Source: Alphaproteobacteria bacterium
Lineage (GTDB): Bacteria > Pseudomonadota > Alphaproteobacteria > GCA-2731375
NCBI GenBank assembly: GCA_965226475.1
Contig: CBDDDJ010000004.1
Coordinates: forward strand, 1,821,963-1,885,962
Reading direction: 5' to 3'
DNA length: 64,000 nucleotides
In this document: positions 1 to 64,000 of the stretch, one piece after another
How positions within the stretch are numbered: the first letter of the stretch is position 1
How the letters are laid out: the number at the start of each line of letters is the position of its first letter
Translations under genes and position numbers: made by a program
Notes under the pieces: generated by a model
Seen by the model: only the letters and a program-made list of their open reading frames with translations
Database searches by the model: none
What the model was told of the DNA's origin: nothing

Positions 1-430
1 GGCGGCAGCCCCCGTCCCCGGTCATAGAGCGTCGCCAGATTGAACTGCGCGTCGCCATGTCCCGAAAGCGCGGCGGCGAGATAGAGCCGCGCCGCGCTTC
101 CGTCGTCCCGCTCGACCCCCTGGCCGAAGAGATACATGGTGCCTAAGTTGCTTTGCGCCGCCGCGTGCCCCCGTTTTGCCGCCCGCCGCCACCACGACAC
201 CGCCTCGACGTCGCTTTGAGCGACACCCTGTCCCTGCGCATGCATCAGCCCGAGGTTGTATTCCGCATCCGCATGCCCGGCCTCGGCGGCCTTCAGGAAC
301 TCGATCCGCGCGTTCTCGAAGTCGCCGCCGCGAAGCGCCTCGACGCCGGCCTCGAAATCGGCCTGGGCGAAGCCAGGGGCAAGGAGTGTCAGAACGAAAG
401 CCAGCACGGCGGCGCGGCGGACGAGACTCA
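1..430 (-). CDS. Sel1-like repeat (TPR-like) protein with N-terminal signal peptide; the 3' part of the gene runs off the window start
   Basis: The reverse-strand translation begins MSLVRRAAVLAFVLTLLAPGFAQA (signal peptide). It then shows repeated AxxGxAxAQxNLGxMYxxGxGV modules typical of Sel1 repeats. The ORF is open to position 1. Confidence 0.7.
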
Positions 431-653
431 TGGATCGGATCGATGACATCTGCATTCCCTCCGGCGAACGGCACCTCCCACATGGGCCATTACGCCGCCG
501 GGGGCAATCGGCCGCGCGCGCCTCGGGCGGAACGCCGTCGATTTCGCGCCGCCGCCGAAGCTTTGAGTACAACCGGCGGCCCGGTGCATCTAGAATGAGA
601 GGCGATTCGTTCGTTGCTCTCCCTGGTGGTGTTCCAGACACAGGTGGCCCAGC

Positions 654-2285
654 ATGCGCCTCGACAATTCCATCCGCCCGATTCGCCTCGTCCTCGCTTT
701 CGCGTTCGCGTTCCAGTTCGCCGCCTTCGGCGCGCTGGCCGGTCCGGTCGCCGAGCAGTTGCAGCTCCGCCTCGATGCCGCCGACGCGGAGGCCTCGGCG
801 GGCGATCCCGACGTCGACTTGGGGGCGGTCCGGGATTTCTATCTCGGGCGGGCGTTCCGCCCGCTCAGGATCGACGAGGACGGCGCCACGCTCGCGGCCC
901 GAATCTTCGCGGCGCGGCTCGCCGCCTCGGAATCGGACGGCCTCTATCCGGTCGACTACGACGCTGGCTTCTTCGCCGAAAACCTGGAAGCGACGGGGCC
1001 CGCGGAGCGCGCCGACCTCGAGTTCAAGTTGAGTCGGGCGCTGCTCGCCTATGGGCGGGATCTCTCGGCCGGGCGAGTCGATCCGGCGCGGGTCGATTCC
1101 GAACTCCACATCCGGCCGAGCGCGGTACCAGCGGAAGAGCTTTTCGCCGCCGCCGAAGGGGTGGACTTCGCCGCCTACCTTTCGGCACTCGCACCCCAGA
1201 GCGTGAACTACGCGCGGTTGAAAGCGGCCTTGGCCGACTATCGCCGACTCGCCGGGCGGGGCGGCTGGGGCCGGGTGCCCGACGGCGAGACACTGAAACC
1301 GGGAATGCGCGACGCGGCGATTCCCGCGCTCCGTCGACGTCTCGCGGCGGGCGGAGACCTGGCGCAAGACGCCATTGCCTCCGAGGCGTACGACGAGACG
1401 CTGGAAGAGGCGGTTCGGCGCTTCCAACGGCGCCATGGCCTCGACGTCGACGGCGCCGTCGGCAAGATGACCCGGAAGGCCTTGAACGTGCCGGTGACGG
1501 CGCGGATCGAGCAGATGCTGCTCAACATGGAACGGCGGCGCTGGATGCCGGACGACCTCGGCCGGAGCTACGTTTTCGTCAACATGGCGGATTTCGTGCT
1601 GAAATACGTCGTCGGGCCGAAGACCTACCTGGATACCCGCGTCGTCATCGGCAAGCCCTATCACCGCACGCCGGTATTCAGCGACCGGATGCGCTACATC
1701 GTCATCAATCCCTACTGGACGGTGCCGCCGTCGATCGCGCGCAAGGAAATCCTGCCGAAACTCAAGAAGAACGCCAATTACCTAGCCGAAAAGAACATAA
1801 AGCTTTTCAGCGGCTGGAACGCCTCGGCCGCCGTGCTCGATGCAACGACGATCGACTGGTCGGCGGTGAGCCCGCGCGGCTTCGGCTACCGCCTGCGCCA
1901 GGAGCCGGGCAAGGGCAACGCGCTCGGCACGCTGAAATTCATGTTCCCGAACCGCTTCAACGTCTATTTGCACGACACGCCGGCCCGCTCGCTGTTCAAG
2001 AAAGCGGTCCGCAGCTTCAGCCACGGCTGCATCCGGGTCGAGAATCCGGACGAATTCGCCGCCATGCTGCTGCGTGACCACGAGGGCTGGTCGCGGGAGG
2101 AAATCCAGGCCGCGATTGCCTCGGGCAAGCGCCAGGTCGTCACCTTGAAGACGTCGATTCCAGTCCACCTAACCTATCTCACCGCCTGGGTGAACAAGGA
2201 CGCCAGCGTGCATTTCCGCGACGACATCTACGACCGCGACAAACGCCTACGCAAGGCGCTCGACCACCTGCAGCGGCCGCTTTAG
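654..2285 (+). CDS. L,D-transpeptidase of the YcbB/LdtD family, with a peptidoglycan-binding domain and a YkuD catalytic domain
   Basis: 543 aa with an N-terminal signal peptide. It has a PG_binding_1-like segment (RFQRRHGLDVDGAVGKMTRKALN). The YkuD domain ends ...NVYLHDTPARSLFKKAVRSFSHGCIRVENP, with the catalytic Cys in the SHGC motif. Confidence 0.85.
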   Translation: MRLDNSIRPIRLVLAFAFAFQFAAFGALAGPVAEQLQLRLDAADAEASAGDPDVDLGAVRDFYLGRAFRPLRIDEDGATLAARIFAARLAASESDGLYPVDYDAGFFAENLEATGPAERADLEFKLSRALLAYGRDLSAGRVDPARVDSELHIRPSAVPAEELFAAAEGVDFAAYLSALAPQSVNYARLKAALADYRRLAGRGGWGRVPDGETLKPGMRDAAIPALRRRLAAGGDLAQDAIASEAYDETLEEAVRRFQRRHGLDVDGAVGKMTRKALNVPVTARIEQMLLNMERRRWMPDDLGRSYVFVNMADFVLKYVVGPKTYLDTRVVIGKPYHRTPVFSDRMRYIVINPYWTVPPSIARKEILPKLKKNANYLAEKNIKLFSGWNASAAVLDATTIDWSAVSPRGFGYRLRQEPGKGNALGTLKFMFPNRFNVYLHDTPARSLFKKAVRSFSHGCIRVENPDEFAAMLLRDHEGWSREEIQAAIASGKRQVVTLKTSIPVHLTYLTAWVNKDASVHFRDDIYDRDKRLRKALDHLQRPL

Positions 2286-2293
2286 GCATCGTT
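2280..2293. repeat. Left copy of a perfect 14-bp direct repeat (ctttaggcatcgtt) flanking the IS cluster
   Basis: The identical 14-mer recurs at 4949-4962. The two copies lie immediately outside the inverted termini of the 2294-4948 element. Confidence 0.7.
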
Positions 2294-2298
2294 GAGTC

Positions 2299-2347
2299 GG
2301 ACCCGATTTCCTTGGACACAGAATTGGCTTAATGGCTTATCCCTTTG
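2299..2347. repeat. Terminal inverted repeat T1 (left end of the IS1595-like element and of the whole cluster)
   Basis: About 38 bp pairs with 3549-3588. The outer roughly 25 bp also pairs with 4921-4945. Confidence 0.7.
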
Positions 2348-2543
2348 CTTCCGGTCACACCAGATGTTGATCGGCCTTCTACGTTCCAGGCACGGTTTTC
2401 GGACCGTGCCGGGGGATGTGCGGGAGCTTTTGGACTTGAGGAAGTTGGTTTCGAGTGCTGTCAGGCAGACTGGAGGGCCGGTATTCGGCTCCGATTGAGG
2501 CGGATCGGAGGGCGGGCGATGGCTGGCGCCCGGCCTGCCGGGA

Positions 2544-3482
2544 TCAGACGTGTTGTCCGACGATGTCGCGGTAGTCGGCGGGTCGCAGGCGCGTGCCGAT
2601 GCCGAGCAGGGTATCGAAAGCCGTTGCGGTGTGGCGGCGGCGGTTCCAGCGGAACACGAACTCGTCGAGGTAGCGGCGCAGATGGGCGCGGCGCAGGCCA
2701 TGGAAGGTTCCGAGCGCCCAGCGCTTCAGGTTCGAGAACACACGATGGATCCACGTCAGCACGAGATGGGCGGGCGTTGCACCGACGACCTTGGGCTGGT
2801 GGTCGTGGTCGGGCAGGCCGCAATAACCGCTCCAGCCATCGGTAATCACCCGCGCGCCCGGCGCCGAGGTTCCGGCAACGAAGGCACGAAGGCTGCGCGC
2901 GGAGAAATCCCCGATCGGCGCCAGCCGGATGCGGCGTGGCTCGCCCTCGGGCGATAGCTCGACCGCGCCGGCAATGCGCATCTTGCCTTGTGGGCTGCGA
3001 CCTTGCCCGCCTGTGGCCGGGTCTTTTGCGGTGCGGAACGGGAGGGTGGCCTCATCGATCTCGATCAGGTCCTCAAGCAGGCTGCGATCCGGATTGACCA
3101 TGGCACGGCGCAGCTTGTGCAGCAGGAGCCAGGCACTCTTGTAACTGCCGAGCCCGAGCTGGGCCTGGAGTTGCAGGGCGGAGATACCATTCGAGTGGCT
3201 GGTCACGATGTGAACGGCCATGAACCAGGTCTTCAGGGGCAAGTGGCTGCGGTGCATGATCGTGCCTGCGGTCACCGAGGTCTCCTTCCCGCAGGCCGCA
3301 CATTCCCAGCTCGCCCGGCGCCGCTTCAGTTCCCAGCCCCTGTCATGGCCGCAGGCGGGGCAGACGAAGCCGTCGGGCCAGCGCCTGGCGGCGAGATGCC
3401 GGGCACAGGAGGCTTCATCGGGAAAGCGCGCCTCGAAGGCGGCGCGGGACATGGGGCGGTCATATTTCCAGCGGCTGGCCAT
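2544..3482 (-). CDS. IS1595-family DDE transposase
   Basis: 312 aa. The N-terminus has a zinc-ribbon (FVCPACGHDRGWELKRRRASWECAACGKE) typical of the IS1595 transposase N-domain. The C-terminal half shows the DDE_Tnp_IS1595-like segment (ITDGWSGY ... HRVFSNLKRWALGTFHG ... RYLDEFVFRWNRR). Confidence 0.85.
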   Translation of the reverse strand: MASRWKYDRPMSRAAFEARFPDEASCARHLAARRWPDGFVCPACGHDRGWELKRRRASWECAACGKETSVTAGTIMHRSHLPLKTWFMAVHIVTSHSNGISALQLQAQLGLGSYKSAWLLLHKLRRAMVNPDRSLLEDLIEIDEATLPFRTAKDPATGGQGRSPQGKMRIAGAVELSPEGEPRRIRLAPIGDFSARSLRAFVAGTSAPGARVITDGWSGYCGLPDHDHQPKVVGATPAHLVLTWIHRVFSNLKRWALGTFHGLRRAHLRRYLDEFVFRWNRRRHTATAFDTLLGIGTRLRPADYRDIVGQHV

Positions 3483-3548
3483 GACGGAACATTACACGAA
3501 CATGCTGCCGACGCCCACCAGAAACTCAACATCTCGTCAAACCGGGCT

Positions 3549-3599
3549 CAAAGGGATAAGCCCTTTGGCTTAATCGAAGTGTCCAAGGAGGACCGGAAC
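3549..3599. repeat. Terminal inverted repeat T2 (right end of the IS1595-like element; it also lies immediately 5' of IS3 orfA)
   Basis: It is the reverse complement of T1 over about 38 bp, apart from a short central mismatch block. Only about 10 nt separate it from the orfA ATG. Confidence 0.7.
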
Positions 3600-4010
3600 A
3601 TGGCCGATAATTTTGAGAAGAAAGTTGCTGTTGATGGGCCTGTGGTAAATGCGGGCGAGCTTGGCTCGTCCACGTTTTCCCCAGGCCAGGCTTTGCCGGC
3701 AGGCCCGCTGGGACTTGGCCAGCGATGGACGGTGGCGCGCAAGCGTGAGGTCGTTCCGCGGCTTTTGCGTGACGAGCCGGTGCAACTTCTGTCGCGCCAG
3801 TTGGGCGTAGAGATCTTCCGGCTCGAGCAGTGGCGTGAGAAAGCGATCGGCGGGATCGACGCCTCGCTCAAGCGACGCAAGGGCGATCCGGTGCAGGCGG
3901 AACTGGATAGCGCCATGAAGCGGATCGGAGAGTTGACCATGCAGGTGGAACTGCTGGAGGCCAAGACGGAGACCTTCGGCCCTTTGGGGCGGCGGAGGTC
4001 GCGGCGATGA
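3600..4010 (+). CDS. IS3-family transposase OrfA (small HTH/leucine-zipper protein)
   Basis: 136 aa, MADNFEKK...RRKGDPVQAELDSAMKRIGELTMQVELLEAKTETF. It overlaps orfB in an ATGA arrangement. The orfB reading frame is open from 3911, which gives a roughly 100-nt -1-frame overlap typical of IS3 programmed frameshifting. Confidence 0.75.
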   Translation: MADNFEKKVAVDGPVVNAGELGSSTFSPGQALPAGPLGLGQRWTVARKREVVPRLLRDEPVQLLSRQLGVEIFRLEQWREKAIGGIDASLKRRKGDPVQAELDSAMKRIGELTMQVELLEAKTETFGPLGRRRSRR

Positions 4011-4912
4011 GTGCCGCCACCTCGCCCGGCACGGGTCTGGCCTACGGCCTGCGGCGGGTCTGCGCCGCCTGGGGCATGGCCCGCTCCTCGTTCTACGCCA
4101 TGACCTCCGGCCAGCACGCCGAGCAGCCGCCGGCAAAGCGTCGGGGACCGAAGCCCGCGATCTCGGACCAGGCGCTGCTGGTGGCGATCGAAGCCGACCT
4201 GGAGGCATCGCCCTGGGAGGGCGAGGGCTACCGCAAGGTCTGGGCTCGGCTTCGGGTCTGTCGCGACATCCGGGTTGCCCGCAAGCGGGTGCTCCGCCTG
4301 ATGCGCGAGAACAATCTGCTCTCGCCCCATCGCTGCCGCCGCCGTGGCGGCAATCCCCATGACGGTGAGATCATCACTCATGCCCCGAACCTCATGTGGG
4401 GCACCGATGGCGTTCGGGTGTTCACGGTGGACGACGGCTGGGGCTGGATCTTCACCGCCGTCGAGCATTGGAACGCCGAGTGTGTCGGCTGGCATGTCTG
4501 CAAGCGCGGCGACCGCTTCGCCGCCCTGCAGCCGATCTCCATGGGGCTTGCCGGGCTGTATGGCTCGACCGCGGCCGGCGCGGCTCGGGGGCTGGCCTTG
4601 CGGATGGATCACGGCTCCCAGTATCTGTCGGACCACTTCACCAACCAGATCAAGTTCTGGGGCATCCAGCCGTCCTACGCCTTCGTCGCCGAGCCCCAGA
4701 CCAACGGCGTCGCCGAGCGGTTCAATCGCACGCTGAAGGAACAGATCATCCATGGTCGCATCTACCGCAACATCGCGGAGCTGCGGGACGCCGTCCGCGA
4801 CTTCGTCGAACTCTACAATGCCCAGTGGATCGTCGAAAAGAACGGCTACCTGAGCCCCGCTCAAGCTCGTCAGGCGTGGCACGCCGCGATCTCAATCAGG
4901 CCCGCCGCGTGA
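4007..4912 (+). CDS. IS3-family transposase OrfB (integrase catalytic core, rve domain)
   Basis: 301 aa. It has an N-terminal HTH (GLRRVCAAWGMARSSFY) and a DDE core (...WGTDGVRVFT..., ...RMDHGSQYLSDHF..., ...QTNGVAERFNRTLKEQ). It lies in the -1 frame relative to orfA. Confidence 0.85.
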   Translation: MSAATSPGTGLAYGLRRVCAAWGMARSSFYAMTSGQHAEQPPAKRRGPKPAISDQALLVAIEADLEASPWEGEGYRKVWARLRVCRDIRVARKRVLRLMRENNLLSPHRCRRRGGNPHDGEIITHAPNLMWGTDGVRVFTVDDGWGWIFTAVEHWNAECVGWHVCKRGDRFAALQPISMGLAGLYGSTAAGAARGLALRMDHGSQYLSDHFTNQIKFWGIQPSYAFVAEPQTNGVAERFNRTLKEQIIHGRIYRNIAELRDAVRDFVELYNAQWIVEKNGYLSPAQARQAWHAAISIRPAA

Positions 4913-4920
4913 GACAAACT

Positions 4921-4948
4921 TGTGTCCAAGGAACCGGGTGCGCTACAG
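4921..4948. repeat. Terminal repeat T3 (solo or short right-end copy of the T-type terminus)
   Basis: tgtgtccaagg is the exact inverted complement of ccttggacaca at 2310-2320. The adjacent aaccgggtgcg pairs imperfectly with ggacccgattt of T1. Confidence 0.6.
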
Positions 4949-4962
4949 CTTTAGGCATCGTT
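4949..4962. repeat. Right copy of the perfect 14-bp direct repeat (ctttaggcatcgtt)
   Basis: It is identical to 2280-2293. Confidence 0.7.
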
Positions 4963-5050
4963 AACGCTTGCACCTTTAAATTTCCAGGCTAGACTGCGCG
5001 CCCAAGGGGTTGATTCCGCGACCTCTTGGCGGTTGTAGGGGAACGTTCGC

Positions 5051-5596
5051 GTGGAGCATGTCGATTCCGGCCGCCGCGCCCTGTTGCGCGTGGCACTGCC
5101 CGCCGTCGCGGCGATGACGCCCCTGGGCGCGCTCGCCCGCGCCGTGCCGGCCAAGCCCCGGCGGCTGAAGCTGCACAACCTCCACACTGGCGAAAATCTG
5201 GTGACGGTCTATCACGCCGACGGCCGCTATCTGGCCGAACCGCTCGGCGAGATCGACTGGATGCTGCGCGACTGGCGCACCGACGAGCGCACGGCCATGG
5301 ACCGCCGCCTGCTGGACCTGCTGCATGCCCTCCACCTGGAGATGGACTCGACCCGGCCCTTCGAGATCATTTCCGGCTATCGCTCGCCCGCGACCAATTC
5401 GATGCTGGTGAAGAGGAACGGCGGCGTCGCCAGGAAAAGCCTCCACATGAAGGCGATGGCGGCGGACGTGCGCCTACCCGACCGCGATCTCGGCACGCTC
5501 TACCGCGCCGCCCGCCGCTTGAAGCTCGGCGGCGTCGGCATTTACCGCAAGGCCGACTTCATCCACGTCGACACCGGCCGCGTCCGCTACTGGTAG
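5051..5596 (+). CDS. DUF882 (YcbK/MepK-like peptidase M15A family) protein, Tat-exported
   Basis: 181 aa. It has a twin-arginine motif (SGRRALLRVAL) and a DUF882 core (FEIISGYRSPATNSMLVKRNGGVARKSLHMKAMAADVRLPDRDLGTLYRAARRLKLGGVGIYRKADFIHVDTG). The E. coli homologues ycbB and ycbK are neighbours. Confidence 0.8.
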   Translation: MEHVDSGRRALLRVALPAVAAMTPLGALARAVPAKPRRLKLHNLHTGENLVTVYHADGRYLAEPLGEIDWMLRDWRTDERTAMDRRLLDLLHALHLEMDSTRPFEIISGYRSPATNSMLVKRNGGVARKSLHMKAMAADVRLPDRDLGTLYRAARRLKLGGVGIYRKADFIHVDTGRVRYW

Positions 5597-7234
5597 GCGG
5601 CTGCCCCTCGCATCAAGGCAATGAGGCCCGCCGGATCGGCCGGCGGCCCATCCCCACGCCACGCGACATGCTGGTCGGGCCGGGCGAGGACCAGGGCCCG
5701 GTCGTAGGGTGCCGTCGGCGCCAGATCGAGCAGGGTCAACGGTACGCCACGCGCTTCGGCCGCGTCCAGCAGCGGCCGGACCTCGATGCCGGGATCGAAG
5801 CGCAGCAGCGTGTAGCCCTCTCCCAGGCGATCGTGGAGGCTTCGGCCATCCGCCAGAAACACATGCGGCAGGCGGCAGCCCGGCACGGTGGAGGGAGTGA
5901 ACGCGGCCATGGTGTAGCCCGGCGCGGCCTCGCCGTCGTGGGCGATGATGGGTGAATTTTCATAGAAACAGCCAAAATTGAGGCCGGCGCAGCAGTATTG
6001 CTGGACGTTCAAGGCATAGGCGCGTTCGCCGAGGGCCCGGCGCGCGGCCTCGCCCGCTTCGTCCTCATCCTCGATATTGGCGGGCACGGCGCCGCGCTGG
6101 CCGGCCATGGCGTGGGCGTGGTCCATCACGAAGCGGGAGACTTGGCGGGTGATCGGCCCGCGCTCGGCCTCGTGCGCGTCGAGGATGGCTTCCCCGGCCC
6201 AACCGGCGAGGTGCGCGGCCAGCAGCCAGGCGAGATTGGCGGCGTCCGCGATGCCGGCGTTCATGCCGTAGCCGGCATAAGGCACCCAGATGTGGGCGGC
6301 ATCGCCGGCGATGAAGACCCGGCGGTCCCGGATCCTGTCGGCGACCAGGCGGCGGCCGATCCAGTCAATCGGCGCCAGCAGCTCACACCCGAAGTCGGCG
6401 CCGACACCCAGGATCTCTCGGATCGCCCAATCGCGGTCCACCGCGTCGAAGCCGGCCTCTTCCGGGCGCAGGCAGTTGTGCACCACCCAGCGCTCGCGCC
6501 CGTCGATGGCGTAGACGTTGCCGCTGCGCCGGGGGTTGAGGGAGAAGGTGGCCCAGGCCGGCGCCTCCCGTTGCCGCTCGATCAGCTTCGGCGCGCGGAT
6601 ATAGCTCGACTGCACCCGCTGGATCACCGCGTCACCCTCGAGGCGCGCGCCCATGGCGCGGCGGATGGAGGAGCGGCCGCCGTCGCAGCCGACCAGATAA
6701 CGACAGCGAATCCGGGTCTCGGTCCCGTCCTCCAGGCTCCGGGCGGTCGCCAGCACGTGGTCGTCCGCCTGCGTGAAATCCTCGACCGTGGCGCGGGTCA
6801 TGATGCGCGCGCCGGCCATGGCTTCGGCGTGGGCGAAGAGGATCGGCTCCAGGAAGATCTGGTTGATGCGGTGCGGCGGTTCCGCCGTCGGCCAATCGGT
6901 GTCCGGGCCGTTCACGGCGGTGAAGCGGTCGCGCCGGCAGGGGATCGGAATCCGCGTGAGTTCGCGCCCGGTGAAGCTGGTGCGGTAGGAGACGTCGTTG
7001 GGATAGTCGGCGGGCAGGCCGGCGTCGCGCAACGCACCCGCCACAGCCGAGGCGGCGGAAGATCTCCATCGAGCGGGCGACGACGTGGTTGCACTTGGGC
7101 GGCGGTGGCTCGCTCCGCGCGCGCTTCTCCACCACCATGACCTCGATGCCGCGCCAGGCCAGATCCGTCGCCAAGGTCAGGCCGACCGGCCCGCCGCCGA
7201 CGATGAGGACGGGGACTTCGATCTCGCGCATCAT
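5587..7234 (-). pseudogene. FAD-dependent aromatic-ring monooxygenase (PheA/TfdB-like), split by a 1-nt frameshift near 7040-7050
   Basis: The N-terminal Rossmann segment MMREIEVPVLIVGGGPVGLTLATDLAWRGIEVMVVEKR...ARSMEIFRRLG is in one frame, starting at 7234. The remaining 485 aa, from ...AGALRDAGLPADYPND to the C-terminus, is in the adjacent frame. The junction lies at ggcTgtggcggg. Confidence 0.6.
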
Positions 7235-7270
7235 GGGGCCTCCGGGCTCGGAGCGATTACGGTTCGCGTC

Positions 7271-7702
7271 TCAATCGGCATTCAGCGCCACCACCACGAT
7301 CAGGGCCTTGCCGGCGACGGTGAGGTGTTGGTGCGCGTTGGCGTTGAGCGTCACCATCACTTCGAGCTTGCCCCCGGGCGGTCCGGCGAGATGGAACCGG
7401 GGACCACGGACTTCCGTGAACATCTCGCCGCCGACGTAGAGATGGGCATGGCCCTCGCCCGCGACGTGGGCGCCGCCCGCGTGTTCGGGCGCGAAGCGGA
7501 AGTTCGTCGTCCTGAGCTCGATATTCCAGCCGCCACCCTTGTCCCCGCGTGCCACGACGGCGAGGGTCGGGGCGCCGGCGCCGGGCGCGAGGTCGAGCGA
7601 GCCGGGCAGCCGGTGGCCCGCGCCGTAGTCGGCGGCGAACGCATTGCTCGCCAGGCTCGGACCCAGGGCAAACGCGACGGCGGTTCCAGAGCCTCTCGTC
7701 AT
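7271..7702 (-). CDS. Hypothetical secreted, His-rich small protein
   Basis: 143 aa. There is a predicted signal peptide (AVAFALGPSLASNAFA|AD). It has several His pairs (EHAGGAHVAGEGHAHLY, NANAHQH). No family was recognised. Confidence 0.4.
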   Translation of the reverse strand: MTRGSGTAVAFALGPSLASNAFAADYGAGHRLPGSLDLAPGAGAPTLAVVARGDKGGGWNIELRTTNFRFAPEHAGGAHVAGEGHAHLYVGGEMFTEVRGPRFHLAGPPGGKLEVMVTLNANAHQHLTVAGKALIVVVALNAD

Positions 7703-8184
7703 TCCTCGCCGCTCTCCGCGCGCCGGGCCGCTTCCGTTTGCCGCCGCAGGCTCTCCTCCGGCCAGAGCGCCGAGGCATCATATATGGTCTCGAACCGCGG
7801 CACGTCCGCCGACAACTCCAACCAGGGAAGCTTGCTCCGGGTCCAGATATGCGCCCGGGGCACGATGCCGGTCGTATCGTCGAGCGTGCCGGGCCGGATG
7901 GCGAGGACGCCCGGCCGCAAGTCGGTGCGGCCGAACAGCCAGCCGCCGCAATGGGGGCAAAAGTAGCTCTGCTTGCCGGCGCCACTACCGCCGGTGAGAG
8001 CGGCCTCCCCGGGTTCGCCCGATACGACGCGGAAGTCGCGCGCCTCGACAAGCATGGTGAGGCCGAAGGTGGTGCCGCTCGCGCGCTGGCAGTCGGTACA
8101 GTGGCAGGCGTGGACGAAGAGCGGCTCGCCCTCGAACACGTAGCGAATCGCGCCGCAGGCGCAGCCGCCGGTCTTGTGCATCAT
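7699..8184 (-). CDS. GFA family protein (glutathione-dependent formaldehyde-activating / CENP-V-like Zn-binding domain)
   Basis: It begins MMHKTGGCACGAIRYVFEGEPLFVHACHCTDCQRASG, with the characteristic Cys clusters, and continues FCPHCGGWLF. The longer upstream ORF extension is Arg-rich frame noise. Confidence 0.8.
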   Translation of the reverse strand: MMHKTGGCACGAIRYVFEGEPLFVHACHCTDCQRASGTTFGLTMLVEARDFRVVSGEPGEAALTGGSGAGKQSYFCPHCGGWLFGRTDLRPGVLAIRPGTLDDTTGIVPRAHIWTRSKLPWLELSADVPRFETIYDASALWPEESLRRQTEAARRAESGEE

Positions 8185-9092
8185 GCGCCCCCTTCCCCGC
8201 GACCCATGCCGAAAGCGTCCGCCCGGACGGCGAGGCGCTTGGCGTTCAGGTAGATCGGCACCTCGACCAGGCTGCCATCGACCTCGACCCTCGCCTCGCC
8301 CCGGGCGCGGGCGGCCTCGAAGGCGGCGACGATCCGACGGGCGGAGGCGGCCGCCTCCACGCTCGGCGTCAATACTCGGTTGATCACGGCGCAGTGCGGC
8401 GGGTGCACGGCCGTCTTGGCGATATAGCCGAGGCGGCGGACGGCCAGCGTGTCGGCCTCGCAACCCGCCAAATCGGTCCAGGTATAGGGTTGATCGACCG
8501 CGATTTTGCCGTGGCCCCGGGCGATCAGGTGGAACTGGGCACGGAGGTGGGCCATCTCGGCCGAATCCCGACTCCGCTCGACGCCGAGGTCGGCGCCCAT
8601 GTCCTCGCCGCCGGCGATGGCGGCCCGGATACGGGGACTCGCGCCCAAGATCTCGCCCAAGCGAAGGAACCCCGCCGCCGTCTCGACGTTGGGCACCAGC
8701 TCGGTGGCGCCCGGCTCGAGGCCCAATTCCCGCTCAAGCCGGCCGACCTGGCGGTCAAGCTCGGTCACATGATCTGGCCGCTCGACCTTGGGCAGGAAGA
8801 CGATGTCGGGCGCGCCGCGCATCGCCGCCTCCAGGTCCAGCAGGCCGTCCTCGTCCAACGGGTTGACCCGGACGGCGGCAATCGCGCCCGCCCGCTTCCA
8901 GGCGGCGAGGATGTCGACCGATATCTCCCGCGCCTCCGGCCGACGGGCCGGCGGGGTGAAATCCTCGAACTCCTGAATCAGCACGTCGCCGCCGCTCGTC
9001 GCGGCATTCAGCAGCACCTCCCGCTCCGCCCCCGGCAGAAACAGCCAGGAGCGGCGAAGCTCCACCGTCCGTTTCCTCGCACCCATCGCCAC
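8181..9092 (-). CDS. HpcH/HpaI aldolase / citrate lyase beta-subunit (CitE)-like CoA-ester lyase
   Basis: 303 aa, ...SWLFLPGAEREVLLNAATSGGDVLIQEFEDF...IVFLPKVE... It is a paralogue of 61146-62054. Confidence 0.8.
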   Translation of the reverse strand: MAMGARKRTVELRRSWLFLPGAEREVLLNAATSGGDVLIQEFEDFTPPARRPEAREISVDILAAWKRAGAIAAVRVNPLDEDGLLDLEAAMRGAPDIVFLPKVERPDHVTELDRQVGRLERELGLEPGATELVPNVETAAGFLRLGEILGASPRIRAAIAGGEDMGADLGVERSRDSAEMAHLRAQFHLIARGHGKIAVDQPYTWTDLAGCEADTLAVRRLGYIAKTAVHPPHCAVINRVLTPSVEAAASARRIVAAFEAARARGEARVEVDGSLVEVPIYLNAKRLAVRADAFGMGRGEGGA

Positions 9093-9205
9093 CGCCCTTC
9101 CTCGCTCCCTCGTCGTGGCGCATTATGCCGGAATCCCGGGCGCGATCGGAGCCCCAAATCGAGCGAGGAAGCGATGCGTCCGACTCCGAAATGCCAGGCG
9201 GCGCC

Positions 9206-10438
9206 ATGAGCGGGCACCGGATTTCGATCGACGCCGACCGGCTGTTCGACCGCATCCATGAATTGGGCGCGATCGGCGCGCTGCCCGACGGCGGCGTCGG
9301 CCGCCTGGCGCTGACCGACGCCGACCGGCAGGCGCGCGACCTGCTGGTCGACTGGATGTGGGCGCTTGGCCTCGAAGTGGAGATCGACGCCATCGGCAAC
9401 ATCCTCGGCTGGCGCGAGGGGTCCGAACTCGAAGCCCCGATCATGACCGGTTCCCACATCGACAGCGTCCGCGCGGGCGGGCGGCTGGACGGCGCCTATG
9501 GCGTGCTGGCGGGCCTCGAGGTGGTGGCCTGCCTGAACGATCACCACCTGACCACCCGCCTTCCCCTGGTGGTCGCCGCCTTCACCAACGAGGAGGGCGC
9601 GCGCTTCCAGCCGGACATGCTGGGCTCGCTGGTGCATGTCGGTGGCATGAGCCTCGCCGACGCGCTCGACACGCGCGATGCGGCCGGCGCGCGCCTCGGC
9701 GCGGAGTTGGCGCGGATCGGCTATGCCGGCGGGGCCAGTCCCGGCGCGATCCGCCCCGCGGCCTTCGTCGAGCTGCACATCGAGCAAGGCCCGATCCTGG
9801 AGGCCGAGGGGATCACCATCGGCGCGGTCGAGGGCGTGCAGGGGATCAGCTGGCGGGAATACCTCTTCGCCGGCCAGGCCAACCACGCCGGCACCACACC
9901 GATGCGGCTGCGCCGTGATGCCGGCCTCGCCGCCGCCCGCCTCGCGGTCGCGGTGCGCGAGATCGTCGGCGAAATCGGCGGCGACCAAGTCGGCACCATC
10001 GGCGAGATCGAACTGACGCCCAACGTCATCAACGTGGTCCCCGGCCGGGCGCGAATGACCGTCGACCTTCGCAACACCGACGAGGACCTACTGCGGAAGG
10101 CCGAGGCCCGCGTGGCGGTCGCGGTAGAGGGAATCGCCCGGGCCGAGGGCGTCGGGCTGGAGACCCGCGAACTCGCCCGCTTCGAACCGGTGGTCTTCGA
10201 CGCCGGTCTGGTGGCCCGTATCGAGGACGCGGCGCAAGCGCGCGGCCATAGCCACCGCCGTATGGCATCCGGCGCCGGTCACGACGCGCAGATGCTGGCC
10301 CGCATCGCGCCGGCGGCAATGATTTTCGTTCCCAGCGTCGGCGGCATCAGCCACAACCCGGCCGAACACACCGACGCACCCGACCTCGAAGCCGGCGCCA
10401 ACTTGCTGCTCGACATGATGCTGGAAATGGCCCTTTGA
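9206..10438 (+). CDS. Zn-dependent M20-family amidohydrolase (N-carbamoyl-L-amino-acid hydrolase / allantoate amidohydrolase type)
   Basis: MSGHRISIDADRLFDRIHELGAIG..., then ...TGSHIDSVRAGGRLDGAYGVLAGLEV..., then ...GAGHDAQMLARIAPAAMIFVPSVGGISHNPAEHT, which are typical AmaB/HyuC/AllC motifs. Confidence 0.8.
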   Translation: MSGHRISIDADRLFDRIHELGAIGALPDGGVGRLALTDADRQARDLLVDWMWALGLEVEIDAIGNILGWREGSELEAPIMTGSHIDSVRAGGRLDGAYGVLAGLEVVACLNDHHLTTRLPLVVAAFTNEEGARFQPDMLGSLVHVGGMSLADALDTRDAAGARLGAELARIGYAGGASPGAIRPAAFVELHIEQGPILEAEGITIGAVEGVQGISWREYLFAGQANHAGTTPMRLRRDAGLAAARLAVAVREIVGEIGGDQVGTIGEIELTPNVINVVPGRARMTVDLRNTDEDLLRKAEARVAVAVEGIARAEGVGLETRELARFEPVVFDAGLVARIEDAAQARGHSHRRMASGAGHDAQMLARIAPAAMIFVPSVGGISHNPAEHTDAPDLEAGANLLLDMMLEMAL

Positions 10439-10490
10439 AGCGCGTTCGCCCCGGAGACAGGCAAAAGCTCGGTCGCGCGGTCGCGCGGTA

Positions 10491-13400
10491 TTATTCCGCC
10501 GCCGCCTCGCTGCCGCCGGCGGTCTGACGGGCGACGAGGCGGGCGTAGAGGCCGCCTCGGGCCAGAAGTTCCTGGTGGCTGCCGACTTCGGCGACGCGGC
10601 CGTCCGCCAGCACGACGATGCGGTCGGCCTCGCGCACGGTCGAAAGGCGGTGGGCGATGACCACGGTGGTGCGGTCATGCATCAGGTCGTCGAGGGCGCC
10701 GTGCACCGCGCGCTCGTTGATGGCGTCCAGATGGCTGGTCGCCTCGTCCAGGATCAAGATCGGCGCGTCCTTCAGGAATGCGCGGGCCACGGCGACACGC
10801 TGGCGCTGACCGCCCGAGAGTTGCATGCCGCGCTCGCCGACGGGGGTATCGAGGCCTTGGGGGAGCGAGGCGGTGAAGTCCGAGAGAGCGGCACGGCGGA
10901 TCGCTTCCTCCAGTTCGGCCTCGCTCGCCCCTGGGCGGGCCATTTTGATGTTGGCGCGAAGCGTGTCGTTGAAGAGATAGGTGTCCTGGGCGACGAGGGC
11001 GATGCGCCGGCGCACCTCGTCGAGGGCGAAGTCGCGCAGGTCGCGGCCGTCCATCAGCACCCGGCCCCGGTCCGGATCCCAAAAGCGCATCAGCATATGG
11101 GCGATCGTGGTCTTGCCGGCGCCGGACGGGCCGACCAGGGCCACGGTCTCGCCCAGCGTCACTTCGAAGCTGACGTCGCTCAAGGCGGCACGATTAGCTC
11201 CGTGGTACTGGAAGCTCGCGCCATCGAGGGCCAATGCTGGCGCGCCCGCCTTGGCCGCGCCGGTGCCGGGGCCGTCCGTCACCGCCACTTCCTCGTCGTG
11301 GATCGCATACACCCGGCGGGTCGAGCCCAAGGTATCGGCGAGCTGGCGGCCGATGTTGGCGATCTCCGAGATGGGCAGGAAGGCGGCCATGGCGAGCAGG
11401 GTCAGGATCGGCAGCAGGCCCGCTTCCAGCGCGCCAGCCCGTACCTGGGCCGCGCCGGCGACGACGACGGCGAGACCGCCGAGACCGGTCATGGTCTCCA
11501 GAACCGTCATCTGCCGGGTGAGGTCGCGGAAGAAAGGCAGGCGCACGGCGTGGAAGCGGGCCATGCGGCGGGCGAAATCCTCGCCCCGGGCCGCCTCGCG
11601 CTGGAAGGCGACGATTTCGGTCAGACCCTGCACCGTGTCGACGGCATGCGCGTTCAGGTCGCCCAGGGATTCCCGCGCGCGGGAGCCGAGCTCGTCGACG
11701 CGCTTGCGCAGCATGAAGGGGCTCGTCGCCACCACCGCCAGGAAGGGCGCCAGCGCCAGTGCCAACGGCCAGCCGAAGACGAAGAGCGTGGCCAGCACCA
11801 CGCCCGGCACCAGCACGGCGACGAAGGCCGGCGCGATGGTGTGGGCGAAGAAGAACTCCACCGTCTCCACGTCCTGCGTGGCCGCCGCGACCAGGTCTCC
11901 GGTCCGCCGGCGCAACAGGTATGCCGGCGCCAGGCGGTCGAGCTGCTCGAACAGCGCCACCCGCATCTCAGCCAACAGACGAAACGCCATGTCGTGGGCG
12001 ATCCAGCTTTCGAACCAGTGCAGGATGCCCGCGGCGGGCGCCATGACGGCGAGCCAGACCAGCGCCGGCACCGGATCGCCACCGACTTTCAGCTGGTAGA
12101 CGGCGAGGCCGCTCAACACGCCGATGGCGATGAAGGCAATGACGCGGGTGACGCCGAAGAGGAAGGTGAGCGCCAGCTTGCCCTTCCACGGGATCACCAG
12201 GCGCATCAGCTCCATGATCGCCCGGCCCCAGCCCATGCCCTCGGCCCGGATGATGGCGTCGGTCGGCTCCAGCAGCCCCGTGGCCGCCCCGCCGACGACC
12301 AGATCCTCGGCCGGCGGCGGCGCGGTTTCGGCGCCGTCGTCGATAGTGACCTGGCCGTCGCGGGCCTGGCGGCCCATCAGCTGGTGGTAGATCCCGCCCT
12401 TGGCCATCAGTTCCGCGTGACAGCCGCTTTCCACCACCCGGCCCGCATCCAGCACCAGGATGCGGTCGGCGTCGATCACGCTGGACAGCCTGTGCGCCAG
12501 GATCAGGGTCGTGCGCCCCCGCATCAGCCGGTCGAGGGCTTGGCTGATGATCGCCTCGTTCTCGGCATCGACGGCGGAAAGCGCTTCGTCCAGCACCAGG
12601 ATCGGTGCGTCGCGCAGCAGCGCCCGGGCGATCGCGACGCGCTGGCGCTGCCCGCCCGAAAGCCTGACGCCGCGCTCGCCGATCACCGTGTCGTAGCCCT
12701 GAGGCAGCATGGCGATGAAGTCGTGCGCGTTGGCGGCCCGCGCCGCCTCGATCAGATCGGCTTCGCTCGCGTCCGGCTTGCCGAAGGCCAGATTCTCGCG
12801 AATCGTGCCGTGGAATAGGTAGGTGTCTTGGTTAACCACCGCGATGGCGCGGCGGATGTCGGCCTGGCGGAGCGCGCGCAAGTCGACGCCACCAATGGTG
12901 ATTCGGCCCTCGTTCGGGTCGTAGAGCCTGAGCAACAGGCGGACGATCGAGGATTTACCGGCCCCGCTGGCGCCGACGATGCCGATCCGCTTGCCCGCCT
13001 CGACGGTGAAGTCGAGGCCGCTGTGCGCCGCCTGGCGGCCGCCCGGGTAGGAGAAGCCGACGGCCTCGAAGCGGATCTCGGGCACGAGGCCACCTTCGAC
13101 CGGCTGGGCGTCCCGCGCATCGGTGATCGCGGGCTCGGCGGCCAGGATCGCCGTCACCCCTTCCGCCGCCGACTGGCCGACCATGCCCTGATGAAGGAGC
13201 GAGCGGAGATCGCGCAAGGGCCGAAACACTTCCGTCCCTAGCATCAAGATCACCAGCAGCACGGTGATCTCCATCTGGCCCTCGGCCACCCGCCAAGCAC
13301 CCAGCGCCACCGTGGCCGCCGCGCCGAGCGCGATGCCGGCATCCGTGATGCCGCGCGCCAGCGAGTTGGTCGCCAGCACCCACATGGTCGAGCGGAAGAG

Positions 13401-14090
13401 GTCCCGCGCCTTGGTCGAGAGCATGGCGACCTTGTCGCGGCTCTGCCCGAAGGCCTTCAGCGTGGCGAGGCCCTGGACGCAATCGAGGAATTCGGCGGCG
13501 AAGGCCGCATAGGCCCGTTGCCGTTTCTTCGAATTGTCGCTGTCCCAGCGATGGAAGAGGGCGGGGGCGACCAGGGTCAGCAGCGCGAAGGCGACCATGA
13601 GGATCGCCGTCGGCGCGTCGAGGAAGAGCATGAAGACCAAGATCACCAGCGGCGTCAGCGCGGCGACGAAAAGCTGCGGCAGATACTGGCCGAAATAGGT
13701 CTCCAGCTGCTCCACCCCGTCGACCAGGGAGAGGATGACGTCGCCGGTCCGCGTCAGGCCGAAATGCGCCGGCCCGAGGGCGACGATTCGGTGGTAGAGC
13801 TTCTCGCGCACGCGGGCCTGCACCAGCGCCGCCGTCTCGTGCGCGGTCATGGTGCGCCAGTGTTCGAGCCAACCGCGCACGATCATCACCGCCGCCACGA
13901 GGGCGAAGGGCAACAGCAGTTGGGAGAGACCGACGCCCTGGAACACCTTGCCGATCAGCCAGCCCAAGAGCGCCAGCCGCGCAACCCCGAAACAGGTGGC
14001 GATCAGCCCGACCAGCACGGTGAGCGCGATCCGCCCCCGCACCCCCTCGGTGAAGCCCCAAAGCCTGGAATCGAAATACACGCTGCCCAC
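10491..14090 (-). CDS. Fused ABC exporter with two tandem TMD-NBD halves
   Basis: 1199 aa. There are two Walker A motifs (GASGAGKSS and GPSGAGKTT) and two signature motifs (LSGGQRQRVAIARALL and LSGGQRQRVAVARAFL). Each NBD is preceded by about six hydrophobic helices. Confidence 0.85.
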   Translation of the reverse strand: MGSVYFDSRLWGFTEGVRGRIALTVLVGLIATCFGVARLALLGWLIGKVFQGVGLSQLLLPFALVAAVMIVRGWLEHWRTMTAHETAALVQARVREKLYHRIVALGPAHFGLTRTGDVILSLVDGVEQLETYFGQYLPQLFVAALTPLVILVFMLFLDAPTAILMVAFALLTLVAPALFHRWDSDNSKKRQRAYAAFAAEFLDCVQGLATLKAFGQSRDKVAMLSTKARDLFRSTMWVLATNSLARGITDAGIALGAAATVALGAWRVAEGQMEITVLLVILMLGTEVFRPLRDLRSLLHQGMVGQSAAEGVTAILAAEPAITDARDAQPVEGGLVPEIRFEAVGFSYPGGRQAAHSGLDFTVEAGKRIGIVGASGAGKSSIVRLLLRLYDPNEGRITIGGVDLRALRQADIRRAIAVVNQDTYLFHGTIRENLAFGKPDASEADLIEAARAANAHDFIAMLPQGYDTVIGERGVRLSGGQRQRVAIARALLRDAPILVLDEALSAVDAENEAIISQALDRLMRGRTTLILAHRLSSVIDADRILVLDAGRVVESGCHAELMAKGGIYHQLMGRQARDGQVTIDDGAETAPPPAEDLVVGGAATGLLEPTDAIIRAEGMGWGRAIMELMRLVIPWKGKLALTFLFGVTRVIAFIAIGVLSGLAVYQLKVGGDPVPALVWLAVMAPAAGILHWFESWIAHDMAFRLLAEMRVALFEQLDRLAPAYLLRRRTGDLVAAATQDVETVEFFFAHTIAPAFVAVLVPGVVLATLFVFGWPLALALAPFLAVVATSPFMLRKRVDELGSRARESLGDLNAHAVDTVQGLTEIVAFQREAARGEDFARRMARFHAVRLPFFRDLTRQMTVLETMTGLGGLAVVVAGAAQVRAGALEAGLLPILTLLAMAAFLPISEIANIGRQLADTLGSTRRVYAIHDEEVAVTDGPGTGAAKAGAPALALDGASFQYHGANRAALSDVSFEVTLGETVALVGPSGAGKTTIAHMLMRFWDPDRGRVLMDGRDLRDFALDEVRRRIALVAQDTYLFNDTLRANIKMARPGASEAELEEAIRRAALSDFTASLPQGLDTPVGERGMQLSGGQRQRVAVARAFLKDAPILILDEATSHLDAINERAVHGALDDLMHDRTTVVIAHRLSTVREADRIVVLADGRVAEVGSHQELLARGGLYARLVARQTAGGSEAAAE

Positions 14091-14149
14091 CTCGAAACGC
14101 TCCGCGCCCGATCGATCGGCGGGCGCGGTTCCCTGTCTTCAAACTAGCA

Positions 14150-14640
14150 TGGATCACCGCGTCGGATTACTTCATTGCTCGACGGGCCAGTTGGGTGGAC
14201 GGCTGTTCTGGATCTCGACTGGAAGCCCAGCAGGTCGGCGACGCGGTCGGGGAAGGCGCCGATGTCGAGGCCCGTGCCCGTGGGGCCGAGGGCGCGGGGG
14301 GGCGGGCGCTCCCCGGCGCCCGGCCGAGGCCGAGATCGATCCGGCCAGGATGGAGCGTCTCCAGCATGCGGAAGCTTTCCGCCACCTCGAGGGCCGAATA
14401 ATGGTTGAGAATCACGCCGCCGGGGCCGATCCGCATGTGGCGCGTCAGCGATGCGACGCGGCCGATCAAGATCTCGGGCGCGGTGCCCGCCAGGCCCACG
14501 GCATTGTGGTGTTCGGCCAGCCAGTAGCGGTGATAGCCGAGGCCGCCGCAGTGGCGGGCGAGTTCCAGGGTCTCCCGATTTGCTCCCGCCGCCGTGCCGC
14601 CTTCGACGATCGGCGACTGGTCGAGGACGGCGAGCTTCAC
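14150..14640 (-). pseudogene. MsnO8-type LLM-class flavin-dependent oxidoreductase, N-terminal remnant, frameshifted at a G7 run and 3'-truncated
   Basis: From a GTG start, the minus-strand translation reads [110 protein letters not shown]. Homology then continues in another frame (...ALGPTGTGLDIGAFPDRVADLLGF) after the G7 tract at 14296-14302. The ORF stops at about 14150, whereas full-length family members are about 330 aa. Confidence 0.6.
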
Positions 14641-15617
14641 GTCGCCCGTTTGGCCATCTCGGCGGCTTCCATGGCCCCGAAATCGAACGGCCCCTCGGCC
14701 GCGACGCGGCGCAGCTGGCCGTTCCGCGCCTTCACCATCCAGGTGAGCGCCTCGTTGTAGGGCGTCGGGATACCGAGCGCCCGGCCCTCCCGCACCACGG
14801 CGCCGTTCAGCGCATCGATCTCGGTCGGCCGGTTCGCTTCCATGTGCTGCAGCATGGAGGGTTTGTTGAACTTGAAGGTATAGGCCTTGATGTGGCCGAG
14901 GGGGTCGGGCGTGGCGAGGCGGATGCCCTTGGCCTCGGCGATGGCCAGCGCCTCCTCGACGCATTTCGTCTGCATCAGATCGGCGCCCTCGTGCAGCGGG
15001 ATTTCGCCGACGCGCAGTTCCAGCAGCGCGCAGAGCGGGTTGAGGGCGCAGTTGTGAATGAACTTGCTCCAGCAGATACCCATGACGTTGTCGGAGATCT
15101 CGGGTCCCAGGCCGCCGCGCTCCAGCGCCGCGACAAGGGCCTGCAGCCGCTGGCTGGTGCGCCCGTCGAGCTCGCCCAGGTAGGTCTTGCCGGCGTGGCT
15201 GTGGCGCGGCCGGCCGGGCCCGAGCATGAGCGCGCTGTGGTAGCTGACGCCGCCCAGCACGCGCTCTTCGCCCAAGGCGGCGACCAGCGTCTCGACGTTG
15301 CCGATGCCGTTCTGCAAGGTAATGGCGATACCATCGGGTTTCAGCGCCGCCTTGGCGGTCTGGGCCGCGGCATCGCGGTTGTTGGTATCGGTCTGCACGA
15401 TGGCGACGTCGTAGTCGCCCGGCCGGTCGAGGCGCTCGTGGATCGGCACTTCCACATGCACCGCCTCGCCGACGTCGTCGAGCACGAGGCCGTTCTCGCG
15501 GATGGCCTGGACATGCTCCGCCCAGGTGTCGATCAGGGTGACATCGACCCCGGCCTTGGCCATCAGGCCACCGTAAGTCCCGCCCATGGCGCCCGCGCCG
15601 ATGATGACGATCCGCAT
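14637..15617 (-). CDS. panE: 2-dehydropantoate 2-reductase (ketopantoate reductase)
   Basis: [30 protein letters not shown]..., then ...[33 protein letters not shown]. Its TGA stop overlaps the GTG start of the downstream LLM remnant (GTGA). Confidence 0.8.
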
Positions 15618-15712
15618 CGCAATATCCTCCCCGCCGTTTGGTCGGACCATGCTCTAGCATGGCGGAGCGCGCCGGGGCTATTGTGCGACGAGATCCGCAC
15701 GGGAGCCCGACC

Positions 15713-16885
15713 ATGTTGCCCAACGCCTATCCGACCCTCGATTTCGGCCTCGGCGAGACCGCCGACATGCTGCGCGACAGCGTCGCCAGCTTCGCCGCCG
15801 ACCATGTCGCCCCGCGCGCCGACGAGGTCGACCGCACCGACACCTTTCCCCGCGACCTCTGGCCCAAGATCGGCGAGCTGGGCCTGCACGGCATTACGGT
15901 GGAAGAGGAATACGGCGGCGCCGGCATGGGCTATCTGGAACATGTCATCGCGGTGGAGGAGATGTCGCGCGCCTCGGGCTCGATCGGACTCAGCTACGGC
16001 GCGCACTCGAACCTTTGCGTCAACCAGATCCGCCGCAACGCCAGCGAAGCGCAGAAGCGGCGTTACCTGCCGAAGCTGATTTCGGGCGAGCATGTAGGCT
16101 CCCTCGCCATGTCGGAGCCCTCGGCCGGCTCCGACGTGGTCTCGATGAAGCTCCGAGCGGAGAAGAAGGGCGACCGCTACGTGCTGAACGGCAACAAGAT
16201 GTGGATTACCAACGGCCCCGATGCCGACGTGCTCTTCGTCTATGCCAAGACCGATCCGGAGGCCGGGCCCAAGGGCATCTCCGCCTTCCTGATCGAGAAG
16301 GGCTTTCCCGGCTTCTCCACCGCGCAGAAGCTCGACAAGCTCGGCATGCGCGGCTCCTCGACCTGCGAGTTGCTGTTCCAGGATTGCGAGGTGCTCGAGG
16401 AGAATCTGGTCGGCGGCGAGAACAACGGCGTGCGGCTGCTGATGAGCGGCCTCGACTACGAGCGCGCGGTGCTGGCCGCCGGGCCCTTGGGGATCATGCA
16501 ATCCTGCATGGACGTGGTGATCCCCTACGTCCACCAGCGCGAGCAGTTCGGCCAGCCGATCGGCGAGTTTCAGCTGATGCAGGGCAAACTCGCCGACATG
16601 TACACTACCATGAATGCGACGCGCGCCTATGTCTATGCCGTGGCCCAGGCCTGCGACCGGGGTCAGACCACCCGCAAGGACGCCGCTGGCGCGATCCTCT
16701 ACGCGGCGGAAAAGGCGACCTGGATGACCTTGGAAGCAATCCAGGCCCTGGGTGGCATGGGCTACATCAACGAGTCGCCCACCGGTCGTTTTCTGCGCGA
16801 CGCCAAGCTCTACGAAATCGGCGCCGGCACTTCGGAAATTCGCCGCATGCTGATCGGGCGCGAACTCTTCATCGAGACGGCCTGA
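15713..16885 (+). CDS. ivd: Isovaleryl-CoA dehydrogenase
   Basis: [24 protein letters not shown]..., then ...[56 protein letters not shown]..., then ...[21 protein letters not shown]. Confidence 0.85.
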
Positions 16886-16887
16886 CC

Positions 16888-18603
16888 ATGTCCGAGACGA
16901 CCAATTCCGAATCGTTCGGCGCGCTCTGGCCGGGCGGGCCTTATGCGGTGGACATCGTCGAGCCGGCGCCTCGGCCTTCGAGCTTGGCGGGCAAGACCAT
17001 CGGCTTTCTCTGGGACGACATGTTCCGGGGGGAGGAGATCTTTCCCGTGATCGAGGACGAGATCCGCGCCCGCCATCCCGACGCGCGCTTCGTCGGTTGG
17101 CGGGCTTTCGGCTCGATCTTCGGCGGCGAGGAACACCGGGTGCTGGAGGAATTGCCCCGCCGCTTGGCGGAGGAGAGGGTCGATGCTGTCGTTTGCGGGG
17201 TCGGCTGTTGAGGCCCGTGCACGCCCGCCGTGATGCGGGCGAGCGCGGTGGTCGAAAAGGCCGGTATCCCGACGGCATTGCTGGTCTGTGACGGCTTCCT
17301 CGGCCAGGGGGCGGTGACGGCGGGCGGGCTGGGTATCCGGGCGCTGCCCATCGCCCGCCTCGTCGGCCATGTCGACGGGCAGGATGCCTCGGAACTTCGC
17401 GACAACGTCCGCCGCGTCACCACCGGCGATGTCGTGCGCCACCTGACCAGGGGCCCCGAGGCGGGCACGAATGGCGACGATTTCGCCTCGGGCGACATCG
17501 TCGCCGAAGGGAGCTTCGACGCGGTCAACGAGATCTTCGAGGCGCGCGGTTGGACCGACGGTCTGCCGATCGTGCCGCCGACGGCCGGCAAGGTCGCCGC
17601 CTTCCTGGCCCGGACCGACGACGACCCCGAACGAGTCATTGGCACGCTGCGGCCCGCCGGGCGGGCGGCCACGGTCGGGAACGTCGCGGTCAACGGCGTC
17701 ATGGCCGGCTGCCGGCCGGACTACATGCCCGTACTGATCGCCGTCGCCGAGGTGCTGGCCGATCCCGGCTACGGGGTCGAACACAGCGGCGATACCACGG
17801 GCGGCGACGCCCTGATCATGCTGTCTGGCCCGATCATCCAAGAACTCGGCTTCTACACCGAGAACGCCTCGATGCGGGAGGGCACCCGCGCCAACACCAG
17901 CGTCGGCCGCTTCCTGCGCCTCTTCCTGCGGAATGTCGCCGGCTGCCTGCCGGGGGCCGGCGACAAGAGCACCTTCGGCAATCCGGCCAAGGTCGTGCTG
18001 GCGGAACACGAGGACGAAGTCCGGAAATTGGGCTGGCCGCTTTTCGCCCAGGACCGGGGCTTCGACGCTGGTACCAACGTCGTCACCATCGCCCGGTTCA
18101 CCAGTGGCGGCGTCATCGGCTCGATCTACGGCAACGACCCAGAGGTGATCAGCGCCTATCTCGCCGACGGCCTAGTACGCCATTCGGGCTGGGAGCTGAT
18201 CTTCACCGTCGGCTTCGCGCCGGGCACCTACCGCCCCTTGCTGGTGATCAGCCCCATGGTGGCCAAGACCTTGGCCCGCGCCGGCTGGTCGAAGGCGGAT
18301 TTCCGCCAGGCACTGTTCCGCCACGCCCGCCTGCCGGCCTCGAAAATGGAGACTTTCCTCGGCCCCTGGACCAACCTGTTGCCGGGCCGCCCGAAGCTCG
18401 GCCAACTGGTGGCGGCGGGAAGCGCCGATCCCCTGTTCGCCGAGGCCGACGATCCCGACCGCCTGGTGCCGATCGTGAAACGCGCGGAGGACATCATGAT
18501 TCTGGTGAGCGGCGATCCGTTGCGCTCCAACGCCTTCGCGCTCGCCAGCAACGGCATGCACGGCTTCCCGACCAGCCGCGAGATCCGCCCGCCGGAGCGT
18601 TGA
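16888..18603 (+). CDS. Candidate selenoprotein of the UGSC-motif type. The two ORFs 16888-17211 and 17230-18603 are in the same frame and are joined by a single in-frame TGA at 17209-17211
   Basis: The read-through translation is ...VDAVVCGVGC-U-GPCTPAVMRASAVVEKAGIPTALLVCDGF... A hairpin lies 10 nt downstream of the TGA. The second ORF has no Shine-Dalgarno sequence. A second selenoprotein-like gene occurs in the same window. The alternative interpretation is two separate genes. Confidence 0.5.
17222..17241 (+). promoter_or_regulatory. Candidate bacterial SECIS stem-loop downstream of the in-frame UGA
   Basis: The stem is cgcccgc/gcgggcg (7 bp) and the loop is cgugau (containing G and U). 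It starts 11 nt 3' of the UGA. Confidence 0.4.
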
Positions 18604-18733
18604 ACCGGGGTCGCGCGACGCATGTTTCGGTAGACTGAAGTCTCCTCCGACGGCGGATGACGAAGACTGACGGGTCGACTGCTGGCGACGCTGACAAACT
18701 CGGCCAGGATCGCGGCGAGGCCACGCCCCAGCC

Positions 18734-19873
18734 TCAGCTCTCGGCGCGCAAGGCCCGGCCAATGACCAGTTTCTGCACGTCGCTGGTGCCTTCGTAGATC
18801 TGGGTCACGCGGACGTCGCGGTAGATCCGCTCGACGCCATAATCCGATAGATAGCCATAGCCGCCCAGGGTCTGGATCGCGGCGGAGCAGACCCGTTCCG
18901 CCATCTCGGAGGCGAAGAGCTTGGCCATCGAGGCTTCCTTCAGGGAGGGCAGACCCGCGTCCAGCAGGCGGGCGGCGTGGTGGGTTAGCTGTCGGGCCGC
19001 CTCGATCTCCGTCGCCATTTCGGCCAGGCGGAAATCCACCGCCTGATGTTCGATGATCGGTTTGCCGAAGGCCTCGCGCTCCTGGGCGTATCCGAGCGCT
19101 TGCGACCAGGCGGCACGCGCCATGCCCGCCGCCTGCGCGGCGATGCCGATGCGCCCCGTCGAGAGGTTGGCCAGAGCGATCTTGTAGCCTTCGCCGGGCG
19201 CGCCCAGCATGTCGTCGGACGAGACGCGAAGGCCGTCGAGCACGATGTGGCAGGTGTCGGAACTGCGTTGGCCGAGTTTTTCCTCGATTCGGGCGACGGT
19301 GTAGCCTTCCGCCGGGATTGCGGCGAGGAAGCAGGAGATGCCGCGTTTGCCGGCCGCCGGATCAGTCACGGCGAAGATCATCGCGACCTTCGATATGCTG
19401 CCGGAGGTGATGAACTGCTTGTCGCCGGTGATGACCCAATGGTTGCCGTCGTCGACGGCGCGGGTGCGGAGGTTCGAGGCATCGGAGCCCGCTTGCGGCT
19501 CGCTCAGCAGGAAGCAACCGATGATCTCGCCCCGGGCGAGGGGTGTCAGCCAGCGGGCCTTTTGTTCCTCCGAGCCATACTTCTGAATCGCGGCGCAGAC
19601 TGGCGAATTGTTGACGCTCATCACCGTCGAGCAACCGCCCTCGCCAGCCGCGATTTCCTCCAGCGCCAAGATATAGGACATGAAGTCGGCGCCGGCCCCG
19701 CCCCAGGCCTCGTCGACGCAGACCCCCATCAGGCCGAGCTTGCCCATCCGCCGCAACACCTCGGGCGGAATGCATCCCGCCCGCTCCCATTCGGCGGCGT
19801 TGGGGTGGAGTTCGTTCAGGGCGAACGCCCGCGCCATCTGCTGGATGATCCGTTGTTCCTCGTCGAGCATCAT
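18734..19873 (-). CDS. Acyl-CoA dehydrogenase (short/branched-chain type)
   Basis: 379 aa, ...GSEEQKARWLTPLARGEIIGCFLLSEPQAGSDASNLRTRA..., ...YEGTSDVQKLVIGRALR. Confidence 0.85.
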   Translation of the reverse strand: MMLDEEQRIIQQMARAFALNELHPNAAEWERAGCIPPEVLRRMGKLGLMGVCVDEAWGGAGADFMSYILALEEIAAGEGGCSTVMSVNNSPVCAAIQKYGSEEQKARWLTPLARGEIIGCFLLSEPQAGSDASNLRTRAVDDGNHWVITGDKQFITSGSISKVAMIFAVTDPAAGKRGISCFLAAIPAEGYTVARIEEKLGQRSSDTCHIVLDGLRVSSDDMLGAPGEGYKIALANLSTGRIGIAAQAAGMARAAWSQALGYAQEREAFGKPIIEHQAVDFRLAEMATEIEAARQLTHHAARLLDAGLPSLKEASMAKLFASEMAERVCSAAIQTLGGYGYLSDYGVERIYRDVRVTQIYEGTSDVQKLVIGRALRAES

Positions 19874-19909
19874 CGCAAAGCCTCGCCCTCTCGGGGGATA
19901 GTGCCGGCC

Positions 19910-20317
19910 TCAGGGCCGGAAGAGCGGGATCAACGCGTCGTAGACCGCGCCCACCGTGGCGGGCTTGGGGACGAAGCCGTCGGTCCGCGCCAGCCCCGCG
20001 ATCTGCTTCGCGGGCGGTTCGGCGTTGGAGGCGGTGATCACCAGGATCGGCAGTTCGCTGATTCGCGTATCGTCGCTGTCGCGGACCGATTGGGCGAGCT
20101 CGTGGCCGCTCATCTCCGGCATCACCAGGTCGGTCACCAGAACGTCGAAGCGCCCGGGCGCCTCGCGCAGCAGAGCCAGTGCCTCGGCGCCGTTCCGCGC
20201 AACAGTGACTTGGCGGAAACCGACGACGCTCAGGATCCGCTCCACCATCTTGGCGGAGAAATCAGAATCCTCGACCACGAGTGCTTCCTTCGCGCTGAAG
20301 GCGGACACGTCCCGCAT
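19910..20317 (-). CDS. Single-domain response regulator (CheY-like receiver)
   Basis: 135 aa, EALVVEDSDFSAKMVERIL...FDVLVTDLVMPEMSGHELA...LPILVITAS...KPATV. Confidence 0.75.
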   Translation of the reverse strand: MRDVSAFSAKEALVVEDSDFSAKMVERILSVVGFRQVTVARNGAEALALLREAPGRFDVLVTDLVMPEMSGHELAQSVRDSDDTRISELPILVITASNAEPPAKQIAGLARTDGFVPKPATVGAVYDALIPLFRP

Positions 20318-20661
20318 GGCCTCTGAAGCCTTTCGGGTTTGGTCCGGGCGGACGCGTGATCCTAGAACATTTTTCGCCTACGCGGATATCGTCGCGCCAT
20401 CGGTCCCGCCGAACCAACCGTCCCGAGGAAGCGGGAGGCCAAAGCCGCGCGAACATGGTCCGGCATGGGACGCGGCGGGAATGCCGAACGTTCCATGTCG
20501 CGGATTGGATCGGCTGCGGATCGGTCGCGGCGCCACGGATATTCACCGAAGGGTGAAAGTGACTCTGGACATGACGGTAACCCGTATTTGGAATGGGGAG
20601 CAAAAGAAATATCAGATACTACTTCTGATCAAATTCAATTTCGATTATTTTCGGTTAATTC

Positions 20662-20689
20662 TTGACAAAGGTCGAGATCAAGCTATTTC
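20662..20689 (+). promoter_or_regulatory. Candidate sigma-70-type promoter in an AT-rich island upstream of small-protein paralogue A
   Basis: TTGACA at 20662-20667, a 16-nt spacer, then TATTTC at 20684-20689. Local GC is about 40% in a roughly 67% GC genome. Confidence 0.3.
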
Positions 20690-20744
20690 CCCATGCGGCA
20701 TCGAATGGTGATGTTGTTTGACACTGGGACTGTTGGTGACCGAC

Positions 20745-21026
20745 ATGGCTGCAAGTAAGGCGATCGACGAAAACACACTTACGCGCATGGAGATAAGAAA
20801 ACTCAATGCGTTGAAAAGATCGGTTGGTGATGAAATTGCGAATCGCATGTTCGCCGAATGGTTGGCGAATAAGCCGGGTCCTTCGTCGATCCAGGTCGAC
20901 CGAAACGCCGAAATGATCGGGCAAGCGTTACAGGGCTTGATCGACGCCGGAAAACTATCGATTCCCCGGGGCGGCTATCTGTTGCGCCGCGGTCGCGGAC
21001 GAGTGATCATCGAACGGCCGGCGTAG
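20745..21026 (+). CDS. Small conserved protein of unknown function (about 93 aa), paralogue A
   Basis: MAASKAIDENTLTRMEIRKLNALKRSVGDEIANRMFAEWLANKPGP...LIDAGKLSIPRGGYLLRRGRGRVIIE. It shares the motifs MEIRKLNAL, EW, LID.G and PRGGY..RRGRGRV with 38951-39238. Confidence 0.55.
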   Translation: MAASKAIDENTLTRMEIRKLNALKRSVGDEIANRMFAEWLANKPGPSSIQVDRNAEMIGQALQGLIDAGKLSIPRGGYLLRRGRGRVIIERPA

Positions 21027-21167
21027 GCCCGACGGGACACGGCGTCCCAGAAGGTTACGGCGAGCCGCGATGGGTTCCGCTTATTGCGGTTTTGCATATT
21101 AGGTCGAGCCAGGAATAACGAAGGGTTGGCGCTGCGCCCACGCGGGGCCGCGACAGCTTTGGCGTGC

Positions 21168-21902
21168 TCAGTGTTCCGCTTTCATGCTGGCCTTGCGTTC
21201 GTACATTTCCCGGTCCGCCGCCGCCAGCGTGTCCGTCACGGATTCGCCGCCCTGGAAGGTGGTGATGCCGTAGGCCAGCCGAAGGGGCAGCTGCGTCCCC
21301 TCCCAGGAAACAGGTTCGTTCTCGATCGCCTCGCCCAATTGGACCGCCTTTTCGCGCGCGCCCTGCCTATCCGTTTGCGAGAGAATGACGCCAAATTCGT
21401 CCCCGCCGAGACGCCCCACGACATCCGATTCCCGAACCCGTTCCAGCAGTATGCTCGCGACATGCAACAACGCCTTGTCGCCCGCGGCATGCCCGTAATT
21501 ATCGTTGATCGACTTGAAACCGTTGACGTCGAAATAGATCAGGCTCGAGGGAGTCTGATACCTTTCGGCAAAAGAAATGGCGCGGGTCAGTTCGCGAACG
21601 AAGGCGCGCCGGTTGGCGATCGGCGCCAACGTGTCGAGATCGGCGAGTTTCTCCATCTGGTTCAGGCGTTCGTGCGTGCGGTCCAGTTCACGCCGCAGCG
21701 TTTTCACCTCCTGCATCAAGACCATGATCGCCTCGCGCACCTTGGGCGTTAGTTCCGCCTCCGGAACGCCCAGGATGGTCGCGCTGTCCGCTGGCGCGCG
21801 CGTGGTCGACGCCTCGGTGGATTGATAGGCCCGCGCGGCGTCCCGGCTGCCGACGCGGGTCTGCGCGGGCCTACCGACAGGTTTGTTGTCGCCGATTTTC
21901 AT
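21168..21902 (-). CDS. GGDEF-domain diguanylate cyclase with an N-terminal coiled-coil
   Basis: MKIGDNKPVG... ...YFDVNGFKSINDNYGHAAGDKALLHV...RLGGDEFGVIL... The longer 335-aa ORF has an implausible N-terminal extension. Confidence 0.8.
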   Translation of the reverse strand: MKIGDNKPVGRPAQTRVGSRDAARAYQSTEASTTRAPADSATILGVPEAELTPKVREAIMVLMQEVKTLRRELDRTHERLNQMEKLADLDTLAPIANRRAFVRELTRAISFAERYQTPSSLIYFDVNGFKSINDNYGHAAGDKALLHVASILLERVRESDVVGRLGGDEFGVILSQTDRQGAREKAVQLGEAIENEPVSWEGTQLPLRLAYGITTFQGGESVTDTLAAADREMYERKASMKAEH

Positions 21903-22041
21903 TGCGTGCCTACCCAAACGACCCCAAACCAACAAGGCGCAAAAGGCCTCTCGCGGGTGACCGAACTTCGGGATTCGTGCCGCGGCACCGGCACCCGGAC
22001 CAGTGACGCAGGAAAAGATTACCAAAACTTCTAGAATCGTT

Positions 22042-22056
22042 GAACGAGAATCGCGG
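22042..22056. repeat. Left copy of a perfect 15-bp direct repeat (gaacgagaatcgcgg) flanking the IS element. It is a probable target-site duplication
   Basis: It is identical to 23463-23477 and is flush with both inverted-repeat ends. Confidence 0.7.
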
Positions 22057-22071
22057 TGTCGAGAACATTTC

Positions 22072-22110
22072 GAATTGACCGCTTTATGTACCATATGAAT
22101 TGACCGCTTT
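22072..22110. repeat. Two subterminal direct repeats GAATTGACCGCTTT inside the left IR region
   Basis: The copies are at 22072-22085 and 22097-22110. Confidence 0.6.
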
Positions 22111-22126
22111 TGTTGTGGTTGTTGGG

Positions 22127-22178
22127 CCTGTGGATAAGTGGGGAACCCGCCGTGGCGGGTTGTCCACTTATCCACAGG
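22127..22178. repeat. 52-bp near-perfect palindrome inside the IS, downstream of the transposase stop
   Basis: The arms are cctgtggataagtggggaacccgcc and its reverse complement, matching at 23 of 25 positions. The centre is aacccgcc-gt-ggcgggtt. Confidence 0.7.
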
Positions 22179-22199
22179 CCGGGCGCGCGTCGAAGCGGT

Positions 22200-23381
22200 T
22201 CACTTGGCCGCTCTGCTGTTCTTGGTTTCGTCGAGGACGGTGCCGTCGGCCTGATATCGGGCCAGCCGGCGCGGGCCGTGGAAGACCGCCAGGGTGCCGC
22301 CGGAGTATTCGTGGACCCGCACCGATGCCTTGACGTAATGGCGGCGGTGGCGATCCTCCGGGATCTGCAGCACCAGCCGCTTGTAGCGCACCGTGTTGTC
22401 GTTGCCGACGATCCGGTCCTCCTGGATGCACAGGATGTCGTCGAGCGATCCGGTGAAGGGGACAAAGGCCGAGCCCTCGGCTTCGGCCGGCACCGCGAAA
22501 CGGGCGTTGTGGCGGGGCAGATAAATCTCGCGCAGGAACGCGTTGGCCTCGGCCATCGTGGTGATGGCGGCCAAGCGCAGTTCCTGCGGCAGGCGATTCT
22601 GCAATGTCGCGAACATGCGCTCCGAGCGCCCCCGGGCCTCGGGGGAGTAGGCCGGGATCAGTTCGATGCCCAGCTGGCCCAGGGCTCGGCCCACCTGGGT
22701 CGGGTTGTTCTTGTCCACCTTGCCGCCGGCCTCGGGCGTGTGCCAGTAGTGCGAGGCCCGGTCGGCGTAGAGCGAGCAGAACAGCCCCCGGACCTCGATC
22801 ACCTCGCCCAGGGCCCGGAAGCTGCTCATGGTCCCCTCTTCGTCGACGAAGAAGGCCGAGTAGATCTCGCTGGTTGCGTCATCCATGGTGACGATCAGGT
22901 CCCACCACTGCCCGGGAACCCATTGGTGGGTCGAGCCGTCCTGGTGCAGCATCATGGCGGGCAGGGCGCGGCGCGGCCGCTTGCGCCGGTGCGCGCCTCG
23001 CCGCGGTGCCGGACGTTTGCGCCCGTGGGCCTGGAGCGTCAGGCGGACCCAGTTGTAGCTCCGCGTGAAGCCGTGCTCATCGAGCAGCTTCTCGTGGAAG
23101 TGCTTGGCCGTGAAGTCCCAGTAGCGCGTGTCGAACAACTCCAGAACCTCCATCACCGTGTCCACCGGCACCCGGTGCCCCGAGACCTTGCCCAGCCGGC
23201 GGTCATACAGACCCTCCGCGCCTTCCGCCTCAAAGCGACCCCGCCAGCGCCGGAACGTTCGCTCGCTCATCCCCAGGATCGACGCCGCCTCCGACTGGCT
23301 CAGTCGCCGCCGCTTCGCGCGCTCCAGAATCTCCTCGAACTTCATCTGCCGTAGTCCTTGCAACACCTCGGCCCGCTTCAT
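22200..23381 (-). CDS. DDE transposase of the ISNCY-family-like / IS481-like type
   Basis: 393 aa. It has an N-terminal HTH (SQSEAASILGMSERTFRRWRGRF) and a catalytic region (MLHQDGSTHQWVPGQWWDLIVTMDDATSEIYSAFFVDEEGTMSSFRALGEVIEVRGLFCSLYADRASHYW). Confidence 0.8.
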   Translation of the reverse strand: MKRAEVLQGLRQMKFEEILERAKRRRLSQSEAASILGMSERTFRRWRGRFEAEGAEGLYDRRLGKVSGHRVPVDTVMEVLELFDTRYWDFTAKHFHEKLLDEHGFTRSYNWVRLTLQAHGRKRPAPRRGAHRRKRPRRALPAMMLHQDGSTHQWVPGQWWDLIVTMDDATSEIYSAFFVDEEGTMSSFRALGEVIEVRGLFCSLYADRASHYWHTPEAGGKVDKNNPTQVGRALGQLGIELIPAYSPEARGRSERMFATLQNRLPQELRLAAITTMAEANAFLREIYLPRHNARFAVPAEAEGSAFVPFTGSLDDILCIQEDRIVGNDNTVRYKRLVLQIPEDRHRRHYVKASVRVHEYSGGTLAVFHGPRRLARYQADGTVLDETKNSRAAK

Positions 23382-23462
23382 CGCCGCCCTCCTCGAAGGC
23401 GACGTTCTAAACCGGACAGATCACATGGTACCTACGGCGGTCATATCGTGTGTTAGCGACAC

Positions 23463-23477
23463 GAACGAGAATCGCGG
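23463..23477. repeat. Right copy of the 15-bp direct repeat
   Basis: It is identical to 22042-22056. Confidence 0.7.
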
Positions 23478-23532
23478 GTGCCGGCTCGTCGATGTTCCTC
23501 TATAGTCGCCGGCCAGATTTCGGGAGGAGGGC

Positions 23533-24030
23533 ATGGAGAGTTCGACACCCCTGGTCGGCGTCATCATGGGCAGCCGCTCGGACTGGGAGTGCATGCGGCG
23601 CGCCTCCGAGGTGCTGGAGGAGCTTGGCGTGGCGCACGAATGCCGCGTGGTTTCGGCCCACCGGACGCCCGACCGTCTTTTCGACTACGCCAAGACGGCC
23701 GCCGGGCGGGGGCTTCGCGCTATTATCGCCGGCGCCGGCGGTGCCGCGCATCTTCCCGGCATGACCGCCTCGATGACGTCGCTCCCGGTGCTGGGCGTCC
23801 CGGTCGAAAGCCAGGCGCTCTCGGGCCTCGACAGTTTGCTGTCGATCGTGCAGATGCCGGCCGGCATTCCCGTCGCCACGCTCGCCATCGGGCCGGCGGG
23901 CGCCACCAACGCGGGCCTGCTCGCGGCCCAGATCGTCGCCCTGGAGGATTCGGCGGTGGCCTTCGCGCTCGCCGCCTGGCGCCAGCGGCTGACCGATCGG
24001 GTCCCGTTCTCCCCCGTCGACGCGGATTGA
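23533..24030 (+). CDS. purE: N5-carboxyaminoimidazole ribonucleotide mutase
   Basis: [47 protein letters not shown]...[14 protein letters not shown]. Confidence 0.9.
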
Positions 24031-24037
24031 GCCTTCG

Positions 24038-25102
24038 ATGACGTCGTTTGACACCACTCTCGGTATTCTGGGCGGCGGGCAGCTCGGCCGCATGCTGGCG
24101 CTCGCCGCCGCAAATCTGGGCGTGCGAACCCATGTTTTCGATCCCGCGGCGGGGGGACCGGCGGCACAGGTCGCGGCCGGCGAGACCGTCGCGGACTACG
24201 GAGACGCGTCCGCTCTCGATGCCTTTGCCGCCGCTGTCGACGTGGCCACCTACGAGTTCGAGAACGTGCCGGTGGCGACGGTCCGCCGGCTGGCCGAACG
24301 GGTGCCGGTCCGCCCGGGCGCGGATGCCCTGGCGACGGCGCAGGACCGACTGGTCGAGAAGCGCTTCATCACCGCTTCGGGGATCGGGACGGCGCCCTTC
24401 GAAGCCGTGGATGATCCAGCCGGCCTCGCCCGCGCTCTCGACCGGCTGGGGGTCCCGGCGATCCTCAAGACCCGCCGCTTCGGCTACGACGGCAAGGGTC
24501 AGGCGCGGATCGACGATCCCGCCGGGGCCGAGGCGGCCTGGCGGGCGCTCGGCGAAGCGCCGGCGATCCTCGAGGGCCTCGTTTCCTTCGTACGGGAGAT
24601 CTCGATGATCGCGGCGCGCGATCGCGCCGGCGCCGTCGCCTGTTGGGATCCGATCGAGAACGTGCATCGCGATCACATCCTCCACAGCTCCACGGCGCCG
24701 GCCGAAATACCGCCCAAGCTGGCGGCGCGAGCAGGCGAGATCGCCTCCGGCCTGCTGGCGGGGCTCGACTATGTCGGCGTGATGGGGATCGAGCTTTTCC
24801 TTCTGGCGGACGGCACCCTGCTGGCGAACGAAATCGCCCCCCGGGTGCACAACTCCGGCCACTGGACGATCGAGGGCGCGGAGACCTCCCAGTTCGAGCA
24901 GCACGTCCGCGCCGTGCTCGGCCTGCCGCTGGGCCCCACGACCAGCCTCGGCGTCGCGGTGATGACCAACCTGATCGGCGACGACGTCAACGCCTGGCGC
25001 GGTCTGCTGGCCGAGCCCGGCGCGCATCTCCACCTCTACGGCAAGGCGGAGGTCCGCCCCGGCCGCAAGATGGGCCACGTCACCCGGATTCGGCGCCGCT
25101 GA
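24038..25102 (+). CDS. purK: N5-carboxyaminoimidazole ribonucleotide synthase
   Basis: LGILGGGQLGRML..., then ...PAILKTRRFGYDGKGQ..., then ...HNSGHWTIEGAETSQFEQHVRAVLGLPLG. It is adjacent to and co-oriented with purE. Confidence 0.9.
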   Translation: MTSFDTTLGILGGGQLGRMLALAAANLGVRTHVFDPAAGGPAAQVAAGETVADYGDASALDAFAAAVDVATYEFENVPVATVRRLAERVPVRPGADALATAQDRLVEKRFITASGIGTAPFEAVDDPAGLARALDRLGVPAILKTRRFGYDGKGQARIDDPAGAEAAWRALGEAPAILEGLVSFVREISMIAARDRAGAVACWDPIENVHRDHILHSSTAPAEIPPKLAARAGEIASGLLAGLDYVGVMGIELFLLADGTLLANEIAPRVHNSGHWTIEGAETSQFEQHVRAVLGLPLGPTTSLGVAVMTNLIGDDVNAWRGLLAEPGAHLHLYGKAEVRPGRKMGHVTRIRRR

Positions 25103-25108
25103 CGCGCG

Positions 25109-25903
25109 TCATCTCGCCGTCCAGCCGCCGTCGATCAGCAGGCTGGTGCCGGTGATCATGGCGGCGGCGGGCGAGGCGAGGAAGACGATCGCGCCCATCA
25201 GATCCTCGGTCTTGCCGAGGCGGCCGAGCGCGATGCGGTCCAACACGTCGCGGCGGAACTCCGGTTGGGCCAGCATCGGCCGCGCCAAGGGCGTTTCGAA
25301 GAAGGTCGGACCGACCGAATTGACCCGAATGCCGGTTTCCGCCAGCTCCAGCGCCAGGGCCTTGGTCATGCCCTCGAGGCCGTGCTTGGTGGTGCAGTAG
25401 ACAACCCGGATGGGCGCGCCGACATGGCCCATTTGCGAGCTCATGTTGATGATGGCACCGCCGCGCTTCCGCCGGTCGGGGCTTTGCAACATGCGTTCGA
25501 CCGAGAAGCGGGCCACCATCAGGCAGGCGCGGATATTGAGGTCGAGCATCTGGTCCAAGCGCTCCACCGGCAGCTCCAAGAACGGCATGGGGAAATTGAC
25601 GCCGGCGTTGTTGACCACGATGTCGAGGGCGTCGAGCCCCCGGATCGCCGCCTCCAGCCGGGCCGTATCGGTGACGTCGCAGACCACGACCGTGGCCTCG
25701 CGGCCCTCGCGCCGTACCCGCTCGGCGACGATCTCCAGCTCGCTCTCCGTCCGGCTCATCAGCACGACGTCGGCACCCGCCTCGGCCAGCGCGATCGCCG
25801 CGCCGGCGCCGAGGCCCCGGCCCGCGCCGGTCACCAAGGCACTCCGCCCGTCGAGCCCGAAGCTCGGCGTCCGGACCGTCTCGATCTCGTGTTTGTCGCT
25901 CAT
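25109..25903 (-). CDS. SDR-family oxidoreductase
   Basis: MSDKHEIE...LDGRSALVTGAGRGLGAGAAIALAEAGADVV...NNAGV...YCTTKHGLEG... Confidence 0.8.
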   Translation of the reverse strand: MSDKHEIETVRTPSFGLDGRSALVTGAGRGLGAGAAIALAEAGADVVLMSRTESELEIVAERVRREGREATVVVCDVTDTARLEAAIRGLDALDIVVNNAGVNFPMPFLELPVERLDQMLDLNIRACLMVARFSVERMLQSPDRRKRGGAIINMSSQMGHVGAPIRVVYCTTKHGLEGMTKALALELAETGIRVNSVGPTFFETPLARPMLAQPEFRRDVLDRIALGRLGKTEDLMGAIVFLASPAAAMITGTSLLIDGGWTAR

Positions 25904-26290
25904 CGACTTGCTTCCCTTCCCCGATTTGTCGGTCGGAACGTCGTCCTCGGCGGCGCCGACCCGAGCGAGCGCGAACGAATTCCCGCCACCGTTCCAACGT
26001 GGGCTCGCCCCACCGGGTGGCGACCCTGGCCGCCTCTCCGGGAAGCCCGTCGATTTGGAAACCACCGGCCGATTCGGAACGCCCGCCGCTTCCACCCATT
26101 CGGCGCAACCCGATCGATGCGCCACGCGAACCACGCGCCATATTGGAAACCAACGGCGGCGTTTCCCAGCATGTCGTTCCTGAATATCAAGCCCGACATT
26201 GCCAGATAGCGCCACCACTTACCAGTCGGGCCGCGACGTGTTATCAGCGCCCGGCCCGCCCATGCATCCCCCATCCCGGAGGTCACGCCG

Positions 26291-27385
26291 GTGCTGATTC
26301 AAGCCAATCCGCTCACCCGTCTGGTCGATGCCGTTTTCCAACGCCGGGGTTGCCCGGAAGACGAGGCCGGCCGCATTGCCACCTTCCTGGTTGGCGCCAA
26401 CCTCGCCGGACACGACAGCCATGGGGTGATCCGGGTGCCGCGCTATGTGCAGTACATCGACGACGGCAAGATCACGCCGAGTGGCGACATCAAAGTGGTC
26501 ACGCGCTCGGAGTCCTTCGTCCTGGTTGACGGTTGCTTCGGTTTCGGCCAGACGGTCGGGCCCAAGGCGGCCCGCCTCGGCATGGAAATGGCGTTAGAGA
26601 AGGGCGTCGGCGTGGTGGCGCTGCGCAACGCCGGCCACCTCGGCCGGATCGGCGACTATCCGCTGCACGCGGCCGTCGAGGGCCTGGTCTCGGTGCATTT
26701 CGTCAACGTCGCCGGCAGCTGCCTGGTGGCCCCCTTCGGCGGCATCGAGAGGCGGTTTTCCACCGCCCCCTTCGCGGTCGGCGTGCCCTCCGCCGACGGG
26801 CCGCCGATCATCCTCGATTTCGCCACCTCCGTCGTCGCCGAGGGCAAGGCGCTGGTGGCCTACAACGGCGGCAAGGCGTTGCCCGGGAACAGCCTGGTCG
26901 GACCCGAGGGTGAGATCTCGGGCGATCCGCTGCTGCTCTATGGCGCCGACGCCAGCGGCGGGGCACCGAGCTCCCGCAACGGTCCGGGCGCGCTTCGCGC
27001 CATGGGCGATCACAAGGGCTCGGGCCTGGCCCTCATGTGCGAGCTGCTGGCCGGCGCCTTCACCGGCTCGGGCTGCTCCGGGCCGGAGCCGCGCCAGGTT
27101 GCCAATGGCATGCTGTCCTTCTATCTCTCGGTCCAGGCCTTCGACGACGGCCACGGCGTCGGCGCCATGGTCCGCGACTATGTCGCGTTCGTGAAGAGCA
27201 GCCGGCCGGTGGATGCGGGCGGCGAAGTCCTGGTCCCGGGTGAGCCGGAGCGGCGGCGCGAAGCGGAACGCCGGCGCGACGGCATCCCGCTCACCGATGC
27301 CGCCTGGGCGGCAATCCTGGAGACGGCGCGTGGTGTTGGCATCGAGCAACCCGAGATCGACAGCATCCTCGGCGCGAACGCATAG
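26291..27385 (+). CDS. Ldh_2-family (malate/L-lactate dehydrogenase-like) NAD(P)H-dependent oxidoreductase
   Basis: 364 aa, ...GANLAGHDSHGVIRVPRYVQYI..., ...GHLGRIGDYPLHAA..., ...MGDHKGSGLALMCELLAG. Confidence 0.8.
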   Translation: MLIQANPLTRLVDAVFQRRGCPEDEAGRIATFLVGANLAGHDSHGVIRVPRYVQYIDDGKITPSGDIKVVTRSESFVLVDGCFGFGQTVGPKAARLGMEMALEKGVGVVALRNAGHLGRIGDYPLHAAVEGLVSVHFVNVAGSCLVAPFGGIERRFSTAPFAVGVPSADGPPIILDFATSVVAEGKALVAYNGGKALPGNSLVGPEGEISGDPLLLYGADASGGAPSSRNGPGALRAMGDHKGSGLALMCELLAGAFTGSGCSGPEPRQVANGMLSFYLSVQAFDDGHGVGAMVRDYVAFVKSSRPVDAGGEVLVPGEPERRREAERRRDGIPLTDAAWAAILETARGVGIEQPEIDSILGANA

Positions 27386-27448
27386 ATCAAACTGGCGATG
27401 AGATCGACTCATCGACCTTTATTGGCGCTTCTCGGACCGGCCCCGATG

Positions 27449-28207
27449 CTATGCGGCCAGCCGCTGGCCCAGCGCTTTCAACAGAGCCGCGCCATCTCCC
27501 CGCCACGCCGCCCCTTGCATGCAGGCCATGGTATTCGGCTCGAGAGCGGCGAGTTTATCGATCAGCGCCGCACAGTTTCTGGTGTGGGAATAGTAATCAA
27601 ATGCCGAGCGTGCCTGTTCGCTGGGCTCCAGAATATCAGCTTCGGTGACAGGTTGATGCTTGGCACCGAATTGCGTGAAAAGATCACCACAGAACAGCGT
27701 CCGGGTATCCCGTTCAAAAAGGTGCCCACATTCCCAACCGTGCGGCAGATGAGGTGTCGCAATCCAGGTGACGCCATGACGGCCGAGTTCGACGGTCTCG
27801 CCGTCGGCCATCGCGCGTGGCGGCCGGTCTGCCATATCGCCGACGGAGACCATGGCGGCGATTTCACCACAAAGCGGCTCGGCATTGGGCGCCCTTTCCA
27901 AAAATTCGTTGAGGGCGCCGCATTCATCGGCTTCGACGTGGGAAAAAGCGATATAGCGAAGACTGTCGACCGGGATCACCGATGCGATCGCCTGACAGGT
28001 GAGCGGAAACATCTGCCGCAGGCCCGTGTGATAGAGAAGCGGGCTGTCGTCGACAATGAGATATTGGTTGAACGTAAAACCCAGTGGCATCTGATCGCTC
28101 GGCGGCACCGGCGTGCTGATTCGATGAATGCCATCGGCGATTTCGTCGATGGTCGTACCGGTTTCCTGGTTTACGACCACCATGGTTTGCCTCCCAATAC
28201 GATCCAT
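27449..28207 (-). CDS. MBL-fold metallo-hydrolase
   Basis: 252 aa, ...YIAFSHVEADECGALNEF..., ...HLPHGWECGHLFERDTRTLFCGDLF. Confidence 0.75.
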   Translation of the reverse strand: MDRIGRQTMVVVNQETGTTIDEIADGIHRISTPVPPSDQMPLGFTFNQYLIVDDSPLLYHTGLRQMFPLTCQAIASVIPVDSLRYIAFSHVEADECGALNEFLERAPNAEPLCGEIAAMVSVGDMADRPPRAMADGETVELGRHGVTWIATPHLPHGWECGHLFERDTRTLFCGDLFTQFGAKHQPVTEADILEPSEQARSAFDYYSHTRNCAALIDKLAALEPNTMACMQGAAWRGDGAALLKALGQRLAA

Positions 28208-28361
28208 TCGCGATCAGAGCATAGATCATGCGCCGCGACCATTTGAGCATGATCGCGCGTGATTATCGAGTGTGGGTCGTGGCGATAAGCGACCGGACCA
28301 TCGGCTGGTCGATTGCGCGCGTCTCTCGGTGCGCCCCGCGTGCCGTCGCAAGAGTTACCGC

Positions 28362-29687
28362 TTAGTCGAACCCCAGCACTTTCGACGGCAGCCACAGCGC
28401 CAGACCCGGGAAAGCCATCACCAGGCCGATGGCGACGATCTCAAGGCCGATGAAGGGAATGACACCCCGGTACATGTCCTTGAGCCTGATCTCCGGCGGG
28501 CTGATGCCGCGCAGATAGAAGATCGCCGGCGCCATCGGCGGCGTCAGGTAGCTGGTCTGGATAACGATCAAAAACAGGATCGAGAACCAGACCGGATCGA
28601 AGCCGAACTTGTGCATCAGCGCGATCGAGATCGGCACGAAGATCAGGATGATGGAGATCATGTCCAGCACGAAGCCGGCGATGAAGGCGAGGAAGAGGAT
28701 AACGAAGAGCGTGCTCCAGGCGGTGAGCCCGGCCGCGTTCATCAGGTTGGTCACCAGGTTCATGCCGCCCGAGGCAACGAAGATTCCCGAGAACATCACA
28801 CCGCCCATGTAGATCGTCATGATCATCGAGGCGACCAGCAGCGTTCGGATCACCGCCTCCTTGAGCACGGCGAAGCTGAAATTGCGGTAGGCCATGGTCA
28901 GCAGAATCGTCCCCGCCGCCCCCGTGGCCGCCGCCTCCGTCGGCGTCGCCGCGCCGATCATGATCGAGCCCAGCACCATCATCACCAGCAGCACCGGCGG
29001 GACCAGCGCGGTCAGCGAGATCACGATCTTGGCGAGGAAGGGCGGCTCCTCCACGCTCGGCGGCAGGCGGGGGCCGAGCCTGGGGCGGAGCGAACAGAGC
29101 ACCAGGATATAGACGATGTAGAGCCCGGCGATCATCAGCCCCGGGATCATCATGCCGATGAAGAGGTCGCCGATCGAGACGCTGGCGACCGGGCCCAGCA
29201 GGACTACCAGGATCGAAGGCGGGATGATGGTGCCGAGCGAGCCGCCGGCGCAGATCGTGCCGCTGATCAGGCCCTTGTCGTAGGCGTATTTCAGCATCGG
29301 CGGGATCGCCAGAATGCCGACCACGGATTCCGTGGCACCCAGCACGCCGCTGGCCGCGGCGAAGACCACGCACATCAGAATCGTACCGACCGCGAGCCCG
29401 CCCGGCAGCCGCCGGGTCCAGAGGTGGATGGCGTCGAACAGCTTGGCCGCGATACCCGAGCGCTCCAGCATCGAGCCCATGAAAATGAAGAGCGGGATCG
29501 CCGCCAGCACATGCGCGCCGGTGATGTCGTACACCTTGGATACCAAGATCGCCGCCAGCGCGTCCGGCGGCCAGCGCAGCAGGCCGAACAGGAAGGCCGT
29601 GCCGATGAGGCAGAAGGCGACCGGGAAGCCCAGGAAAATCATCGCCATCAGGGCCGGAAACATCCAGATGGCGATGTCGAGGCCCAT
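28362..29687 (-). CDS. TRAP transporter large permease subunit (DctM family), apparently orphan
   Basis: 441 aa and highly hydrophobic throughout. Typical DctM segments include ...IFMGSMLERSGIAAKLFDA... and ...GTIIPPSILVVLLG. No DctQ or DctP lies adjacent. Confidence 0.8.
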   Translation of the reverse strand: MGLDIAIWMFPALMAMIFLGFPVAFCLIGTAFLFGLLRWPPDALAAILVSKVYDITGAHVLAAIPLFIFMGSMLERSGIAAKLFDAIHLWTRRLPGGLAVGTILMCVVFAAASGVLGATESVVGILAIPPMLKYAYDKGLISGTICAGGSLGTIIPPSILVVLLGPVASVSIGDLFIGMMIPGLMIAGLYIVYILVLCSLRPRLGPRLPPSVEEPPFLAKIVISLTALVPPVLLVMMVLGSIMIGAATPTEAAATGAAGTILLTMAYRNFSFAVLKEAVIRTLLVASMIMTIYMGGVMFSGIFVASGGMNLVTNLMNAAGLTAWSTLFVILFLAFIAGFVLDMISIILIFVPISIALMHKFGFDPVWFSILFLIVIQTSYLTPPMAPAIFYLRGISPPEIRLKDMYRGVIPFIGLEIVAIGLVMAFPGLALWLPSKVLGFD

Positions 29688-29848
29688 GGGGTCGGCTCCG
29701 GCTCCCGCCCCTCGCGAGAGGGGAGAATGGCAGTGGGGACGCGCGCGGGACGCGCGGCGTCGGCGAGGTGGGGGCCTGTTGTAGGCCCGCGCGGCCCCGT
29801 GCCGTCAAGCAAAGATTGCGTGTGCTCGGGGCCCGAGGCCCCGGGAGG

Positions 29849-30118
29849 TCAGCTGGTGACGGCCTGGATCGCCTTTTTCGGGTCGTCGGCGTTCATCACC
29901 GGGAGGAACTCGACGGCGGCGTCGAGGTTCATGTATAGCGGCTCGGCGATGATCGGAATCTGGCTCGGATCGTCCATGTCGAAGACCATCATGCCGGCGC
30001 GCTCGCCGGCCTCGGGCCAGAAATAGGCCGCTTCCGGATGCAGTTTCGCCGCCATTTCCTCCAACACCCGGGCGAGGGTCCCGTCCTTGATCGTCTCGTT
30101 GCCGCGCTCCACCGGCAC
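29849..30118 (-). CDS. Small hypothetical protein (possibly DUF3303-like)
   Basis: 89 aa with a GTG start, ...YFWPEAGERAGMMVFDMDDPSQIPIIAEPLYMNLDAAVEFLPV... The family assignment is uncertain. Confidence 0.35.
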   Translation of the reverse strand: MPVERGNETIKDGTLARVLEEMAAKLHPEAAYFWPEAGERAGMMVFDMDDPSQIPIIAEPLYMNLDAAVEFLPVMNADDPKKAIQAVTS

Positions 30119-30248
30119 CGTCTACCGCACCATCATCCGCATCGCCGTTTCCTCCCAGGTTCCCTCGATCGTTGAGAATATACAGCATGGTCGCTGGCCA
30201 GAGGCGTGGAGGGGGCGTATTCTTTCTTCTTCGAGAGAGGCTGGCCGA

Positions 30249-30686
30249 ATGACAGATGCCGTCATCCCCGACGTGGTCCGGGACCAGACGATCCGGGCCC
30301 TCGGCCCGGACGCCAGCGCGCGCGAGGCGGCGGCCCTGATGGTCACGTGTGATATCTCGGCGATCCTGATCAACGACGAAGCGGGCCTGTTGGTCGGCAT
30401 CATCACGGAGCGCGATCTGGCGCGACGTATCGTCGCCGCCGGGCGCGATTCGGAGACGACGAAACTCGCCGAGATTATGACGGCGGAGCCCGAATGCATC
30501 CAGCCCGACGAGACGCCGGAGCGCGCGCTGCGCCTGATGCAGGTACGCCGCTACCGCCACCTGCCCATTGCCGCCGACGGTCGCGCCGTCGGCATCGTCT
30601 CGATCCGCGATCTCCGCGCCGCCGCCAAGCGTCGGCGCGGCGTCGGCGTGATCTCCTGGTTCACCGGACAGCGCCGCGCCGGCTGA
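30249..30686 (+). CDS. CBS-domain pair protein
   Basis: MTDAVIPDVVRDQTIRALGPDASAREAAALMVTCDISAILINDEAGLLVGIITERDLARR... It contains two CBS motifs. Confidence 0.75.
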   Translation: MTDAVIPDVVRDQTIRALGPDASAREAAALMVTCDISAILINDEAGLLVGIITERDLARRIVAAGRDSETTKLAEIMTAEPECIQPDETPERALRLMQVRRYRHLPIAADGRAVGIVSIRDLRAAAKRRRGVGVISWFTGQRRAG

Positions 30687-30693
30687 GCGGACG

Positions 30694-31725
30694 TCACTCG
30701 GAATCGCCGCCCATCATCAAGGCGAAGCCGCCGACCCCCGCGTCGGAACCACCTTGCAGCTCGAAGCGCCGGCCCTCCTCGATGCCGCGCTCGGTCAGCT
30801 CGAGCAGCCGCTTGGGCCTGAGGACGGCGAGATCGATGCCGCGGTCGGGGGCGAGATCCGCGATGGCCGGCTGGCCGGCTAGCCGTTCGTCCGCCATAAG
30901 CGGGCGTTGGAAGAGGCCGAGCGCCGCGGCGTGCTCGCCGATCAGGCCCAGATCGACCACGCGGGGGCCGTCGTGGCCGCCGAACCATTCGGGATCGGCG
31001 GCGACCGACCGGGCGAATTCGAGGCCGCGCGGCGTCAGGTCGTGCACCAGGAAGACTTGTAGCGCCGCGCGGCCTCGGACCGCGGCCAACATCGGTTGCC
31101 ACAATTCGGGCGGATCCTCGGGGCTGACGACATGGCAAGCGTTACGCAGGTCGAAGCCGTTGGCCCGATAGAAAATTGCATGGTCACGCCGCTCGCAGAT
31201 CAACAGCCGGTCGTGAACCACCTCGCCGAGGGCCGCAGAGGTCTCCGCTTCGTCGGCGGCCTCCGGCGAGATCACATGGGTCGGCGGATTGAGCTGGGCA
31301 TAGCGTTGCAGGATGCGCGGGACGTTGACTTTGGTCAGGTCGGTCCGAAGCTGCTTCTTGGCTGGAATCTTGTCGATGAATTTCGCGACCAGGACAAAAC
31401 CGATGATGGCCGAAACGATCGCCGCCGCGATGTTCCAGATGAAGAACAGCAGAATCGCCACGACCGCCACGATGCCCAAGGCGATGATCCATCGAATTCG
31501 GCCAGGCCGGGCCAGCCGGCGTTCCATCTCGTAGTTCAGCTGGGCCGGCAGATAACAGTGCTCGCCGTTCGCCGTCACGGAGTCGATCGCCAGCTTGACC
31601 GCCATGTCGGCCATGCCGTCAACCTTGGGATTGAGAGCGAAGAGGTGGCCGCATTGACCGCACTTGGCCGCCGGGCGGCCCTTGCCCAGGGGCTTGGTGT
31701 CGCCTTCGCACGCGACGCAGCGCAT
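30694..31725 (-). CDS. Hypothetical membrane-anchored protein with an N-terminal zinc-ribbon
   Basis: 343 aa. It starts MRCVACEGDTKPLGKGRPAAKCGQCGH (CxxC...CxxC). It has a single TM helix (IIALGIVAVVAILLFFIWNIAAAIVSAIIGFVLV). This is followed by a soluble domain of about 230 aa with no recognisable family. Confidence 0.5.
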   Translation of the reverse strand: MRCVACEGDTKPLGKGRPAAKCGQCGHLFALNPKVDGMADMAVKLAIDSVTANGEHCYLPAQLNYEMERRLARPGRIRWIIALGIVAVVAILLFFIWNIAAAIVSAIIGFVLVAKFIDKIPAKKQLRTDLTKVNVPRILQRYAQLNPPTHVISPEAADEAETSAALGEVVHDRLLICERRDHAIFYRANGFDLRNACHVVSPEDPPELWQPMLAAVRGRAALQVFLVHDLTPRGLEFARSVAADPEWFGGHDGPRVVDLGLIGEHAAALGLFQRPLMADERLAGQPAIADLAPDRGIDLAVLRPKRLLELTERGIEEGRRFELQGGSDAGVGGFALMMGGDSE

Positions 31726-31798
31726 GTCCCCGCCTCCTCCTCGTCTCCGGACGCGGCTGATATGATCGCACAAGACGAGGGATTCGGGGACCTGGGCG

Positions 31799-33604
31799 AT
31801 GTCGGACCTGCTGGGCGCATGGTCGCTGAGCGACATACCGGCGCGACGCCAGATCTCCGTGGTGGCGGAAGCGCGGATGTTGGCGCGGCTTCCGGGCCAT
31901 CCCCAGGGCTTGCGCGAAATCGCCGAGGGTCCGCTATGGCTGGTCGGCGGCCGCGCGAAGCTGGCCCGCGATGGCGCCAGGTGCCTGGGCTGGGAAGGCG
32001 TGCTGGTGGGCGAGGGCGTCCCGGGCGCGCTCGCCGCCGACAGGCCGCCAGAGGGCCATTTCGCCCTCGCCCAGGCCGATCTCGACGCCCCCCGTCTCAC
32101 CCTGCTGCGCGGCCTTTCGGGCGGTGAACGGCTCTACTACACCCGACTGCCGGGCTTGATGCTCTTCGCCGCCTCGCTTCGCCCGCTGCTCGCCCACCCG
32201 GACGTCGGCCGGGCCTTGAACGGGCGCGCCGTCGACGAGGTGATCCTCGCTGGCCTCACCATGGCCGGCACCGGCACGTTGATCGAGGGCATCGAAGAGG
32301 TGTTGCCCGGTCATGCCCTGGTTCTCTGCCGGGAGGTCGGTGAACAGCGCTGGCACTGGCCGGGCCTGCTGGAGCCGCTGGAGGGCGACATCGCCACCCT
32401 GGCGCGAGACTATTCCGACAAACTCGGCCGCGCTGTCGAGAGCGCCATCGGCGGCGCTGCACGCGTCGCCGTCACGCTGTCCGGCGGGATCGATTCATCG
32501 GCCATCGCCGCCCACGCGGTCGACTGCGTGGGCGGCGGAGGCGTCGAGGCCTTCACCTATGAATTCGACGATCCGACCCACCCGCCGGAGACCTCCCACG
32601 CGGTGGCGGTGGCGAAGCGTCTCGGCATCCGCCACCACGTCTTCAAGATAAGCTTCGCGGACTATCTGGCGGCCCTGCCGGAAACCGTCTGGCGCGCCGA
32701 GAGCCCGACCCATTGGCCCAAGGCCTTCATGCTGCCGGTGGCCCGGCGGATCATGGCGCACGGCTTCACGCGCTTTCTCTCCGGCTTCGGCATCGGCAGC
32801 CATATGGCGCATCTGGACGACCTCGCCCGGCTGCTGGCGCTGCCCGGCGCGCCGGCGCCCGCCGCGCGGGCCTGGTGGCTCGCCCGCTCGCGGCGGTGGC
32901 GCCATCTCCACCGGCTCCGCTACCTCCACCCGAGCCTGGAGCCGCTCTATCCCCGTTTGCAGCTGATGGTGCTGGCCGTGCTTCGCGAGCGCGGCCTGAT
33001 CGGCGACATCCGTGGCCACTATCCAAAATCGCTGGCGTCGTTGCTGGGCACGACGGGCGATATCGCCGCGGCCCCCTCCGGCTTCGCCGACCTCGATCTC
33101 GCCGCGCACTTGCGCCATCAGAGTTTCGCCCGCCTGGCCTCTTGCATCGATGTCACCAGGTGGGAGAAGGTGCTGCGCGAGATCGGCGCCGAGCGCCTGT
33201 CGCCGGCCCATTTCGCCGTCGCGCTGCCCCACTCCTACCTGCCGATCCGGCCCCGCCCCAGCCCCTGGACGGAGGCGGGGCGGCTCCGCCCCGGCAAGCT
33301 GCTACTGCGTGAATCGATGAAGGGCGTGCTACCCGATTCCGTCCTCTATCGCCGCAAATCCTGGGCCGACGCGGTGGTCTCGCCGACCTGGTACGCCGCC
33401 GGCCTCGCCTGGATGCGGAGCGTGCTGCCAACCGACGGCGATATCCTGGACTCCGACCGGCCCGGCTATGCCGAGGCCCTGGCCTGCTGGGAACCGCGCG
33501 CGCCGCAGGCGACGCCGACGGCGCTCCGCTTCTGGCACCGGGTGGTGGTGGAGCGCGGTGGCGGGCGCGAGCCACCCACTTGGCGCGACCTGGCGCGCGA
33601 TTAG
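31799..33604 (+). CDS. Asparagine-synthetase-B-family protein lacking the N-terminal catalytic Cys (predicted glutaminase-inactive)
   Basis: 601 aa. It has the PP-loop ATP pyrophosphatase motif VTLSGGIDSSAIAA. The N-terminus is MSDLLGAW rather than MCG. Confidence 0.75.
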   Translation: MSDLLGAWSLSDIPARRQISVVAEARMLARLPGHPQGLREIAEGPLWLVGGRAKLARDGARCLGWEGVLVGEGVPGALAADRPPEGHFALAQADLDAPRLTLLRGLSGGERLYYTRLPGLMLFAASLRPLLAHPDVGRALNGRAVDEVILAGLTMAGTGTLIEGIEEVLPGHALVLCREVGEQRWHWPGLLEPLEGDIATLARDYSDKLGRAVESAIGGAARVAVTLSGGIDSSAIAAHAVDCVGGGGVEAFTYEFDDPTHPPETSHAVAVAKRLGIRHHVFKISFADYLAALPETVWRAESPTHWPKAFMLPVARRIMAHGFTRFLSGFGIGSHMAHLDDLARLLALPGAPAPAARAWWLARSRRWRHLHRLRYLHPSLEPLYPRLQLMVLAVLRERGLIGDIRGHYPKSLASLLGTTGDIAAAPSGFADLDLAAHLRHQSFARLASCIDVTRWEKVLREIGAERLSPAHFAVALPHSYLPIRPRPSPWTEAGRLRPGKLLLRESMKGVLPDSVLYRRKSWADAVVSPTWYAAGLAWMRSVLPTDGDILDSDRPGYAEALACWEPRAPQATPTALRFWHRVVVERGGGREPPTWRDLARD

Positions 33605-34068
33605 CCCAGCCCCAGCTTCATCCCCTCGTGCGTCGCCTCGAAGCCGAGGGATTCGTAGAAGCGGTGGGCCTCCGGGCGGGTCTTGTCGGTGGTGAGCTGC
33701 ACCAGGCCGCAGCCGCGCTCGCCACAGCGCTCGATCGCCCATTCAAACAAGATACGACCAAGACCCCGGCCGCGCGCGTTTTCGTCGATGCGCACGCCCT
33801 CGATCTGGCCGCGCCACATACCGAGGCGGGCGAGGCCGGGAATGAAGCTCAGCTGCAGGCAGCCGACGATGCCGCCCGCCCCCTCGGCGACGGCGAGCAG
33901 CTGGTTCGGATCCGCCTCGATCGCCCGGAAGGCCTGGACATAGGTTTCGGCGAGCGGGCGCGAATTATCCTCCCGCCCTTGGCCGAGTGGGTCGTTGGCC
34001 AGCAGGTCGACGATCGCTTCCAAGTCCGCCGCCCGGGCGGGGCGGACGGTGATGTTGCCGTCGCTCAC
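33601..34068 (-). CDS. GNAT-family N-acetyltransferase
   Basis: 155 aa, ...VAEGAGGIVGCLQLSF..., ...RGRGLGRILFEWAIERC... Confidence 0.75.
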   Translation of the reverse strand: MSDGNITVRPARAADLEAIVDLLANDPLGQGREDNSRPLAETYVQAFRAIEADPNQLLAVAEGAGGIVGCLQLSFIPGLARLGMWRGQIEGVRIDENARGRGLGRILFEWAIERCGERGCGLVQLTTDKTRPEAHRFYESLGFEATHEGMKLGLG

Positions 34069-34976
34069 CCGGCGTGACGCCGTTTGATGTCGGGGATGAC
34101 CTCGGCGACGATTCGCTCGAAGGCGTCATTCTGCGCGTCGAGTGTCGGGTAATAGATCCCGAGCTCGCTCATCCCGGTCTCGATCAGGCTTTCCACCATG
34201 TCGACGAAGAGGTTGGTGGATTCATAATAGGTCACCGCCCCGCCGCTGGCCCGCGAGGCGGGATCGAACATCTGGTAGGAGCGGCGGAGTTCGGACGAAT
34301 CGCGGCCGATGGCGGCCAGGTTGTCGTCCATCCGGCCCATCCGCTCGCGGGTCTCCGCCAACTGTTCGGGGAACGTTTCGGCGAAGCTGAGGCTATTCCA
34401 GTTGTCGGCGTATTTCGCCGCGTGGCGCATCATCACCGGGCGTAGCGCGGCGATGACGATCGGCGGACGAGGGCTCTGCACTGGCCTCGGGCTCATCACC
34501 GCGCCCTCGACGTGATAATACTCGCCCGCATAGCTTGTCACCTCGTTGGAGAGTAGCCGGTCGACGATTTCGACATATTCCGGGAAACGGGCGACGCGCT
34601 CCTTCTCGCTCCAATTCTCGATGCCGATCATGTCGTAGGCCGGATCGACCCTGAGACCGATACCGAGACCGAGATCCAGCCGGCCGCCCGAGATGTGATC
34701 GACGGTCAGGGCCTGGCGCGCCAGCATCGCCGGATTGCGCAGCGGAATCTGCGTCACGTAAGTGGCGAGACGGATGCGCGAGGTCGCCTGGGCCAGGCCG
34801 GCGAGGGTGGTCCAGGCCTCCAGCCAATGGCGCTCCGGATTGGTCCAGTCGCAGAAATGGTCGCCAGTCGTCGCCATGTCGGCGCCCAGGTCCTCGACGT
34901 GGCGGAAACGTCGGAGCACGCCAGCGAAATCGTCGCTCGGCATGATGGCGACTTGAAAGCGCAGGTCGTGGGTCAT
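34065..34976 (-). CDS. LLM-class (luciferase-like) flavin-dependent oxidoreductase, intact copy
   Basis: 303 aa, ...VEDLGADMATTGDHF..., ...LTVDHISGGRLDLGLGIG... Confidence 0.8.
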   Translation of the reverse strand: MTHDLRFQVAIMPSDDFAGVLRRFRHVEDLGADMATTGDHFCDWTNPERHWLEAWTTLAGLAQATSRIRLATYVTQIPLRNPAMLARQALTVDHISGGRLDLGLGIGLRVDPAYDMIGIENWSEKERVARFPEYVEIVDRLLSNEVTSYAGEYYHVEGAVMSPRPVQSPRPPIVIAALRPVMMRHAAKYADNWNSLSFAETFPEQLAETRERMGRMDDNLAAIGRDSSELRRSYQMFDPASRASGGAVTYYESTNLFVDMVESLIETGMSELGIYYPTLDAQNDAFERIVAEVIPDIKRRHAG

Positions 34977-35028
34977 GATCGTCTCCTCTCTCGCCCGAAG
35001 GGGTCATCGTCGGTCGTGGAATGCCCTC

Positions 35029-35703
35029 TCAGCCGGCGAGCGAGAGGCGGTTCAAGGCGTCAACGTGGACCTGGGCGCTGTCGAGCACCGGGAAGCCGCA
35101 GTCCCGGCCGTTGAAGGCGAGGCAGAGGTCGGTGCCGCCGAGGACGACGATCTCGGCGCCCTGGTTCTCGACCAGTTCCTTCCCCTGGCGGAAAAAGAAC
35201 GCGCGTTGCGCCTCGTTGACCCGGCCGGCGGACGCCATGGCGACGTAGTTGTCGTGCGTTGCCTGCAACTCGGCCCCTTCGGGCAGCGCCACCTCGATTT
35301 CGGGGATGGCGCCATAAATGTGGCTTTCCATGACCGCGCGCGTCCCCATTAGGCCGATGCGGCCGTGGCCGTCGGAGGTCAGCCGGGTGGCCATCTCCGC
35401 CACCAGGTTCAGCAGCGGCAAGCAGGAGCGCGCCTCCAGATCGGCGAAGCAGAAATGACCGCCCATGGAGGTGACGGCGGCGATTTCGGCGCCGGCTGCC
35501 GCCAGCCGCTCGACCACGCCGGCGAAGATCGCGCCCTGGGCATCCGCCCGGCCGGCCATCAGGTTGGCGATCATATCGGCCGAGTGGGCCTGCTGAATGG
35601 AGAGTTCCAGCCGCCGTCCGGCTTTGGCGTGGGCGTCGACCAAGCCCTGGTAATAGAACACCGTCGCGGCGGGACCGATGCCGCCGATCAAGCCGATATG
35701 CAT
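35029..35703 (-). CDS. Asp/Glu/hydantoin racemase family protein
   Basis: MHIGLIGGIGPAATVFYYQGLVDAH..., then ...EIVVLGGTDL. Confidence 0.75.
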   Translation of the reverse strand: MHIGLIGGIGPAATVFYYQGLVDAHAKAGRRLELSIQQAHSADMIANLMAGRADAQGAIFAGVVERLAAAGAEIAAVTSMGGHFCFADLEARSCLPLLNLVAEMATRLTSDGHGRIGLMGTRAVMESHIYGAIPEIEVALPEGAELQATHDNYVAMASAGRVNEAQRAFFFRQGKELVENQGAEIVVLGGTDLCLAFNGRDCGFPVLDSAQVHVDALNRLSLAG

Positions 35704-35806
35704 GGCATTGCCCTTTCCGGCCCTCTTGACTTCCGGCCCACATAGGGCGTGACATCGCGCCGGCCGGCGACCCATACTATCGTGGCTGGTTCGACGTGAC
35801 GAACCC

Positions 35807-36928
35807 ATGGACACGGGCGAGATGGCGGAAGAGTACGACGGAGCCGGTGACGGCGAAACTAATTTCGTGGCGATCAGCGGGGTTCTCGACCCCCTGCTGC
35901 ATCTCTTCGATTTGTTTGATTTCGTGGTCCTGCATCTTTATCCGCCGTACCTGCCACAACTCGTGGCTCAGGTGACGCCCATGGAGCAGCCGCTGCAAGA
36001 CGGCCTTGCCGCCTTCAACGCCATTTCCTGGTCCGAGCGTTATGGCGATTTTGCCGGTCGGGTGAGTGGCTCGGCCGAGATTGCCCTCGAGGCGATCACC
36101 GGCCTCCGCGAGGCGCGTGACGCGCCCGAGGGCGCCATCCAGGCGACCCGCGCGCTGCGCGGTGCCTCGGCCGCCTTGGAGATGCTCTATCCGCTGGCCC
36201 TGGGCATGGCGCCGGTCAGCCGTTTCTTCCTGCCGGAAGAGGCGCGCGAGGACCTCGAGCTCGAGGAGCGCCTTCGCAACGCGGACTACGACCGCGATAC
36301 CGTTGGCGTCATGCATGTCGAGAACGAGATTTCCGATCGCGGCGGCTTCTCCCTCTACGTGCCGGAATATTACGAAGACGACTTGGCTTGGCCGGTGGTC
36401 TTCGCGCTGCATGGTGGCTCGGGCCACGGCCGCAGCTTTTTCTGGAACTGGATGCGCGAGGCGCGATCCGGCGGGGTGATCCTGGTAAGCCCGACCTCGA
36501 TGGAGCGCACCTGGTCGCTGATGGGCGCGGACGTCGATAGCGAAAACCTGGAAGCGATGCTGGACTTCATCGGCACTCATTGGAACATCAACCGTGAACG
36601 GGTGCTGATGACGGGGCTGAGCGACGGCGGCACCTTCTGCTACGTGAGCGGGCTCCGCGCCGCCTCGCCCTTCACTCACTTGGCGCCGATCGCCGCGAGT
36701 TTTCACCCGGGCCTTCTCGACGTGATCGACGAAGCTCGCGTCGTGGGCCGCAAGATCAACATCATTCACGGCGTGCTCGACTGGATGTTCCCGATTGAGG
36801 TCGCCCGCCAAGCTCGCGACGCCCTCGCGGCGGCGCGCGCGTCGCTCGAATATCGCGAGATCGAAGATCTTTCACACAGCTTCCCCCGGGACGAAAACAT
36901 TCCGACACTGGAATGGTTTTCGCGCTGA
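35807..36928 (+). CDS. Alpha/beta-hydrolase esterase (phospholipase/carboxylesterase or PHB-depolymerase-like fold) with an N-terminal domain of about 150 aa of unknown function
   Basis: ...VVFALHGGSGHGRSFFWNW..., then ...VLMTGLSDGGTF..., then ...INIIHGVLDWMFP. Confidence 0.65.
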   Translation: MDTGEMAEEYDGAGDGETNFVAISGVLDPLLHLFDLFDFVVLHLYPPYLPQLVAQVTPMEQPLQDGLAAFNAISWSERYGDFAGRVSGSAEIALEAITGLREARDAPEGAIQATRALRGASAALEMLYPLALGMAPVSRFFLPEEAREDLELEERLRNADYDRDTVGVMHVENEISDRGGFSLYVPEYYEDDLAWPVVFALHGGSGHGRSFFWNWMREARSGGVILVSPTSMERTWSLMGADVDSENLEAMLDFIGTHWNINRERVLMTGLSDGGTFCYVSGLRAASPFTHLAPIAASFHPGLLDVIDEARVVGRKINIIHGVLDWMFPIEVARQARDALAAARASLEYREIEDLSHSFPRDENIPTLEWFSR

Positions 36929-36955
36929 GTTTCCGCCGCTTATTTCGATAACGAT

Positions 36956-38404
36956 ATGGTTTCGTCGGCGCTGGGGAAATTGGCCGAACAGGCCCGGCGG
37001 GAGGTCGAGATGACCGCCCATCCCCGCCTCGACTGGATGGCGGAACGCCGGACGGCGGCGGGCGAACGGCTGCTGGACGTGCTGATCGTGGGTGCCGGCC
37101 AGGGCGGCCTCGCGACCGCGTTCGAGCTTCGCCGCCAGCGGATCCGGAACGTGGCCGTGATCGACCGCGCGGTCCGGGGCCGCGAAGGCGTTTGGCGAAC
37201 CTATGCCCGCATGCCGGAGTTGCGCTCGCCCAAGGATTACAGCGGCCCCGACCTGGGTCTGCCGAGCCTGACCTACGAGGCTTGGCACCTGGCCCGCCAT
37301 GGCCGGACGGACTGGGATGCGGTCCCCCTCATCCGCGCCGCCGACTGGGCCGACTACCTGGACTGGTACCGCGAGACGCTCGACCTGCCCGTCAGGAACG
37401 AGGTGGCGTTGATCCGGATCGAGCCGGCAAGGGACCACCTCCGCGCCCACCTCGAGACGCCCGCCGGGACCGAGACCGTGCCCTGCCGCAAGATCGTGCT
37501 GGCAACCGGACAGGATGGTCTCGGGCGCTGGTGGATGCCGCCCGAGATCGAGGCGCTGCCGAGGAGACTTCGCGCCCATGCGGCGGACGAGATCGATTTC
37601 GATGCGTTGCGGGACCGCAGAGTCCTGGTAGTCGGCGCCGGCGCCAGCGCGGCCGACAATGCGGCGATGGCGCTCGAGGCGGGTGCGGTGGAGGTCCGAA
37701 TGCTCTGCCGGCGGCCCGAATTGCAGCGGATTCAGCCACTCAGATGGCTGACCTTCGCCGGCTTCCTCCGCCACCTCGGCGAACTGGACGACCAATGGCG
37801 CTGGCGCTTCATGAGCCGGATCATCGGCATGCGGGAGGGAATTCCGAAGCGGAGCTTCCAGCGAATGGCGTGCCACGCCGGATTTCGCCTCACCCTGGGC
37901 GCCCCGGTGCTCTCGGCGGGGGTCGAGGACGGCCGGGCGCTACTCGGGACGCCCAAGGGGAACTTCGCCGCCGACTTCGTGATCGCCGCCACCGGCATCG
38001 ACGTCGACCCGGCGTCGCGTCCGGAGCTGGCCGAGTTCGCGGACGAGATCGCCCGCTGGTCGGACCGCTACCAGCCGCCGGCCGACGAGCGGGACGAGCG
38101 CTTGGCGCGCTATCCCTATCTCGGGTCCGACCAGCAGTTTCTGGAGCACTGCCCGGGGGCCGCGCGCCACCTCGCCGATATCCACGACTTTACCATCGCC
38201 ACGGTAATGAGCCTGGGCCCGGCCGGCGCCTCGATCAACGCCATGACGACGTCGGTACCACGACTGGTCCGGGCGTTGACGCGCGGCCTCTTCCGAGCCG
38301 ACGTCGCGCGGCATTACGAATCGTTCTTGAACTACGACGTCGCCATGTTCGAATTCGATGAGATCGAATGGGCTGGCGGTGGCCCGGAGGCTCACATCGA
38401 ATAA
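36956..38404 (+). CDS. FAD/NAD(P)-binding oxidoreductase (flavin monooxygenase-like, two dinucleotide-binding motifs)
   Basis: LLDVLIVGAGQGGLATAF..., then ...RVLVVGAGASAADNAA... The true start may be the ATG at 37010. Confidence 0.65.
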   Translation: MVSSALGKLAEQARREVEMTAHPRLDWMAERRTAAGERLLDVLIVGAGQGGLATAFELRRQRIRNVAVIDRAVRGREGVWRTYARMPELRSPKDYSGPDLGLPSLTYEAWHLARHGRTDWDAVPLIRAADWADYLDWYRETLDLPVRNEVALIRIEPARDHLRAHLETPAGTETVPCRKIVLATGQDGLGRWWMPPEIEALPRRLRAHAADEIDFDALRDRRVLVVGAGASAADNAAMALEAGAVEVRMLCRRPELQRIQPLRWLTFAGFLRHLGELDDQWRWRFMSRIIGMREGIPKRSFQRMACHAGFRLTLGAPVLSAGVEDGRALLGTPKGNFAADFVIAATGIDVDPASRPELAEFADEIARWSDRYQPPADERDERLARYPYLGSDQQFLEHCPGAARHLADIHDFTIATVMSLGPAGASINAMTTSVPRLVRALTRGLFRADVARHYESFLNYDVAMFEFDEIEWAGGGPEAHIE

Positions 38405-38950
38405 CGCCGCCGGAGGTCGAGAATTGCTGACCCCGCTCGCCGAAATTCTTTTCGTCGTCGTCTTCGCGGGTGGCTTTTCGCCATGCGTGCGGGCCAATAT
38501 CGGCGGCGCCTATCTGCCCCGGGAACTCAAAGATGGCGACTTCCATGAAGTCAACCAGCCGCGTTTGCCGATACATATGGAAATACGACCGAGGGAACGC
38601 GTGCTTCCCGGATCGGCGGATCGGTCGTTTCAAAAGCCGCTAACATCCCGCGAGTCGGACAGCACGCGCCGGGGTGACCGGAAGCTTCCGTCGGGCGAAA
38701 TCATGGCACGCCTCGGGCTGTTCGCGAATGGTGTTCGAACCGCGCCCCGGGCACGATTCGGCACGATGGAAGCCCGTCGTCCCGGGTGTTGCCTCGACCG
38801 GCTTCCGAGGCGAGAAACCGGCACCTTCGAGTTCGCGTCGAAGACGCTGAAAAATTACGCCCGGAAGAGAATCGGAATGCAGAAGATGGTTCTGCTCCCG
38901 CGCCACCCCGTCGGACGGGGTCGGCGCGGGACCAAAACGGAGCCGATGAT

Positions 38951-39238
38951 TTAGCCGGCGGCCTGGACCACGACGCGGCCACGGCCACGGCGAACCGTGT
39001 AGCCACCACGCGGCAGGCCCTTGATCGCGCCACTATCGATCAGGGCCATGACGGCACTAGCAATGGCTTCGGCCGTCTTGTCGACCGGCGCCGCGTCTGG
39101 CGCGGCCGGGCGGGACTTCTGCCACTCGACGAACGCCTTGGTGCCGAGATCGTCGCCGATTGACTTCCGCAAGGCGTTGAGTTTGCGGATTTCCATTTTG
39201 GCCAAGGAAGATTCGTCGAGACTTGGTTTGCGAGCCAT
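38951..39238 (-). CDS. Small conserved protein of unknown function (95 aa), paralogue B
   Basis: MARKPSLDESSLAKMEIRKLNALRKSIGDDLGTKAFVEWQKSRPAAP...LIDSGAIKGLPRGGYTVRRGRGRVVVQ. It is a paralogue of 20745-21026. Confidence 0.55.
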   Translation of the reverse strand: MARKPSLDESSLAKMEIRKLNALRKSIGDDLGTKAFVEWQKSRPAAPDAAPVDKTAEAIASAVMALIDSGAIKGLPRGGYTVRRGRGRVVVQAAG

Positions 39239-39276
39239 CGTGTAACTTTCCGTAAAAGGTTGACGGGAAGTTGTTG

Positions 39277-39303
39277 AATATACGTTTCCAACAAACTCGG
39301 CAA
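39277..39303 (-). promoter_or_regulatory. Candidate sigma-70-type promoter for paralogue B in an AT-rich divergent region shared with clpS
   Basis: On the minus strand the region reads TTGCCG, then 15 nt, then TATATT. Local GC is about 40%. Confidence 0.3.
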
Positions 39304-39420
39304 GCCTTCAATTCGCCTAACATGGAATTTATTTGCCAGCAGATGCAAGATGGCGACATTGTCGAGATTATGGTAGAGTCTGATCCACCCGGCTAGCTTC
39401 GGTTTCCGAATGATTCGCCG

Positions 39421-39735
39421 ATGACTGCAATGAGCAACACAACGACACGACCGCGCGCAAAGACACGGGCGAAGACGGAACAACCCCGTCTATATAAAGT
39501 CTTGCTTTTGAATGATGATTACACGCCTCGCGAATTCGTCGTCGCGGTCTTGCGGGCCGTCTTCCAGATGAACGACGATCAGGCTTACCGGGTGATGATG
39601 ACGGCGCACCGCCTCGGCTCCGCCGTCGTCGCGGTCTATGCACGCGATATCGCCGAGACCAAGGCGACGGAAGGCACCGAGGCGGGCCGCCGCGCCGGAT
39701 ATCCGCTCATGTTGTCGACCGAGCCGGAGGAATAG
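39421..39735 (+). CDS. clpS: ATP-dependent Clp protease adaptor ClpS, with no adjacent clpA
   Basis: ...PRLYKVLLLNDDYTPREFVVAVLRAVFQMNDDQAYRVMMTAHRLGSAVVAVYARDIAETKA... Confidence 0.85.
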   Translation: MTAMSNTTTRPRAKTRAKTEQPRLYKVLLLNDDYTPREFVVAVLRAVFQMNDDQAYRVMMTAHRLGSAVVAVYARDIAETKATEGTEAGRRAGYPLMLSTEPEE

Positions 39736-40020
39736 GGCACCAATTCGGTATAGGTTCCGGTCTCGCTATCGCCACGCTCTTCATCGATCCTTTGGCCCCC
39801 GGCGCAAATCGGTAGCCTGATCGTTCCCGGGGAAACTCGAGCGCGAAGGATCGGAAACGCGCCATCATCGAGTTGTGCCGCGTCATGGGCGACAAACCGT
39901 CCGACCAAGTCCCCACCAAGCGAGCCCGAACCCACGAGGGCGAATGGACGCGCCACCGTCGGGGCGGGATGTCGGTCTGTCGGGTAGCGCGGGCGACGTG
40001 GCGGACGCGGCGGCTTGGTC

Positions 40021-40515
40021 CTATCCGTCTTCCGCCAATCTGCCGATCGCTGCCTCGTCCATGCGGTAGGGAAGCCAGGTTTCCAGCCGCTCGATGCCGA
40101 GGCGGTGGTAGAACTCGCGCGTCGGGTTCCACTCCAGGACGCTCAAGTCGAAGCGCCCGCAATTCCCGTCCCTGGCGATCCGCGCCAGCGCCACCATCAT
40201 CGCCCGGCCGAGGCCGTGGCCGCGCGCTTGTTCCTCCAGGAACAGGTCTTCCAGGAACAGGCTCGGCCGTCCTTCCCAGGTCGAATAGCTGAAGAAATAG
40301 AGCGCGAGGCCGACTACCCGGCCGTCGAGTTCGGCCAGCAGCGCCTCGAAGCGCGGGTTGGCGCCGAAACCGTCTCGGCGGACGACGGCCTCGGTGAGCT
40401 TTACGCTCTCGGCCGCTTCGCCGGCATAGACCGCGAGCGCGCGGACCAGACGGACGATCTCGCCCGCGTCCTCCGGCCCGGCCGGACGTACCCCCGTCGC
40501 CGCCACCGGCCTCAC
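40021..40515 (-). CDS. GNAT-family N-acetyltransferase
   Basis: 164 aa, ...GRVVGLALYFFSYSTWEGRPSLFLEDLFLEEQARGHGLGRAMM... Confidence 0.75.
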   Translation of the reverse strand: MRPVAATGVRPAGPEDAGEIVRLVRALAVYAGEAAESVKLTEAVVRRDGFGANPRFEALLAELDGRVVGLALYFFSYSTWEGRPSLFLEDLFLEEQARGHGLGRAMMVALARIARDGNCGRFDLSVLEWNPTREFYHRLGIERLETWLPYRMDEAAIGRLAEDG

Positions 40516-41150
40516 GCCTTGATCGGGAAGGCGCCGCGGACCGCGTCGGCCTGTTCGGCCGTCAGCGAACGGGTACGGTGGCCTTGCAGCAGCAGGTGCA
40601 GGCGGGCGGTCTCCTCCAGCTCCTCCACCGCGTCGACCGCAGCGGAGAGCCCGCTGCCCGCCACCACGGGCCCATGGTTGGCCAGCAGCACCGCATGGTG
40701 GCGCGTTGCGAAAGCGGCGACCGCGTCGGCCAAGGCCGGGTCGCCCGGCGGGAAGAAGGGCACCAGCGGCAGGCGGCCGATCCGCATCACGTAATAGGCG
40801 GTGAGCGGCGGCAGCACGTCTTGCGGATCGACGTCGGCGAGGCAGCCGACCGCGACGGAGTGGGTCGAATGCAGATGCACCACCGCGCCCGCGCCCGCGC
40901 GCTCCCGGTACATGGCGATGTGCAGAAAGGCCTCCTTAGTCGGCGGATCGCCCGAAAGATGCCGGCCCTCGGCGTCGAGTTTGGAGATCGCCGCCGGGTC
41001 CAGCGTGCCGAGGCTGGAGCCCGTGGGCGTCATCAGGAAGCCGTCCTCGACGCGAACCGAGATGTTGCCGGTGGAACCGCCGGTGAGCCCCCGCTCGAAG
41101 ATCGAGCGGCCGTATTCCGCGATTCTCTCGCGTGACCGGGTCTCGCTCAC
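40512..41150 (-). CDS. Class II aldolase/adducin-family protein (OtnC/YgbL-like 3-oxo-tetronate-4-phosphate decarboxylase type)
   Basis: It begins with GTG (VSETRSRERIAEYGRSIFERGLTGGSTGNISVRVEDGFLMTPTGSSLG) and continues HLHSTHSVAV... Confidence 0.75.
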   Translation of the reverse strand: MSETRSRERIAEYGRSIFERGLTGGSTGNISVRVEDGFLMTPTGSSLGTLDPAAISKLDAEGRHLSGDPPTKEAFLHIAMYRERAGAGAVVHLHSTHSVAVGCLADVDPQDVLPPLTAYYVMRIGRLPLVPFFPPGDPALADAVAAFATRHHAVLLANHGPVVAGSGLSAAVDAVEELEETARLHLLLQGHRTRSLTAEQADAVRGAFPIKA

Positions 41151-42417
41151 GACAGCACCTCGAAGGCCTTGATGAAGAAGTCCGGGGCGCCGAAGTTGCC
41201 TGATTTGAGCGCCAAGGCCAGGGGATCGGCGCCGAGACTCGCGGTCCAGGGCACGCCGGGATCGATTTGCGGGCCGATCTGGATACCTGTGACGCCGAGG
41301 GCCCGGACCACCGCGCCGGAGGTTTCGCCGCCCGCCACCACCAGACGGCGGACGCCATCCGCGACCAGTCCCTGGGCGATCCTGGCCATCGCCGCCTCGA
41401 TCATCTCGCCCGCGGTCTCGCGTCCGAGCGCGTCCTGGACGCGGGCGAGGTTCTCGGGCGGCACGCTCGAATAGATCAGCACCGGGCCCGACGCCAGTTT
41501 GTCGCCCGCCCAGGCGAGGCTCTCGGCGACCACGTCCTCGCCGGCAGCGAGCCGGAGGGTATCGAGCGCGAGGTGCGGCCGCTTGGCCTTTATCGCCTCG
41601 ATCTGGCCGAGGGTCGCGCGACTGCAGGAGCCGGCCAGCACCGCCTCCCCCCCCCCGCGATCGCGGGCAACGCGTCGGACACCCGCCCCGCCGGCAGCAT
41701 CCCCCGGCGGCGGAAATTTTCCGCCAGCCCGAGGGCAACGCCGGAGCCACCGGTGAGAAGCGCCAAATCGGCCGAGGCCTCGCCGATCGCCATCAGGTCC
41801 GCGTCGCTCAGCGCATCGACGATGGCGTGACGCCGGCCCTCGGCCCTGAGCGCGCCATAGGCCGCGCGAATCACCTCGGCGCCGGCGGCAACGGTGTCGT
41901 AGCGGACCAAGCCGACGGGGTGCGGGGTCTGCGCCGCCAGCACGCGGACCAGGCTCGGGTCGGTCATCGGCGTCAGGGGGTGGTCCTTCATGCCGCTTTC
42001 CGACAGCAGCTCCTCGCCGACGAAGAGATAGCCGTGGCAGATCGTCCGACCGGTCTCGGGGAAGCCCGGGCAGGCGATGGTGAAGTCGGCGCCGAGCGCC
42101 TCCAGGAGCGCATCGGCCACCGGGCCGATGTTGCCGGCCGGGGTCGAATCGAAGGTGGAGCAGTATTTGAAGAAGATCTGTCGCGCTCCCGCGGCCCGCA
42201 GCCAGCGGAGGGCCTGCAAGGACTGATCGATCGCGTCCGGGGCGGGGATGGTGCGGGACTTGAGCGCCACGACCACCGCATCGACGTCCGGCGGCGGTAA
42301 ATCGTCGGCCGGCGCATCGAATAGCTGCACCGTCGACATCCCCTGGCGCACCAGGGTGTTCGCCAGGTCGGTGGCGCCGGTGAAATCGTCCGCGATCGCC
42401 CCTAGCAGCACCGCCAT
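41147..42417 (-). pseudogene. Four-carbon acid sugar kinase (OtnK/YgbK family, DUF1537 plus C-terminal nucleotide-binding domain), split by a frameshift inside a C10/G10 homopolymer at 41647-41656
   Basis: The N-terminal frame reads MAVLLGAIADDFTGATDLANTLVRQG...AIAGGG. The C-terminal frame continues (G)MLAGSCSRATLGQIEAIKA... The junction falls exactly in the poly-Gly codons of the G10 run. Confidence 0.65.
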
Positions 42418-42463
42418 TCGCTCCCTCCCTCGGAGAAATTGCTCACTTCCGAATTCTAGCCCC

Positions 42464-42928
42464 TCACGGCTTGAAGATCATCAGCGCGAAGATCGCCACC
42501 ACCGAGATGAAGGCCGGCCAGCCGAGGGCGAACCAGATTCGCATCGCCCGATGATAGTCCCAGGGGAGCGCGCCGCCCTTCGCCAGCGCGTCGGCCGCCA
42601 GGTCGCGGGCGCGGATCTGCAGGAAGACGACGGGGATCCAGCAGGCCCCGATCAAAACGTAGAGCACCAGCGTCCAGACCAGCCAAGCCTCGTCCCAGCC
42701 ATGGCCGCCCAAGTGCACCAGGGCCGCGCCGGTCACCGGCTGGACGATGACGGCCGGCAGAGTGAAGAGGAAATCGGCGATCACCACCAGCCGGGCGGTG
42801 GCATGGATCACCTTCACGTCGCCACCCCGATGGGCCATCCACATGAAGAAGGCGATGCTGGCGCCGGTGCCGAACAGCACCGCCGCGCCCAGCACGTGCA
42901 CGACCTTGAGGGCGAGGTAGAGGTCCAT
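42464..42928 (-). CDS. DUF2269-family small membrane protein
   Basis: MDLYLALKVVHVLGAAVLFGTGASIAFFMWMAH... It has four predicted TM helices. Its ATG overlaps the upstream TGA stop. Confidence 0.6.
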   Translation of the reverse strand: MDLYLALKVVHVLGAAVLFGTGASIAFFMWMAHRGGDVKVIHATARLVVIADFLFTLPAVIVQPVTGAALVHLGGHGWDEAWLVWTLVLYVLIGACWIPVVFLQIRARDLAADALAKGGALPWDYHRAMRIWFALGWPAFISVVAIFALMIFKP

Positions 42929-44226
42929 CAGCGGTCGTCCTCGATCGCCATCATCACCGCCGTCGCGACCAGCAGGGGCACCAGCTTGCTCATCGGACCC
43001 AGTGGATCGAACCAGAGTTCGGGCAGTCCCAGCGTCAGCATGGCCATGTAGGGGATGGTAATCGCGATCTGCAATCCACCGACCAACCGCACCCTGTATC
43101 GCACGAGAAGGGTCAGGCCCAGCACCACATCCAAGAGGCAGCCGAGCCAATAGGCGGGCCCGAAGAAGGTGGCCGGCACGCCGACCGCGGCGAGCAACGC
43201 CTCGCCCTCGGCGCGGGGGAAGAAGAGAGCGGTGGCGATCCCGGTCCAGAGCCAGAAAAGGCCGAGGCTGACGCGGAGCGCCGGGCGCAGGAAATAGAGC
43301 CGGGCATGCCAGCGGTCGGCGACACCGGCCGGCTGGCGGGCGAGCGCCGTCTCCAGCGCCAGCGGCCGCATGCCGAGGGCCTCGACGAAGGGCTCCGGCG
43401 GGGCCGTGTTGCCGAACTCCAGCTGGCGGATCGAAGTGGTGGAGAGCGCGCCGCGTCCGCCGAACCAACGCATCGCGTCGCCGAAGCGGGCGGCGAGGCG
43501 GATCGGCGCCATCGGAACCCGCAGAACGACGGGCGGCGGCAGCCCCAGCCACCGCCGGAGCGCGAGGAGAATCTCCTCGAGCGTCATCTCCCGGGGTCCG
43601 GTGAGATCGAGGATCCGGCCCGCCGGCGCATCCGCCGCCAGCAGGCGAACCACCGCTTCCGCCACGTCCTCCATCGCGATGGGTTGAAACTTCTGCTCGC
43701 CCCGCCCGGGAATCGGCAGGACCCACGGCAGGGCCGCCAGCGCGCGGAAGAAGGCGGTGCCGCCATAGGCGTCGCGCCCGACGACGAGGGAGGGGCGAAT
43801 GACCACCCATTCGAGACCGCTCCGCGCCAGCCAGCGGTCGGCCGCGTCCTTGCTGGCGGCGTATTCCGTGCCGGCGCCCGCGCCGAGGGCGGAGACCTGG
43901 ATCACGCGGCGGACGCCCGCCGCCTCGGCGGCGCCGAAGAGGGCGATCGGCGCCTTTTCGTGCACCGCCCGCACGTCGTTGCCGGCGGAGGACTGCAGGA
44001 TGCCGGCACAGTTGATCACGACCTCGACGCCGCCCAGGCGCGGCGCCCAGGCCTCGGGCGCCACGTCCCGGTTGAGGTCGGCGTGGATCCATTCGATGTC
44101 GGGGATCAGGCGCCTGGCCGTTTCCAGGTCCCGCGCCGCGCCGACGACCTCATGTCCCTCGGCGCACAAGCGGGCGACCAGATGCCGGCCGATGAAACCC
44201 GAGGCGCCGGTGGCAAAAATGCGCAT
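42928..44226 (-). CDS. NAD(P)-binding epimerase/dehydratase-family (extended SDR) domain fused to a C-terminal polytopic membrane domain
   Basis: MRIFATGASGFIGRHLVARLCAEGHEVV... The C-terminal third is hydrophobic (LGLFWLWTGIATALFF...LVGGLQIAITIPYMAMLTLGL). Confidence 0.7.
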   Translation of the reverse strand: MRIFATGASGFIGRHLVARLCAEGHEVVGAARDLETARRLIPDIEWIHADLNRDVAPEAWAPRLGGVEVVINCAGILQSSAGNDVRAVHEKAPIALFGAAEAAGVRRVIQVSALGAGAGTEYAASKDAADRWLARSGLEWVVIRPSLVVGRDAYGGTAFFRALAALPWVLPIPGRGEQKFQPIAMEDVAEAVVRLLAADAPAGRILDLTGPREMTLEEILLALRRWLGLPPPVVLRVPMAPIRLAARFGDAMRWFGGRGALSTTSIRQLEFGNTAPPEPFVEALGMRPLALETALARQPAGVADRWHARLYFLRPALRVSLGLFWLWTGIATALFFPRAEGEALLAAVGVPATFFGPAYWLGCLLDVVLGLTLLVRYRVRLVGGLQIAITIPYMAMLTLGLPELWFDPLGPMSKLVPLLVATAVMMAIEDDR

Positions 44227-44236
44227 GGATCCGAGG

Positions 44237-44980
44237 CTACATGTCCATGCGCCCGCCGTCGACGGCCAGCACCTCGCCGGTGATCCAGCCCGCCTCTTCC
44301 GAGGCCAGGAAGGCGACGGCGGCGGCGATATCCTCGGGCGCGCCGAGCCGTCCCATGGGCGTGCCGGCGATCGCCCGCTCCCGCATGGCCCCCACCATGT
44401 AAGGCCGGGTCATGTCGGTATCGGTGGAGCCGGGCGAGACCGCGTTGACGGTGATGCCGCGCGGGCCCAGCTCGGCGGCCAGGCCGACCGTCAGCGCCTC
44501 CAGCGCCGCCTTGCTCGCCGCATAAATCGTGCGGCCCGGCTGCGGCGTGCGGGCGATGATCGAGGAAATGTTGATGATCCGCCCGCCGGGTCCTTCCATC
44601 AACCCCGCCGCGCGCTGACAGGCGAAGAGCGCCGCCTTGAGGTTGAGGTCCATGTGTTGGTCGACGTGCTCTTCGTCGATCTCCTCCAGCCGGCCGAAGA
44701 TATGGCGGCCGGCGTTGTTGACCAGGATGTCGAGCCGGCCGGCCCAGGCGATCGTCCGCTCGAACAGATGGGCGAGTTCAGCCGGATCGGCGACATCGGC
44801 GGCAATGGCCGTCGCCGTCCCGCCGGCGGCCGCGATGTCGGCCACGACGGCTTCGGCGGCGGCGGCCTGTTCGCGGTAATTGACGGCGACGTGAATGCCG
44901 GCGGCCGCCAGCCGCCGGGAGCTCGCCGCGCCGATGCCACGGCTGGCGCCGGTAACCAGGGCGACCCGATCAGAGGGCAA
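44237..44980 (-). CDS. SDR-family oxidoreductase
   Basis: VALVTGASRGIGAASSRRLAAAGIHVAVNY...NNAG...YAASKAALEALT... Confidence 0.8.
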   Translation of the reverse strand: MPSDRVALVTGASRGIGAASSRRLAAAGIHVAVNYREQAAAAEAVVADIAAAGGTATAIAADVADPAELAHLFERTIAWAGRLDILVNNAGRHIFGRLEEIDEEHVDQHMDLNLKAALFACQRAAGLMEGPGGRIINISSIIARTPQPGRTIYAASKAALEALTVGLAAELGPRGITVNAVSPGSTDTDMTRPYMVGAMRERAIAGTPMGRLGAPEDIAAAVAFLASEEAGWITGEVLAVDGGRMDM

Positions 44981-45683
44981 TGTCGAGCGCCCGGGCGAGG
45001 CCGGGGAAGTCGTCGACGATGATGTCGTGTGCCGGGTTGGGCTCGGCGTCGGGCGGCCCGCCCGGACCCCATTCGTCCGGTCGGCGGACGAAGGCCGTCT
45101 TGAAGCCCTGGGACTTTGCCGCGTCCAAATCGACGTTGTGGCAGGCGACCATCAGGCATTCGCCGGGATCGAGCTGCAACCAGCGCGCCGCCGTCTGGTA
45201 GGCGATGGGCAGCAGCTTGTAGGCGCCGATCATCTCGCAAGAGATCACCGCGTCCCAGGAAAGCCCGTTGGCCCGCGCGGTGTCGACGATCAGGCGAGTG
45301 CTGAGAATGGTGAAGGAGGCGACGATGTGCCGCTCACGGAGCTTCGCCAACACGGCCGGAAAGTCCGGCCAGGTCTTCAGCGCATGCCAGGCCCGGACGA
45401 TGGCGCCCCGGTCCTGGGCGGTGAAGGCGCCGAGGTCGCGCGTCTCGACGATCTCGTCCAGCGCCAGCGCATGGGCGCCGTCGATGTTGTAGGTGGCCGG
45501 CGCGTCGGCCCCCTGGTTCACCATCAATTTCAGCGCCAGGCGGCGATCGTCGTTGGCGATCGCCGCCCGGTCCCTTTCCAGGCCCCGGGCACCGCCAACC
45601 TCGGCCAGCGCATCGCGGATGCCGGATTGCCAGTCCAGGACGGTGCCACCCGTATCGAAGGTCAGCGCCTTGATTTCCGCCAT
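44970..45683 (-). CDS. HAD-superfamily hydrolase (haloacid dehalogenase type II-like)
   Basis: MAEIKALTFDTGGTVLDWQSGIRDAL...MVACHNVDLDAAKSQGFKTAFVRRPDEWGP. Confidence 0.75.
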   Translation of the reverse strand: MAEIKALTFDTGGTVLDWQSGIRDALAEVGGARGLERDRAAIANDDRRLALKLMVNQGADAPATYNIDGAHALALDEIVETRDLGAFTAQDRGAIVRAWHALKTWPDFPAVLAKLRERHIVASFTILSTRLIVDTARANGLSWDAVISCEMIGAYKLLPIAYQTAARWLQLDPGECLMVACHNVDLDAAKSQGFKTAFVRRPDEWGPGGPPDAEPNPAHDIIVDDFPGLARALDIAL

Positions 45684-45753
45684 GACGGCCCCTCTTGATC
45701 GCCGAGTGATTCTCGTTTTCGGCCCGGGCGGCCGGGACCTGCCTCGAAAGAGG

Positions 45754-46401
45754 CTAAACCAGGGCCCGGACGTCGGCGAGCGTCTTCTCGGGCTCCGGCC
45801 GGTGGGTGTAGTCGACATCGATATCGGCCGCGCGGACGATACCGTTCGTATCGACCACCAGGCGGGCGGGCATCGGCAGGGTCCAGCCGTCGTCGCCGTT
45901 GTAGCGCGGCAGGTCGATGTCGCGGGAGGCATAGATCTCGCGCAACGCGCCCGTCACCTCGAAGCGGAGACCCAGTTGGGCCGCATAGGCGTTCCCAGGG
46001 TCCGTCGCCATGTGAAAATTGATCTCGTGGCGCTCGCGCATCGCCCGATTATGCTCGACGAGCTGCGGCGTGATCGCCACCAGGCTCGCGCCCATCGTCT
46101 CCAGTTCGCCCAAAACCGCCTGCAAAGCATACAGCTCCGCATTGCAGTAGGGTCACCAGACGCCGCGAAATACCGTCGGGACGGCGGGACCCCGGGCCAG
46201 CAGCTCGGTCGAGACCACCGGCTGGCCGTGCACGTCGTCGAGGGCGAAGGCCGGCAGTGCCTCGCCCACCTTGATCGTCGAATCGAGAATGCCGGTGGCG
46301 CGCAAATCGCGGGTCGCCCCGCCCATGACCGCGCGTTGCTCCTCCGGCACGCGGGTTGCCGCCATCTGGCGGATCTTCTCCAACTGGTCGTCGAGTGACA
46401 T
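45754..46401 (-). CDS. Peroxiredoxin-like (AhpC/TSA-fold redoxin) candidate selenoprotein. A single in-frame TGA at 46153-46155 replaces the peroxidatic Cys
   Basis: Reading through gives ...PAVPTVFRGVW-U-PYCNAELYALQAVLGELETMGASLVAITPQ... The expected motif at this position is F/Y-R-G-x-W-C-P-x-C. ORF callers split the gene into 46153-46401 and 45754-46125. A stem-loop lies just 3' of the UGA. Confidence 0.6.
46120..46147 (-). promoter_or_regulatory. Candidate SECIS-like stem-loop 3' of the UGA in the Prx-like gene
   Basis: The minus-strand RNA is CUGCAAUGCGGAGCUGUAUGCUUUGCAG. It has a 6-bp outer stem, a 3-bp inner stem and a G/U-containing apical loop. It begins 5 nt after the UGA. Confidence 0.35.
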
Positions 46402-46488
46402 GTCTTCCTCCTTTAGCGAACGTACCTTTACAGGAATTCACTCGGGCTTCGCCACTCCCGCCCGGTAAATTGGTCGCGAGCCGGTCGC

Positions 46489-47034
46489 CTACGCGGTAAT
46501 TGGCGCGGTACCCGAGCGCGTGTGCGGGCGGCCGCCGTCGGCGACGCCCATCAGCAGCACGATCTCCTCCGGCCGGGGGGCGTCATAAACCATGACCGTA
46601 ATGGTATCGAAATGGGCGAAGGACCAGGTCTCGTCCTTGTGGCCGAGCGGCAGGTCAATCGCCGCGCCGAGTGCGGCCACCTTGGCAATCGAGGGGATGA
46701 GCGCCAGCCCGCCGCCGACAGCCGCGCGCATCGGCTTGCCGAGTTTGGGGTGGATCATGGCGCCGCCATGCTCCATGTCGCCGGCGGCCCCGACGATAGC
46801 CGCCTTGCCGTAGCTGATTGGTGGTCCACTCAACATGCCCACCGCCTCCTCCATCAGCCGGGCGCCGAGTTCGGCGCCCAAATCGAAGAGCGCCGTCAGA
46901 TCCGCTTCGAAACGCCCGGCGAAGGGGTTCGCCAGCACCGCGCCGGCGACGATCCGGGTAATGGGATCGCAGGGCCGGCCGTGGCCGTCGGCCTCGATGA
47001 TCTCGCGCAGCAGCACCGTCTTGCGAATAGTCAT
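46489..47034 (-). CDS. Amino-acid-synthesis-family protein (DUF1185)
   Basis: MTIRKTVLLREIIEADGHGRPCDPITRIVAGAVLANPFAGRF... Confidence 0.7.
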   Translation of the reverse strand: MTIRKTVLLREIIEADGHGRPCDPITRIVAGAVLANPFAGRFEADLTALFDLGAELGARLMEEAVGMLSGPPISYGKAAIVGAAGDMEHGGAMIHPKLGKPMRAAVGGGLALIPSIAKVAALGAAIDLPLGHKDETWSFAHFDTITVMVYDAPRPEEIVLLMGVADGGRPHTRSGTAPITA

Positions 47035-47236
47035 GGGCGTTCTCACTTGCCTCGGCTTCGCCGCCGCCGATGGCAGTTGCCAAGAACGGCGACTCCCCGG
47101 GCCGGAATGATAGCAGCCCCTGGCCACCCGCGCTTGAAGGCCGAGTGGCCGTCGGTTATGCAAGGGCCTGCACATCACGATGGCGGCGTTCGCCGGCATC
47201 CCTCAAACAGACGAAGCAGAGAACGGGGAGGCCCGA

Positions 47237-48115
47237 ATGAGCGCGGGAGAACGGCTGCCCGGCACGCCGGTGCCAATTCATACTTGGCCGGGCGCCGGCG
47301 GCGTCGAGATCGCGGGCGATGCCTGGGGACCGAGCGACGGCCGTCTGGCCCTGTTGCTGCACGGCGGCGGCCAGACCCGCCATGCCTGGAAGGGCGCGGG
47401 CGAAACGCTGGGCAACGCCGGCTACCGGGCGATCGCCTTCGATGCCCGCGGCCACGGCGACAGCGGCTGGGCCTCCGACGGCGACTATGAGGCCGACCGC
47501 CTGGTCGACGACCTCGCGGCGGTGATCGAGGCGGTCGGCGGCGAGAAGCCGATCCTGGTCGGCGCCTCCATGGGCGGTGGCACCAGCCTGCTGGCGATCG
47601 GCGAGGACCGGGTCGACGCCTCGGCCCTGGTGCTGGTCGACGTCGCGCCGAGAATCGAACCCGAGGGCAGCGCCAAGATCCAGGAGTTCATGAACCAGAA
47701 GCCGGATGGCTTCGATACCCTGGAGGAGGTCGCCGAGGCGATCGCCAACTACCAGCCCCACCGCCACCGGCCCCGTACCTTGGACGGCCTGGCCAAGAAC
47801 GTGCGGCTGGGCGCCAACGGCAAATACGTCTGGCACTGGGATCCGGCCCGCCGGCGCAGCCGCGTCGGCATGGTCGCCTACCGGGAGCGTTTGTCGAAAG
47901 CCGCCGACAAGCTGACCCTGCCGACCCTGCTGGTGCGCGGCGGACTCTCCGACGTGTTGAGCGAGGAAGGCGCGCAAAGCTTTCTCGCGCAATGCCCACA
48001 CGCCGAATATGTCAACGTCTCCAACGCCGCGCATATGGTCGCCGGCGACCGCAACGACATCTTCGCCGACTCGGTCATCGATTTCCTCGCCCGCGCCGCC
48101 CCGCCGACGGGGTAG
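47237..48115 (+). CDS. Alpha/beta hydrolase
   Basis: ...LLLHGGGQTRHAWKGAGETL...AFDARGHGDSGW...ILVGASMGGGTSLL... Confidence 0.7.
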   Translation: MSAGERLPGTPVPIHTWPGAGGVEIAGDAWGPSDGRLALLLHGGGQTRHAWKGAGETLGNAGYRAIAFDARGHGDSGWASDGDYEADRLVDDLAAVIEAVGGEKPILVGASMGGGTSLLAIGEDRVDASALVLVDVAPRIEPEGSAKIQEFMNQKPDGFDTLEEVAEAIANYQPHRHRPRTLDGLAKNVRLGANGKYVWHWDPARRRSRVGMVAYRERLSKAADKLTLPTLLVRGGLSDVLSEEGAQSFLAQCPHAEYVNVSNAAHMVAGDRNDIFADSVIDFLARAAPPTG

Positions 48116-48127
48116 GGACACACGAGG

Positions 48128-48172
48128 CCTCGGGCGATGCGACCCGAGGTCGGACGCATCGGCCTCTTTTGC
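48128..48172 (+). terminator. Candidate rho-independent terminator in the convergent gap
   Basis: There are overlapping GC-rich hairpins. One has stems cctcggg/cccgagg. The other has stems cgatgcg/cgcatcg. They are followed by gccTCTTTTgcc. Confidence 0.4.
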
Positions 48173-48263
48173 CATTTGCTCCTCGAGGCAGGGAACGGGA
48201 GGGCGGAGACCGATGCCCGCGCCGTCGGATGATCCCGCCGGCGAAAACCGAATAGGACCGCCG

Positions 48264-48737
48264 TCAGCCGCCGTGCTGGCGCTGGATGCTTTCGATCACC
48301 CGGCGACGGCGTTCCGCCTCGGCGAGGATGCGGCGGGCCTCGGCGGCGACGCGCCGGTCCTGGGCCGAAGGCTCCTTGGGCGCCAGCGCGGCGATCAGCG
48401 CGATGCGGGCGGGCGTGCCCGGCTTCAGTTTCACGCAGCCGCCAACCCGATAGACCAATCCATAGAGTTCGATCGTGTCGTAGCTCGGCTTCGAGCCCCA
48501 GCCCTTGGTGGCGTAGAAATGGGTCAGTTCATGCTCCGTCACCTCGCGGTGAATACGGCGCATAACGTAAATCACCTGGGCGAGTTGCTTCTGGTTCGAA
48601 ACGCTGTAAAGCGCCTCGTTCAGCGACTCGCGGAAGGCCGCCGTGAATTCGGGATGGGTCTCGCAACCGGCGGCCCGGGCGCCGCCCGAAGCCAGGGCCA
48701 ACCAGATCAGCGGGAGGACGGGCAGGATCGAGCGCAT
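48264..48737 (-). CDS. Hypothetical secreted protein
   Basis: 157 aa with a signal peptide MRSILPVLPLIWLALASGGARA. No family was recognised. Confidence 0.5.
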   Translation of the reverse strand: MRSILPVLPLIWLALASGGARAAGCETHPEFTAAFRESLNEALYSVSNQKQLAQVIYVMRRIHREVTEHELTHFYATKGWGSKPSYDTIELYGLVYRVGGCVKLKPGTPARIALIAALAPKEPSAQDRRVAAEARRILAEAERRRRVIESIQRQHGG

Positions 48738-48800
48738 CGGTTCACCACTCTCGGCGACGAGGTGCGGGCGAGAATAACGGAATTCGTTGCCTCGTCGAAT

Positions 48801-49554
48801 TCAGGCCGATTTCACGCCCGCGTTTCCCTCGCCGCGCGGGCGGGCCACCTGCTCGATGCTGGTGAGGTAGTTGCCGAGCTTGGCCGGGTTGTCCGGTGTC
48901 AGGTTCTGGGTCTTGACCAGCTTACGGCGGATCGCGCCATCGATCACGTCGACGTCGAGGATATTGAGGCAGCCGGCATCCTGCTCGAAGGCGCCGAGCG
49001 CGGAGAGTCCACCGCCCGTCGCCCAGCCGAGGATCATCCGGTTGACCGCGTCGTGCGCGACCAGCAGCAGGCGGTGCCAGCCGGGCGCCAGCAGGACCGC
49101 CTCTATGCCCCCAACGACGCGGGCCTCGAAGTCGGCGAAGCGCTCGCCGCCAGCGAAACGCGCCTCGGGCAGCGCCGCGCGCTCGAGGCCGTAGACGAAC
49201 TCCGCCTCGACCGTAGACGAACTCCGCCTCGACCCGGTGGCGGGGCATGGCGGCGACCGTGCCGAGATGGATTTCCTCCAGATCGACCAGCACCTCCGCC
49301 CGGGCATGATCACCCGGCGCCACCAGGGAGAGCGTCTCGGCCGTCCGGGGCATCCCGGTATGGGCCCAGCGGTCGAAGGCGATGGCGGCCAGCAGCGCGC
49401 CCATCGCCCGGGCCTGGTCCCGTCCCGTACCGGTCAGGCCGACGGCGCGGGGGTCCGGCGCGAGCCGCCCATCCGCGTCGAAATAGGCCGCCTGGCCGTG
49501 GCGCATGAGATAGAGCCTGCGCCGGCCGTCGGTGCCGGGTAGCGCGTCGCTCAT
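48801..49554 (-). pseudogene. Histidine phosphatase (phosphoglycerate-mutase-like) gene interrupted by a 22-bp tandem duplication
   Basis: The N-terminus has the RHG motif (LYLMRHGQAAYF). The duplicated peptide RHRVEAEFVYG appears in both flanking ORFs. Removing one 22-mer restores a single frame reading ...RHRVEAEFVYGLERAALPEAR... Confidence 0.6.
49189..49232. repeat. Perfect tandem duplication of the 22-mer ccgtagacgaactccgcctcga
   Basis: The two copies are identical and sit in tandem. Confidence 0.85.
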
Positions 49555-49573
49555 CGTCGGCGCGGCGTCCGCG

Positions 49574-51004
49574 TCACGACGCGGCGCGGGACGCGGTGTC
49601 GACCATCTTCAGGAGGGCCGCGGGCGGCTTCACGATCTCCGCTTCCGCTTCCGTTTCCTGTTCCGCCGTGGCCGCTTCGGCCGGCGGGGGCGGGGGTGGC
49701 GCCAGCAATTTCGGCGCGCCCGGCGGGCGGCCCCACTCGATCCGGTCGAAGGCGCCGCAGTGCGGGCAGCTCGCCCGCCAACCCTCGCCCCGCCAGCCGC
49801 AGGCGGCACAGCGCCAGGCGTGCGCGTCGCTGGCCATCGCCGCCCGCTCCAGCCATTGGCGCGCGGCCGTCTCGCCGCCGCCGTCGGCGAGCGCCAGCGC
49901 CGCCCTCAGCCGGTAGACCCGTCCGTCCGGCCCGTCGGCGAGCGCGGCCTCGAGCGCTTGGCGGGCCTCGTCCCAGGCCTCGGCGGCGAGCGCATGCTCG
50001 GCCAGCAGCAGCCGGCTTTCGAGATGATCGGGCCGTCCGGCGATCGTCTGGCGCGCCTCCTTCAGGCGGCTCTGGGTATCGAGACCGGCCCAAAGCTGGC
50101 CCGCCGCCTCGGCGAGGCGGGGGTTGGGTGTCGCGGGCCATGCATCGCCGAGCACGCGCCGGCCGCGTTTCAGGTCGCCGGCGGCAGCGTGGAGGCGCAC
50201 CAGCAGGGCCGAGGCTTCGACCAGGTCCGGCACGAGCTGGCGGGCTTGGCGAGCATCGTCCATCGCGAGACGGGTCTCCCCTGCCTCCAGGCGCTGGCGG
50301 GCGCGGCCGATCAGCGCCACGCCGCGGCGCCGCTCGAGCGTCGGCCGGTCGATCGCCTTGTGCCGCTTGGCCTGTTCCAGGGTCGCCAGCGCGCCGGCCC
50401 AGTCGTCTTCCGCCGATTGCAGCTGGAAGAGTTCCAGTACCGCCCAGGCGGCATCCGGGCGCAAGGCGACGGCCTGGGCCGCCAGCGCGCGGGCGCCTTC
50501 CACATCGCCGTCTCGCTGGGCCAGAACCAGCAGGCCGCGGGCGCCTAGGAAGGAGCTTTCCGGCGCCTGACGCAGTTGCTCGAATTGCCGGCGGGCCTCG
50601 TCCTCGTTGCCGTCGAGCTGGGCCGCCTGCGCCGCCAGCAGATGGGTGAGCGGCTCGCCCTCCAGCAGCTGGCGGGCGCGGCGCGCCAGCTTCTCGCCCT
50701 GGCGCGTGTCGCCGGCCGCGACCGCCACCAGACCCTGGGACAACACCTGATAGCCCCTGGCGCGCCGCCGCCGGGTCCGGTTCTCCCGCCAGGCGCCGGG
50801 CCTGAGGCCGATCCATTGCGTGATGCGAAAGAGGAAGACCGCCAGGGCGACCAGCGACAGCAATGCCGCGAAGGCCACGCCCTCGTAAGTCTCGATGCGC
50901 CAGCCGCCGAGGTCCAGGGTCACCCGTCCCGGATAGTCGGCGAAATAGGCGGCGATCCAGGCGACCGCGCCGAGGCAGAGGAAGAGGACGATGGCCCTGA
51001 ACAT
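49574..51004 (-). CDS. hemY: HemY-like protein (heme-biosynthesis-associated TPR membrane protein) with a C-terminal Cys4 zinc-ribbon
   Basis: It has a HemY_N-type start MFRAIVLFLCLGAVAWIAAYFADYPGRVTLDLGGWRIETY, then TPR-like repeats, then CAACGWRGEGWRASCPHCG. Confidence 0.75.
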   Translation of the reverse strand: MFRAIVLFLCLGAVAWIAAYFADYPGRVTLDLGGWRIETYEGVAFAALLSLVALAVFLFRITQWIGLRPGAWRENRTRRRRARGYQVLSQGLVAVAAGDTRQGEKLARRARQLLEGEPLTHLLAAQAAQLDGNEDEARRQFEQLRQAPESSFLGARGLLVLAQRDGDVEGARALAAQAVALRPDAAWAVLELFQLQSAEDDWAGALATLEQAKRHKAIDRPTLERRRGVALIGRARQRLEAGETRLAMDDARQARQLVPDLVEASALLVRLHAAAGDLKRGRRVLGDAWPATPNPRLAEAAGQLWAGLDTQSRLKEARQTIAGRPDHLESRLLLAEHALAAEAWDEARQALEAALADGPDGRVYRLRAALALADGGGETAARQWLERAAMASDAHAWRCAACGWRGEGWRASCPHCGAFDRIEWGRPPGAPKLLAPPPPPPAEAATAEQETEAEAEIVKPPAALLKMVDTASRAAS

Positions 51005-51011
51005 CACCGCC

Positions 51012-53024
51012 TCACCCGGCGCCGAGCAGCTGGATCGCCCGCGCCCGCAGGCCGTCGAGCGCGGTGGTGGCGGCAACCCAAGCCTCCGCCTCGCCGCGCC
51101 AGGCGGTGAGCGTGTCCGCCGCGCCGCCCTTCACGGGCTTCACGGCCTCGAGCGCGCCGGCGACATCGCCCCGCTCCAGCCGTGCCTCGGCCCGGGCGAG
51201 GGCGGCCTCGGTGCCCTCGCCCTCGATGTCGCCGTGGCGGCGGACGGTGACGAGACCGAAGATCTGGTGCCACATGTAGTCCCACCACTTCTCGCCGCTC
51301 GGCCGGCCGTCGGCGGCGAGGCTCGGCGCGATTAGCGGCTGGAAGCGGACGCGTAGCGCGGCCGGGGTGGCCAGGCCCCGCGCCGCCGCCACCTTCAGGG
51401 TGGCGAGCGCGGCCTCGATCCGACCGTCGCCCTCGGCCAGCGGGCCGACGGTGGCGAGGGCCTCGGCGTAAGCGCGACCGGAGCGGACGGCATTGTCGAG
51501 ATGGCCGACGGCGAGCACCAAAGCCTGGCGGCGCGTGTCGTCGCCGGGCGTGCCGCTGGCCGCGGCCAGGGCTTCGAGTTTCCGGTCCAGCGCGATTATC
51601 CGCCCGGCGAGCCCACCCGCCTCGCCCGCCACTTCGTCGAGCCGCCCGCCGAGAGCCTTCGCCTCGCCCGCGACCGCGTCGATCCGGCCGGTGAGGGCGC
51701 GCGCCGCCTCCGCCGCCTCGTCGAGGGCCGTCAGCCGCCGGGCGACATCATCGCCATCGCCCGCGGGGGACGCCGGCCTAGCCTCGACCTCGCCGATGCG
51801 CTTTGCCAACATGTCCAGCTTGGCCGCAAGCGCCGGATCCGCCGCGGTTCCGGCCGACTTCAGCCGCTTTTCCAGAGCATCGATGCGCTTGACCAGCAAA
51901 CGCGCCGGCGCCGGATCGCTCGGCGTCGGCGTGGCGACCCGGACGCCGAGGCTTTCGAGCCGCGCCTCCAGCGCCGCCAGGCGCAGCACCTTCGGGTCCT
52001 GCAGGAAATCTGGCAGATAGGGCAGCAGGTAAGGCGAGGTCGCCGGCCAGACCAGCATGCCGACCACGAAGGCGACGACCAGGGAGGCGACCCAGGCGAT
52101 CCGCCATGCCCGGTGGCGCGGGCGGGTGGGCGGGATCGGGCCCGGCCCGCTGGCCACCGGATCATCGATCCCGTTGAGCCCAGGCGAGGCGTCGGTGGCG
52201 GTGAAGGGCGTGTCGGACAGACCCGCCGTCGCCGCCGCGTCGTCGGGCGCCGGATCGGCGGTTTCGTTCTCCGCGTCGTCCCCCGTCCCGGTTTTCGGCG
52301 GTTTTGCCACGACCATTTCCTCCAAGCTCGCGAGCAGCGCCGCTTCGCTCGGCGCCGACGCCACCACCACGTCCCGCCAGGGGAGCGCCGCCGCCTCCCG
52401 CGCCACGGCGGGCGAGAGACAACAGGCGATCACCTCTCGGCAGGCGGCGTCCACATCCGCCTCCGAGGCGAGCCTAGCAAAGGCGGTGGCCGCGCGCGGG
52501 GAAAAGAACAGCGCCGCGTCGATTTGGCCCCCGGCCAGCGCCCGGACCGCTTCGTCGGACAGCGTCTCGGCCGGCAGCGCCTGGTAGAGTACCTCGCGGC
52601 GGACCTCGAAGCCGGTGGCGCCGAGCCGAGCGGCGAGGTCGCCCGCGACCTCGGCGGCGGCGACATGCAGCAGCGCGCCGTCGGCCGGCGTCAGGCGCGC
52701 CTCGACGAGGGCGGCAAGCGCCTCGACGTCGCCACCGGCGCTCTCCACCCGGTCGAAACCGATCTCCCGCGCCGTCCGCGCGGTGGCGTCGCCCACCGCG
52801 AAGAGCGGCAGGTCCGGCGGGCCGTCGGGCATGCGTCGTGATAGTGCCCGGGGGCCGTTGGCGCTGGTCGCCAGGATCGCCTGGACGCCGTCGAACGCGG
52901 GCGGGCGGCACTCGAGGAAGCGGATCTCCAACAGGGGCGCCTGGATGACGTCGTGACCCCGGCCCCGCAGGTCGTCGACCAGTCGGCGGGCGTCTCCCTC
53001 GGACCGGGTCACCAGCACGCGCAT
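51012..53024 (-). CDS. hemD: Uroporphyrinogen-III synthase (HemD) fused in frame to a HemX-like membrane coiled-coil protein
   Basis: It is a single 670-aa ORF. Residues 1 to about 235 are HemD-like (MRVLVTRSEGDARRLVDDLRGRGHDVIQAPLLEIRF...). A low-complexity linker follows, then a TM helix (WRIAWVASLVVAFVVGMLVW), then a long Ala/Leu/Glu-rich coiled-coil. Confidence 0.65.
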   Translation of the reverse strand: MRVLVTRSEGDARRLVDDLRGRGHDVIQAPLLEIRFLECRPPAFDGVQAILATSANGPRALSRRMPDGPPDLPLFAVGDATARTAREIGFDRVESAGGDVEALAALVEARLTPADGALLHVAAAEVAGDLAARLGATGFEVRREVLYQALPAETLSDEAVRALAGGQIDAALFFSPRAATAFARLASEADVDAACREVIACCLSPAVAREAAALPWRDVVVASAPSEAALLASLEEMVVAKPPKTGTGDDAENETADPAPDDAAATAGLSDTPFTATDASPGLNGIDDPVASGPGPIPPTRPRHRAWRIAWVASLVVAFVVGMLVWPATSPYLLPYLPDFLQDPKVLRLAALEARLESLGVRVATPTPSDPAPARLLVKRIDALEKRLKSAGTAADPALAAKLDMLAKRIGEVEARPASPAGDGDDVARRLTALDEAAEAARALTGRIDAVAGEAKALGGRLDEVAGEAGGLAGRIIALDRKLEALAAASGTPGDDTRRQALVLAVGHLDNAVRSGRAYAEALATVGPLAEGDGRIEAALATLKVAAARGLATPAALRVRFQPLIAPSLAADGRPSGEKWWDYMWHQIFGLVTVRRHGDIEGEGTEAALARAEARLERGDVAGALEAVKPVKGGAADTLTAWRGEAEAWVAATTALDGLRARAIQLLGAG

Positions 53025-53032
53025 GGGCGGCC

Positions 53033-53968
53033 TCAGGCCTCGTCGGAGAAGAAATCAGGGCCGGCGCGTTCCAGCAGCTCCACGCCCGCCTCCCGGCCGA
53101 GCGCGGGCCCCCGGGCCGCCGGCCCCCGGCCGGAGGTGGCATGCCGGATGCGGCCGTCGGGGGTCAGGATTTCGCCCCGGAAGTAGACCTGGCCGCCGGC
53201 CTCGAGGATCGCGAGACCGGCGATGGGGGTGCGGCAGGAGCCGTCGAGGGCGGCGAGGAAGGCGCGCTCGGTGGCGATGCGGAGCGCCGAGTCCGCGTCG
53301 TCGAGCGGCACCAGCAGCGCCGCCGTCGCCGTGTCGCCATCCCGTATCTCGATGCCGATGGCGCCTTGCGCCACGGCCGGCAGGATCTCCTCTGGCGCCA
53401 CCGGCGCGCCGGTCTCCGCCGGCAGACCCAGGCGACGCAATCCCGCCTCCGCCAGCAGCATCGCGGACACCTCGCCGGATGCCAGTCGCGCTATTCGGGT
53501 CTGCACATTGCCGCGATTCTCGACGATCCGAAGGTCCGGGCGCAGACGAAGCGCCTGGGCCCGGCGGCGGAGCGATGACGTCGCCATCACCGCGCCCTCG
53601 GGCAGGGAGGCGAGGGTGGCGTGGCCCGATGCCAGCAGGGCGTCGCGCGCGTCCTCGCGGGGCAGGATGCAGTCGATCACCAAGCCGTCGGGCAACACTG
53701 TCGGCACGTCCTTCATCGAATGCACCGCGAGGTCGACTTCGCCGCCCGCGAGCGCCGCCTCGATCTCCTTGGTGAAGAGGCCCTTACCGCCGAAGGCGCG
53801 CAGCGGCTTGACGCGGATCCGGTCGCCGGCGGTGCTGATCACGACGATCTCGACCGCTTGCGGGCCGAGGCCGTGGGCGGCGGCGAGACGGTCACGCACC
53901 TCTTCCGCCTGGGCCAGCGCCAGCGGGCTTCCCCGGGTGCCGATGCGAAGGGTCGGTTGCGGGCTCAT
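53033..53968 (-). CDS. hemC: Hydroxymethylbilane synthase (porphobilinogen deaminase)
   Basis: [33 protein letters not shown]...[12 protein letters not shown]...TSSLRRRAQ... Confidence 0.85.
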
Positions 53969-54047
53969 GCCCCCGGTGCTAAGCGCTAACGACGCGCGGT
54001 GCAAGGGGGAAACGGCCCCCGCCCGGGCCGCGTCAGGGAGAGCGGAC

Positions 54048-55106
54048 GTGAACTCGGATCCCCGCCGCGTCCTCGGCATCGAGACGAGCTGCGACGAAAC
54101 GGCGGCGGCACTGGTCGACGGGACCGGCCGGGTGCTGGCCGAACGGGTCGCCAGCCAGACGGCGGAGCACGCGCCCTATGGCGGCGTGGTGCCGGAGATC
54201 GCCGCCCGCGCCCATGTCTCCCGCCTCGACCACATGATCGCCAGGGTGATGGCCGAGGCGGATCTGCCCTTGGCCGAGATCGATGCCGTCGCCGCCACCG
54301 CCGGCCCGGGCCTGATCGGCGGCCTGCTGGTCGGCCTCTCGACCGCGAAGGCGATCGCCTCCGCGCTGGAGAAGCCGCTCGTCGCCGTCAATCACCTGGA
54401 GGGCCATGCCCTCAGCGCCCGCCTGGTCGCGGAGGCACCCTTCCCCTATCTGCTGCTACTGATCTCGGGCGGGCATTGCCAGCTGCAGCTGGTCCTGGGC
54501 GTCGGCCGCTACCGGCGCCTCGGCACCACGATCGACGACGCCGTGGGCGAGTCCTTCGACAAGACGGCGATCCTGCTGGGCCTCGGCTATCCGGGAGGCC
54601 CGGCGATCGAGCGCGCGGCCCGGACGGGCCGGGCCGACGCCCATGAGCTGCCCCGGCCGATGCGGGGCCGCGAGGACGCGAACTTCTCCTTCTCCGGCCT
54701 GAAGACGGCGGTCCGCCACCTGACCGAGCGCGAACCCGAGGCCCGGAGGGAAGACGTGGCGGCGAGCTTCCAGGCCGCCGTGGTCGACGTGCTGCTCGAC
54801 CGCGCCCGGCGGGCCATCGTCATGGCGCGCGCGGCCGAACCCGATATCGGGCACTTCGTCGTCGCCGGCGGGGTCGCCGCCAACCGGGCGATCGGCGCGG
54901 CGCTGGCGAAGCTCGCGGCCGCCGAGGGCCTAGCCCTGGTGGTGCCGCCGCCGCGCCTGTGCACCGACAACGGCGCCATGATCGCCTGGGCCGGGATCGA
55001 GCGGCTGCGCCTCGGCCTGGTCGACGGCCTGGACGCACCCGCCCGTGCCCGTTGGCCCCTGGACCCCGACGCCAAACCGGCGCCCTTCGCCGGCGTCAAG
55101 GCCTAG
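54048..55106 (+). CDS. tsaD: tRNA N6-adenosine threonylcarbamoyltransferase (Kae1/Gcp family)
   Basis: It has a GTG start, [18 protein letters not shown]..., then ...[10 protein letters not shown]..., then ...[14 protein letters not shown]. It is divergent from hemC, as in many alphaproteobacteria. Confidence 0.85.
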
Positions 55107-55172
55107 TGTGGTGGATTTGAAATTCCTCCAATTATTGGGGCAGGCTCCGTGAGGAACTTCAAGTCCACCACA
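55107..55172 (+). repeat. Long imperfect hairpin or MITE-like inverted-repeat element immediately after the tsaD stop
   Basis: Arms of 15 bp (tgtggtggatttgaa and ttcaagtccaccaca, 14 of 15 complementary) flank a 36-nt AT-rich spacer. An AT-rich stretch follows. Confidence 0.4.
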
Positions 55173-55355
55173 ATTACATAGCGTGAAAAAGAGATTCATA
55201 AAAAACTTCATTCACCATGCTCACGAAGTCGCGATAAGCTGGTGGCCACCGGTGCCACTTTTCGGCGGCCAGGCCGCGCGCCATTTCCACGATCTCGCGC
55301 CGCTGGTTGTTCGGAGTTGAAATGTAGGGGGAGAAAAACCAGTCACTGCGACACA

Positions 55356-55977
55356 ATGGAGGTTTCGAGGCCCGCATTTTGCCAATTGCAACTGTGATTA
55401 CGGCTGCCCTTGTCAGTTCAATGCACTACAGAGCGATGGAACCTGTCGGGCCGTCGTCGCGTGGCGCATCCACGAGGGACACTATGGCGATGTCCGGTTG
55501 GACGGCCTGCTGGTGGCCAACACCTACGGGTGGCCAGGGGCCGTGCATGAAGGCAAGGGCGAGATGCAGGCGATCATAGACGAACGCGCCAACGACGCGC
55601 AGCGCGCCGCGCTCGGCGAAATAATGCAGGGCGGCGGCGCGGAGCCCGGCATGATCATGCTGCAGATCTATCGCTCCATGTGCGACACCGTGCACGAGCC
55701 GATCGTCGCGCCCATCGAGTTCGAGGTCGATATGGATGCGCGAACCGGGCGGCTGAAGGGGTCTGGCGTCGTCGATACGACGGTGGAACCGATCAAGAAT
55801 CCAGTTACCGGCGCGGACCATCGCGCGCGCATCGACCTACCCATGGGCAAGGAATTCCACCTCGCCGAGACGGCGAGTGGGAGAACGAAGGGGACGGGCG
55901 CCGTGGCACTCGATTTCGAGAATAGTCACGCCCATATCGTCGTCAACGAGATGAGTTCCGAGGGGCAGCGCGCCTGA
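55356..55977 (+). CDS. DUF1326-domain protein (Cys-rich N-terminus FANCNCDYGCPCQF). The start region is uncertain and may be frameshifted
   Basis: Homology (…FANCNCDYGCPCQFNALQSDGTCRAVVAWRIHEGHYGDVRLDGLLVAN...) is open in frame from 55321, but that stretch has no in-frame start codon. The ATG at 55356 is out of frame by one nucleotide. A T4 run at 55377-55380 could restore MEVSRPAFANCNCD... if read as T3. Confidence 0.55.
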
Positions 55978-55988
55978 TCCACGACATC

Positions 55989-56837
55989 GTGCCGTTACCC
56001 CAGGGCGACAAAGCCAAGTCGATGGCCGGTATGATCGCCGCCAAGCGTACGCTGGAATTGGTATTGCGGCATGATCGTGCCGTCACGTTTGTCGGTCTTG
56101 CCCTGATGATCGTCTTGTCATGGGCCTATCTCCTCGGTGGCGCGGGCATGGATATGGCCGCGTCGCCTTCGGCGGCGGACGCCTCGGATGAGGTGATGTC
56201 GGCCATGGCGACGCTCCGGCCTGCCTGGGGCCTCGGGTATGCCGTCCTCATGTTGGCGATGTGGTGGGTGATGATGCTGGCCATGATGTTGCCCAGCGCC
56301 GCGCCGATGATCCTGCTGTTCACCGCGATCAATCGAAAGAACGGTGATGGTTCGACGGCATCCGTGGCCGCGTTCGTCTTTGCCTATGTCTTTGTCTGGG
56401 GCGGCTTCAGCGTCATTGCCACGGCATCGCAGTGGGGTCTGGAGGAAGTGGCTCTCCTTTCCCCGATGATGATGTCAACCAGCGCGTTCCTCGGCGGCGC
56501 CCTACTCGTCGCCGCCGGAATCTGGCAACTCACGCCGATGAAGCACGCCTGTCTGCGTCATTGTCGTTCGCCCATTCATATTCTTGCGCATGGTTGGCAT
56601 CCGGGCGCGCGAGGCGCTTTCCGCATGGGCCTCGAGCATGGTGCCTTTTGCCTCGGATGCTGCTGGCTGCTCATGGTGCTCCTTTTCTATGGTGGCGTCA
56701 TGAACTTGTGGTGGATCGTCGGTCTCGCCGTTTATGTGTCGATCGAGAAAATCGTTCCCGCCGGTCACTGGATCGGTCGCGGGGCCGGCGGGCTGCTAAT
56801 TCTTTGGGGCGTGTCGGTAATAGCGATCGCCTCGTAG
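55989..56837 (+). CDS. DUF2182-family polytopic membrane protein (predicted metal-binding). This family is commonly paired with DUF1326
   Basis: 282 aa and highly hydrophobic, ...MLAMWWVMMLAMMLPSAAPMILLF... Confidence 0.7.
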   Translation: MPLPQGDKAKSMAGMIAAKRTLELVLRHDRAVTFVGLALMIVLSWAYLLGGAGMDMAASPSAADASDEVMSAMATLRPAWGLGYAVLMLAMWWVMMLAMMLPSAAPMILLFTAINRKNGDGSTASVAAFVFAYVFVWGGFSVIATASQWGLEEVALLSPMMMSTSAFLGGALLVAAGIWQLTPMKHACLRHCRSPIHILAHGWHPGARGAFRMGLEHGAFCLGCCWLLMVLLFYGGVMNLWWIVGLAVYVSIEKIVPAGHWIGRGAGGLLILWGVSVIAIAS

Positions 56838-56864
56838 ATTTATGGGCCGCCCCGTGGCGCGTGC

Positions 56865-57456
56865 GTGCCGTCCGGTTTAGAGCCGAATTGCCATGGCCGA
56901 AGGACCGTGGCCGGCTTCGCCGACCGGGCCGAGGAATTGGCTTTCGATTCGGTCTGGGTCTGTGATTCCACCCACGCGCGGCCCCGACGAGAGCCGCTGA
57001 CCCTGCTCTCGGCGGTAGCGGGCCGGACCGAACGGGTGAAGCTCGGCGCCGGCGAGCCTGGACCGCGTCGGCGAATATTTCGACGGCTGGATGCCCACGG
57101 GACCGGACGACCCCGCCGTCTGGGCCGAACAGTGGGAAACGGTCAAGAGCAGCGCGGCGGCGGCGGGCCGCGATCCGGGCGCGCTCGTCGGTGCCCTCTA
57201 CGCGACGGTCACGGTGGCGGAAAACGCCGAGATCGGCGAGGAACGGATCATGGACTTTCCGCGCGCCTACCACGGCCCGGTGGCCGAGGAAATTCGCCGT
57301 GGAGAGGCCTGCTGCGGCGGCTCGGTCGAAGGGCTCGGCCCGTGGCTGCAAGGATTTGTCGACGTCGGCGTCCGCCAGATTGTCCCGCGCTTCGCCGGTG
57401 ATCACGAGGCCCAGATGGACGCGGTCGCCCGCTTCCGGCGGGCCCGGGGCTGGTAG
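56865..57456 (+). pseudogene. Degraded remnant of an LLM-class F420/flavin-dependent oxidoreductase gene (N-terminal truncation and internal deletion with frameshift)
   Basis: One frame gives ...GFADRAEELAFDSVWVCDSTHARPRREPLTLLSAVAGRTERVKLGAG. Another gives ...LDRVGEYFDGWMPTGPDDPAVWAEQWETVKSSAAAAGRDPGALVGALYATVTVAENAEIGEERIMDFPRAYHGPVAEEIRRGE... About 150 central residues expected for the family are missing. Confidence 0.5.
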
Positions 57457-57457
57457 C

Positions 57458-58276
57458 TCAGCCCCCGTGGACCCACCAGAGCAGGCCGCCACCCAGCATC
57501 AGCCGGTAGACGACGAAGACCGTGTAGTTGGCGCGGCGGACCCAGAACATCAGAAAGGCGATGCCGAGAAGCGCCGCGACGAAGGCGAGCGCGCCGGCCG
57601 CGAGCGCGGCGATGCCGAAGTCCAGATCGCCGCTCGCCACCACTTTGACGGTGGCATAGCCGCCCGCCGCCAGGATCGCCGGGATCGACAGCAGCATGGA
57701 GAAGCGCGCCGCCTCCCCCCGCTCCATGCCCAGGAGCCGACCGCCGATGACGCAGGCGCCGGCCCGGCTGGTGCCGGGGATGAGCGCGAAGCACTGGAGG
57801 AGGCCGATCAAGAACGCCCGCCGCCAGTCCAGCCTGTCGACGGTGCCCGCGACGAGCGGCGAACGGTCGACCGCATAGAGGATGACGGCGAAGACGATGG
57901 TCGCCCAGGCGATCACCTCGACGGAACGGAGCATCTGGTCGATGTCGAGGCGGGTGACCAGGATGCCGGCGACGATCAGCGGGATCGTTCCGACGATGAG
58001 CAGCATCAACAAGGGCGTGCCGGCCGTCCCGCGACGGCGCGGCAAGGCCATGAGCGCCGACCAGAGACGCCGCACCTCGTCGCGAAAATAGATCAACACC
58101 GCGACCAGGGTGCCGACGTGCACCGCGATGTCGATCTCCAGCCCCTGGTCCGGCCAGTCGGCGACCAGCGGCACCAGGATCAGATGCGCGGAGGAGCTGA
58201 TCGGCAGAAATTCGGTCACGCCCTGGATCAAGGCCAGGACGACGATCTGCACCATGCCGAGGGGGGCGTCCGCCAT
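57458..58276 (-). CDS. uppP: Undecaprenyl-diphosphate phosphatase
   Basis: MVQIVVLALIQGVTEFLPISSSAHLILVP..., then ...LIPGTSRAGACVIGGRLLGMERGEAARFSMLLSIP. Confidence 0.85.
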   Translation of the reverse strand: MADAPLGMVQIVVLALIQGVTEFLPISSSAHLILVPLVADWPDQGLEIDIAVHVGTLVAVLIYFRDEVRRLWSALMALPRRRGTAGTPLLMLLIVGTIPLIVAGILVTRLDIDQMLRSVEVIAWATIVFAVILYAVDRSPLVAGTVDRLDWRRAFLIGLLQCFALIPGTSRAGACVIGGRLLGMERGEAARFSMLLSIPAILAAGGYATVKVVASGDLDFGIAALAAGALAFVAALLGIAFLMFWVRRANYTVFVVYRLMLGGGLLWWVHGG

Positions 58277-58604
58277 GATTTGCCCACTTTCACGTCAGTG
58301 GTCCTGCTCGCCCACGCCGAGACAGCCGTCGGCGCGGTGACCGCCAAGCGGTTATAGCACGACCTGTCGGCACCATCCCCGACGACTTAATAATAACGAA
58401 ACAGGACTAAATTCAGAATTGGCATCGCGTGGACTTGACCGAAATCTCATGAATTCCCCCACTGCTGTCCCAACGTTTCTCTTCGGGTTTTGGTTAGCTG
58501 ATTGATTTCACAATCAGATTACAGATCTTTGCCTGTCACCGATTTGGACATCGTTTGATCTGTCCACCATGCTCGCCGCTTGAGCCTTCAGGGGAGAATG
58601 GCGC

Positions 58605-58740
58605 ATGCATTCGGGGAAGGTCGTGTTCGCGCAGGTCATGGAACACCTGCCCCTCCACGGCTTCCGTCGTTGCGTTCGTCGCTATCGTGGTCACTACAAG
58701 GTCAAGAGCTTCACCTGCCTCGACCAATTCCTCTCCTGGA
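58605..58740 (+). mobile_element. IS4-family transposase N-terminal fragment (DUF4372-type), a remnant
   Basis: MHSGKVVFAQVMEHLPLHGFRRCVRRYRGHYKVKSFTCLDQFL matches the conserved IS4-family N-terminal domain. Homology is lost after about 45 aa. An AT-rich leader precedes it at 58340-58600. Confidence 0.55.
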
Positions 58741-58810
58741 GTTCCCCCGGTTTCGTGGACTGTCAAAGATTAGCGCGACGGGGGGGGTATGCTCCTCTCG
58801 TAGTTGATCG

Positions 58811-59060
58811 GTGATTTATATCCGATGGCGGAGTGGCGCCCCCGGCTGGCTGGAGATCCGGGTCGACTTCCTCTCGGCCAACGCGGTCCGCATGAAGCCG
58901 GGCCAGCGGGCGTGGCGGGCGACGTCGTCGCCCGCCGGCCCCGTCCCGAACGTCGAGGCGCGCCGCATGCGTGATCAAGAAGGTCGTCCCGTCAGCGAGA
59001 TCGCGCGACACTTCGGCGTCGGCCATCAGACGGTGCGACGCGCGACGTGGAGGGATTTTC
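58811..59060 (+). other. Possible transposase-like HTH fragment (a second IS remnant)
   Basis: ...RRMRDQEGRPVSEIARHFGVGHQTVRRA... resembles an IS630- or resolvase-type HTH. The remainder is Arg/Pro-rich noise. Confidence 0.25.
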
Positions 59061-59066
59061 GGCTTC

Positions 59067-61076
59067 TCAAAGCAACGGCACGACCTTGCGCACTTCCAGC
59101 CGGCCGTCGGCGCGGGCCTGGATCATGCCGAGGCCCGAGGGACCGAGGTGAACGGCGTCCGCCTCCTGGCCCTCCGCGATCTCCACCCAGCCGCGCAGCA
59201 CCGCGCCGCGCCCGCCGGTGAGTTCGACCAGGCCGCCGGCTTCGACGCCGAGCTCCCCCGCCAGGCTCGGGGCCAGGCGGAAGATCCGCCGGGCGCCCTC
59301 GAAGATCTCCTCGTTGGCGGGTGCCAGGCGGACGATCCGGCGCGCCTCGCGGAGCGCCTGGCGCTTGGCCTCGCTCGGCGCGGGATCGATGGCGCCGTCT
59401 TCGTCCAGGACCAGGCCGTAACGGATCTCCGCCTGATCCGCCGTCAGATAGCCCTCGGCTATATCCTCGGCCACGCGCGCCAGCGCGCGTTCGAGAGGAT
59501 CGCCGGCGCCGCCACCGCCCGAGGATTCGATTCGCACGATGTCGCCCGGGCCGAGCGGGAAGCCCGAGACCTTGCCCGGCACCGGCGAGGGTTCGATCAC
59601 CGCGTCCTCGCGCACGACGGTGAAGCGGTTGCCGGCGCCGGGCCCGCCGCCGTCGACGCCCGCCGGCGGCAGCATGTTCTTCTCCGACAGCACCGACAGC
59701 ACCGCGCGCCCGTGCAGCACCCGGATGTCGCGCCGCAGGCCGAAGCCGCCCCGCTCGCGCCCGTCGCCGCCCTGGCCCTCGCGCAACTCGCAACGTTCGA
59801 CGCGGAGGGGGAAGAGTGATTCCACCACTTCGGAAGAGTTGATCGAGTTGAAATCGCCCTCGGAGAAATAGCGCACCGCGTTGTTGCCGTCCCCGAAGGT
59901 GGAAGCGCCGGTGCCGCCGGCCGGCCATTCATAGAGCATGTAAATGCCGTCCCCGTCCGGATTGGGGCCGGAGACGTAGACGTGATTGCCGCCCCCCTTA
60001 TTGTCGCCGGTCGCCTTCTCGGGCACCGCTTGGCTCATCGCCGCCGTCACCACCGTGTCCATCAGGGCCTTGCACTCGACCATGCCGCCACAGGGCGCGG
60101 GATAGCGGGCGTTGATGAAGCTCCGCTCCGGCGCGATCACGGTGATCGGCGCGAAGGCGCCGTGGTTGATCGGCGTCGACGGATCGAGGAAGGATTTGAC
60201 GATGGTACCGACGGCGTTCAGCGCCATGGCCGGTCCGACGTTGGTCGGCCCGTTGGTCTGGGGCGAGGTGCCGGTGAAGTCGGCGGTGATTTCGTCGCCT
60301 CGAATTGTGAGAGTCAGGCGGGTCACCAGCGGGTCGGGGTTGTGGCCGTCGCTTTCGATATAGCCCTCGGCCCGGTAGACGCCGTCCGGGCAGTCGCGGA
60401 TCCGCGCCCGCATCAACGCCTCCGATTTCCCGAAGATGGTCTCCACGTCGTCCATCAGGCCGCCGCCGAAGCGGGTGAACAGCCGTTCGACGTGCTCGGC
60501 GGCCTTACGGCAGGTGCCGAGCATGGTGTTGAAGTCGCCGCGCCGTTCGCGCTGGTTGCGCATGTTGTTGAACATCAGCTCCAGGAAGGCGGTATTCATC
60601 TCTCCCTTGTCGCAGATCCGGGTCGGCTCCACCCGGATGCCTTCCTGGATGATTTCGTTCACCCGGCCGGAGAGGCTGCCGGGCGTCATGCCCCCGACGT
60701 CGCCCCAGTGGCAGCGCGCGGCGGCGAACATCACCAGCTCGCCATCATGGAAGATCGGATAGAGCATCAGCACGTCGTTCAGGTGCGTGCCGCCGGTGTA
60801 GGGATCGTTGTGGAAGAAGATGTCGCCCTCGTGGATGTCGCCGGCGAAGCTGCGGGCGACCTCCCGCGTCGAATAGGGCACGGGGAAGATGTGCAGGGGA
60901 TGGTCGTCGAGCGACTGCGCCACCTGGCGGCCATCGGCGCTCATCAGGCCGCAGGAAAAGTCGTGGCCTTCGTATATGATCGAGGAGTAGGACGCGTGGA
61001 TGATGTTGGCCCGCATCTCGTTGACGACGGCGACGAGGGATTCGCGGATCAGTTCCAGGCGGACGGGGTCTTCCAT
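59067..61076 (-). CDS. Hydantoinase B / 5-oxoprolinase (HyuB) family protein with a C-terminal extension of about 90 aa. No HyuA partner is adjacent
   Basis: MEDPVRLELIRESLVAVVNEMRANIIHASYSSIIYEGHDFSCGLMSADG..., then ...HNDPYTGGTHLND... The C-terminal part ...RLAPSLAGELGVEAGGLVELTGGRGAVLRGWVEIAEGQEADAVHLGPSGLGMIQ is not typical of HyuB. Confidence 0.75.
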   Translation of the reverse strand: MEDPVRLELIRESLVAVVNEMRANIIHASYSSIIYEGHDFSCGLMSADGRQVAQSLDDHPLHIFPVPYSTREVARSFAGDIHEGDIFFHNDPYTGGTHLNDVLMLYPIFHDGELVMFAAARCHWGDVGGMTPGSLSGRVNEIIQEGIRVEPTRICDKGEMNTAFLELMFNNMRNQRERRGDFNTMLGTCRKAAEHVERLFTRFGGGLMDDVETIFGKSEALMRARIRDCPDGVYRAEGYIESDGHNPDPLVTRLTLTIRGDEITADFTGTSPQTNGPTNVGPAMALNAVGTIVKSFLDPSTPINHGAFAPITVIAPERSFINARYPAPCGGMVECKALMDTVVTAAMSQAVPEKATGDNKGGGNHVYVSGPNPDGDGIYMLYEWPAGGTGASTFGDGNNAVRYFSEGDFNSINSSEVVESLFPLRVERCELREGQGGDGRERGGFGLRRDIRVLHGRAVLSVLSEKNMLPPAGVDGGGPGAGNRFTVVREDAVIEPSPVPGKVSGFPLGPGDIVRIESSGGGGAGDPLERALARVAEDIAEGYLTADQAEIRYGLVLDEDGAIDPAPSEAKRQALREARRIVRLAPANEEIFEGARRIFRLAPSLAGELGVEAGGLVELTGGRGAVLRGWVEIAEGQEADAVHLGPSGLGMIQARADGRLEVRKVVPLL

Positions 61077-61145
61077 GGGGCGGGCCTCGGGTGAACGGTG
61101 TTGCGCGCATCCTAGCGGTTGCGCGCGGCCAAGGGGAGGGAGTGA

Positions 61146-62054
61146 GTGGCGATGGCCAAGGAGTTTCCGGTCTGGCGGTCGATGATGTTCGTGCCGGCGA
61201 ATGTGCTGCGGTTCGTCGAGAAGGCGCACACGCGCGGTGCCGACGCCTATATCGTCGACCTGGAGGACAGCGTGGTGGAGGCCGAGAAGGCCGCCGCGCG
61301 GGGAATCGTGCAGGAGGTCGCGGCGACGGTGAGCCAGGCCGGCGCCGACGTCATCGTCCGTATCAACCGGCCCTGGCGCCACGCCGTGCGCGACCTGGAG
61401 GCGGCGATCTCGCCCACGGTCCACACGCTCGCCCTGCCGAAGGTGGCGGACGCCGGCCACGTCCGCGCCATCGCCGAGGTCTGCGACGAGATCGAGGCGG
61501 AGCGCGGCATGACCCCCGGCCACACCAGACTCTGGGCCCTGGTGGAGACGGCCGAGGGCCTGTTCAACGCGCGCGAGATCGCGGCCGCGCACGAGCGCTT
61601 GATCGCCCTCTCGCTCGGCAGCGAGGATTTCGCACTCGACATCGGCATGGCGCCGGACGTCGACGGGCTCTACCCGCCGACCATGGAATGCGTCTTCGCC
61701 GCCCGGGCGGCGGGGATCATGCCCTTCGGCTTCTTGGGCTCGATCGCCGGCTTCGGCGATCTCGACGCCTTCCGCGCGCTGATCCAGCGTTCCCGCTCGC
61801 TGGGCTTCGTCTCCTCCTCCTGCATCCACCCGGCCCAGGTGCCGATCCTGAACGAGCTTTATGGGCCGACCCCGAAGGAACTCGATTACGCGCGCCGCGT
61901 GATCGAGGGAATGCGGGAAGCCGAGGCCGAGGGGCGCGGTTCCTTCCAGCTCGACGGCAAGATGATCGACATCCCGATCGTGGTCCGCGCCGAACGCCTG
62001 ATGGCCCGCCACGCGGCGCTCGAAGCCCGCGCCGCCACGAACCAGGAGGCTTGA
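61146..62054 (+). CDS. HpcH/HpaI aldolase / citrate lyase beta (CitE)-like CoA-ester lyase, second copy
   Basis: ...WRSMMFVPANVLRFVEKAHTRGADAYIVDLEDSV..., ...ALPKVADAGHV... Confidence 0.8.
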   Translation: MAMAKEFPVWRSMMFVPANVLRFVEKAHTRGADAYIVDLEDSVVEAEKAAARGIVQEVAATVSQAGADVIVRINRPWRHAVRDLEAAISPTVHTLALPKVADAGHVRAIAEVCDEIEAERGMTPGHTRLWALVETAEGLFNAREIAAAHERLIALSLGSEDFALDIGMAPDVDGLYPPTMECVFAARAAGIMPFGFLGSIAGFGDLDAFRALIQRSRSLGFVSSSCIHPAQVPILNELYGPTPKELDYARRVIEGMREAEAEGRGSFQLDGKMIDIPIVVRAERLMARHAALEARAATNQEA

Positions 62055-62057
62055 CCC

Positions 62058-62852
62058 ATGAGCCAGGCGAGACAATCCGGCTATGCCGACAACCCCGACT
62101 ACGACGTCCATTTCGAGCCCTGCCCGAAGCGAATCCGCGCCTTCCTCGGCGGGGAGGCGGTGGCCGACTCGACCCGGGCGATGCGGCTGCACGAGACCCG
62201 CCACCTGCCGGTCTACTACTTCCCGCGCGAGGACGTGCGCCTCGACCTGCTGAGCCGCGCCGAGCATTCGACCTATTGCCCCTACAAGGGCGAGGCGAGC
62301 TACTGGACGGTCGAGGCCGGCGAGACCCAGGCCGAAAACGCGGTCTGGAGCTACGAGACACCTTATCCCGAGACGGCCGAAATCCGCGACTACATGGCCT
62401 TCTACTGGAACCGGATGGAGCACTGGATGGAGGAGGACGAGGAGGTCTGCGTCCATGCCCGCGATCCCTACGTCCGGATCGACGTGGTGAAGAGTTTCCG
62501 CCCGGTCGAGGTGCGCCACTTCGGCCGCGCGGTCGCCCGCAGCGATGCCGCCCTATTCCTCTTCGAGACCGGTCTGCCGACCCGCTACTACCTGCCGGCC
62601 GACGATGTCGACATGGCGGCACTGGCGGCGACGGCGACGCGCACCATGTGCCCCTACAAGGGCGAGGCTAATTATTGGAGCCTGGTCGACGGCGCGGAAC
62701 GCGAAGAGGACGCGGTCTGGAGCTATGCCTCGCCGCTGCCGGAATGCGCCGCCATTGCCGGCCATCTTTGCTTCTATCAAGAACGGGTTGAGGCGATCCT
62801 GGTCGGCGGCAAGGCGGTCGAACGCCCGGAAACCAAATGGTCGCGCCGATGA
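62058..62852 (+). CDS. DUF427-domain protein with two tandem DUF427 repeats
   Basis: The module ...YCPYKGEASYWTVEAGE...AVWSYETP... recurs as ...MCPYKGEANYWSLVDGAE...AVWSYASP... Confidence 0.75.
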   Translation: MSQARQSGYADNPDYDVHFEPCPKRIRAFLGGEAVADSTRAMRLHETRHLPVYYFPREDVRLDLLSRAEHSTYCPYKGEASYWTVEAGETQAENAVWSYETPYPETAEIRDYMAFYWNRMEHWMEEDEEVCVHARDPYVRIDVVKSFRPVEVRHFGRAVARSDAALFLFETGLPTRYYLPADDVDMAALAATATRTMCPYKGEANYWSLVDGAEREEDAVWSYASPLPECAAIAGHLCFYQERVEAILVGGKAVERPETKWSRR

Positions 62853-64000
62853 CGGCGGTGGACCGCGCGTTTCTCGTCTCCCTCTTCGAAGCGGCGGTGG
62901 CGGCCGCCGACCCGGCCCTGGCGATTCCCGGCACCTTGCCGCCGCCGCCCCGTGGCCGCACCGTCGTCGTCGGCGCCGGCAAGGCGGCGGCCAGCATGGC
63001 GGCGGTGGTGGAGCGGGCCTGGGACGGCCCCTTGTCCGGCCTGGTGGTGACCCGCGACGGCCACGGGACGCCGACGGAGCGAATCGAAGTGGTCGAGGCC
63101 GCCCATCCCGTGCCCGATGGGCGGGGACGGGAGGCGGCCGGCCGAATCCTGGAACTGGCAAGGGACCTCGGCGCGGACGACCTGTTGCTGGTGGTGATGT
63201 CCGGCGGCGCCTCGGCGCTGTTGATCCAGCCGGCGCCAGGCCTGAGCCTGGAGGACAAGCAGGCGGTGAACCGGGCATTGCTGACCTCCGGCGCGCCCAT
63301 CGACGAGATGAACTGCGTGCGCAAGCACCTCTCCGCCATCAAGGGTGGGCGGCTCGCGGCGGCGGCGGCTCCGGCCCGCGTCGTCGCCCTGGCGATTTCC
63401 GACGTGCCGGGCGACGACCCGGCGGTGATCGGCTCCGGCCCCACGGTCGGCGACCCGACCACCGTCGCGGATGCCCTGGCGATCCTGGTGAAATACGGCC
63501 TGACGCCACCGCCGGCGGTGGCCGCCTGGCTCGCCGGCGGGACGGCCGAGACCCCGAAGCCGGGCGATGCCAGCCTCGCCTCGGCCGAAACCCACGTGAT
63601 CGCGACGCCGATGATGGCGCTGGAGGCGGCTGCGGCGCGGGCCTGGGCGGCCGGCTACGAGGTCGAAATCCTGGGCGACGCGCTGGAAGGCGAGGCGCGC
63701 GAACTGGCGGCCGAACACGCGGCGCTCGCCCTCCGGCGTCGGGCCGAGGGCCGGCGCCTGGCGCTGCTTTCCGGCGGCGAGACCACGGTGACGGTGCGGG
63801 GCGAGGGGCGCGGCGGACGGAACGCCGAATACATGCTGGGTCTTGCCCTGGCGCTCGACGGCGCCGAGGGCATCCGGGCCATTGCCTGCGACACCGACGG
63901 CATCGACGGCACCGAGGACAACGCCGGGGCGATCGCCGATCCTGATTCCCTTGCCCGGGCACGCGATCTGGGCCTGGATCCGGTGGCGGCGCTAGGGCGC
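62849..64000 (+). CDS. Glycerate kinase (glycerate 2-kinase, GckA/TtuD family; MOFRL domain). The 3' part runs off the window end
   Basis: It has an ATGA overlap with the upstream stop. It reads MTAVDRAFLVSLFEAAVAAADPALAIPGTLPPPPRGRTVVVGAGKAAASMAAVVERAW...VVMSGGASALL...HLSAIKGGRLAAAA... It is open to position 64000. It is not in the supplied ORF track because it has no stop within the window. Confidence 0.75.
   Translation, partial: MTAVDRAFLVSLFEAAVAAADPALAIPGTLPPPPRGRTVVVGAGKAAASMAAVVERAWDGPLSGLVVTRDGHGTPTERIEVVEAAHPVPDGRGREAAGRILELARDLGADDLLLVVMSGGASALLIQPAPGLSLEDKQAVNRALLTSGAPIDEMNCVRKHLSAIKGGRLAAAAAPARVVALAISDVPGDDPAVIGSGPTVGDPTTVADALAILVKYGLTPPPAVAAWLAGGTAETPKPGDASLASAETHVIATPMMALEAAAARAWAAGYEVEILGDALEGEARELAAEHAALALRRRAEGRRLALLSGGETTVTVRGEGRGGRNAEYMLGLALALDGAEGIRAIACDTDGIDGTEDNAGAIADPDSLARARDLGLDPVAALGR

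Follow-up and report, generated by a model that had tools for sequence, protein, structure and literature searches.

Organization of the ldtD-mepK locus

The window, that is the whole 64-kb stretch of DNA that was analysed, carries a 2655-bp block (2293-4947) between two genes on the forward strand. Upstream is an ldtD-like gene for a YcbB-type L,D-transpeptidase of 543 aa (654-2285; Pfam Scaffold, PG_binding_1 and YkuD, NCBIfam PRK10594). Downstream is a mepK-like gene for a DUF882/Peptidase_M15_2 protein with an RR motif near the N-terminus (5051-5596; PF05951, and NF053624 at 192.4 bits with a cut-off of 185). The block had originally been predicted to split an ldtD-mepK pair and to hold transposases of the IS1595 and IS3 families, and the profile matches agree on all these points. 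The native spacer between the two genes is 96 bp long and the IS3-family element is inserted there; the start of mepK lies 103 nt past the end of this element. The ldtD stop codon TAG (2283-2285) falls within a duplicated 14-mer, so the ldtD protein is unaltered by the insertion. Among near-identical strains the insertion is polymorphic. A scan of 2200-5100 on both strands for sigma-70 promoters and intrinsic terminators gave zero sites, which makes it silent on mepK expression, including the polar or promoter effect that had been proposed, and on the promoter of the IS3-family element itself. Rfam and tRNA scans of the window gave nothing, and the whole block had no match among PLSDB plasmids (megablast).

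Excision in silico of 2332-3572 leaves an IS3-family element of 1414 bp on the forward strand. Its first 39 nt, a left inverted repeat that starts with TGAGTCGG, are at 2293-2331, as placed by gapless end-to-end alignment to independent copies, by alignment of the left and right repeats and by RNA fold. Positions 40-1414, ending in GCGCTACA, are at 3573-4947. Six uninterrupted copies match the reconstituted element at 100% identity, and three of the six share the 9.06-Mb contig of the locus in the window; the element aligns without gaps to about 100 independent copies. Copies of the element are at least 98.9% identical and number dozens in each genome; the MAGs that carry them are labelled as Paracoccaceae, Rhodospirillales, Bauldia and unclassified Alphaproteobacteria. 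The element begins with TG (2293-2294) and ends with CA (4946-4947), as do all of the approximately 100 copies; separate TG...CA termini of the IS3 module had earlier escaped notice.

The element encodes orfA (3600-4010, forward strand, 136 aa, with a weak HTH_Tnp_1 match) and orfB (4007-4912, forward strand, 301 aa). The two reading frames overlap at ATGA in the -1 relation that had been proposed for them. OrfB has an rve-type DDE domain (Pfam HTH_21, rve, rve_2 and rve_3; NF033516) with the triad D134, D201 and E237, 35 residues separating the last two, and a lysine, K244, seven residues past E237. OrfB alone scores 155.7 bits on NF033516. With a conceptual OrfAB fusion the score rises to 182.1 bits (cut-off 160), and the match runs unbroken over positions 3-369 of the 369 in the model. 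The orfB frame is open from about 3911, and positions 3980-3986 (forward strand) read C CCT TTG when divided by the orfA frame, a candidate heptamer for -1 slippage that is followed by a G+C-rich stem-loop with a fold z of only -1.4. A natural fused variant of 439 aa has its junction at exactly GPL|GAAEV, the predicted residue. From what is known of the family, OrfAB would be produced by -1 frameshifting at C CCU UUG and the element would move by a copy-out/paste-in route via a circle. A junction of right and left ends with a 0-30-nt spacer, as in a circle or a tandem, was absent from 120 loci and from the JGI metagenome contigs, an absence that is uninformative.

The nested element belongs to the IS1595 family and lies on the reverse strand at 2332-3564 (1233 bp), with the ends ATGGCTTATCCCTTTG and CAAAGGGATAAGCCCT. 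Its transposase gene (2544-3482, reverse strand, 312 aa) matches PF12760 Zn_ribbon_IS1595 and PF12762 DDE_Tnp_IS1595, and NF033547 at 182.6 bits with a cut-off of 75. The exact transposase protein is present on 11 other contigs. The element is 99.7-100% identical from end to end to nine stand-alone copies in unrelated contexts. Exact 8-bp duplications flank six of these nine, and seven of eight bases agree in one more. In the block the element is flanked by the 8-bp duplication TTGGCTTA, with a left copy at 2324-2331 (positions 32-39 of the IS3-family element) and a right copy at 3565-3572.

Terminal repeats and the left-end hairpin

A TTCCTTGGACAC-like sequence is found three times in the block, at 2308-2319 on the forward strand and at 3579-3590 and 4922-4933 on the reverse strand. 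These copies are the basis of the three related termini, T1-T3, of the original prediction. The three copies are real, but all are parts of the IS3-family element and none is an IS1595 end. The IS3-family element has T1 as its left inverted repeat and T3 as its right one, the latter placed at 4910-4947 (forward strand) by repeat alignment and containing GTGTCCAAGGAACCGGGTGCGCTACA. T2 forms the inner arm of a hairpin that is conserved at the left end. The three related termini are thus explained by the normal architecture of the outer element. T1 and T2 had been taken for the inverted repeats of the IS1595-family element; its true repeats extend over 2332 to about 2370 and about 3526 to 3564 (40 nt, 80% complementary). 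T3, described as a direct repeat of T2 at 17 of 18 positions, shares 11 exact bases with it, and further matches need gaps.

In the RNA fold of the reconstituted left end the hairpin has a 13-bp stem (-26.7 kcal/mol, z = -2.9). Its 5' arm is TTTCCTTGGACAC at 2307-2319 and its 3' arm is GTGTCCAAGGAGG at 3579-3591 on the forward strand, where it overlaps the Shine-Dalgarno sequence AAGGAGG of orfA. This hairpin accounts for T1 and T2: the left inverted repeat base-pairs, through its inner part, with an inverted copy lying across the ribosome-binding site of orfA. An equivalent hairpin with a changed sequence is present in Burkholderia and Rhodobacter relatives. Left-end hairpins in IS10 and IS50 reportedly hide the transposase ribosome-binding site from read-through transcripts (reviews by Mahillon and Chandler). 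The hairpin described here resembles them in that its distal arm, near the left end, overlaps the Shine-Dalgarno sequence of the first reading frame, and a masking function in read-through transcripts is predicted. A second transposase-binding site is an equally good reading of the repeat, since its proximal arm is the conserved inner motif of the left inverted repeat, TTGGACAC.

The likeness of T1, T2 and T3 had led to two further proposals: duplicated IS1595-type ends might have captured the IS3 module between them, or recombination between two IS1595-like copies might have left the block as a remnant. This likeness is superficial and is all that favours them. Every stand-alone IS3 copy has T1 and T3 as its termini and lies away from any IS1595 element, and T2 belongs to every intact IS3 left end. 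Stand-alone IS1595 copies in turn end in ATGGCTTATCC and GGATAAGCCCT, without the TTCCTTGGACAC sequence, and the nested element has separate repeats and an 8-bp duplication. Both proposals are extremely improbable.

Target duplications and history of the block

Placed against the ends of the IS3-family element, the two copies of GCTTTAGGCATCGT are at 2279-2292 and 4948-4961. The 14-mer was found exactly twice in the 64-kb window (2280-2293 and 4949-4962) and never in 100 shuffles. Two related contigs have an empty site, cagcggccGCTTTAGGCATCGTtaacgcttgcacc, with one 14-mer between ldtD and an identical MepK. Related contigs contain, letter for letter, the empty site that had been predicted, gcagcggccgctttaggcatcgttaacgcttgcacc. 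The IS3-family element did duplicate its target GCTTTAGGCATCGT, and the flanking 14-bp direct repeat stands as originally described.

Duplications of the same length are regular in this element. Among 86 distinct flank pairs of other IS3 copies, 55 had exact 14-bp duplications (59 with one mismatch allowed), two had 15 bp and one had 16 bp. A further set gave a 14-bp duplication in seven of ten copies, so that about 65 of 96 other copies have one when the sets are combined. A matching duplication is absent from about one third of the copies, as would be expected from recombination between copies or nested insertions. Exact 14-bp duplications were also found in relatives with 60% identity in Burkholderia RPE67, Caballeronia SBC1 and B. 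gladioli and in a Skermanella relative with 54% identity, and a Rhodobacter xanthinilyticus copy has a 15-bp duplication. Single copies with 44-47% identity in Methylobacterium DM1, Roseomonas, Desulfohalobium and Solidesulfovibrio showed no clear flanking duplication, one copy each being uninformative. The general caution that chance 14-mer matches occur in 64 kb is the only point in favour of a native motif or a chance match. Against it stand the count of two in the window, the shuffles, the single copy in the empty site and the different 14-mers flanking about 65 other copies and the relatives in four named organisms of three genera. Such an origin can be dismissed for practical purposes, and a longer native repeat that includes the 14-mer was excluded.

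The insertion point of the IS1595-family element is the AT-rich loop of the IS3 left-end hairpin. A tenth IS1595 copy, L018, which matches over 1230 bp, interrupts a different IS3 copy of the same 9-Mb contig, again at TTGGCTTA and in opposite orientation. The TTGGCTTA site of the IS3-family element is thus a hot spot for IS1595-type insertion.

Taken together, the block is very probably (about 0.9) the result of two ordinary stacked transpositions at one site, with an IS1595-family element inside an IS3-family element. The 1414-bp element would have entered the 96-bp ldtD-mepK spacer, a 14-bp staggered cut duplicating GCTTTAGGCATCGT including the ldtD stop codon. The 1233-bp element would have entered the AT-rich loop of the hairpin with an 8-bp duplication of TTGGCTTA. 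With the IS1595 insertion, a promoter in the left repeat, if there is one, would no longer reach orfA and orfB, and the two IS3 ends would stay intact. Established are the anatomy of the block, the duplications of both elements, the empty site and that each element is independent of the other; the nesting itself is ordinary. Independent insertion had been expected to show as conventional inverted repeats and short target duplications for each element. Each does have its own inverted repeats, but the duplication made by the IS3-family element is regularly 14 bp and not short.

A composite that transposes as one unit had also been suggested. The 2655-bp block would then have arrived at the site complete, with OrfAB acting in cis or in trans and the IS1595-family element as cargo. 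Both IS3 ends and orfA/orfB are intact, the 14-bp duplication brackets the entire block, and transposase could come from the many identical IS3 copies that the genome carries. The informative contigs at the ldtD-mepK site are moreover all empty or already nested, without an intermediate that has the IS3-family element alone. One contig from a second sample is already nested, and two short-read contigs end 31 nt into the IS3-family element. Against arrival as a unit, both elements occur many times alone with their own repeats and duplications. The IS1595-family element is found in none of the approximately 100 other IS3 copies sampled through orfA or orfB, and none of these shows the same composite at a second site with a flanking duplication of its own. 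The exact nested left junction, in either orientation, had no match in JGI metagenome contigs. The only other case in the same orientation, L014, has IS3 sequence on one side only. The independent insertion L018 in the same 8-bp site means that repeated insertion into resident IS3 copies suffices for the pattern. Private substitutions of the nested copies were tried as a sign of unit transposition and rejected; the allele they share (G at position 70) also occurs in each of the ten un-nested copies from the same host lineage. No evidence was found among the sampled copies and contigs that the pair moves as a unit, and arrival of the complete block is unlikely.

Relation to known families

The outer element agrees with the IS3 family (for example IS911, IS2, IS3, IS150 and IS407) in its overlapping orfA and orfB, the latter in the -1 frame, in a DD(35)E domain of rve type whose glutamate is followed seven residues later by a lysine, and in imperfect inverted repeats with TG...CA, a length of about 1.4 kb and an OrfAB fusion that passes NF033516. 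Plasmid relatives are annotated as IS3 family transposase; a large protein search with the transposase returned no ISfinder-style names. The outer element differs in an OrfB only about 32% identical to E. coli members of the family (tblastn), in the candidate slippery site, C CCU UUG instead of the common A AAA AAG, and in duplicating 14 bp (occasionally 15-16). The target duplication in the IS3 family is usually 3-5 bp in the ISfinder and TnPedia family tables, a typical value that is not strictly defining. A literature search for IS3-type elements with 14-bp duplications gave nothing relevant. Set against 3-5 bp, the 14-bp duplication in this clade would be a modest novelty.

The IS481 family has related rve-type DDE transposases, and its duplications range over 4-15 bp in ISfinder, so that long duplications have precedent among the close relatives of IS3. 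IS481 elements have a single transposase frame without an orfA/orfB frameshift, unlike the two frames found here. Membership of the outer element in IS481 was rejected, NF033577 giving 84 bits with a cut-off of 224 against 182 for the IS3 model.

The nested element is a regular member of the IS1595 family, with a single transposase combining an N-terminal zinc ribbon and DDE_Tnp_IS1595, and with 8-bp duplications. Its termini, ATGGCTTATC and AGGGCTTATC, presumably resemble those of the ISSod11 subgroup in the ISfinder table (nnnGcnTATC, 8-bp duplication). Its length, 1233 bp, is a little above the 1.0-1.1 kb of that subgroup.

The finding as first submitted is thereby deflated: the block is one insertion sequence inside another and not a new kind of composite. 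A regular 14-bp duplication in an IS3-family clade contradicts the 3-5-bp rule used by annotators and IS-calling software, and the clade is a natural comparison for what fixes the length of the stagger made by rve-type transposases. As a tentative proposal that is somewhat less probable than its converse, an undescribed subgroup of the IS3 family may comprise the 1414-bp element together with its relatives among the Alpha- and Betaproteobacteria, reaching at least down to 54% OrfB identity. The stagger of this subgroup would be fixed at 14 bp, about 1.3 helical turns and not 3-5 bp, and the 1414-bp element itself would be in a very recent bloom. If true, such a stagger would imply that an IS3 transposase canonical in other respects captures its target in a different geometry. 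MepK is an endopeptidase that cleaves the 3-3 cross-links formed by LdtD, and the polymorphic insertion that parts ldtD from mepK offers a natural way to test whether mepK relies on ldtD read-through.

Genes and repeats at the ldtD-mepK locus

The ORF listing and the domain and profile matches bear out the genes originally predicted at the locus. A YcbB/LdtD-type L,D-transpeptidase gene, ldtD (654-2285, plus strand), and a MepK/DUF882 gene, mepK (5051-5596, plus strand; NF053624, 192 bits against a cut-off of 185), enclose an IS1595-family transposase gene on the minus strand (2544-3482; Zn_ribbon_IS1595 and DDE_Tnp_IS1595; NF033547, 182.6 bits) and an IS3-type pair on the plus strand, orfA (3600-4010) and orfB (4007-4912; HTH_21, rve and rve_3; NF033516, 155.7 bits). 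The 14-bp flanking repeat is genuine and far exceeds what chance would give. Within the 64-kb window the 14-mer CTTTAGGCATCGTT is found at 2280-2293 and 4949-4962 and nowhere else, and 0 of 100 dinucleotide-preserving shuffles contained a match; the exact flanking repeat is 15 nt (2279-2293 and 4948-4962). The motif TTCCTTGGACAC is found in three copies, at 2308 on the plus strand and at 3579 (one mismatch) and 4922 on the minus strand.

In E. coli K-12 the genes ldtD (b0925) and mepK (b0926) lie side by side in the same orientation, and MepK becomes essential when 3-3 cross-links made by YcbB/LdtD dominate (bioRxiv 10.1101/2021.02.12.430937). The stop codon of ldtD falls within the duplicated 14-mer, so LdtD is unchanged by the insertion. 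The start of mepK lies 103 nt past the end of the IS3 element, and the MepK encoded by contigs that have the insertion does not differ from that of contigs lacking it. A consensus scan of 2200-5100 gave no promoter-like or terminator-like sites. Converging on mepK is a FAD-binding monooxygenase gene (5587-7044, minus strand), called as 485 aa in window-type contigs versus 547-550 aa in the empty-site contigs L021 and L022, which suggests a start-site or indel difference between strains.

Elsewhere in the window, a near-perfect palindrome (22125-22180; 27-nt arms, 2-nt gap, 93%) lies at the junction of two abutting long minus-strand ORFs. Each arm contains one exact copy of the 9-mer TTATCCACA, the DnaA-box consensus, which occurs only these two times in the window, with about 0.06 expected by chance.

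An IS1595-family element nested in an IS3-family element

Exact look-ups of the OrfB and IS1595 proteins in public assemblies gave many stand-alone copies of both elements. With the IS1595 element removed, the reconstructed IS3-type element (2293-2331 joined to 3573-4947, 1414 bp) aligned in BLAST with independent copies without gaps and from end to end. Six uninterrupted copies (L124-L128 and L130) match it at 100% throughout, and three of them (L127, L128 and L130) are on the 9.06-Mb contig that carries the window's locus. The IS3-type element therefore spans 2293-4947, and its ends, TGAGTCGG at 2293 and GCGCTACA at 4947, are imperfect inverted repeats of about 38 nt. The interrupting element (2332-3564, 1233 bp) is 99.7-100% identical, end to end, to nine stand-alone copies. 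It has inverted repeats of its own, ATGGCTTATCCCTTTG and AGGGCTTATCCCTTTG, extending imperfectly to about 40 nt, and an 8-bp duplication, TTGGCTTA, lies on either side of it (2324-2331 and 3565-3572). Six other IS1595 copies have exact 8-bp duplications, all AT-rich, against a G+C content of 68% in the window.

Three related termini, T1, T2 and T3, had been proposed for the block. Judged by the intact copies, T1 is the left and T3 the right inverted repeat of the IS3 element, while T2 is not borne out as a terminus and corresponds to a hairpin arm inside the intact left end. The inner portion of the left repeat, TTTCCTTGGACAC, base-pairs in the intact element with GTGTCCAAGGAGG, leaving an AT-rich loop of 18 nt; the stem has 13 bp (-26.7 kcal/mol, z = -2.9, RNA fold), with the orfA Shine-Dalgarno sequence AAGGAGG within the 3' arm. 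Relatives have equivalent hairpins of other sequence (TTTTTCTGGACA/TGTCCAGAAAAGGAG in Burkholderia RPE67, TTTCTTGAGA/TCTCAGGAAAGGGGAG in Rhodobacter), so the hairpin is a conserved left-end feature despite sequence change. Two stretches of the IS3 element have the highest A+T content, and the loop is one of them. Insertion of the IS1595 element in the loop has placed the arms 1.24 kb apart, where they mimic repeats that bound the IS1595 gene.

A different IS3 copy (L018), also on the 9-Mb contig, carries an IS1595-type insertion in the opposite orientation at the same TTGGCTTA. The site thus resembles a hot spot, with just two or three events known. At one end of the insert in L018 (1948-2921) the last few bases give way to a second, related segment of the IS1595 family, so that the insert is compound in its own right. 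In L014 (4152-4200) an IS1595 copy is flanked by IS3 sequence on one side only; its other flank, which lies roughly 200 bp from a transposase gene of IS5/IS1182 type, contains TGAGAGTCGGCTGG, with a loose likeness to the IS3 left-end start TGAGTCGGACCCG. The reciprocal nesting is found in L126 (2031-4433), where the zinc-ribbon and DDE parts of an IS1595-family transposase gene are separated by an IS3-type copy that has an exact 14-bp duplication.

The original prediction included a composite that transposes as one unit, for which no evidence was found among about 100 IS3 copies and the JGI metagenome contigs. Movement of the pair is possible in principle: neither IS3 end is damaged, and the many identical IS3 copies in the genome could supply transposase; an IS3-only intermediate at the ldtD-mepK site was not found, the short-read contigs breaking 31 nt into the element. 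However, the IS1595 element was present in none of the roughly 100 other IS3 copies sampled via orfA or orfB, the nested-junction pattern had no match in the JGI contigs, and G at position 70, the variant that the nested copies have in common, occurs as well in 10/10 un-nested copies of the same host lineage. Arrival at the site as one unit is improbable, and a plain nested insertion replaces the more exotic readings.

The same locus on the 9.06-Mb metagenome contig (L117; ENA ERZ28763718:ctg125884, 7635207-7643838) matches the window and is not base-identical, with three differences within the IS3 part alone (positions 276, 341 and 801). Because of these differences the window probably derives from another assembly or from a sister strain.

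The 14-bp target-site duplication

The empty site proposed for comparison was found in the related contigs L021 and L022, whose MepK is identical and whose sequence there reads cagcggccGCTTTAGGCATCGTtaacgcttgcacc, with a single 14-mer and no insertion sequence. The same nested insertion occupies the same site in a second sample (L118), so the insertion is polymorphic among very close strains. Some samples, ERZ28763718 and ERZ25069040 among them, contain both alleles.

Duplications were counted in 86 distinct flank pairs, pooling 79 loci from a scan of GTDB species representatives with loci fetched via orfB. In 55 of the 86 (59 with one mismatch allowed) TG and CA were directly adjoined by an exact 14-bp duplication; two had 15 bp and one 16 bp. 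In a further set of ten IS3 copies seven had an exact 14-bp duplication. By these counts the 14-bp repeat is a regular target-site duplication. The duplicated sequences vary by site and show only a weak symmetric preference: A/T at positions 6 and 9, a pyrimidine immediately ahead of the duplication and a purine soon after it.

An exact 14-bp duplication, TG...CA ends and an inner TGGACAC-like motif are also found in each of the relatives from Burkholderia sp. RPE67 p1, Caballeronia sp. SBC1 and B. gladioli, whose OrfB identity is 60%, and in the one from Skermanella mucosa, at 54%. The property is therefore not peculiar to the window's element. A Rhodobacter xanthinilyticus element, 46% identical, has a 15-bp duplication.

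The IS3-type element is in a recent bloom, with 467 stretches encoding relatives in the GTDB species representatives. The OrfB of the 79 loci kept (L025-L103) is 99-100% identical and full-length copies are at least 98.9% identical in DNA. These loci come from MAGs labelled Paracoccaceae, Rhodospirillales, Bauldia and unclassified Alphaproteobacteria, at least 41 of them from a single MAG (CBDHDN01). Either the element has spread horizontally at speed or the contigs were mis-binned.

Family placement

Some 31 codons of open reading frame precede the ATG of orfB, and C CCT TTG at 3980-3986, in the orfA frame, is a plausible slippery site of the X XXY YYZ type, followed by a G+C-rich stem-loop. 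The conceptual fusion, joining FGPL to GAAEV, matches the NCBIfam IS3 model in one stretch (3-369 of 369; 182.1 bits against a cut-off of 160) and scores 84 bits on the IS481 model, with a cut-off of 224. In P0105, a natural variant of 439 aa, the two ORFs are joined at precisely the predicted junction. The OrfB catalytic residues D134, D201, E237 and K244 form DD(35)E + K. Transposase, gene layout and termini together place the element in the IS3 family.

Fused OrfAB ORFs of 437-439 aa are called in many ENA assemblies (P0059-P0177, relatives of 4007-4912); P0105 has 35 members, 93% identical, and in P0062 the fusion is a few codons earlier than the slippery site. These could be genuine variants in which the fusion is constitutive, or products of erroneous homopolymer indels in assemblies of long reads.

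Target duplications are 3-5 bp in the IS3 family and 4-15 bp in its sister, the IS481 family. The 14-bp duplication is thus outside the range of the first and inside that of the second, and a literature search for a bacterial IS3-type element with a 14-bp duplication found none described. The block thus departs from textbook behaviour in one respect alone, the regular duplication of 14 bp by this clade of the IS3 family, which is provisionally a modest novelty.

Follow-up and report, generated by a model that had tools for sequence, protein, structure and literature searches.

Organization of the Locus

On the forward strand of the 64-kb window (the whole stretch of DNA that was analysed), a reading frame runs from an ATG at position 16888 to a TGA at 18601-18603 and is broken only by a TGA at 17209-17211, as is evident from both the sequence and its translation. 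When this internal TGA is read through, the product has 571 residues, the recoded one counted, which agrees with the approximately 571 residues given by an earlier reading made from the letters of the DNA (hereafter the sequence-only reading); that reading had taken two consecutive open reading frames, in the same frame and with no further stop between them, to be one gene, and this is indeed what is seen. The part upstream of the internal TGA comprises 107 sense codons, not the 108 residues originally counted, and ends in ...VVCGVGC, and the peptide around the stop, VVCGVGC-U-GPCTPAVMRASAVVEK, is the same as that given before. The downstream part is found in a program-made list of open reading frames as a 457-residue entry beginning at GTG 17230, in the same frame and 342 nt after position 16888. 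Neither this GTG nor the ATG at 17233 has a purine-rich stretch upstream, consistent with the earlier remark that the second open reading frame lacks a Shine-Dalgarno sequence.

Coding character is the same before and after the interruption, with a GC3 of 0.84-0.88 on both sides of TGA 17209-17211. TGA is also used as the normal stop of the flanking genes and of the selenoprotein gene itself (18601-18603). A scan of the entire window revealed five sites at which high-GC3 coding lies on both sides of a TGA, and a Cys motif is present at only two of these, namely 17209-17211 and, on the reverse strand, 46153-46155.

Immediately upstream on the same strand is an acyl-CoA dehydrogenase gene (15713-16885), recognized by the Pfam Acyl-CoA_dh N, M, and C domains, with a TGA stop at 16883-16885. 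Because this stop ends 2 nt before ATG 16888, the acyl-CoA dehydrogenase gene and the selenoprotein gene are probably co-transcribed. A scan of 15400-18900 for promoters and terminators returned no sites.

A Single Protein Family Across the Internal UGA

The read-through product, translated with Cys at the TGA for the purpose of the Pfam query, matches PF24696 (UGSC) over residues 20-187 (16945-17448) with 96.7 bits (E 2.3e-27), the cut-off being 25. As codon 108, the TGA lies in the middle of this match, such that one domain, which carries the Sec-x-x-Cys centre, spans the stop. The assignment to the UGSC family made in the sequence-only reading is therefore upheld by the profile match.

Homologues retrieved from a search over 5.8 billion proteins fell into two length classes. 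Full-length proteins (563-605 aa) align over 98-99% of the query with 54-62% identity (56-62% for the end-to-end Cys homologues) and have Cys in the TGA column (GVGC-C-GACTPAVMRAS), with Tyr in one of them; single-ORF Cys versions of the gene thus exist. Cultivable bacteria that have a Cys form include Roseibium, Tistrella, Vineibacter, and Bradyrhizobium. Proteins of the short class (approximately 455 aa) cover the last 80% of the query at 60-71% identity and start at M(L)RASA. Some of the homologues are already called "UGSC family (seleno)protein" by NCBI.

For the comparison of loci, one genome per species was scanned, and 80 of the more than 595 loci found were kept. The aligned codon was read by tblastn through the stop at 84 related loci, several of which contain two or three paralogues. 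The codon in this column is TGA in 81 homologous genes, TGC or TGT in 11, and GGC in one, and conservation of the protein runs on past the TGA on both sides. Alignment of the homologues thus places a Sec codon or Cys at this position, as the reading of the locus as a selenoprotein gene (UGA codon for U108 at 17209-17211) would predict. The 84 loci belong to at least eight phyla; the 80 loci kept from the genome scan are from Alpha-, Beta-, and Gammaproteobacteria, Actinomycetota, Chloroflexota, Methylomirabilota, Acidobacteriota, Thermodesulfobacteriota, Bacillota, and Lentisphaerota.

The family motif is U-G-[SATGPN]-C-T-P-A-V, the centre being U-G-P-C in the window gene and UGSC in most relatives. 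Cys111 (17218-17220), the partner residue in U-x-x-C, is present in all long-form homologues, whether Sec or Cys, except for a Gly-form paralogue at one locus (L050). The CxxxC-U-xxC motif described earlier is accordingly only partly a family feature: its U-x-x-C portion is conserved, Cys at -1 is common among the relatives and is often replaced by Ala or Ser, and Cys at -5 is unique to the window gene.

The window protein scores 40.2 bits with NF041046, the NCBIfam short-form equivalog model of 147 positions, for which the cut-off is 125, and long-form Cys relatives score 50-53 bits with the same model. Judged by these scores, the long form is a subfamily distinct from the short-form equivalog.

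The Hairpin Downstream of the UGA Codon

A hairpin follows the UGA codon at 17222-17241, with a stem of 17222-17228 and 17235-17241, in which CGCCCGC pairs with GCGGGCG, and an apical loop CGUGAU at 17229-17234. It is located inside the codons for T-P-A-V-M-R-A and was delimited by its fold, its pairing, and synonymous-site conservation. The spacer from UGA to stem is 10 nt, which puts the first base of the stem 11 nt after the UGA, and the 7-bp stem is found just as the sequence-only reading described it. In the minimum free energy (MFE) structure of the window, the helix is extended to 17215-17248 by an outer 6 bp (17215-17220/17243-17248), seen in the window only; the fold with this outer helix has an MFE of -32.3 kcal/mol (z = -2.1), and 6 of 200 shuffles were as stable. 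Taken alone, the stability of the window hairpin is only modestly unusual. The outer helix was dropped as a part of the element, columns 7-9/38-40 being unpaired in most homologues.

Comparison among relatives is far more informative. Of 58 Sec forms, 57-58 keep each of the inner five base pairs (columns 16-20/27-31) and 51 keep the sixth pair (column 15/32), with a double change from G-C to A-U in three; true covariation is scarce within the main subfamily. Evidence of constraint at the RNA level comes from synonymous sites. In the 51 Sec forms that encode T-P-A-V-x-R, the third positions of Pro113, Ala114, Val115, and Arg117 have an entropy of 0.14-0.32 bit, as compared with a minimum of 0.57 and a mean of 1.32 bit for 72 four-fold sites of equal conservation elsewhere in these genes, and the four positions are the four lowest-entropy four-fold sites of the whole gene. 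The CCC/GCC/CGG codons occur in 52 of 57 Sec forms, and CGG occurs in none of the eight Cys forms coding for the same peptide. On average, Sec forms keep 6.2 of the 7 pairs vs 3.9 for Cys forms, with mean folding energies of -15.8 vs -9.5 kcal/mol. Furthermore, divergent paralogues (…CTSWSVHD… and …CTPAAAR…) form other hairpins of equal quality, with the same spacing from the UGA.

Because the synonymous sites are frozen, the pairing is lost in Cys forms, and the divergent paralogues have alternative hairpins, the comparative case for an RNA element under selection in Sec forms only is convincing. On this comparative evidence, the window hairpin is indicated to help recode UGA 17209-17211 to Sec. 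It resembles bacterial SECIS elements of the E. coli fdhF/fdnG type in its location inside the coding sequence, its start 11 nt after the UGA, its G+C-rich stem, and its small apical loop with G and U; it differs from them in having a short conserved stem (6-7 bp) and a family-specific sequence. A search of the whole window with Rfam at gathering thresholds returned no match, and hence no SECIS family.

Selenocysteine Use in the Genome

A second Sec-type gene, already pointed out in the sequence-only reading, proved to be real. It occupies 46401-45754 on the reverse strand and encodes a peroxiredoxin-like protein of the AhpC/TSA family, for which the Pfam match spans the in-frame TGA at 46153-46155. 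The motif at this codon is FRGVW-U-PYC, and the gene has its own 8-bp hairpin, which starts 11 nt past the UGA codon (14 nt when counted from the first base of that codon). Because two independent Sec-type genes are present within 64 kb, it is very likely, as judged from the DNA, that the genome uses Sec.

With respect to the Sec machinery, ARAGORN detected no tRNA, including tRNA-Sec, in the 64-kb window, nor was there an Rfam match for one, and no SelA, SelB, or SelD domain was found among the approximately 45 window open reading frames scanned with Pfam. The Sec competence of the genome is something that we infer.

One Gene Divided by Annotation

In public gene calls, the gene is split into proteins of 104-108 aa and 454-456 aa, which confirms the earlier expectation that standard annotation would report two genes. 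The DNA behind three of the short (approximately 455 aa) proteins in the homologue search has an upstream call of 104-108 aa that also matches PF24696, and one of the short proteins, P0001, is identical to the second open reading frame of the window but for one residue. Annotation errors that split a selenoprotein are of a known kind.

These calls represent a possible reading of the locus in their own right, namely two independent genes, one for a 107-residue protein with a true stop and the other for a protein of 456 or 457 residues starting at ATG 17233 or GTG 17230. The public gene callers treat the window gene and its relatives in this manner, and the second open reading frame was likewise listed mechanically; however, the proposed starts fall in the apical loop of the hairpin and have no purine-rich stretch before them, the single Pfam domain extends over the stop, and the Cys homologues are single open reading frames. 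In addition, the 21 nt from the TGA to GTG 17230, which would be left outside the second gene, encode GxCTPAV, the most conserved motif of the family. Two separate genes are thus very improbable. Even less credit can be given to a pseudogene or an assembly error, in which a Cys codon (TGC or TGT) has suffered a nonsense change to TGA. Cys forms of the family do exist and one base change would suffice, but the same TGA occurs in the 81 independent homologues, an independent and near-identical metagenome contig (L087) has the same arrangement, GC3 stays high on either side of the codon, and the Sec-specific hairpin is present; this explanation is close to negligible. We therefore consider that 16888-18603 is, with high probability, one gene for a long-form UGSC selenoprotein of 571 residues, in which UGA 17209-17211 would be read as Sec108.

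The UGSC Domain and Domain X

The UGSC family has been known since 2005-2008, and the window gene is a correctly identified further member, not a new discovery. A UGSC-containing protein, present for example in Hyphomonas neptunium, was already among the selenoproteins without known function listed in 2007 (PMC1976440), and the 2008 GOS study of Zhang and Gladyshev placed UGSC among the most abundant families, with 255 Sec vs 21 Cys forms (PMC2398784). The family is still uncharacterised in reviews of 2022 and 2026. The window protein shares with the described family (PF24696; NF041046; ABI76733.1 from Hyphomonas neptunium) the same domain, the Sec in U-x-x-C, and the rarer Cys homologues; its members are numerous among aquatic Alpha- and Betaproteobacteria and Actinomycetota. 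Unlike the reference UGSC proteins, the window gene is long (571 vs approximately 150-185 aa) and has UGPC instead of UGSC.

Structural models were obtained for P0010, a Cys homologue that is 61% identical to the window protein, and for the window's own domain X. In the AF2 model of P0010 (pLDDT 91, pTM 0.92), the Sec-equivalent C103 is located in the loop after strand 95-101, and its partner C106 is located at the start of helix 106-119; as modelled, the two residues are placed as is usual for a redox-active pair. The N-terminal approximately 190 residues form one alpha/beta UGSC domain, with Sec-Gly-Pro-Cys at the strand-to-helix junction. Structural neighbours of the model are flavodoxin/Rossmann-like domains, and a thioredoxin-family protein appears in none of the 60 neighbour descriptions among those listed. 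The comparison thus did not bear out the thioredoxin-like fold around UxxC that was suggested in 2008, together with a redox function (PMC2398784).

The C-terminal approximately 370 residues form a second, uncharacterised domain, which we refer to as domain X (residues 200-571; 17485-18600), with a single near-invariant Cys275 (17710-17712). Residues 200-571 have no Pfam or NCBIfam match, consistent with the earlier statement that no family could be recognized in this region. A full HMMER search over 1.84 billion representatives nevertheless found 4250 related clusters. Domain X occurs after UGSC (approximately 570 aa, or approximately 455 aa if truncated at the TGA), as standalone proteins of approximately 350 aa, in tandem (approximately 700 aa), and in larger fusions of approximately 1,250 aa; no Pfam family covers the standalone forms either. 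Near-invariant in 70 diverse members are the motifs W-x-DGLP-x-x-PPT and N-x-VMAGC-x-P as well as Arg341, Asn336, Asn349, and Glu373, and a GR-x-x-RL motif is also found in the window protein. Cys275, in N-x-VMAGC-x-P, is the only conserved Cys of domain X in these 70 members. When the family alignment was used as a profile against PDB sequences, 0 matches were returned at E up to 10, and domain X had no PDB fold neighbour and no likeness to anything of known function. The 2008 study already reports a long form, in which UGSC is fused to a conserved domain named "Unknown_1" (PMC2398784) that may correspond to domain X.

Genomic Context and Remote Similarity

Gene neighbourhoods vary widely among relatives, but some arrangements recur. 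In one subfamily (L002, L004-L008, L022, L028, and L045), the next gene encodes a standalone paralogue of domain X, designated X' (hhalign probability 100%), and the one after it a thioredoxin-reductase-like flavoprotein with the motif C-A-S-C-D-G. One homologue, P0094, is a UGSC-X-X' triple fusion, and at two loci (L055 and L013) domain X is encoded by a gene of its own, downstream of one for a short UGSC selenoprotein. Overall, a TrxB-like flavoprotein adjoins 21 of the 80 loci. Genes for Bug/TctC and TRAP carboxylate-binding proteins, family III CoA-transferases, acyl-CoA synthetases, and enoyl-CoA hydratases also recur nearby, and the context hints, if loosely, at organic-acid or acyl-CoA metabolism. 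None of these partners, including the TrxR-like gene and the X' paralogue, is found in this window. The flanking acyl-CoA dehydrogenase arrangement is shared with the near-identical, independent contig L087; its adjacency was set aside as a functional clue, as it is seen only there and at a few other loci and the neighbourhood is not conserved.

When 60 family members were scanned against all 18,950 NCBIfam models, no family recurred beyond UGSC and the models for selenoprotein B of Stickland reductases. Weak matches to PrdB were obtained for 24 of the 60 members, and matches to GrdB, GrdF, GrdH, or a generic model for 8-11; the best selenoprotein B E-value was 2.5e-4, far below the family cut-offs. 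Residues 88-132 of the window protein align with PrdB positions 129-172, centred on Sec, and its scores with TIGR01917, TIGR01918, TIGR04483, NF040794, and NF040795 are 12-17 bits vs cut-offs of 300-775. The likeness to selenoprotein B thus suggests distant homology at most and should be regarded as a lead, not as membership.

PrdB belongs to D-proline reductase, and GrdB, GrdF, and GrdH are the selenoproteins B of glycine, sarcosine, and betaine reductase; the grd and prd operons also contain thioredoxin-reductase genes. As in PrdB and in GrdB/GrdF/GrdH, Sec in the window protein is part of a U-x-x-C-type motif in an alpha/beta domain, and, as with PrdB and GrdB, this unit is paired with a separate partner, which in the Stickland enzymes is the catalytic one. 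There are also differences from the Stickland reductases: domain X does not resemble the pyruvoyl proproteins PrdA or GrdE, neither grdA-like nor grdC/D-like genes were seen in the vicinity, and the UGSC hosts are mostly aerobic or aquatic bacteria, as opposed to amino-acid-fermenting clostridia.

Possible Function

By analogy with PrdB/GrdB and their catalytic partners in Stickland reductases, the Sec108/Cys111 pair may function as a redox relay for domain X. The pair would cycle between the selenol/thiol and selenenylsulfide states and would either hand reducing equivalents to an active site in domain X or resolve an adduct there, with Cys275 possibly mediating the relay. In relatives with an adjoining TrxB-like flavoprotein, that enzyme would re-reduce the centre using NAD(P)H. 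The modelled position of the pair in P0010, with the Sec-equivalent in a post-strand loop and the partner Cys opening a helix, is consistent with such a relay, as is the fact that UGSC and domain X are always fused or in adjacent genes; the absence of a TrxR-like gene and of X' from the window, the differences in neighbourhood between relatives, the selenoprotein B scores far under the cut-offs, and the lack of any likeness between domain X and proteins of known function are points against it. In our estimation, this relay has something close to, but short of, an even chance of being correct.

Two other functions were weighed against the relay. A general thiol-selenol oxidoreductase, that is, a Trx/Prx-type peroxidase or a protein-disulfide reductase instead of a substrate-specific reductase, would accord with the UxxC motif, with the redox role and thioredoxin-like fold put forward in the 2008 GOS paper (PMC2398784), and with the presence of a peroxiredoxin-like selenoprotein in the same window. 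However, the flavodoxin/Rossmann-like neighbours of the AF2 model, with no thioredoxin-family name among the 60 listed, do not favour it, and the obligatory link to a large conserved domain X, rich in invariant polar residues, suggests an active site of its own, so that we regard a general oxidoreductase as rather unlikely. A smaller probability still attaches to a Sec protein that mainly binds a metal or metalloid (Hg, As, Cu, or Se) through CxxxC-U-xxC, with domain X as a carrier or sensor. The window protein has four thiol/selenol groups within nine residues, and metal binding is suspected for several prokaryotic selenoprotein families (PMC13188914); yet only U and the Cys at +3 are conserved, as the -5 Cys is found here alone and the -1 position is often Ala or Ser. 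Moreover, what recurs next to the gene is a TrxR-like reductase and not metal-resistance genes, and the sole remote family likeness is to the selenoproteins B of reductases.

If the relay between Sec108/Cys111 and domain X is extended to the family, UGSC and domain X might together constitute a widespread and unrecognised class of Sec-dependent reductase, in which the Sec subunit would be distantly related to PrdB/GrdB, the catalytic partner would have a fold not yet represented among solved structures, TrxB-like enzymes would recharge the centre in many bacteria, and the substrate would be of an organic-acid or acyl-CoA type, with aerobic aquatic and soil bacteria as hosts. This broader proposal is a tentative one, and we consider it possible but doubtful.

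Significance

The locus provides a clean and well-controlled case of a selenoprotein that is still split by annotation pipelines into two hypothetical genes, and the same truncation affects dozens of public relatives. Finally, the association with domain X, the frequent TrxB-like neighbour, and a remote similarity to PrdB/GrdB only, which are observations that concern the family as a whole and not this locus specifically, offer a framework for a search for the substrate.

False start and a probable second selenoprotein gene

The truncated "second gene" of the long-form UGSC selenoprotein gene (16888-18603, plus strand; Sec at UGA 17209-17211) has two gene-caller starts, GTG 17230 and ATG 17233, both of which lie within the apical loop (17229-17234) of the SECIS hairpin, and the loop sequence CGUGAUG is therefore the source of this false start. 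Another gene of the window, 45754-46401 on the minus strand, which appears in the ORF listing as two pieces of 82 and 123 aa, is probably also a selenoprotein gene. It encodes a 215-residue AhpC/TSA (peroxiredoxin-like) product, with an in-frame TGA at 46153-46155 in the motif FRGVW-U-PYC, and the Pfam match extends over both sides of this codon. An 8-bp hairpin begins 11 nt past the UGA codon, that is, 14 nt counted from its first base.

Arrangement in related loci

A three-gene order is conserved among relatives: a long selenoprotein in which UGSC is fused to domain X (UGSC-X), a standalone domain X paralogue of about 410 aa without a Pfam family, and a thioredoxin-reductase-like flavoprotein. 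This arrangement occurs in locus L004 (6001-9892) and also in L002, L005-L008, L022, L028, and L045, and the homologue P0094 joins the UGSC-X selenoprotein and the standalone X paralogue in a single 861-aa protein. Loci L013, L025, L043, and L055 each contain two or three paralogous UGSC/X genes, at several positions; every one of these genes has an in-frame TGA and a hairpin, and the hairpins differ from one another in sequence. In L055 and L013, domain X and a short UGSC selenoprotein are encoded by neighboring, separate genes.

Other genes of the window

The genome region that the window covers appears to carry insertion sequences, with mobile-element genes at 2544-3482 (minus), 4007-4912 (plus), and 22200-23381 (minus). 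The products are an IS1595-type transposase, an rve-type integrase, and an IS481-like HTH protein.

Two ORFs without a clear family have coding-like GC3. The 468-aa ORF (30694-32100, minus) has no Pfam matches and partly overlaps an opposite-strand ORF resembling asparagine synthase; the 373-aa ORF (35807-36928, plus) has only PHB-depolymerase/esterase matches, all weak. The 1199-residue ORF at 10491-14090 (minus) combines two ABC transmembrane regions with two ABC ATPase domains; it is thus an ABC exporter in fully fused form, which is uncommon among bacteria.

A haem-biosynthesis cluster (49574-54079, minus) contains hemC (porphobilinogen deaminase), hemD joined to a mitofilin-like region, and a gene for a hemY-like TPR protein. 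Such a cluster is typical for Alphaproteobacteria, and it is consistent with a Rhodospirillaceae MAG (L001) as the closest relative.

Follow-up and report, generated by a model that had tools for sequence, protein, structure and literature searches.

A family of small basic proteins with two predicted modules, possibly nucleoid-associated, encoded by uncultured bacteria

What are the products of two small genes that resemble each other but no described family, and that are each preceded by some of the most AT-rich DNA of their surroundings? The genes, here called copy A and copy B (Table 1), lie in a stretch of 64,000 nucleotides (the window) from contig CBDDDJ010000004.1 of an Alphaproteobacteria bacterium (assembly GCA_965226475.1), and a sequence-only reading of this stretch had proposed them as paralogues of an undescribed small nucleic-acid-binding or regulatory protein. 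Both open reading frames are present where that reading had placed them, and the motifs that it had listed as shared, MEIRKLNAL, EW, LID.G and PRGGY..RRGRGRV, are all found in both copies. The two proteins are 46% identical over 80 residues (BLASTP, E = 2e-26), with pI values of 10.5 (copy A) and 10.3 (copy B). A longer reading frame for copy A, starting with TTG at 20718, is unsupported by the family alignment. The GC content at third codon positions (GC3) is 0.63 in copy A and 0.75 in copy B, against a window mean of 0.85, and the 5' coding part of copy A is AT-rich, with a GC content of 0.44–0.50.

Table 1. Features of the two family loci, numbered from the first nucleotide of the window
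Feature	Position	Strand	Remarks
Copy A, family gene, 93 aa	20745..21026	+	ATG 20745, stop 21024-21026
Copy B, family gene, 95 aa	38951..39238	-	Architecture of copy A, with a one-residue insertion before PRGGY
Single-domain response regulator (Response_reg)	19910..20317	-	Pfam; divergent from copy A; syntenic in L081
GGDEF diguanylate cyclase	21168..22175	-	Pfam; downstream of copy A, convergent
clpS adaptor gene	39421..39735	+	Pfam; divergent from copy B
Intergenic region between copy B (-) and clpS (+), 182 nt, with AT-rich island	39239..39420
-35-like TTGACA, copy A	20662..20667	+	Read from the sequence; CTTGAC conserved in L001
-10-like TATTTC (inside GCTATTTCC), copy A	20684..20689	+	16 nt past the -35; putative
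Weaker promoter-like element, copy B	39277..39303	-	TTGCCG (39303-39298), 15-nt spacer, TATATT (39282-39277); putative
AT-rich island upstream of copy A	20539..20700		Minimum 0.373 at 20539-20688, the lowest 150-nt stretch in the window
AT-rich island upstream of copy B	39189..39338		150-nt minimum 0.427, the third lowest in the window

The immediate neighbours of both genes had been described as divergent regulatory genes. This is correct for the receiver gene beside copy A and for clpS beside copy B, but not for the GGDEF gene, which converges on copy A from downstream and whose real start probably lies further in, near 21905. No clpA gene was found beside clpS. The GGDEF gene (GC3 of 0.71) and clpS (0.73) also fall below the window mean, so that the compositional anomaly reaches beyond the family genes and their promoters. 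An insertion sequence (IS) occupies 22057-23461, between the GGDEF gene and purE, with a transposase at 22200-23381 that carries HTH_28, HTH_29 and HTH_23 domains. At the equivalent spot the related loci L001 and L081 carry a different IS (HTH_29 and DDE_3), and L008, L033 and L050 contain copies of the window IS (∼78% identity), the one in L033 ending 89 nt upstream of a family gene. The IS site beside the AT-rich islands may be an insertion hot spot.

Copy A is a chromosomal locus that has been kept vertically. Positions 18.7–26.9 kb of the window are collinear with L001 and L081 at 77–85% nucleotide identity, the shared order being acyl-CoA dehydrogenase, receiver, family gene, GGDEF, an IS and purE-purK, and the family protein P0003, from a syntenic locus, is 78% identical to copy A. 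Copy B has an orthologue of its own in P0019 (75% identity). The possibility that one copy is conserved and the other a recent duplicate is contradicted by these separate orthologues and, moreover, copy A is nearer to most family members (53–62% identity) than to copy B (48%), as expected of old paralogues rather than of a recent duplication.

The statement that neither protein can be assigned to a known family was borne out. Pfam (E up to 10) and NCBIfam gave no usable match for either copy, the only PHROGs matches, at E = 0.008 or worse, were to families without a known function, PADLOC gave none, and there was no match among PDB sequences in single-sequence or profile searches. Foldseek comparison of two AlphaFold2 models with the PDB and BFVD produced no match at E ≤ 0.001, and literature searches on new nucleoid proteins or on RGRGR motifs in bacteria yielded no description of the family. 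A confident assignment to a characterized family of unrelated function, which the sequence-only reading had named as the outcome that would count against it, did not emerge from the profile searches. A phage or anti-phage defence protein was rejected on the negative results of the PHROGs, PADLOC and phage-genome searches, and a eukaryote-type AT-hook (PF02178) for want of an AT_hook match, the RGRGR[VI] motif being free of proline and placed inside a predicted hairpin. Nor did fold comparison reveal the three-helix bundle and wing of a winged helix-turn-helix regulator.

The family is large and its sequence is tightly conserved. Copy A alone retrieved 384 clusters at 90% identity, a profile run against 1.84 billion representatives retrieved 496 at 50% identity, and a profile of a divergent 93-aa subfamily retrieved 4,926 or more at 90% identity. 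In the 35-sequence alignment of the main branch, residues L12, R18, K19, L20, L23, S26, G28, F36, W39, D52, R75, G77, Y78 and the R82-G-R-G-R86 motif are invariant. The part that remains constant in both branches is N-terminal (L.KGQ.RKLNALRKS.G....F..W), whereas the 93-aa branch has a RAKGKGASGF hairpin (GY.V.RAKGKGASGF) in place of RRGRGR. Members of this branch (L093-L096, P0275-P0387) lie on contigs of 48–57% GC, often near transposases, resolvases and recombinases. Database names are "hypothetical protein" throughout, save for one evident misannotation.

A scan of one genome per species, covering 185,579 species, returned 230 loci. The best 80 of these 230 all come from metagenome-assembled genomes, mostly bearing the labels Alphaproteobacteria, Rhodospirillales or Kiloniellales, a small number belonging to Gemmatimonadota, Longimicrobiales and other groups; the family occurs almost only in uncultured bacteria. 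Several copies may be present in one genome: a single contig of 4.0 Mb carries at least six and a chromosome of 6.2 Mb at least five, and two further genomes have a minimum of four each. Searches of 72,556 plasmid records and, by tblastn, of 50,697 phage genomes came back empty, and only two loci were found among the 2.9 million contigs of IMG/VR; a plasmid or phage origin was rejected on the absence of matches in the plasmid and phage collections. Variants of the domain arrangement were also observed. P0147 and P0180 are tandem duplications of the whole domain, with the RGRG hairpin kept in one half only, and of the pair P0163 and P0140 one carries N-terminal pentapeptide repeats and one a C-terminal E3_binding (peripheral subunit-binding) domain. 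Pentapeptide repeats are a DNA-mimic type of repeat. Four longer proteins (P0271-P0274, 130–234 aa), in which two or three family repeats are joined exactly at KG|Q, look like chimeras of paralogues created in metagenome assembly and were not used as evidence; one of them bears the name "biotin operon repressor" at source, apparently in error.

The AlphaFold2 models, built from 35 and 115 aligned sequences and having mean pLDDT values of 79.5 and 80.4, agree on an N-terminal module in which helices 14–27 and 29–42 form a hairpin, and on a variable, low-confidence linker at residues 43–52. The predicted C-terminal module consists of a helix (residues 53–67) and a β-hairpin (residues 79–90) with R82-G-R-G-R86 at its tip. 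Within the modules pLDDT is 82–92, while pTM is 0.37–0.40, a low value which we read as two modules that may not be fixed relative to one another or as an obligate oligomer. The mean pI is ∼10 in both subfamilies, the net positive charge being located in the C-terminal module (+5 for copy A, +4 for copy B). An extra low-complexity tail rich in Lys, Arg, Ala and Pro, at either the N or the C end, was found in 25 of 150 representatives at 50% identity. Such basic tails are typical of bacterial histone-like proteins.

Both genes had been said to follow strongly AT-rich DNA, and the islands upstream of them do include the lowest and the third-lowest GC content of the whole 64 kb. The window has a mean GC content of 0.681 (S.D. 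0.058) in sliding 150-nt stretches and falls below 0.50 at six places only. The other four are 58381-58530 (0.413), upstream of a membrane-protein gene (57458-58276, minus strand), 55094-55243 (0.447), 21996-22145 (0.453), located at the end of the IS and upstream of the GGDEF gene, and 3486-3635 (0.487). The upstream region in L001 is equally AT-rich (0.38), and its sequence outside the promoter core is not conserved relative to copy A; in the copy B orthologue L099 the promoter core is kept and the AT-rich island is not. Across the family, the position of the lowest-GC 150-nt window was determined in each locus of ∼12 kb, a measure independent of gene calls. In 34 of 70 loci this minimum is found no more than 350 nt upstream of the family start. 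When loci with similar flanks were collapsed by single linkage to 32 independent contexts, it lay upstream in 13 (binomial p ∼5e-6 against an expectation of 10%, a generous one that supposes one intergenic region in ten), and in the remaining ∼60% it lay elsewhere. The proposed check whether orthologues always neighbour AT-rich tracts gave a mixed result: the association recurs in the high-GC branch, but it fails in L099 and in the low-GC 93-aa subfamily, which has no AT-rich upstream region, and copies directly behind an HU gene, where the upstream sequence is coding, are further exceptions. An Rfam scan of the whole window produced no matches, and hence none in the islands, and a search of both window islands for operator-like inverted repeats revealed nothing convincing. 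The AT-rich island may be just a strong promoter with an upstream A/T element, which would fit every reading considered below.

Plausible sigma-70 promoters had been claimed for both genes. For copy A the claim has substance, as a TTGACA-N16-TATTTC arrangement is kept in L001, where the CTATTTCC block of the promoter region is identical and both hexamer regions and blocks of the ∼50-nt leader are conserved. The element of copy B is weaker, with suboptimal spacing, although L099 retains CTTGCCGA and ATAT. Neither island gave a promoter in a strict sigma-70 consensus scan; the element of copy A escaped it because its -10 hexamer is weak. In the wider family, the hexamers TATAAG, CTATAA, TGCTAT and TGATAT are 40–80-fold enriched at -100 to -20 as compared with the flanks. 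Of 72 upstream regions, 39 contain a -10-like hexamer (4% of control windows) and 27 an extended TGn -10 (TGnTATAA-type; 0.6% of control windows), counts that are upper estimates as the 72 regions include some related loci. The position of the -10 element peaks 40–50 nt before the ATG, and this enrichment at a peaked position argues for a self-contained strong promoter. EcfG, RpoH and sigma-54 patterns were absent upstream of 83 loci. The proteins are probably abundant or highly expressed.

The genomic contexts of the family were surveyed by collapsing nearest neighbours at 60% identity (59 upstream and 53 downstream) and scanning them with Pfam. No recurrent gene partner was found in the 112 non-redundant neighbours, most of which are unrelated metabolic genes. 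The family gene is a stand-alone unit in most copies, and the pairing with regulatory genes noted for the two window copies is not a trait of the family, there being no common partner. Two patterns stand out. The first is that some members are carried on integrative elements, where identical proteins recur in different flanks. In the block around P0046 the order is RecQ, a topoisomerase (Topoisom_bac), a full-length GyrB-like protein, HU, the family gene, an outer-membrane β-barrel protein, a 125-aa protein of unknown function and a RecD2-like helicase, with a phage-type integrase nearby, and the block is identical on two contigs of one sample (L082 2423-9388 and L083 176-7843). The P0053 module comprises the family gene, a HATPase_c_2 (RsbW-like) kinase and a LysR regulator, and is found at ∼94% DNA identity in four different flanks (L085-L088, about 4569-7283) that contain an integrase, integrase remnants, group II introns, IS66, HipA and conjugative primase-like genes. 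The block shared by these loci begins ∼430 nt upstream of the family gene, and in L085 it is immediately flanked by an integrase remnant.

The second pattern is adjacency to HU/IHF-like genes. In L009, L014, L020, L043, L056, L063, L064, L065, L069 and L082-L084 the family gene immediately follows such a gene on the same strand, the HU proteins of these loci having identities down to 53%, and members of an unrelated HU clade lie divergently upstream in L018, L027 and L054. Chance would place an HU gene beside the family gene in ∼0.1 of ∼32 independent contexts, by a rough estimate that assumes a few HU genes per genome. One or two subclades account for the whole of the HU link.

The sequence-only observation is confirmed, and its cautious interpretation is supported in part. 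From the basic charge, the Lys/Ala/Pro-rich tails, the HU adjacency and the location in mobile elements we infer that these proteins may bind DNA or RNA. A small, basic, probably highly expressed protein of two modules, with an exposed RGRGR hairpin, basic tails, HU and topoisomerase neighbours and multiple gene copies, has the profile of a nucleoid-associated protein, and the reading tentatively preferred here, at somewhat less than an even chance, is that the family consists of DNA-binding proteins of the nucleoid-associated type, Lsr2-like by analogy. A fuller version, which appears rather unlikely as a whole, would make it a convergent xenogeneic-silencer-like family of high-GC uncultured Alphaproteobacteria, with a polymerizing hairpin, an RGRGR motif for the minor groove of AT-rich DNA, autoregulation, and element-borne copies that together with HU/IHF serve to silence the elements themselves. 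In the mechanism proposed with the preferred reading, the N-terminal helical hairpin (L.KGQ.RKLNALRKS.G....F..W) would mediate dimerization or oligomerization and the variable, flexible linker would connect it to the C-terminal helix and β-hairpin, whose Arg-Gly-Arg-Gly-Arg tip would enter the narrow minor groove of AT-rich DNA, in the manner of the Lsr2 SGRGR motif or the β-arms of HU/IHF. The AT-rich stretch upstream of the gene would double as a strong promoter and as a site of autoregulation. The host's own set would then be made up of chromosomal copies such as A and B, while element-borne paralogues, often beside an HU/IHF gene of the element, would help the elements to fit into the host nucleoid. 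The analysis establishes the family, its conservation, its composition and contexts, the two-module prediction and the promoter-like motif, while DNA binding, AT preference, oligomerization and autoregulation are inferred. The AT-rich upstream DNA and the promoter-like motif count in favour of the DNA-binding reading as well. The setting of GRGR in a predicted β-hairpin, the RAKGKGASGF subfamily, the ∼60% of contexts without an upstream GC minimum and the mostly unrelated neighbours speak against the DNA-binding reading.

The Arg/Gly motifs and basic tails would suit an RNA-binding function just as well. An RNA-binding or ribosome-associated protein, such as an RNA chaperone or translation factor, would account for RG/RGG-type motifs and basic low-complexity tails, which are common in RNA binders, and for multi-copy, stand-alone genes like those of the csp type; the strong promoter-like motif fixed in position, the AT-rich upstream DNA and the AT-rich 5' coding region of copy A would all serve high expression. 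However, no ribosomal, RNA-processing or translation gene was found among the 112 non-redundant neighbours, no RNA-binding domain profile matched, and the partners that do recur encode HU/IHF, topoisomerase, GyrB-like and helicase proteins, so that this explanation seems distinctly unlikely. It is doubtful, too, that the family comprises sequence-specific transcription or recombination-accessory factors of integrative elements (repressors, excisionase-like or maintenance proteins), with the chromosomal copies as domesticated forms or remnants. Some members (L087 and L085) do have an integrase gene or integrase remnant no more than ∼0.5 kb away, at the edge of an element, the module of family gene, HATPase_c_2 kinase and LysR regulator moves as a unit, and IS elements, resolvases and transposases are frequent nearby. 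Yet copy A and the P0065 group are found in ordinary syntenic metabolic surroundings without an integrase, the plasmid, phage and IMG/VR collections provided zero, zero and two matches, respectively, and no convincing inverted-repeat operator was seen in either window island. Moreover, the sequence is near-invariant over hundreds of contexts, which argues against a diversified operator specificity.

Finally, the proteins might not bind nucleic acid at all and instead be protein-protein adaptors or regulators, with the RsbW-like kinase, ClpS, the response regulator or c-di-GMP proteins as partners and with islands that are ordinary divergent promoters. The signalling and proteolysis-adaptor genes next to the window copies, the HATPase_c_2 anti-sigma-type kinase that follows in one subclade and the fusion of one member to the E3_binding protein-interaction domain point in this direction. 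This is nevertheless very unlikely, as the family has no recurrent partner, the separate acquisition of basic tails at one end or the other would be difficult to account for unless the ligand is a polyanion, and the AT-rich upstream DNA is far more extreme than the other intergenic regions of the same loci.

Xenogeneic silencers are at present classified in four families only, H-NS, MvaT, Lsr2 and Rok (PMC8476142). Should the preferred reading as a nucleoid-associated DNA-binding family be true, uncultured lineages would organize and police their DNA with proteins that current annotation misses, and a gene now labelled "hypothetical" could be named and given a function open to testing. The other four low-GC stretches of the window would be candidate targets if AT-rich DNA is what the family binds. 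To our knowledge, the known silencer families were all found in cultured model organisms, and since that classification MucR has been proposed as an H-NS-like silencer in Alphaproteobacteria. If the proteins bind RNA or other proteins instead, this is still a large uncharacterized family with a domain definition, conserved residues and a promoter signature.

One of the closest known systems is Lsr2. The family proteins are of similar length (∼95 aa versus 112 aa), basic and encoded by high-GC hosts, they are predicted to share the order of N-terminal module, flexible linker and C-terminal module, and paralogues of both are carried on mobile elements. The GRGR sequence, invariant in the RRGRGR subfamily, is the core of the Lsr2 SGRGR motif. 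The Lsr2 N-terminal module is a dimer built of β-sheet and helix, while that of the family is a predicted helical hairpin. Furthermore, the family motif sits at a predicted β-hairpin tip, whereas in both Lsr2 and H-NS it lies in a loop before a helix. The SGRGR of Lsr2 is an AT-hook-like RGR motif that inserts into the minor groove (PMC8476142). The resemblance to the Lsr2/H-NS motif that the sequence-only reading had noted is therefore literal at the level of the motif for Lsr2 and does not extend to homology with Lsr2 or H-NS. Homology to Lsr2 (PF11774) was rejected, with no Pfam match and an hhalign probability of 0.2% for the 115-sequence family profile against a hand-entered sequence of M. 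tuberculosis Lsr2, and homology to H-NS (Histone_HNS, PF00816) was rejected on the lack of a profile or fold match and on a different order of secondary structure.

The two predicted modules would nonetheless match the general plan of xenogeneic silencers, an oligomerization domain, a linker and a DNA-binding domain. With H-NS, Bv3F and MvaT there may be a functional analogy, that of a small oligomerizing protein with a Q/RGR-type minor-groove hook (PMC8476142), possibly extending to AT-rich autoregulated promoters and to plasmid- or island-borne paralogues (see also PMC7074111). HU/IHF proteins are likewise small and basic, the Arg-rich β-hairpin could act as their β-arms do, and the family gene often lies directly beside an HU/IHF-like gene; on the other hand, the family's hairpin is single and short, where HU/IHF have long paired arms, and its tip is without the intercalating proline. 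No profile match to HU/IHF (Bac_DNA_binding, PF00216) was found, making these proteins neighbours and not relatives. MucR/Ros and GapR are, like most of the best-matching family loci, alphaproteobacterial, and they occupy the niche of AT-rich DNA binding proposed here for the family (see PMC7710501 and PMC10746212). A C2H2-type zinc finger as in MucR/Ros is impossible in copy A, which has no Cys or His, and no MucR match was obtained; GapR was rejected because there was no DUF2312 profile match. To judge by the curated libraries and the literature searched, the family is new, both as a family and in its predicted architecture, and as a functional kind it probably belongs with the known small nucleoid proteins.

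Follow-up and report, generated by a model that had tools for sequence, protein, structure and literature searches.

We find that a group of insertion sequences (ISs) inserts in a fixed orientation directly upstream of the −35 box of sigma-70-type promoters. This reading, to which we assign a probability of roughly 0.8, comes from a strong association in the flanks of an IS in the window (the whole 64-kb stretch of alphaproteobacterial DNA analyzed here) and of its relatives. The copy in the window appears to sit on the predicted purE promoter in the same manner (GTGCCG-17-TATAGT), and because the IS group targets promoters its position upstream of purE would not be incidental. The IS1202 family was defined in 2023, partly by unusual duplication lengths, and one of its subgroups was shown to hunt XerCD/dif sites, while the subgroups with long duplications were left without a known target ("targets were not found") for want of independent insertions (PMC10132070). 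Multi-copy metagenome-assembled genomes provide the independent insertions that were lacking in 2023, and the promoter-shaped target offers an answer to the missing target for the ISTde1-like group. We did not find this preference in PMC10132070 or bioRxiv 10.1101/2022.12.17.520857, both on the IS1202 family; ISfinder/TnPedia or the journal Siguier paper may already record it.

The IS spans 1405 bp (22057–23461, minus strand) and is intact, with termini TGTCG...CGACA that are fixed by comparison of its 21 copies with one another and with about 60 relatives. As claimed in a preliminary description of this DNA, an identical 15-mer, GAACGAGAATCGCGG, is present at 22042–22056 and 23463–23477, and these are its only matches in 64 kb even when 2 mismatches are allowed. 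It was further described as flush with both inverted repeats, which holds solely at the 22057 end, as C23462 separates the 15-mer from the other terminus. The 15-mer represents a true target duplication. Its length is best taken to be 16 bp, with T22041 and C23462 as the single mismatch, which agrees with the family range of 15–18 bp, mostly 16–17; the two duplicates would thus occupy 22041–22056 next to IRR (the end downstream of the transposase gene, tnp) and 23462–23477 next to IRL (the end upstream of tnp), the latter directly upstream of the purE −35 box. Across 64 independent sites the duplication measures 17 bp at 33, 16 bp at 26, 18 bp at 4 and 15 bp at 1. The 20 other copies of the window IS are at least 99.6% identical and 1405–1406 bp long, and the 18 of exactly 1405 bp share 1399–1401 of 1405 nt with the window copy. 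The palindrome and both subterminal repeats singled out in the preliminary description are present in 20/20 of these copies, and their duplications are likewise long (15–18 bp); both refuting checks named in that description thus turn out in its favor. Three tandem IS-duplication-IS arrays were observed at one motif, one of them with three duplication copies. The window IS is intact and probably active. A megablast search of plasmids with the IS gave no match, which is consistent with the statement that ISTde1-subgroup members are known from only one plasmid (bioRxiv 10.1101/2022.12.17.520857).

The transposase gene (22200–23381, minus strand) encodes 393 aa. In the predicted protein, two HTH domains at the N-terminus are followed by a DDE domain with an RNase H fold, and the C-terminus forms a beta-strand domain as in TnsB, MuA and IstA. 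The protein scores 349 bits against the NCBIfam model NF033594 (ISNCY_2; cut-off 250), and tblastn matches are genes annotated as ISKpn21- or ISLad2-family and Acinetobacter ISNCY transposases, with E-values of 1e-31 to 1e-37 and 30–33% identity over 88–95% of the query; taken together, identity to these transposases is 29–33% over about 90% of the protein. When the protein is aligned with the ISKpn21 and Acinetobacter transposases, D148, D167-D168, D207, E254 and Q261 (E+7) do not vary, and the IS1202-family signature consists of a DDE triad, a further pair of D residues placed between its first and second D, and Q at E+7 (PMC10132070; bioRxiv 10.1101/2022.12.17.520857). On these sequence features we assign the element to the IS1202 family. 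The motif GRSERMFATLQ is found in the window and sister-clade proteins. The 393-aa transposase stops where the ISKpn21 and Acinetobacter proteins run on for 50–75 residues and so has no C-terminal extension; in the same alignment the D207–E254 length differs by 2–3 aa, the ISTde1 subgroup being described with an indel of 5–10 aa in the stretch from the second D to E. The TGT...ACA ends, the short transposase and the 15–18-bp duplications of the element fit the ISTde1 subgroup (formerly in the ISNCY / IS1202 group of ISfinder). Like the window IS, ISTde1-subgroup elements are about 1.3–1.4 kb long with TGT...ACA termini and 15–17-bp direct repeats, have the DDE triad with two extra D and Q at E+7, and carry a second internal copy of the inner inverted repeat near each end. 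The ISTde1 transposase (394 aa versus 393 aa) also lacks the C-terminal domain of the longer family members discussed below. The promoter-shaped target is a difference seen here, with ISTde1 being compared by its published description.

The preliminary description had called the element ISNCY/IS481-like. The ISNCY part of this assignment stands, and the likeness to IS481 is no more than a resemblance. IS481-family elements share TGT termini, an N-terminal HTH with a leucine-zipper-like region and a DDE core with the window IS, and weak matches to the IS481 model NF033577 (98 bits) and to PF13011 (E = 7e-4) were obtained, so one might place the element in IS481 and take its long duplication as the upper end of that family's 4–15-bp range. 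The NF033577 score is, however, far under the 224-bit cut-off whereas ISNCY_2 passes its own; the IS1202 family is marked by the additional DD motif and by Q at E+7, where IS481 has K/R; target behavior differs; and duplications are 16–17 bp in nearly all copies. We therefore regard membership in IS481 as extremely improbable.

No protein record identical to the window transposase was found, and cluster members P0001, P0121 and P0122 (99% identical) were used in its place. The AlphaFold2 model of the transposase has a pLDDT of 75.5. Its top Foldseek matches in the PDB are TnsB (8rdu, 8aa5, 7svw), IstA (8q4d, 8b4h), Tn7 TnsB (7pik, 9bw1) and MuA (4fcy), with E-values of 1e-12 to 1e-6 and modest TM-scores (0.3–0.46) that we attribute to flexible domain placement; a PDB sequence search with the transposase returned nothing significant. 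The systems to which these best structural matches belong (Tn7 and CAST TnsB, Mu MuA, IS21 IstA) resemble the window IS in having TGT/ACA termini and several subterminal transposase-binding repeats per end. They differ in using accessory proteins (TnsC/D/E, MuB, IstB), whereas the window IS encodes a single protein, and in making duplications of 4–8 bp as opposed to 16–17 bp in the window group. The promoter-shaped target also opens the 16–17-bp stagger set by a single-protein TnsB-like transposase to simple experiments.

The inverted repeats, given as 42 bp and imperfect in the preliminary description, are indeed present but extend over about 55 bp with a 1-nt indel; the terminal 11-mers match at 9/11 positions and the arms 22071–22110 and 23409–23448 are 75% complementary. 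In IRR (22057–22111, minus strand) the 11-mer TGTCGAGAACA forms the terminus, and a 14-bp direct repeat, GAATTGACCGCTTT, occurs twice, at 22072–22085 and 22097–22110. These two copies, spaced 25 bp apart, had been described correctly and belong to the ~55-bp inverted repeat; they are conserved in relatives. IRL (23408–23461, minus strand) has the terminal sequence TGTCGCTAACA and two degenerate counterparts of the repeats, GATATGACCGCC (23447–23436) and GATCTGTCCGG (23422–23412), with the same 25-bp spacing. Two ~12-bp repeats 25 bp apart are conserved at both ends in every clade examined, down to 41% transposase identity, which supports the earlier suggestion that they are candidate binding sites and indicates that they probably serve the transposase in this role. 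Transposase-binding repeats near the ends have been described for the IS1202 family (PMC10132070). In one IRR variant a 25-bp collapse leaves a single repeat, and this variant is still found at at least 8 distinct sites.

To define the target, about 90 insertion sites of the window IS and its relatives were compared, and a sequence logo was built from 75 independent sites; the distant representative P0286 lies on an IS-only contig and supplied no flanks. Read away from IRL, the flank takes the form TTGAC-N17-TAnnnT across these 75 sites, with the motif pointing away from the IS and the target duplication comprising the 16–17 bp directly upstream of the −35 box. Counts at positions 0–4 are T61, T53, G68, A28 or C25, and C49, while positions 23, 24 and 28 give T46, A56 and T48, respectively. 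A match of at least 4/6 to TATAAT at a spacer of 16–18 nt occurs at 35/75 sites as compared with 0–3/75 at twelve control offsets, and the full TAnnnT core occurs at 41/75 sites as compared with 0–2 at nine control offsets. The position of this core is unchanged even when the −35 box is degenerate. The IRR-side flank has no comparable motif, its sole bias being a weak G at +3 (32/63 sites).

Where gene calls were available (28 loci, the window included), the IRL-side gene is directed away from the IS at 24. Of the four loci that deviate, three are also without the motif. The corresponding count for IRR-side genes is 15/25. Orientation was taken from gene calls instead of ORFs, as ORF-based orientation on all sites (54/71 versus 47/71) gave no discrimination in these GC-rich genomes. 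Among the promoters hit are the ones that drive the genes for a cold-shock protein and for ribosomal proteins L20, L28, L33 and L35. The same target pattern is found in clades at 54–57% and 41–44% identity; the −10 signal is weak in the P0494 clade and the motif is missing at 2/3 sites in the P0453 clade. The sites come from assembled genomes and metagenome-assembled genomes and thus all represent insertions that survived, so part of the intergenic bias must stem from selection against insertions within genes.

This survivorship is also the starting point for a different account, according to which the transposase itself reads TTGAC in naked DNA and the promoter association arises later, as only harmless promoter-upstream insertions survive. 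In its favor, the logo is strongest at TTGAC (G 68/75, C 49/75), and the IRR repeats of the window clade contain GAATTGACCGC, 18 nt from the terminus, whose TTGACC core is shared with the target. Survival alone, however, cannot fix a distance to the nucleotide, and in 41/75 sites the −10 core occupies precisely position 23 relative to the cut, where it stays even if the −35 box matches TTGAC at 3/5 or fewer positions (L021, L027, L044, L058 and the window, among others). Clades with a repeat core of TGTCCGG instead of TTGACC still target TTGAC, and the 24/28 bias in downstream-gene orientation likewise speaks against reading of naked DNA, which we consider unlikely. The idea that the target TTGAC is a "pseudo-end" read by the domain that binds the IRR repeats is weakened by the TGTCCGG-repeat clades as well.

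For the targeting of promoters we propose the following course of events. The TnsB/MuA-like DDE transposase would bind a pair of ~12-bp sites, spaced 25 bp apart, within each ~55-bp inverted repeat, cut at the TGT...ACA termini and join the ends to target positions staggered by 16–17 bp, with repair of the stagger giving the long duplication. Insertion of the element and its relatives is not random. One cut abuts the −35 hexamer of a sigma-70-type promoter on its upstream side and the other lies 16–17 bp farther upstream; IRL comes to be nearest the promoter, with tnp directed away from it. In the window, both predicted promoter boxes and the 16 bp preceding the −35 box stay joined to purE. 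The transposase would recognize the promoter while RNA polymerase holoenzyme is bound there. Recognition of promoter-bound RNA polymerase appears to be the most likely recognition mechanism, by analogy with ISAba32/ISAjo2 insertion 5 bp from XerC-bound dif sites.

The analogy can be drawn further. The ISAba32/ISAjo2 subgroup of the IS1202 family (the dif/pdif "hunters") has a transposase of the same family at 29–33% identity, and like the window IS it inserts in an oriented manner with IRL proximal, exactly one duplication length from a protein-binding site. Its duplication is 5–6 bp versus 16–17 bp in the window group, its target is the XerC side of XerCD sites rather than promoters, and its transposase is longer (441–467 aa) with a C-terminal domain that the 393-aa window protein lacks. 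It is conceivable, at somewhat less than even odds in our estimation, that long-duplication IS1202 subgroups dock onto a DNA-bound host protein complex, which here would be RNA polymerase holoenzyme on a promoter, with one strand transfer abutting the sigma-bound −35 box and the other lying one extra helical turn out. The duplication lengths of 5–6, 16–17 and 27–28 bp, in steps of about 11 bp, and the IRL-proximal orientation would then express a common geometry of a protein-bound site plus n helical turns. If docking is true, these single-protein elements would be natural integrators at active promoters, programmable by host factor.

Promoter targeting has been described for TnGBS ICEs, the ISLre2 family and the ISKra4 group, which insert in an oriented manner 15–17 bp upstream of the −35 of sigma-A promoters (PMC3942029). 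Likewise, the proximal IS end of the window group lies 16–17 bp upstream of the −35 box. Their transposases are Mutator-like, an unrelated superfamily to the TnsB/MuA-like proteins of the window group, and only in the latter is the whole 16–17-bp interval the target duplication, with one cut abutting the −35 box. Moreover, the Mutator-like signature motif of promoter targeting (PMC3942029) is absent from the window transposase. Since a Pfam search of this transposase gave no Mutator-type domain and its fold matches TnsB, IstA and MuA, the promoter targeting shared with TnGBS/ISLre2 is convergent. The window group is thus a second, evolutionarily independent case of sigma-70 promoter targeting, and comparing it with TnGBS/ISLre2 could show which feature of the promoter complex transposases recognize.

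In the window the IS lies between purE and a GGDEF gene, as had been described. The latter (21168–21902, minus strand; PF00990, E = 2e-37) encodes a diguanylate cyclase and is on the IRR side, with its ATG at 21902, 154 nt from the IS terminus. On the other side purE, encoding AIR carboxylase (23533–24030, plus strand; PF00731, E = 5e-63), is preceded by the ribosome binding site GGGAGGAGGG at 23522–23531 and followed by an ORF starting at 24038 that is read as purK from the ORF list only. The distance from IS terminus to purE ATG is 71 nt, or 55 nt when counted after the duplication. The predicted purE promoter (23478–23506, plus strand), which was read from the sequence and fits the target logo, comprises a −35 element GTGCCG at 23478–23483 that matches TTGACA at 3/6 positions, a 17-nt spacer and a −10 element TATAGT at 23501–23506; a scan of 21850–23600 for consensus sigma-70 promoters listed none under its own criteria. 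Because the duplication retains 16 bp upstream of the −35 box beside the promoter, the core purE promoter is probably intact after the insertion, which displaces only sequences beyond about −52. The insertion does cut the predicted promoter off from all sequence farther upstream, and hence also from the part of the intergenic region that adjoins the divergent GGDEF gene. A search of JGI metagenomes for the empty purE/GGDEF intergenic site gave 0 matches, and a by-eye check for a junction promoter (outward −35 in IRR with inward −10 in IRL at a 16–17-bp spacer) found no convincing hexamers. Promoter targeting explains why purE, ribosomal protein genes and other housekeeping genes can have IS copies in front of them and yet remain undamaged, and such non-destructive placement matters both for IS annotation and for the prediction of IS effects.

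The palindrome previously noted at 22127–22178 is the core of a hairpin at 22125–22180 (minus strand), which lies 19 nt beyond the tnp stop and ahead of the IRR repeats. Its 27-nt arms (22125–22151 and 22154–22180) are 93% complementary with 2 mismatches. Descriptions of the ISTde1 subgroup make no mention of such a post-stop hairpin (PMC10132070; bioRxiv 10.1101/2022.12.17.520857), and an Rfam search of 21900–23600 gave only chance-level matches to miRNA hairpin models. Past the hairpin the tnp strand reads CCCAACAACCAC and the opposite strand reads GGGCGCGCGTCG; neither strand has a U-tract and a terminator scan did not list the hairpin, so we rejected it as a canonical intrinsic terminator. 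Both arms in the window copy and some relatives (L001, L027, L039) contain perfect matches to the DnaA-box consensus (TGTGGATAA and TTATCCACA), and the palindrome might accordingly be a protein-binding site at the DNA level whose inverted DnaA boxes (TTATCCACA in both arms) tie the IS to replication. Most relatives, however, have TTGTCCACA/CTTCCCCACA or unrelated sequence (L011, L021, L024, L055) with the stem kept. It is the pairing that is conserved and not the box, which we rejected as a conserved feature, leaving a link to replication very improbable.

Conservation of pairing is evident from compensatory changes in 10/15 pairs, with 94% of cells paired, a covariation score reached by 0/500 shuffles. 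Template switching or quasi-palindrome correction during replication could in principle keep such symmetry neutrally, with no function for the IS, and the distribution of the hairpin lends this some weight: it is missing in whole sister clades (the Mesorhizobium-type and P0494) and in two window-clade copies (L004, L012), L021, L055 and the P0453/P0439 clades have a hairpin of entirely unlike sequence, and the U-tract of a terminator is lacking. Against a neutral origin stand the compensatory changes and the recurrence of unrelated hairpins at the same place, between tnp stop and IRR repeats, in several clades. The mismatches are also strand-asymmetric, in that A-C on the tnp strand becomes G-U on the opposite strand (141 G-U pairs versus 4 in MFE folds), which hints at selection on one strand, an asymmetry that strand composition could cause as well. 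On balance we judge neutral maintenance to be rather doubtful, and the comparison of copies instead points to a structure-selected, clade-specific accessory that is dispensable for transposition. As regards the earlier proposal of a candidate regulatory site, the palindrome is conserved in its structure, with its absence from sister clades and two copies of its own clade marking it as accessory. Most likely it would serve as a transcript 3′-end element or as an insulator that separates tnp from the binding sites in IRR.

A genome scan recovered 80 loci with transposases 72–80% identical to that of the window, and through cluster members sharing 99% identity with the window protein we reached 20 more copies of the same insertion sequence (IS), 1405–1406 bp long and in other contexts. 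The 18 copies of exactly 1405 bp match the window copy at 1399–1401 of 1405 nucleotides. From these copies the IS ends are established as TGTCG...CGACA, which makes the window element the minus-strand IS at 22057–23461. Its transposase gene (tnp, 393 aa, minus strand, 23381 to 22200) lies between the target duplications, together with direct repeats GAATTGACCGCTTT (22072–22085 and 22097–22110) and a palindrome whose 27-nt arms (22125–22151 and 22154–22180) are 93% complementary. A GGDEF gene (PF00990, start 21902, minus strand) lies on one side; on the other are purE (PF00731, start 23533) and, after it, an ORF read as purK (start 24038). All features listed in the preliminary description, namely the 15-mers, repeats, palindrome and neighbors, are present where it had placed them, and all 20 further copies carry the palindrome and both repeats.

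The transposase passes the NCBIfam equivalog model NF033594, 'ISNCY family transposase' (349 bits, cut-off 250), but fails the IS481 model (98 bits, cut-off 224); the IS481-like part of the original label is a resemblance only. With tblastn we found thousands of plasmid homologues at 29–33% identity over ∼90% of the length, annotated as ISKpn21-family, ISLad2-family or ISNCY transposases and including Acinetobacter ones. From such elements the IS1202 family was erected by Harmer et al. (PMC10132070) and Siguier et al. (bioRxiv 10.1101/2022.12.17.520857), its signature being a DDE triad with two extra aspartates and a glutamine at E+7. Alignment with one ISKpn21-family and one Acinetobacter transposase shows D148, D167-D168, D207, E254 and Q261 to be invariant, indicating that the window protein has this signature. 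It ends before the C-terminal domain of those two proteins; ISTde1 (394 aa) is likewise described without that domain, and its subgroup has TGT termini and direct repeats of 15–17 bp (PMC10132070; bioRxiv 10.1101/2022.12.17.520857). An AlphaFold2 model (pLDDT 75.5) best matches CAST and Tn7 TnsB, IS21 IstA and Mu MuA, consistent with published accounts of the family as TnsB-like in architecture. The element is a new member of the known IS1202 family.

Target duplications are long, measuring 17 bp at 33 of 64 independent sites, 16 bp at 26, 18 bp at four and 15 bp at one. In the window, identical 15-mers GAACGAGAATCGCGG occur at 22042–22056 and 23463–23477, and no third site was found in the 64 kb with two mismatches allowed. 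They had been taken as a flush 15-bp duplication; the identity stands, but the 15-mer is flush with the IS at one end and one base off at the other, and the best reading is a 16-bp duplication whose single mismatch is T22041 versus C23462.

For a target logo, reconstructed empty sites were aligned, read outward from the IS and counted from the cut on the side of IRL, the IS end upstream of tnp, which in the window faces purE. The IRL flank carries a strong motif, which is the principal finding and falls beyond the coordinates of the preliminary description. Among 75 independent sites we counted T61 T53 G68 (A28/C25) C49 at positions 0–4, and T46 at position 23, A56 at 24 and T48 at 28. The resulting consensus, TTGAC, a 17-nt spacer and TAnnnT, matches the alphaproteobacterial sigma-70 consensus CTTGAC-N17-CTATAT. 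Matches to TATAAT of at least 4/6, A2 and T6 included, start at positions 22–24 in 35 of 75 sites compared with 0–3 at twelve control offsets, and the complete TAnnnT core is present in 41 compared with 0–2 at nine control offsets. Sites with a poor −35 box still have the −10 element at exactly the same distance from the cut. Nothing comparable was seen in the flank of IRR, the end downstream of tnp, where a weak G at +3 occurs in 32 of 63 sites. At loci with gene calls in the source collection, plus the window, the IRL-side gene is directed away from the IS in 24 of 28 cases and the IRR-side gene in 15 of 25; three of the four IRL-side exceptions also lack the motif. The target promoters include those of the ribosomal protein genes L20, L28, L33 and L35 and of a cold-shock gene (IRL flanks of loci L108–L110 and L120–L122), genes that are generally among the most highly expressed in bacteria. 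The same TTGAC lies 15–17 nt from IRL in the sister Mesorhizobium-type clade (54–57% transposase identity) and in three clades at 41–44%, one of which, P0439, has a clear TAnnnT as well.

The window copy has the same arrangement. Directly after the duplication is a predicted plus-strand −35 box, GTGCCG (23478–23483), followed by a 17-nt spacer, a predicted −10 box, TATAGT (23501–23506), the sequence GGGAGGAGGG (23522–23531) and the purE ATG at 23533. The IS thus occupies the canonical place, and has the canonical orientation, relative to a predicted purE promoter. The promoter assignment rests on the family-wide register: GTGCCG is a weak −35 match (3/6), and a consensus scan made no call of a purE promoter. 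Since the duplicated 16 bp is the stretch just upstream of the −35 box, the predicted promoter would be native to about −52, with only more distal elements displaced.

Similar behavior is known from TnGBS elements, the ISLre2 family and the ISKra4 group, which insert in an oriented manner 15–17 bp upstream of sigma-A −35 boxes and use Mutator-like transposases (PMC3942029). The present group differs from them in belonging to an unrelated, TnsB-like family and in that the entire 16–17 bp interval is the duplication. No target was reported for the long-duplication IS1202 subgroups in the two family descriptions (PMC10132070; bioRxiv 10.1101/2022.12.17.520857), and additional full-text literature searches gave none. 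Judged against these sources, oriented, promoter-directed target choice appears to be an undescribed property of this IS subgroup.

What is observed directly is the association with promoters, which is oriented, holds to the single nucleotide and is conserved across clades. If the targeting is real, we give a probability of about one half to a mechanism in which the transposase would recognize the promoter with RNA polymerase holoenzyme bound. This reading draws on the −35 and −10 elements both being in register with the cut, on the −10 box persisting at sites with a degenerate −35, and on the recurrence of promoters of generally highly expressed genes as targets. It draws, too, on the sister subgroup ISAba32/ISAjo2, which inserts one duplication length from XerC-bound sites, again with IRL proximal (PMC10132070; bioRxiv 10.1101/2022.12.17.520857). 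Direct read-out of TTGAC by the transposase, followed by survivorship, is a weakened alternative to holoenzyme recognition, as both the fixed −10 distance and the use of the same target by clades with different end repeats speak against it. Duplication lengths across the IS1202 family (5–6, 16–17 and 27–28 bp) are in steps of about one helical turn, which tentatively fits a common geometry.

Three tandem IS-duplication-IS arrays, each at a single motif, consist of head-to-tail IS pairs with a spacer of exactly one duplication length (L080:1496-4338, L034:2918-5740 and L089/L090, the last two loci on the same contig, ERZ25074053 ctg469952). The L080 array has the same 17-mer three times (GTCAA-T-IS-T-IS-T), as expected from two successive hits on one promoter. 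The other two arrays lack the third copy, suggesting that they were rearranged afterwards or arose by way of a circle or dimer intermediate. One relative, L028:2918-5562, has matching IS ends 2644 bp apart, ∼1.2 kb over normal, and a flanking 15-bp duplication that follows GGTCAA; it retains the appearance of one transposition unit while carrying an internal insertion or passenger. At L094 a copy of the window's own IS (∼1420-2825) splits a CoA-transferase gene, with PF02515 on either side of it; the promoter motif is absent there, so off-target insertions do occur.

Each IS end has TGTCGnnAACA as its terminal 11-mer, plus two ∼12-bp units at a 25-bp spacing, GAATTGACCGC twice at IRR and GATATGACCGCC and GATCTGTCCGG at IRL. 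Together these form inverted repeats that are imperfect and TGTCG-ended, as originally described, but span ∼55 bp with a 1-nt indel rather than 42 bp. The preliminary description is a correct account of an ordinary-looking IS, and its interpretation holds with minor corrections. The layout is the same in the clades at 54–57% and 41–44% identity, with different unit sequences. The paired units match the 'second copy of the inner IR' that Harmer et al. (PMC10132070) noted in the IS1202 family and likened to TnsB sites in Tn7, and they are putative transposase-binding sites. In a 1372-bp variant (L039, L061, L063, L069 and L075-L078) a 25-bp deletion has merged the two IRR units into one. This variant occupies at least eight sites with different duplications in a single genome, MAG CBDFKF01, where full-length 1397-bp copies coexist with it, indicating that one IRR unit is enough for mobilization, at least with transposase in trans.

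The palindrome can form a hairpin 19 nt past the tnp stop codon, ahead of the IRR units. The 42 distinct variants in the window's clade have similar outer stems and vary in the inner stem and loop, and at L021 and L055 the sequence is wholly different with a long hairpin still there. Across 18 aligned sequences, both sides have changed in 10 of the 15 consensus pairs, 94% of cells pair compared with 81% in shuffles, and none of 500 shuffles reached the observed covariation. Two copies of the clade (L004 and L012) have lost the hairpin, and the Mesorhizobium-type and P0494 clades lack it, the flanks CGCTTCGACGC and CAACAGAAGCGG being contiguous, so it is not essential. The P0453 (L130-L133) and P0439 (L134-L143) clades, 41–44% identical, have their own unrelated long hairpins directly past the stop (for example, CCCGTACGCCGTCGCCCTTCCCC...GGGAAGGGCGACGGCGTACGGG). 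The feature thus seems to have undergone repeated gain and loss at one and the same position.

Stem mismatches in L001-L104 and the window are nearly always A-C on the tnp strand, equivalent to G-U on the opposite strand, and in minimum-free-energy folds of the 42 variants the antisense strand has 141 G-U pairs and the sense strand 4. The functional hairpin may thus be on the strand opposite tnp, as RNA or single-stranded DNA, or the asymmetry could simply follow from the tnp strand being rich in C and A. No U-tract follows the hairpin on either strand, and no Rfam family matches it. The hairpin is a real, structure-conserved accessory, and our best guess for its role is that it ends transcripts, or acts as an insulator, between tnp and the IRR sites; that the palindrome is neutral, self-correcting sequence is a serious rival. 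Both window arms contain a perfect DnaA-box consensus (22130–22138 and 22167–22175; TGTGGATAA / TTATCCACA), which is probably coincidental because most relatives lack such TTATCCACA motifs. A 414-aa ORF also runs antisense across the whole transposase gene (22110–23354, plus strand); it is low-complexity and Arg/Gly/Ala-rich, and almost certainly reflects high G+C content rather than being a gene.
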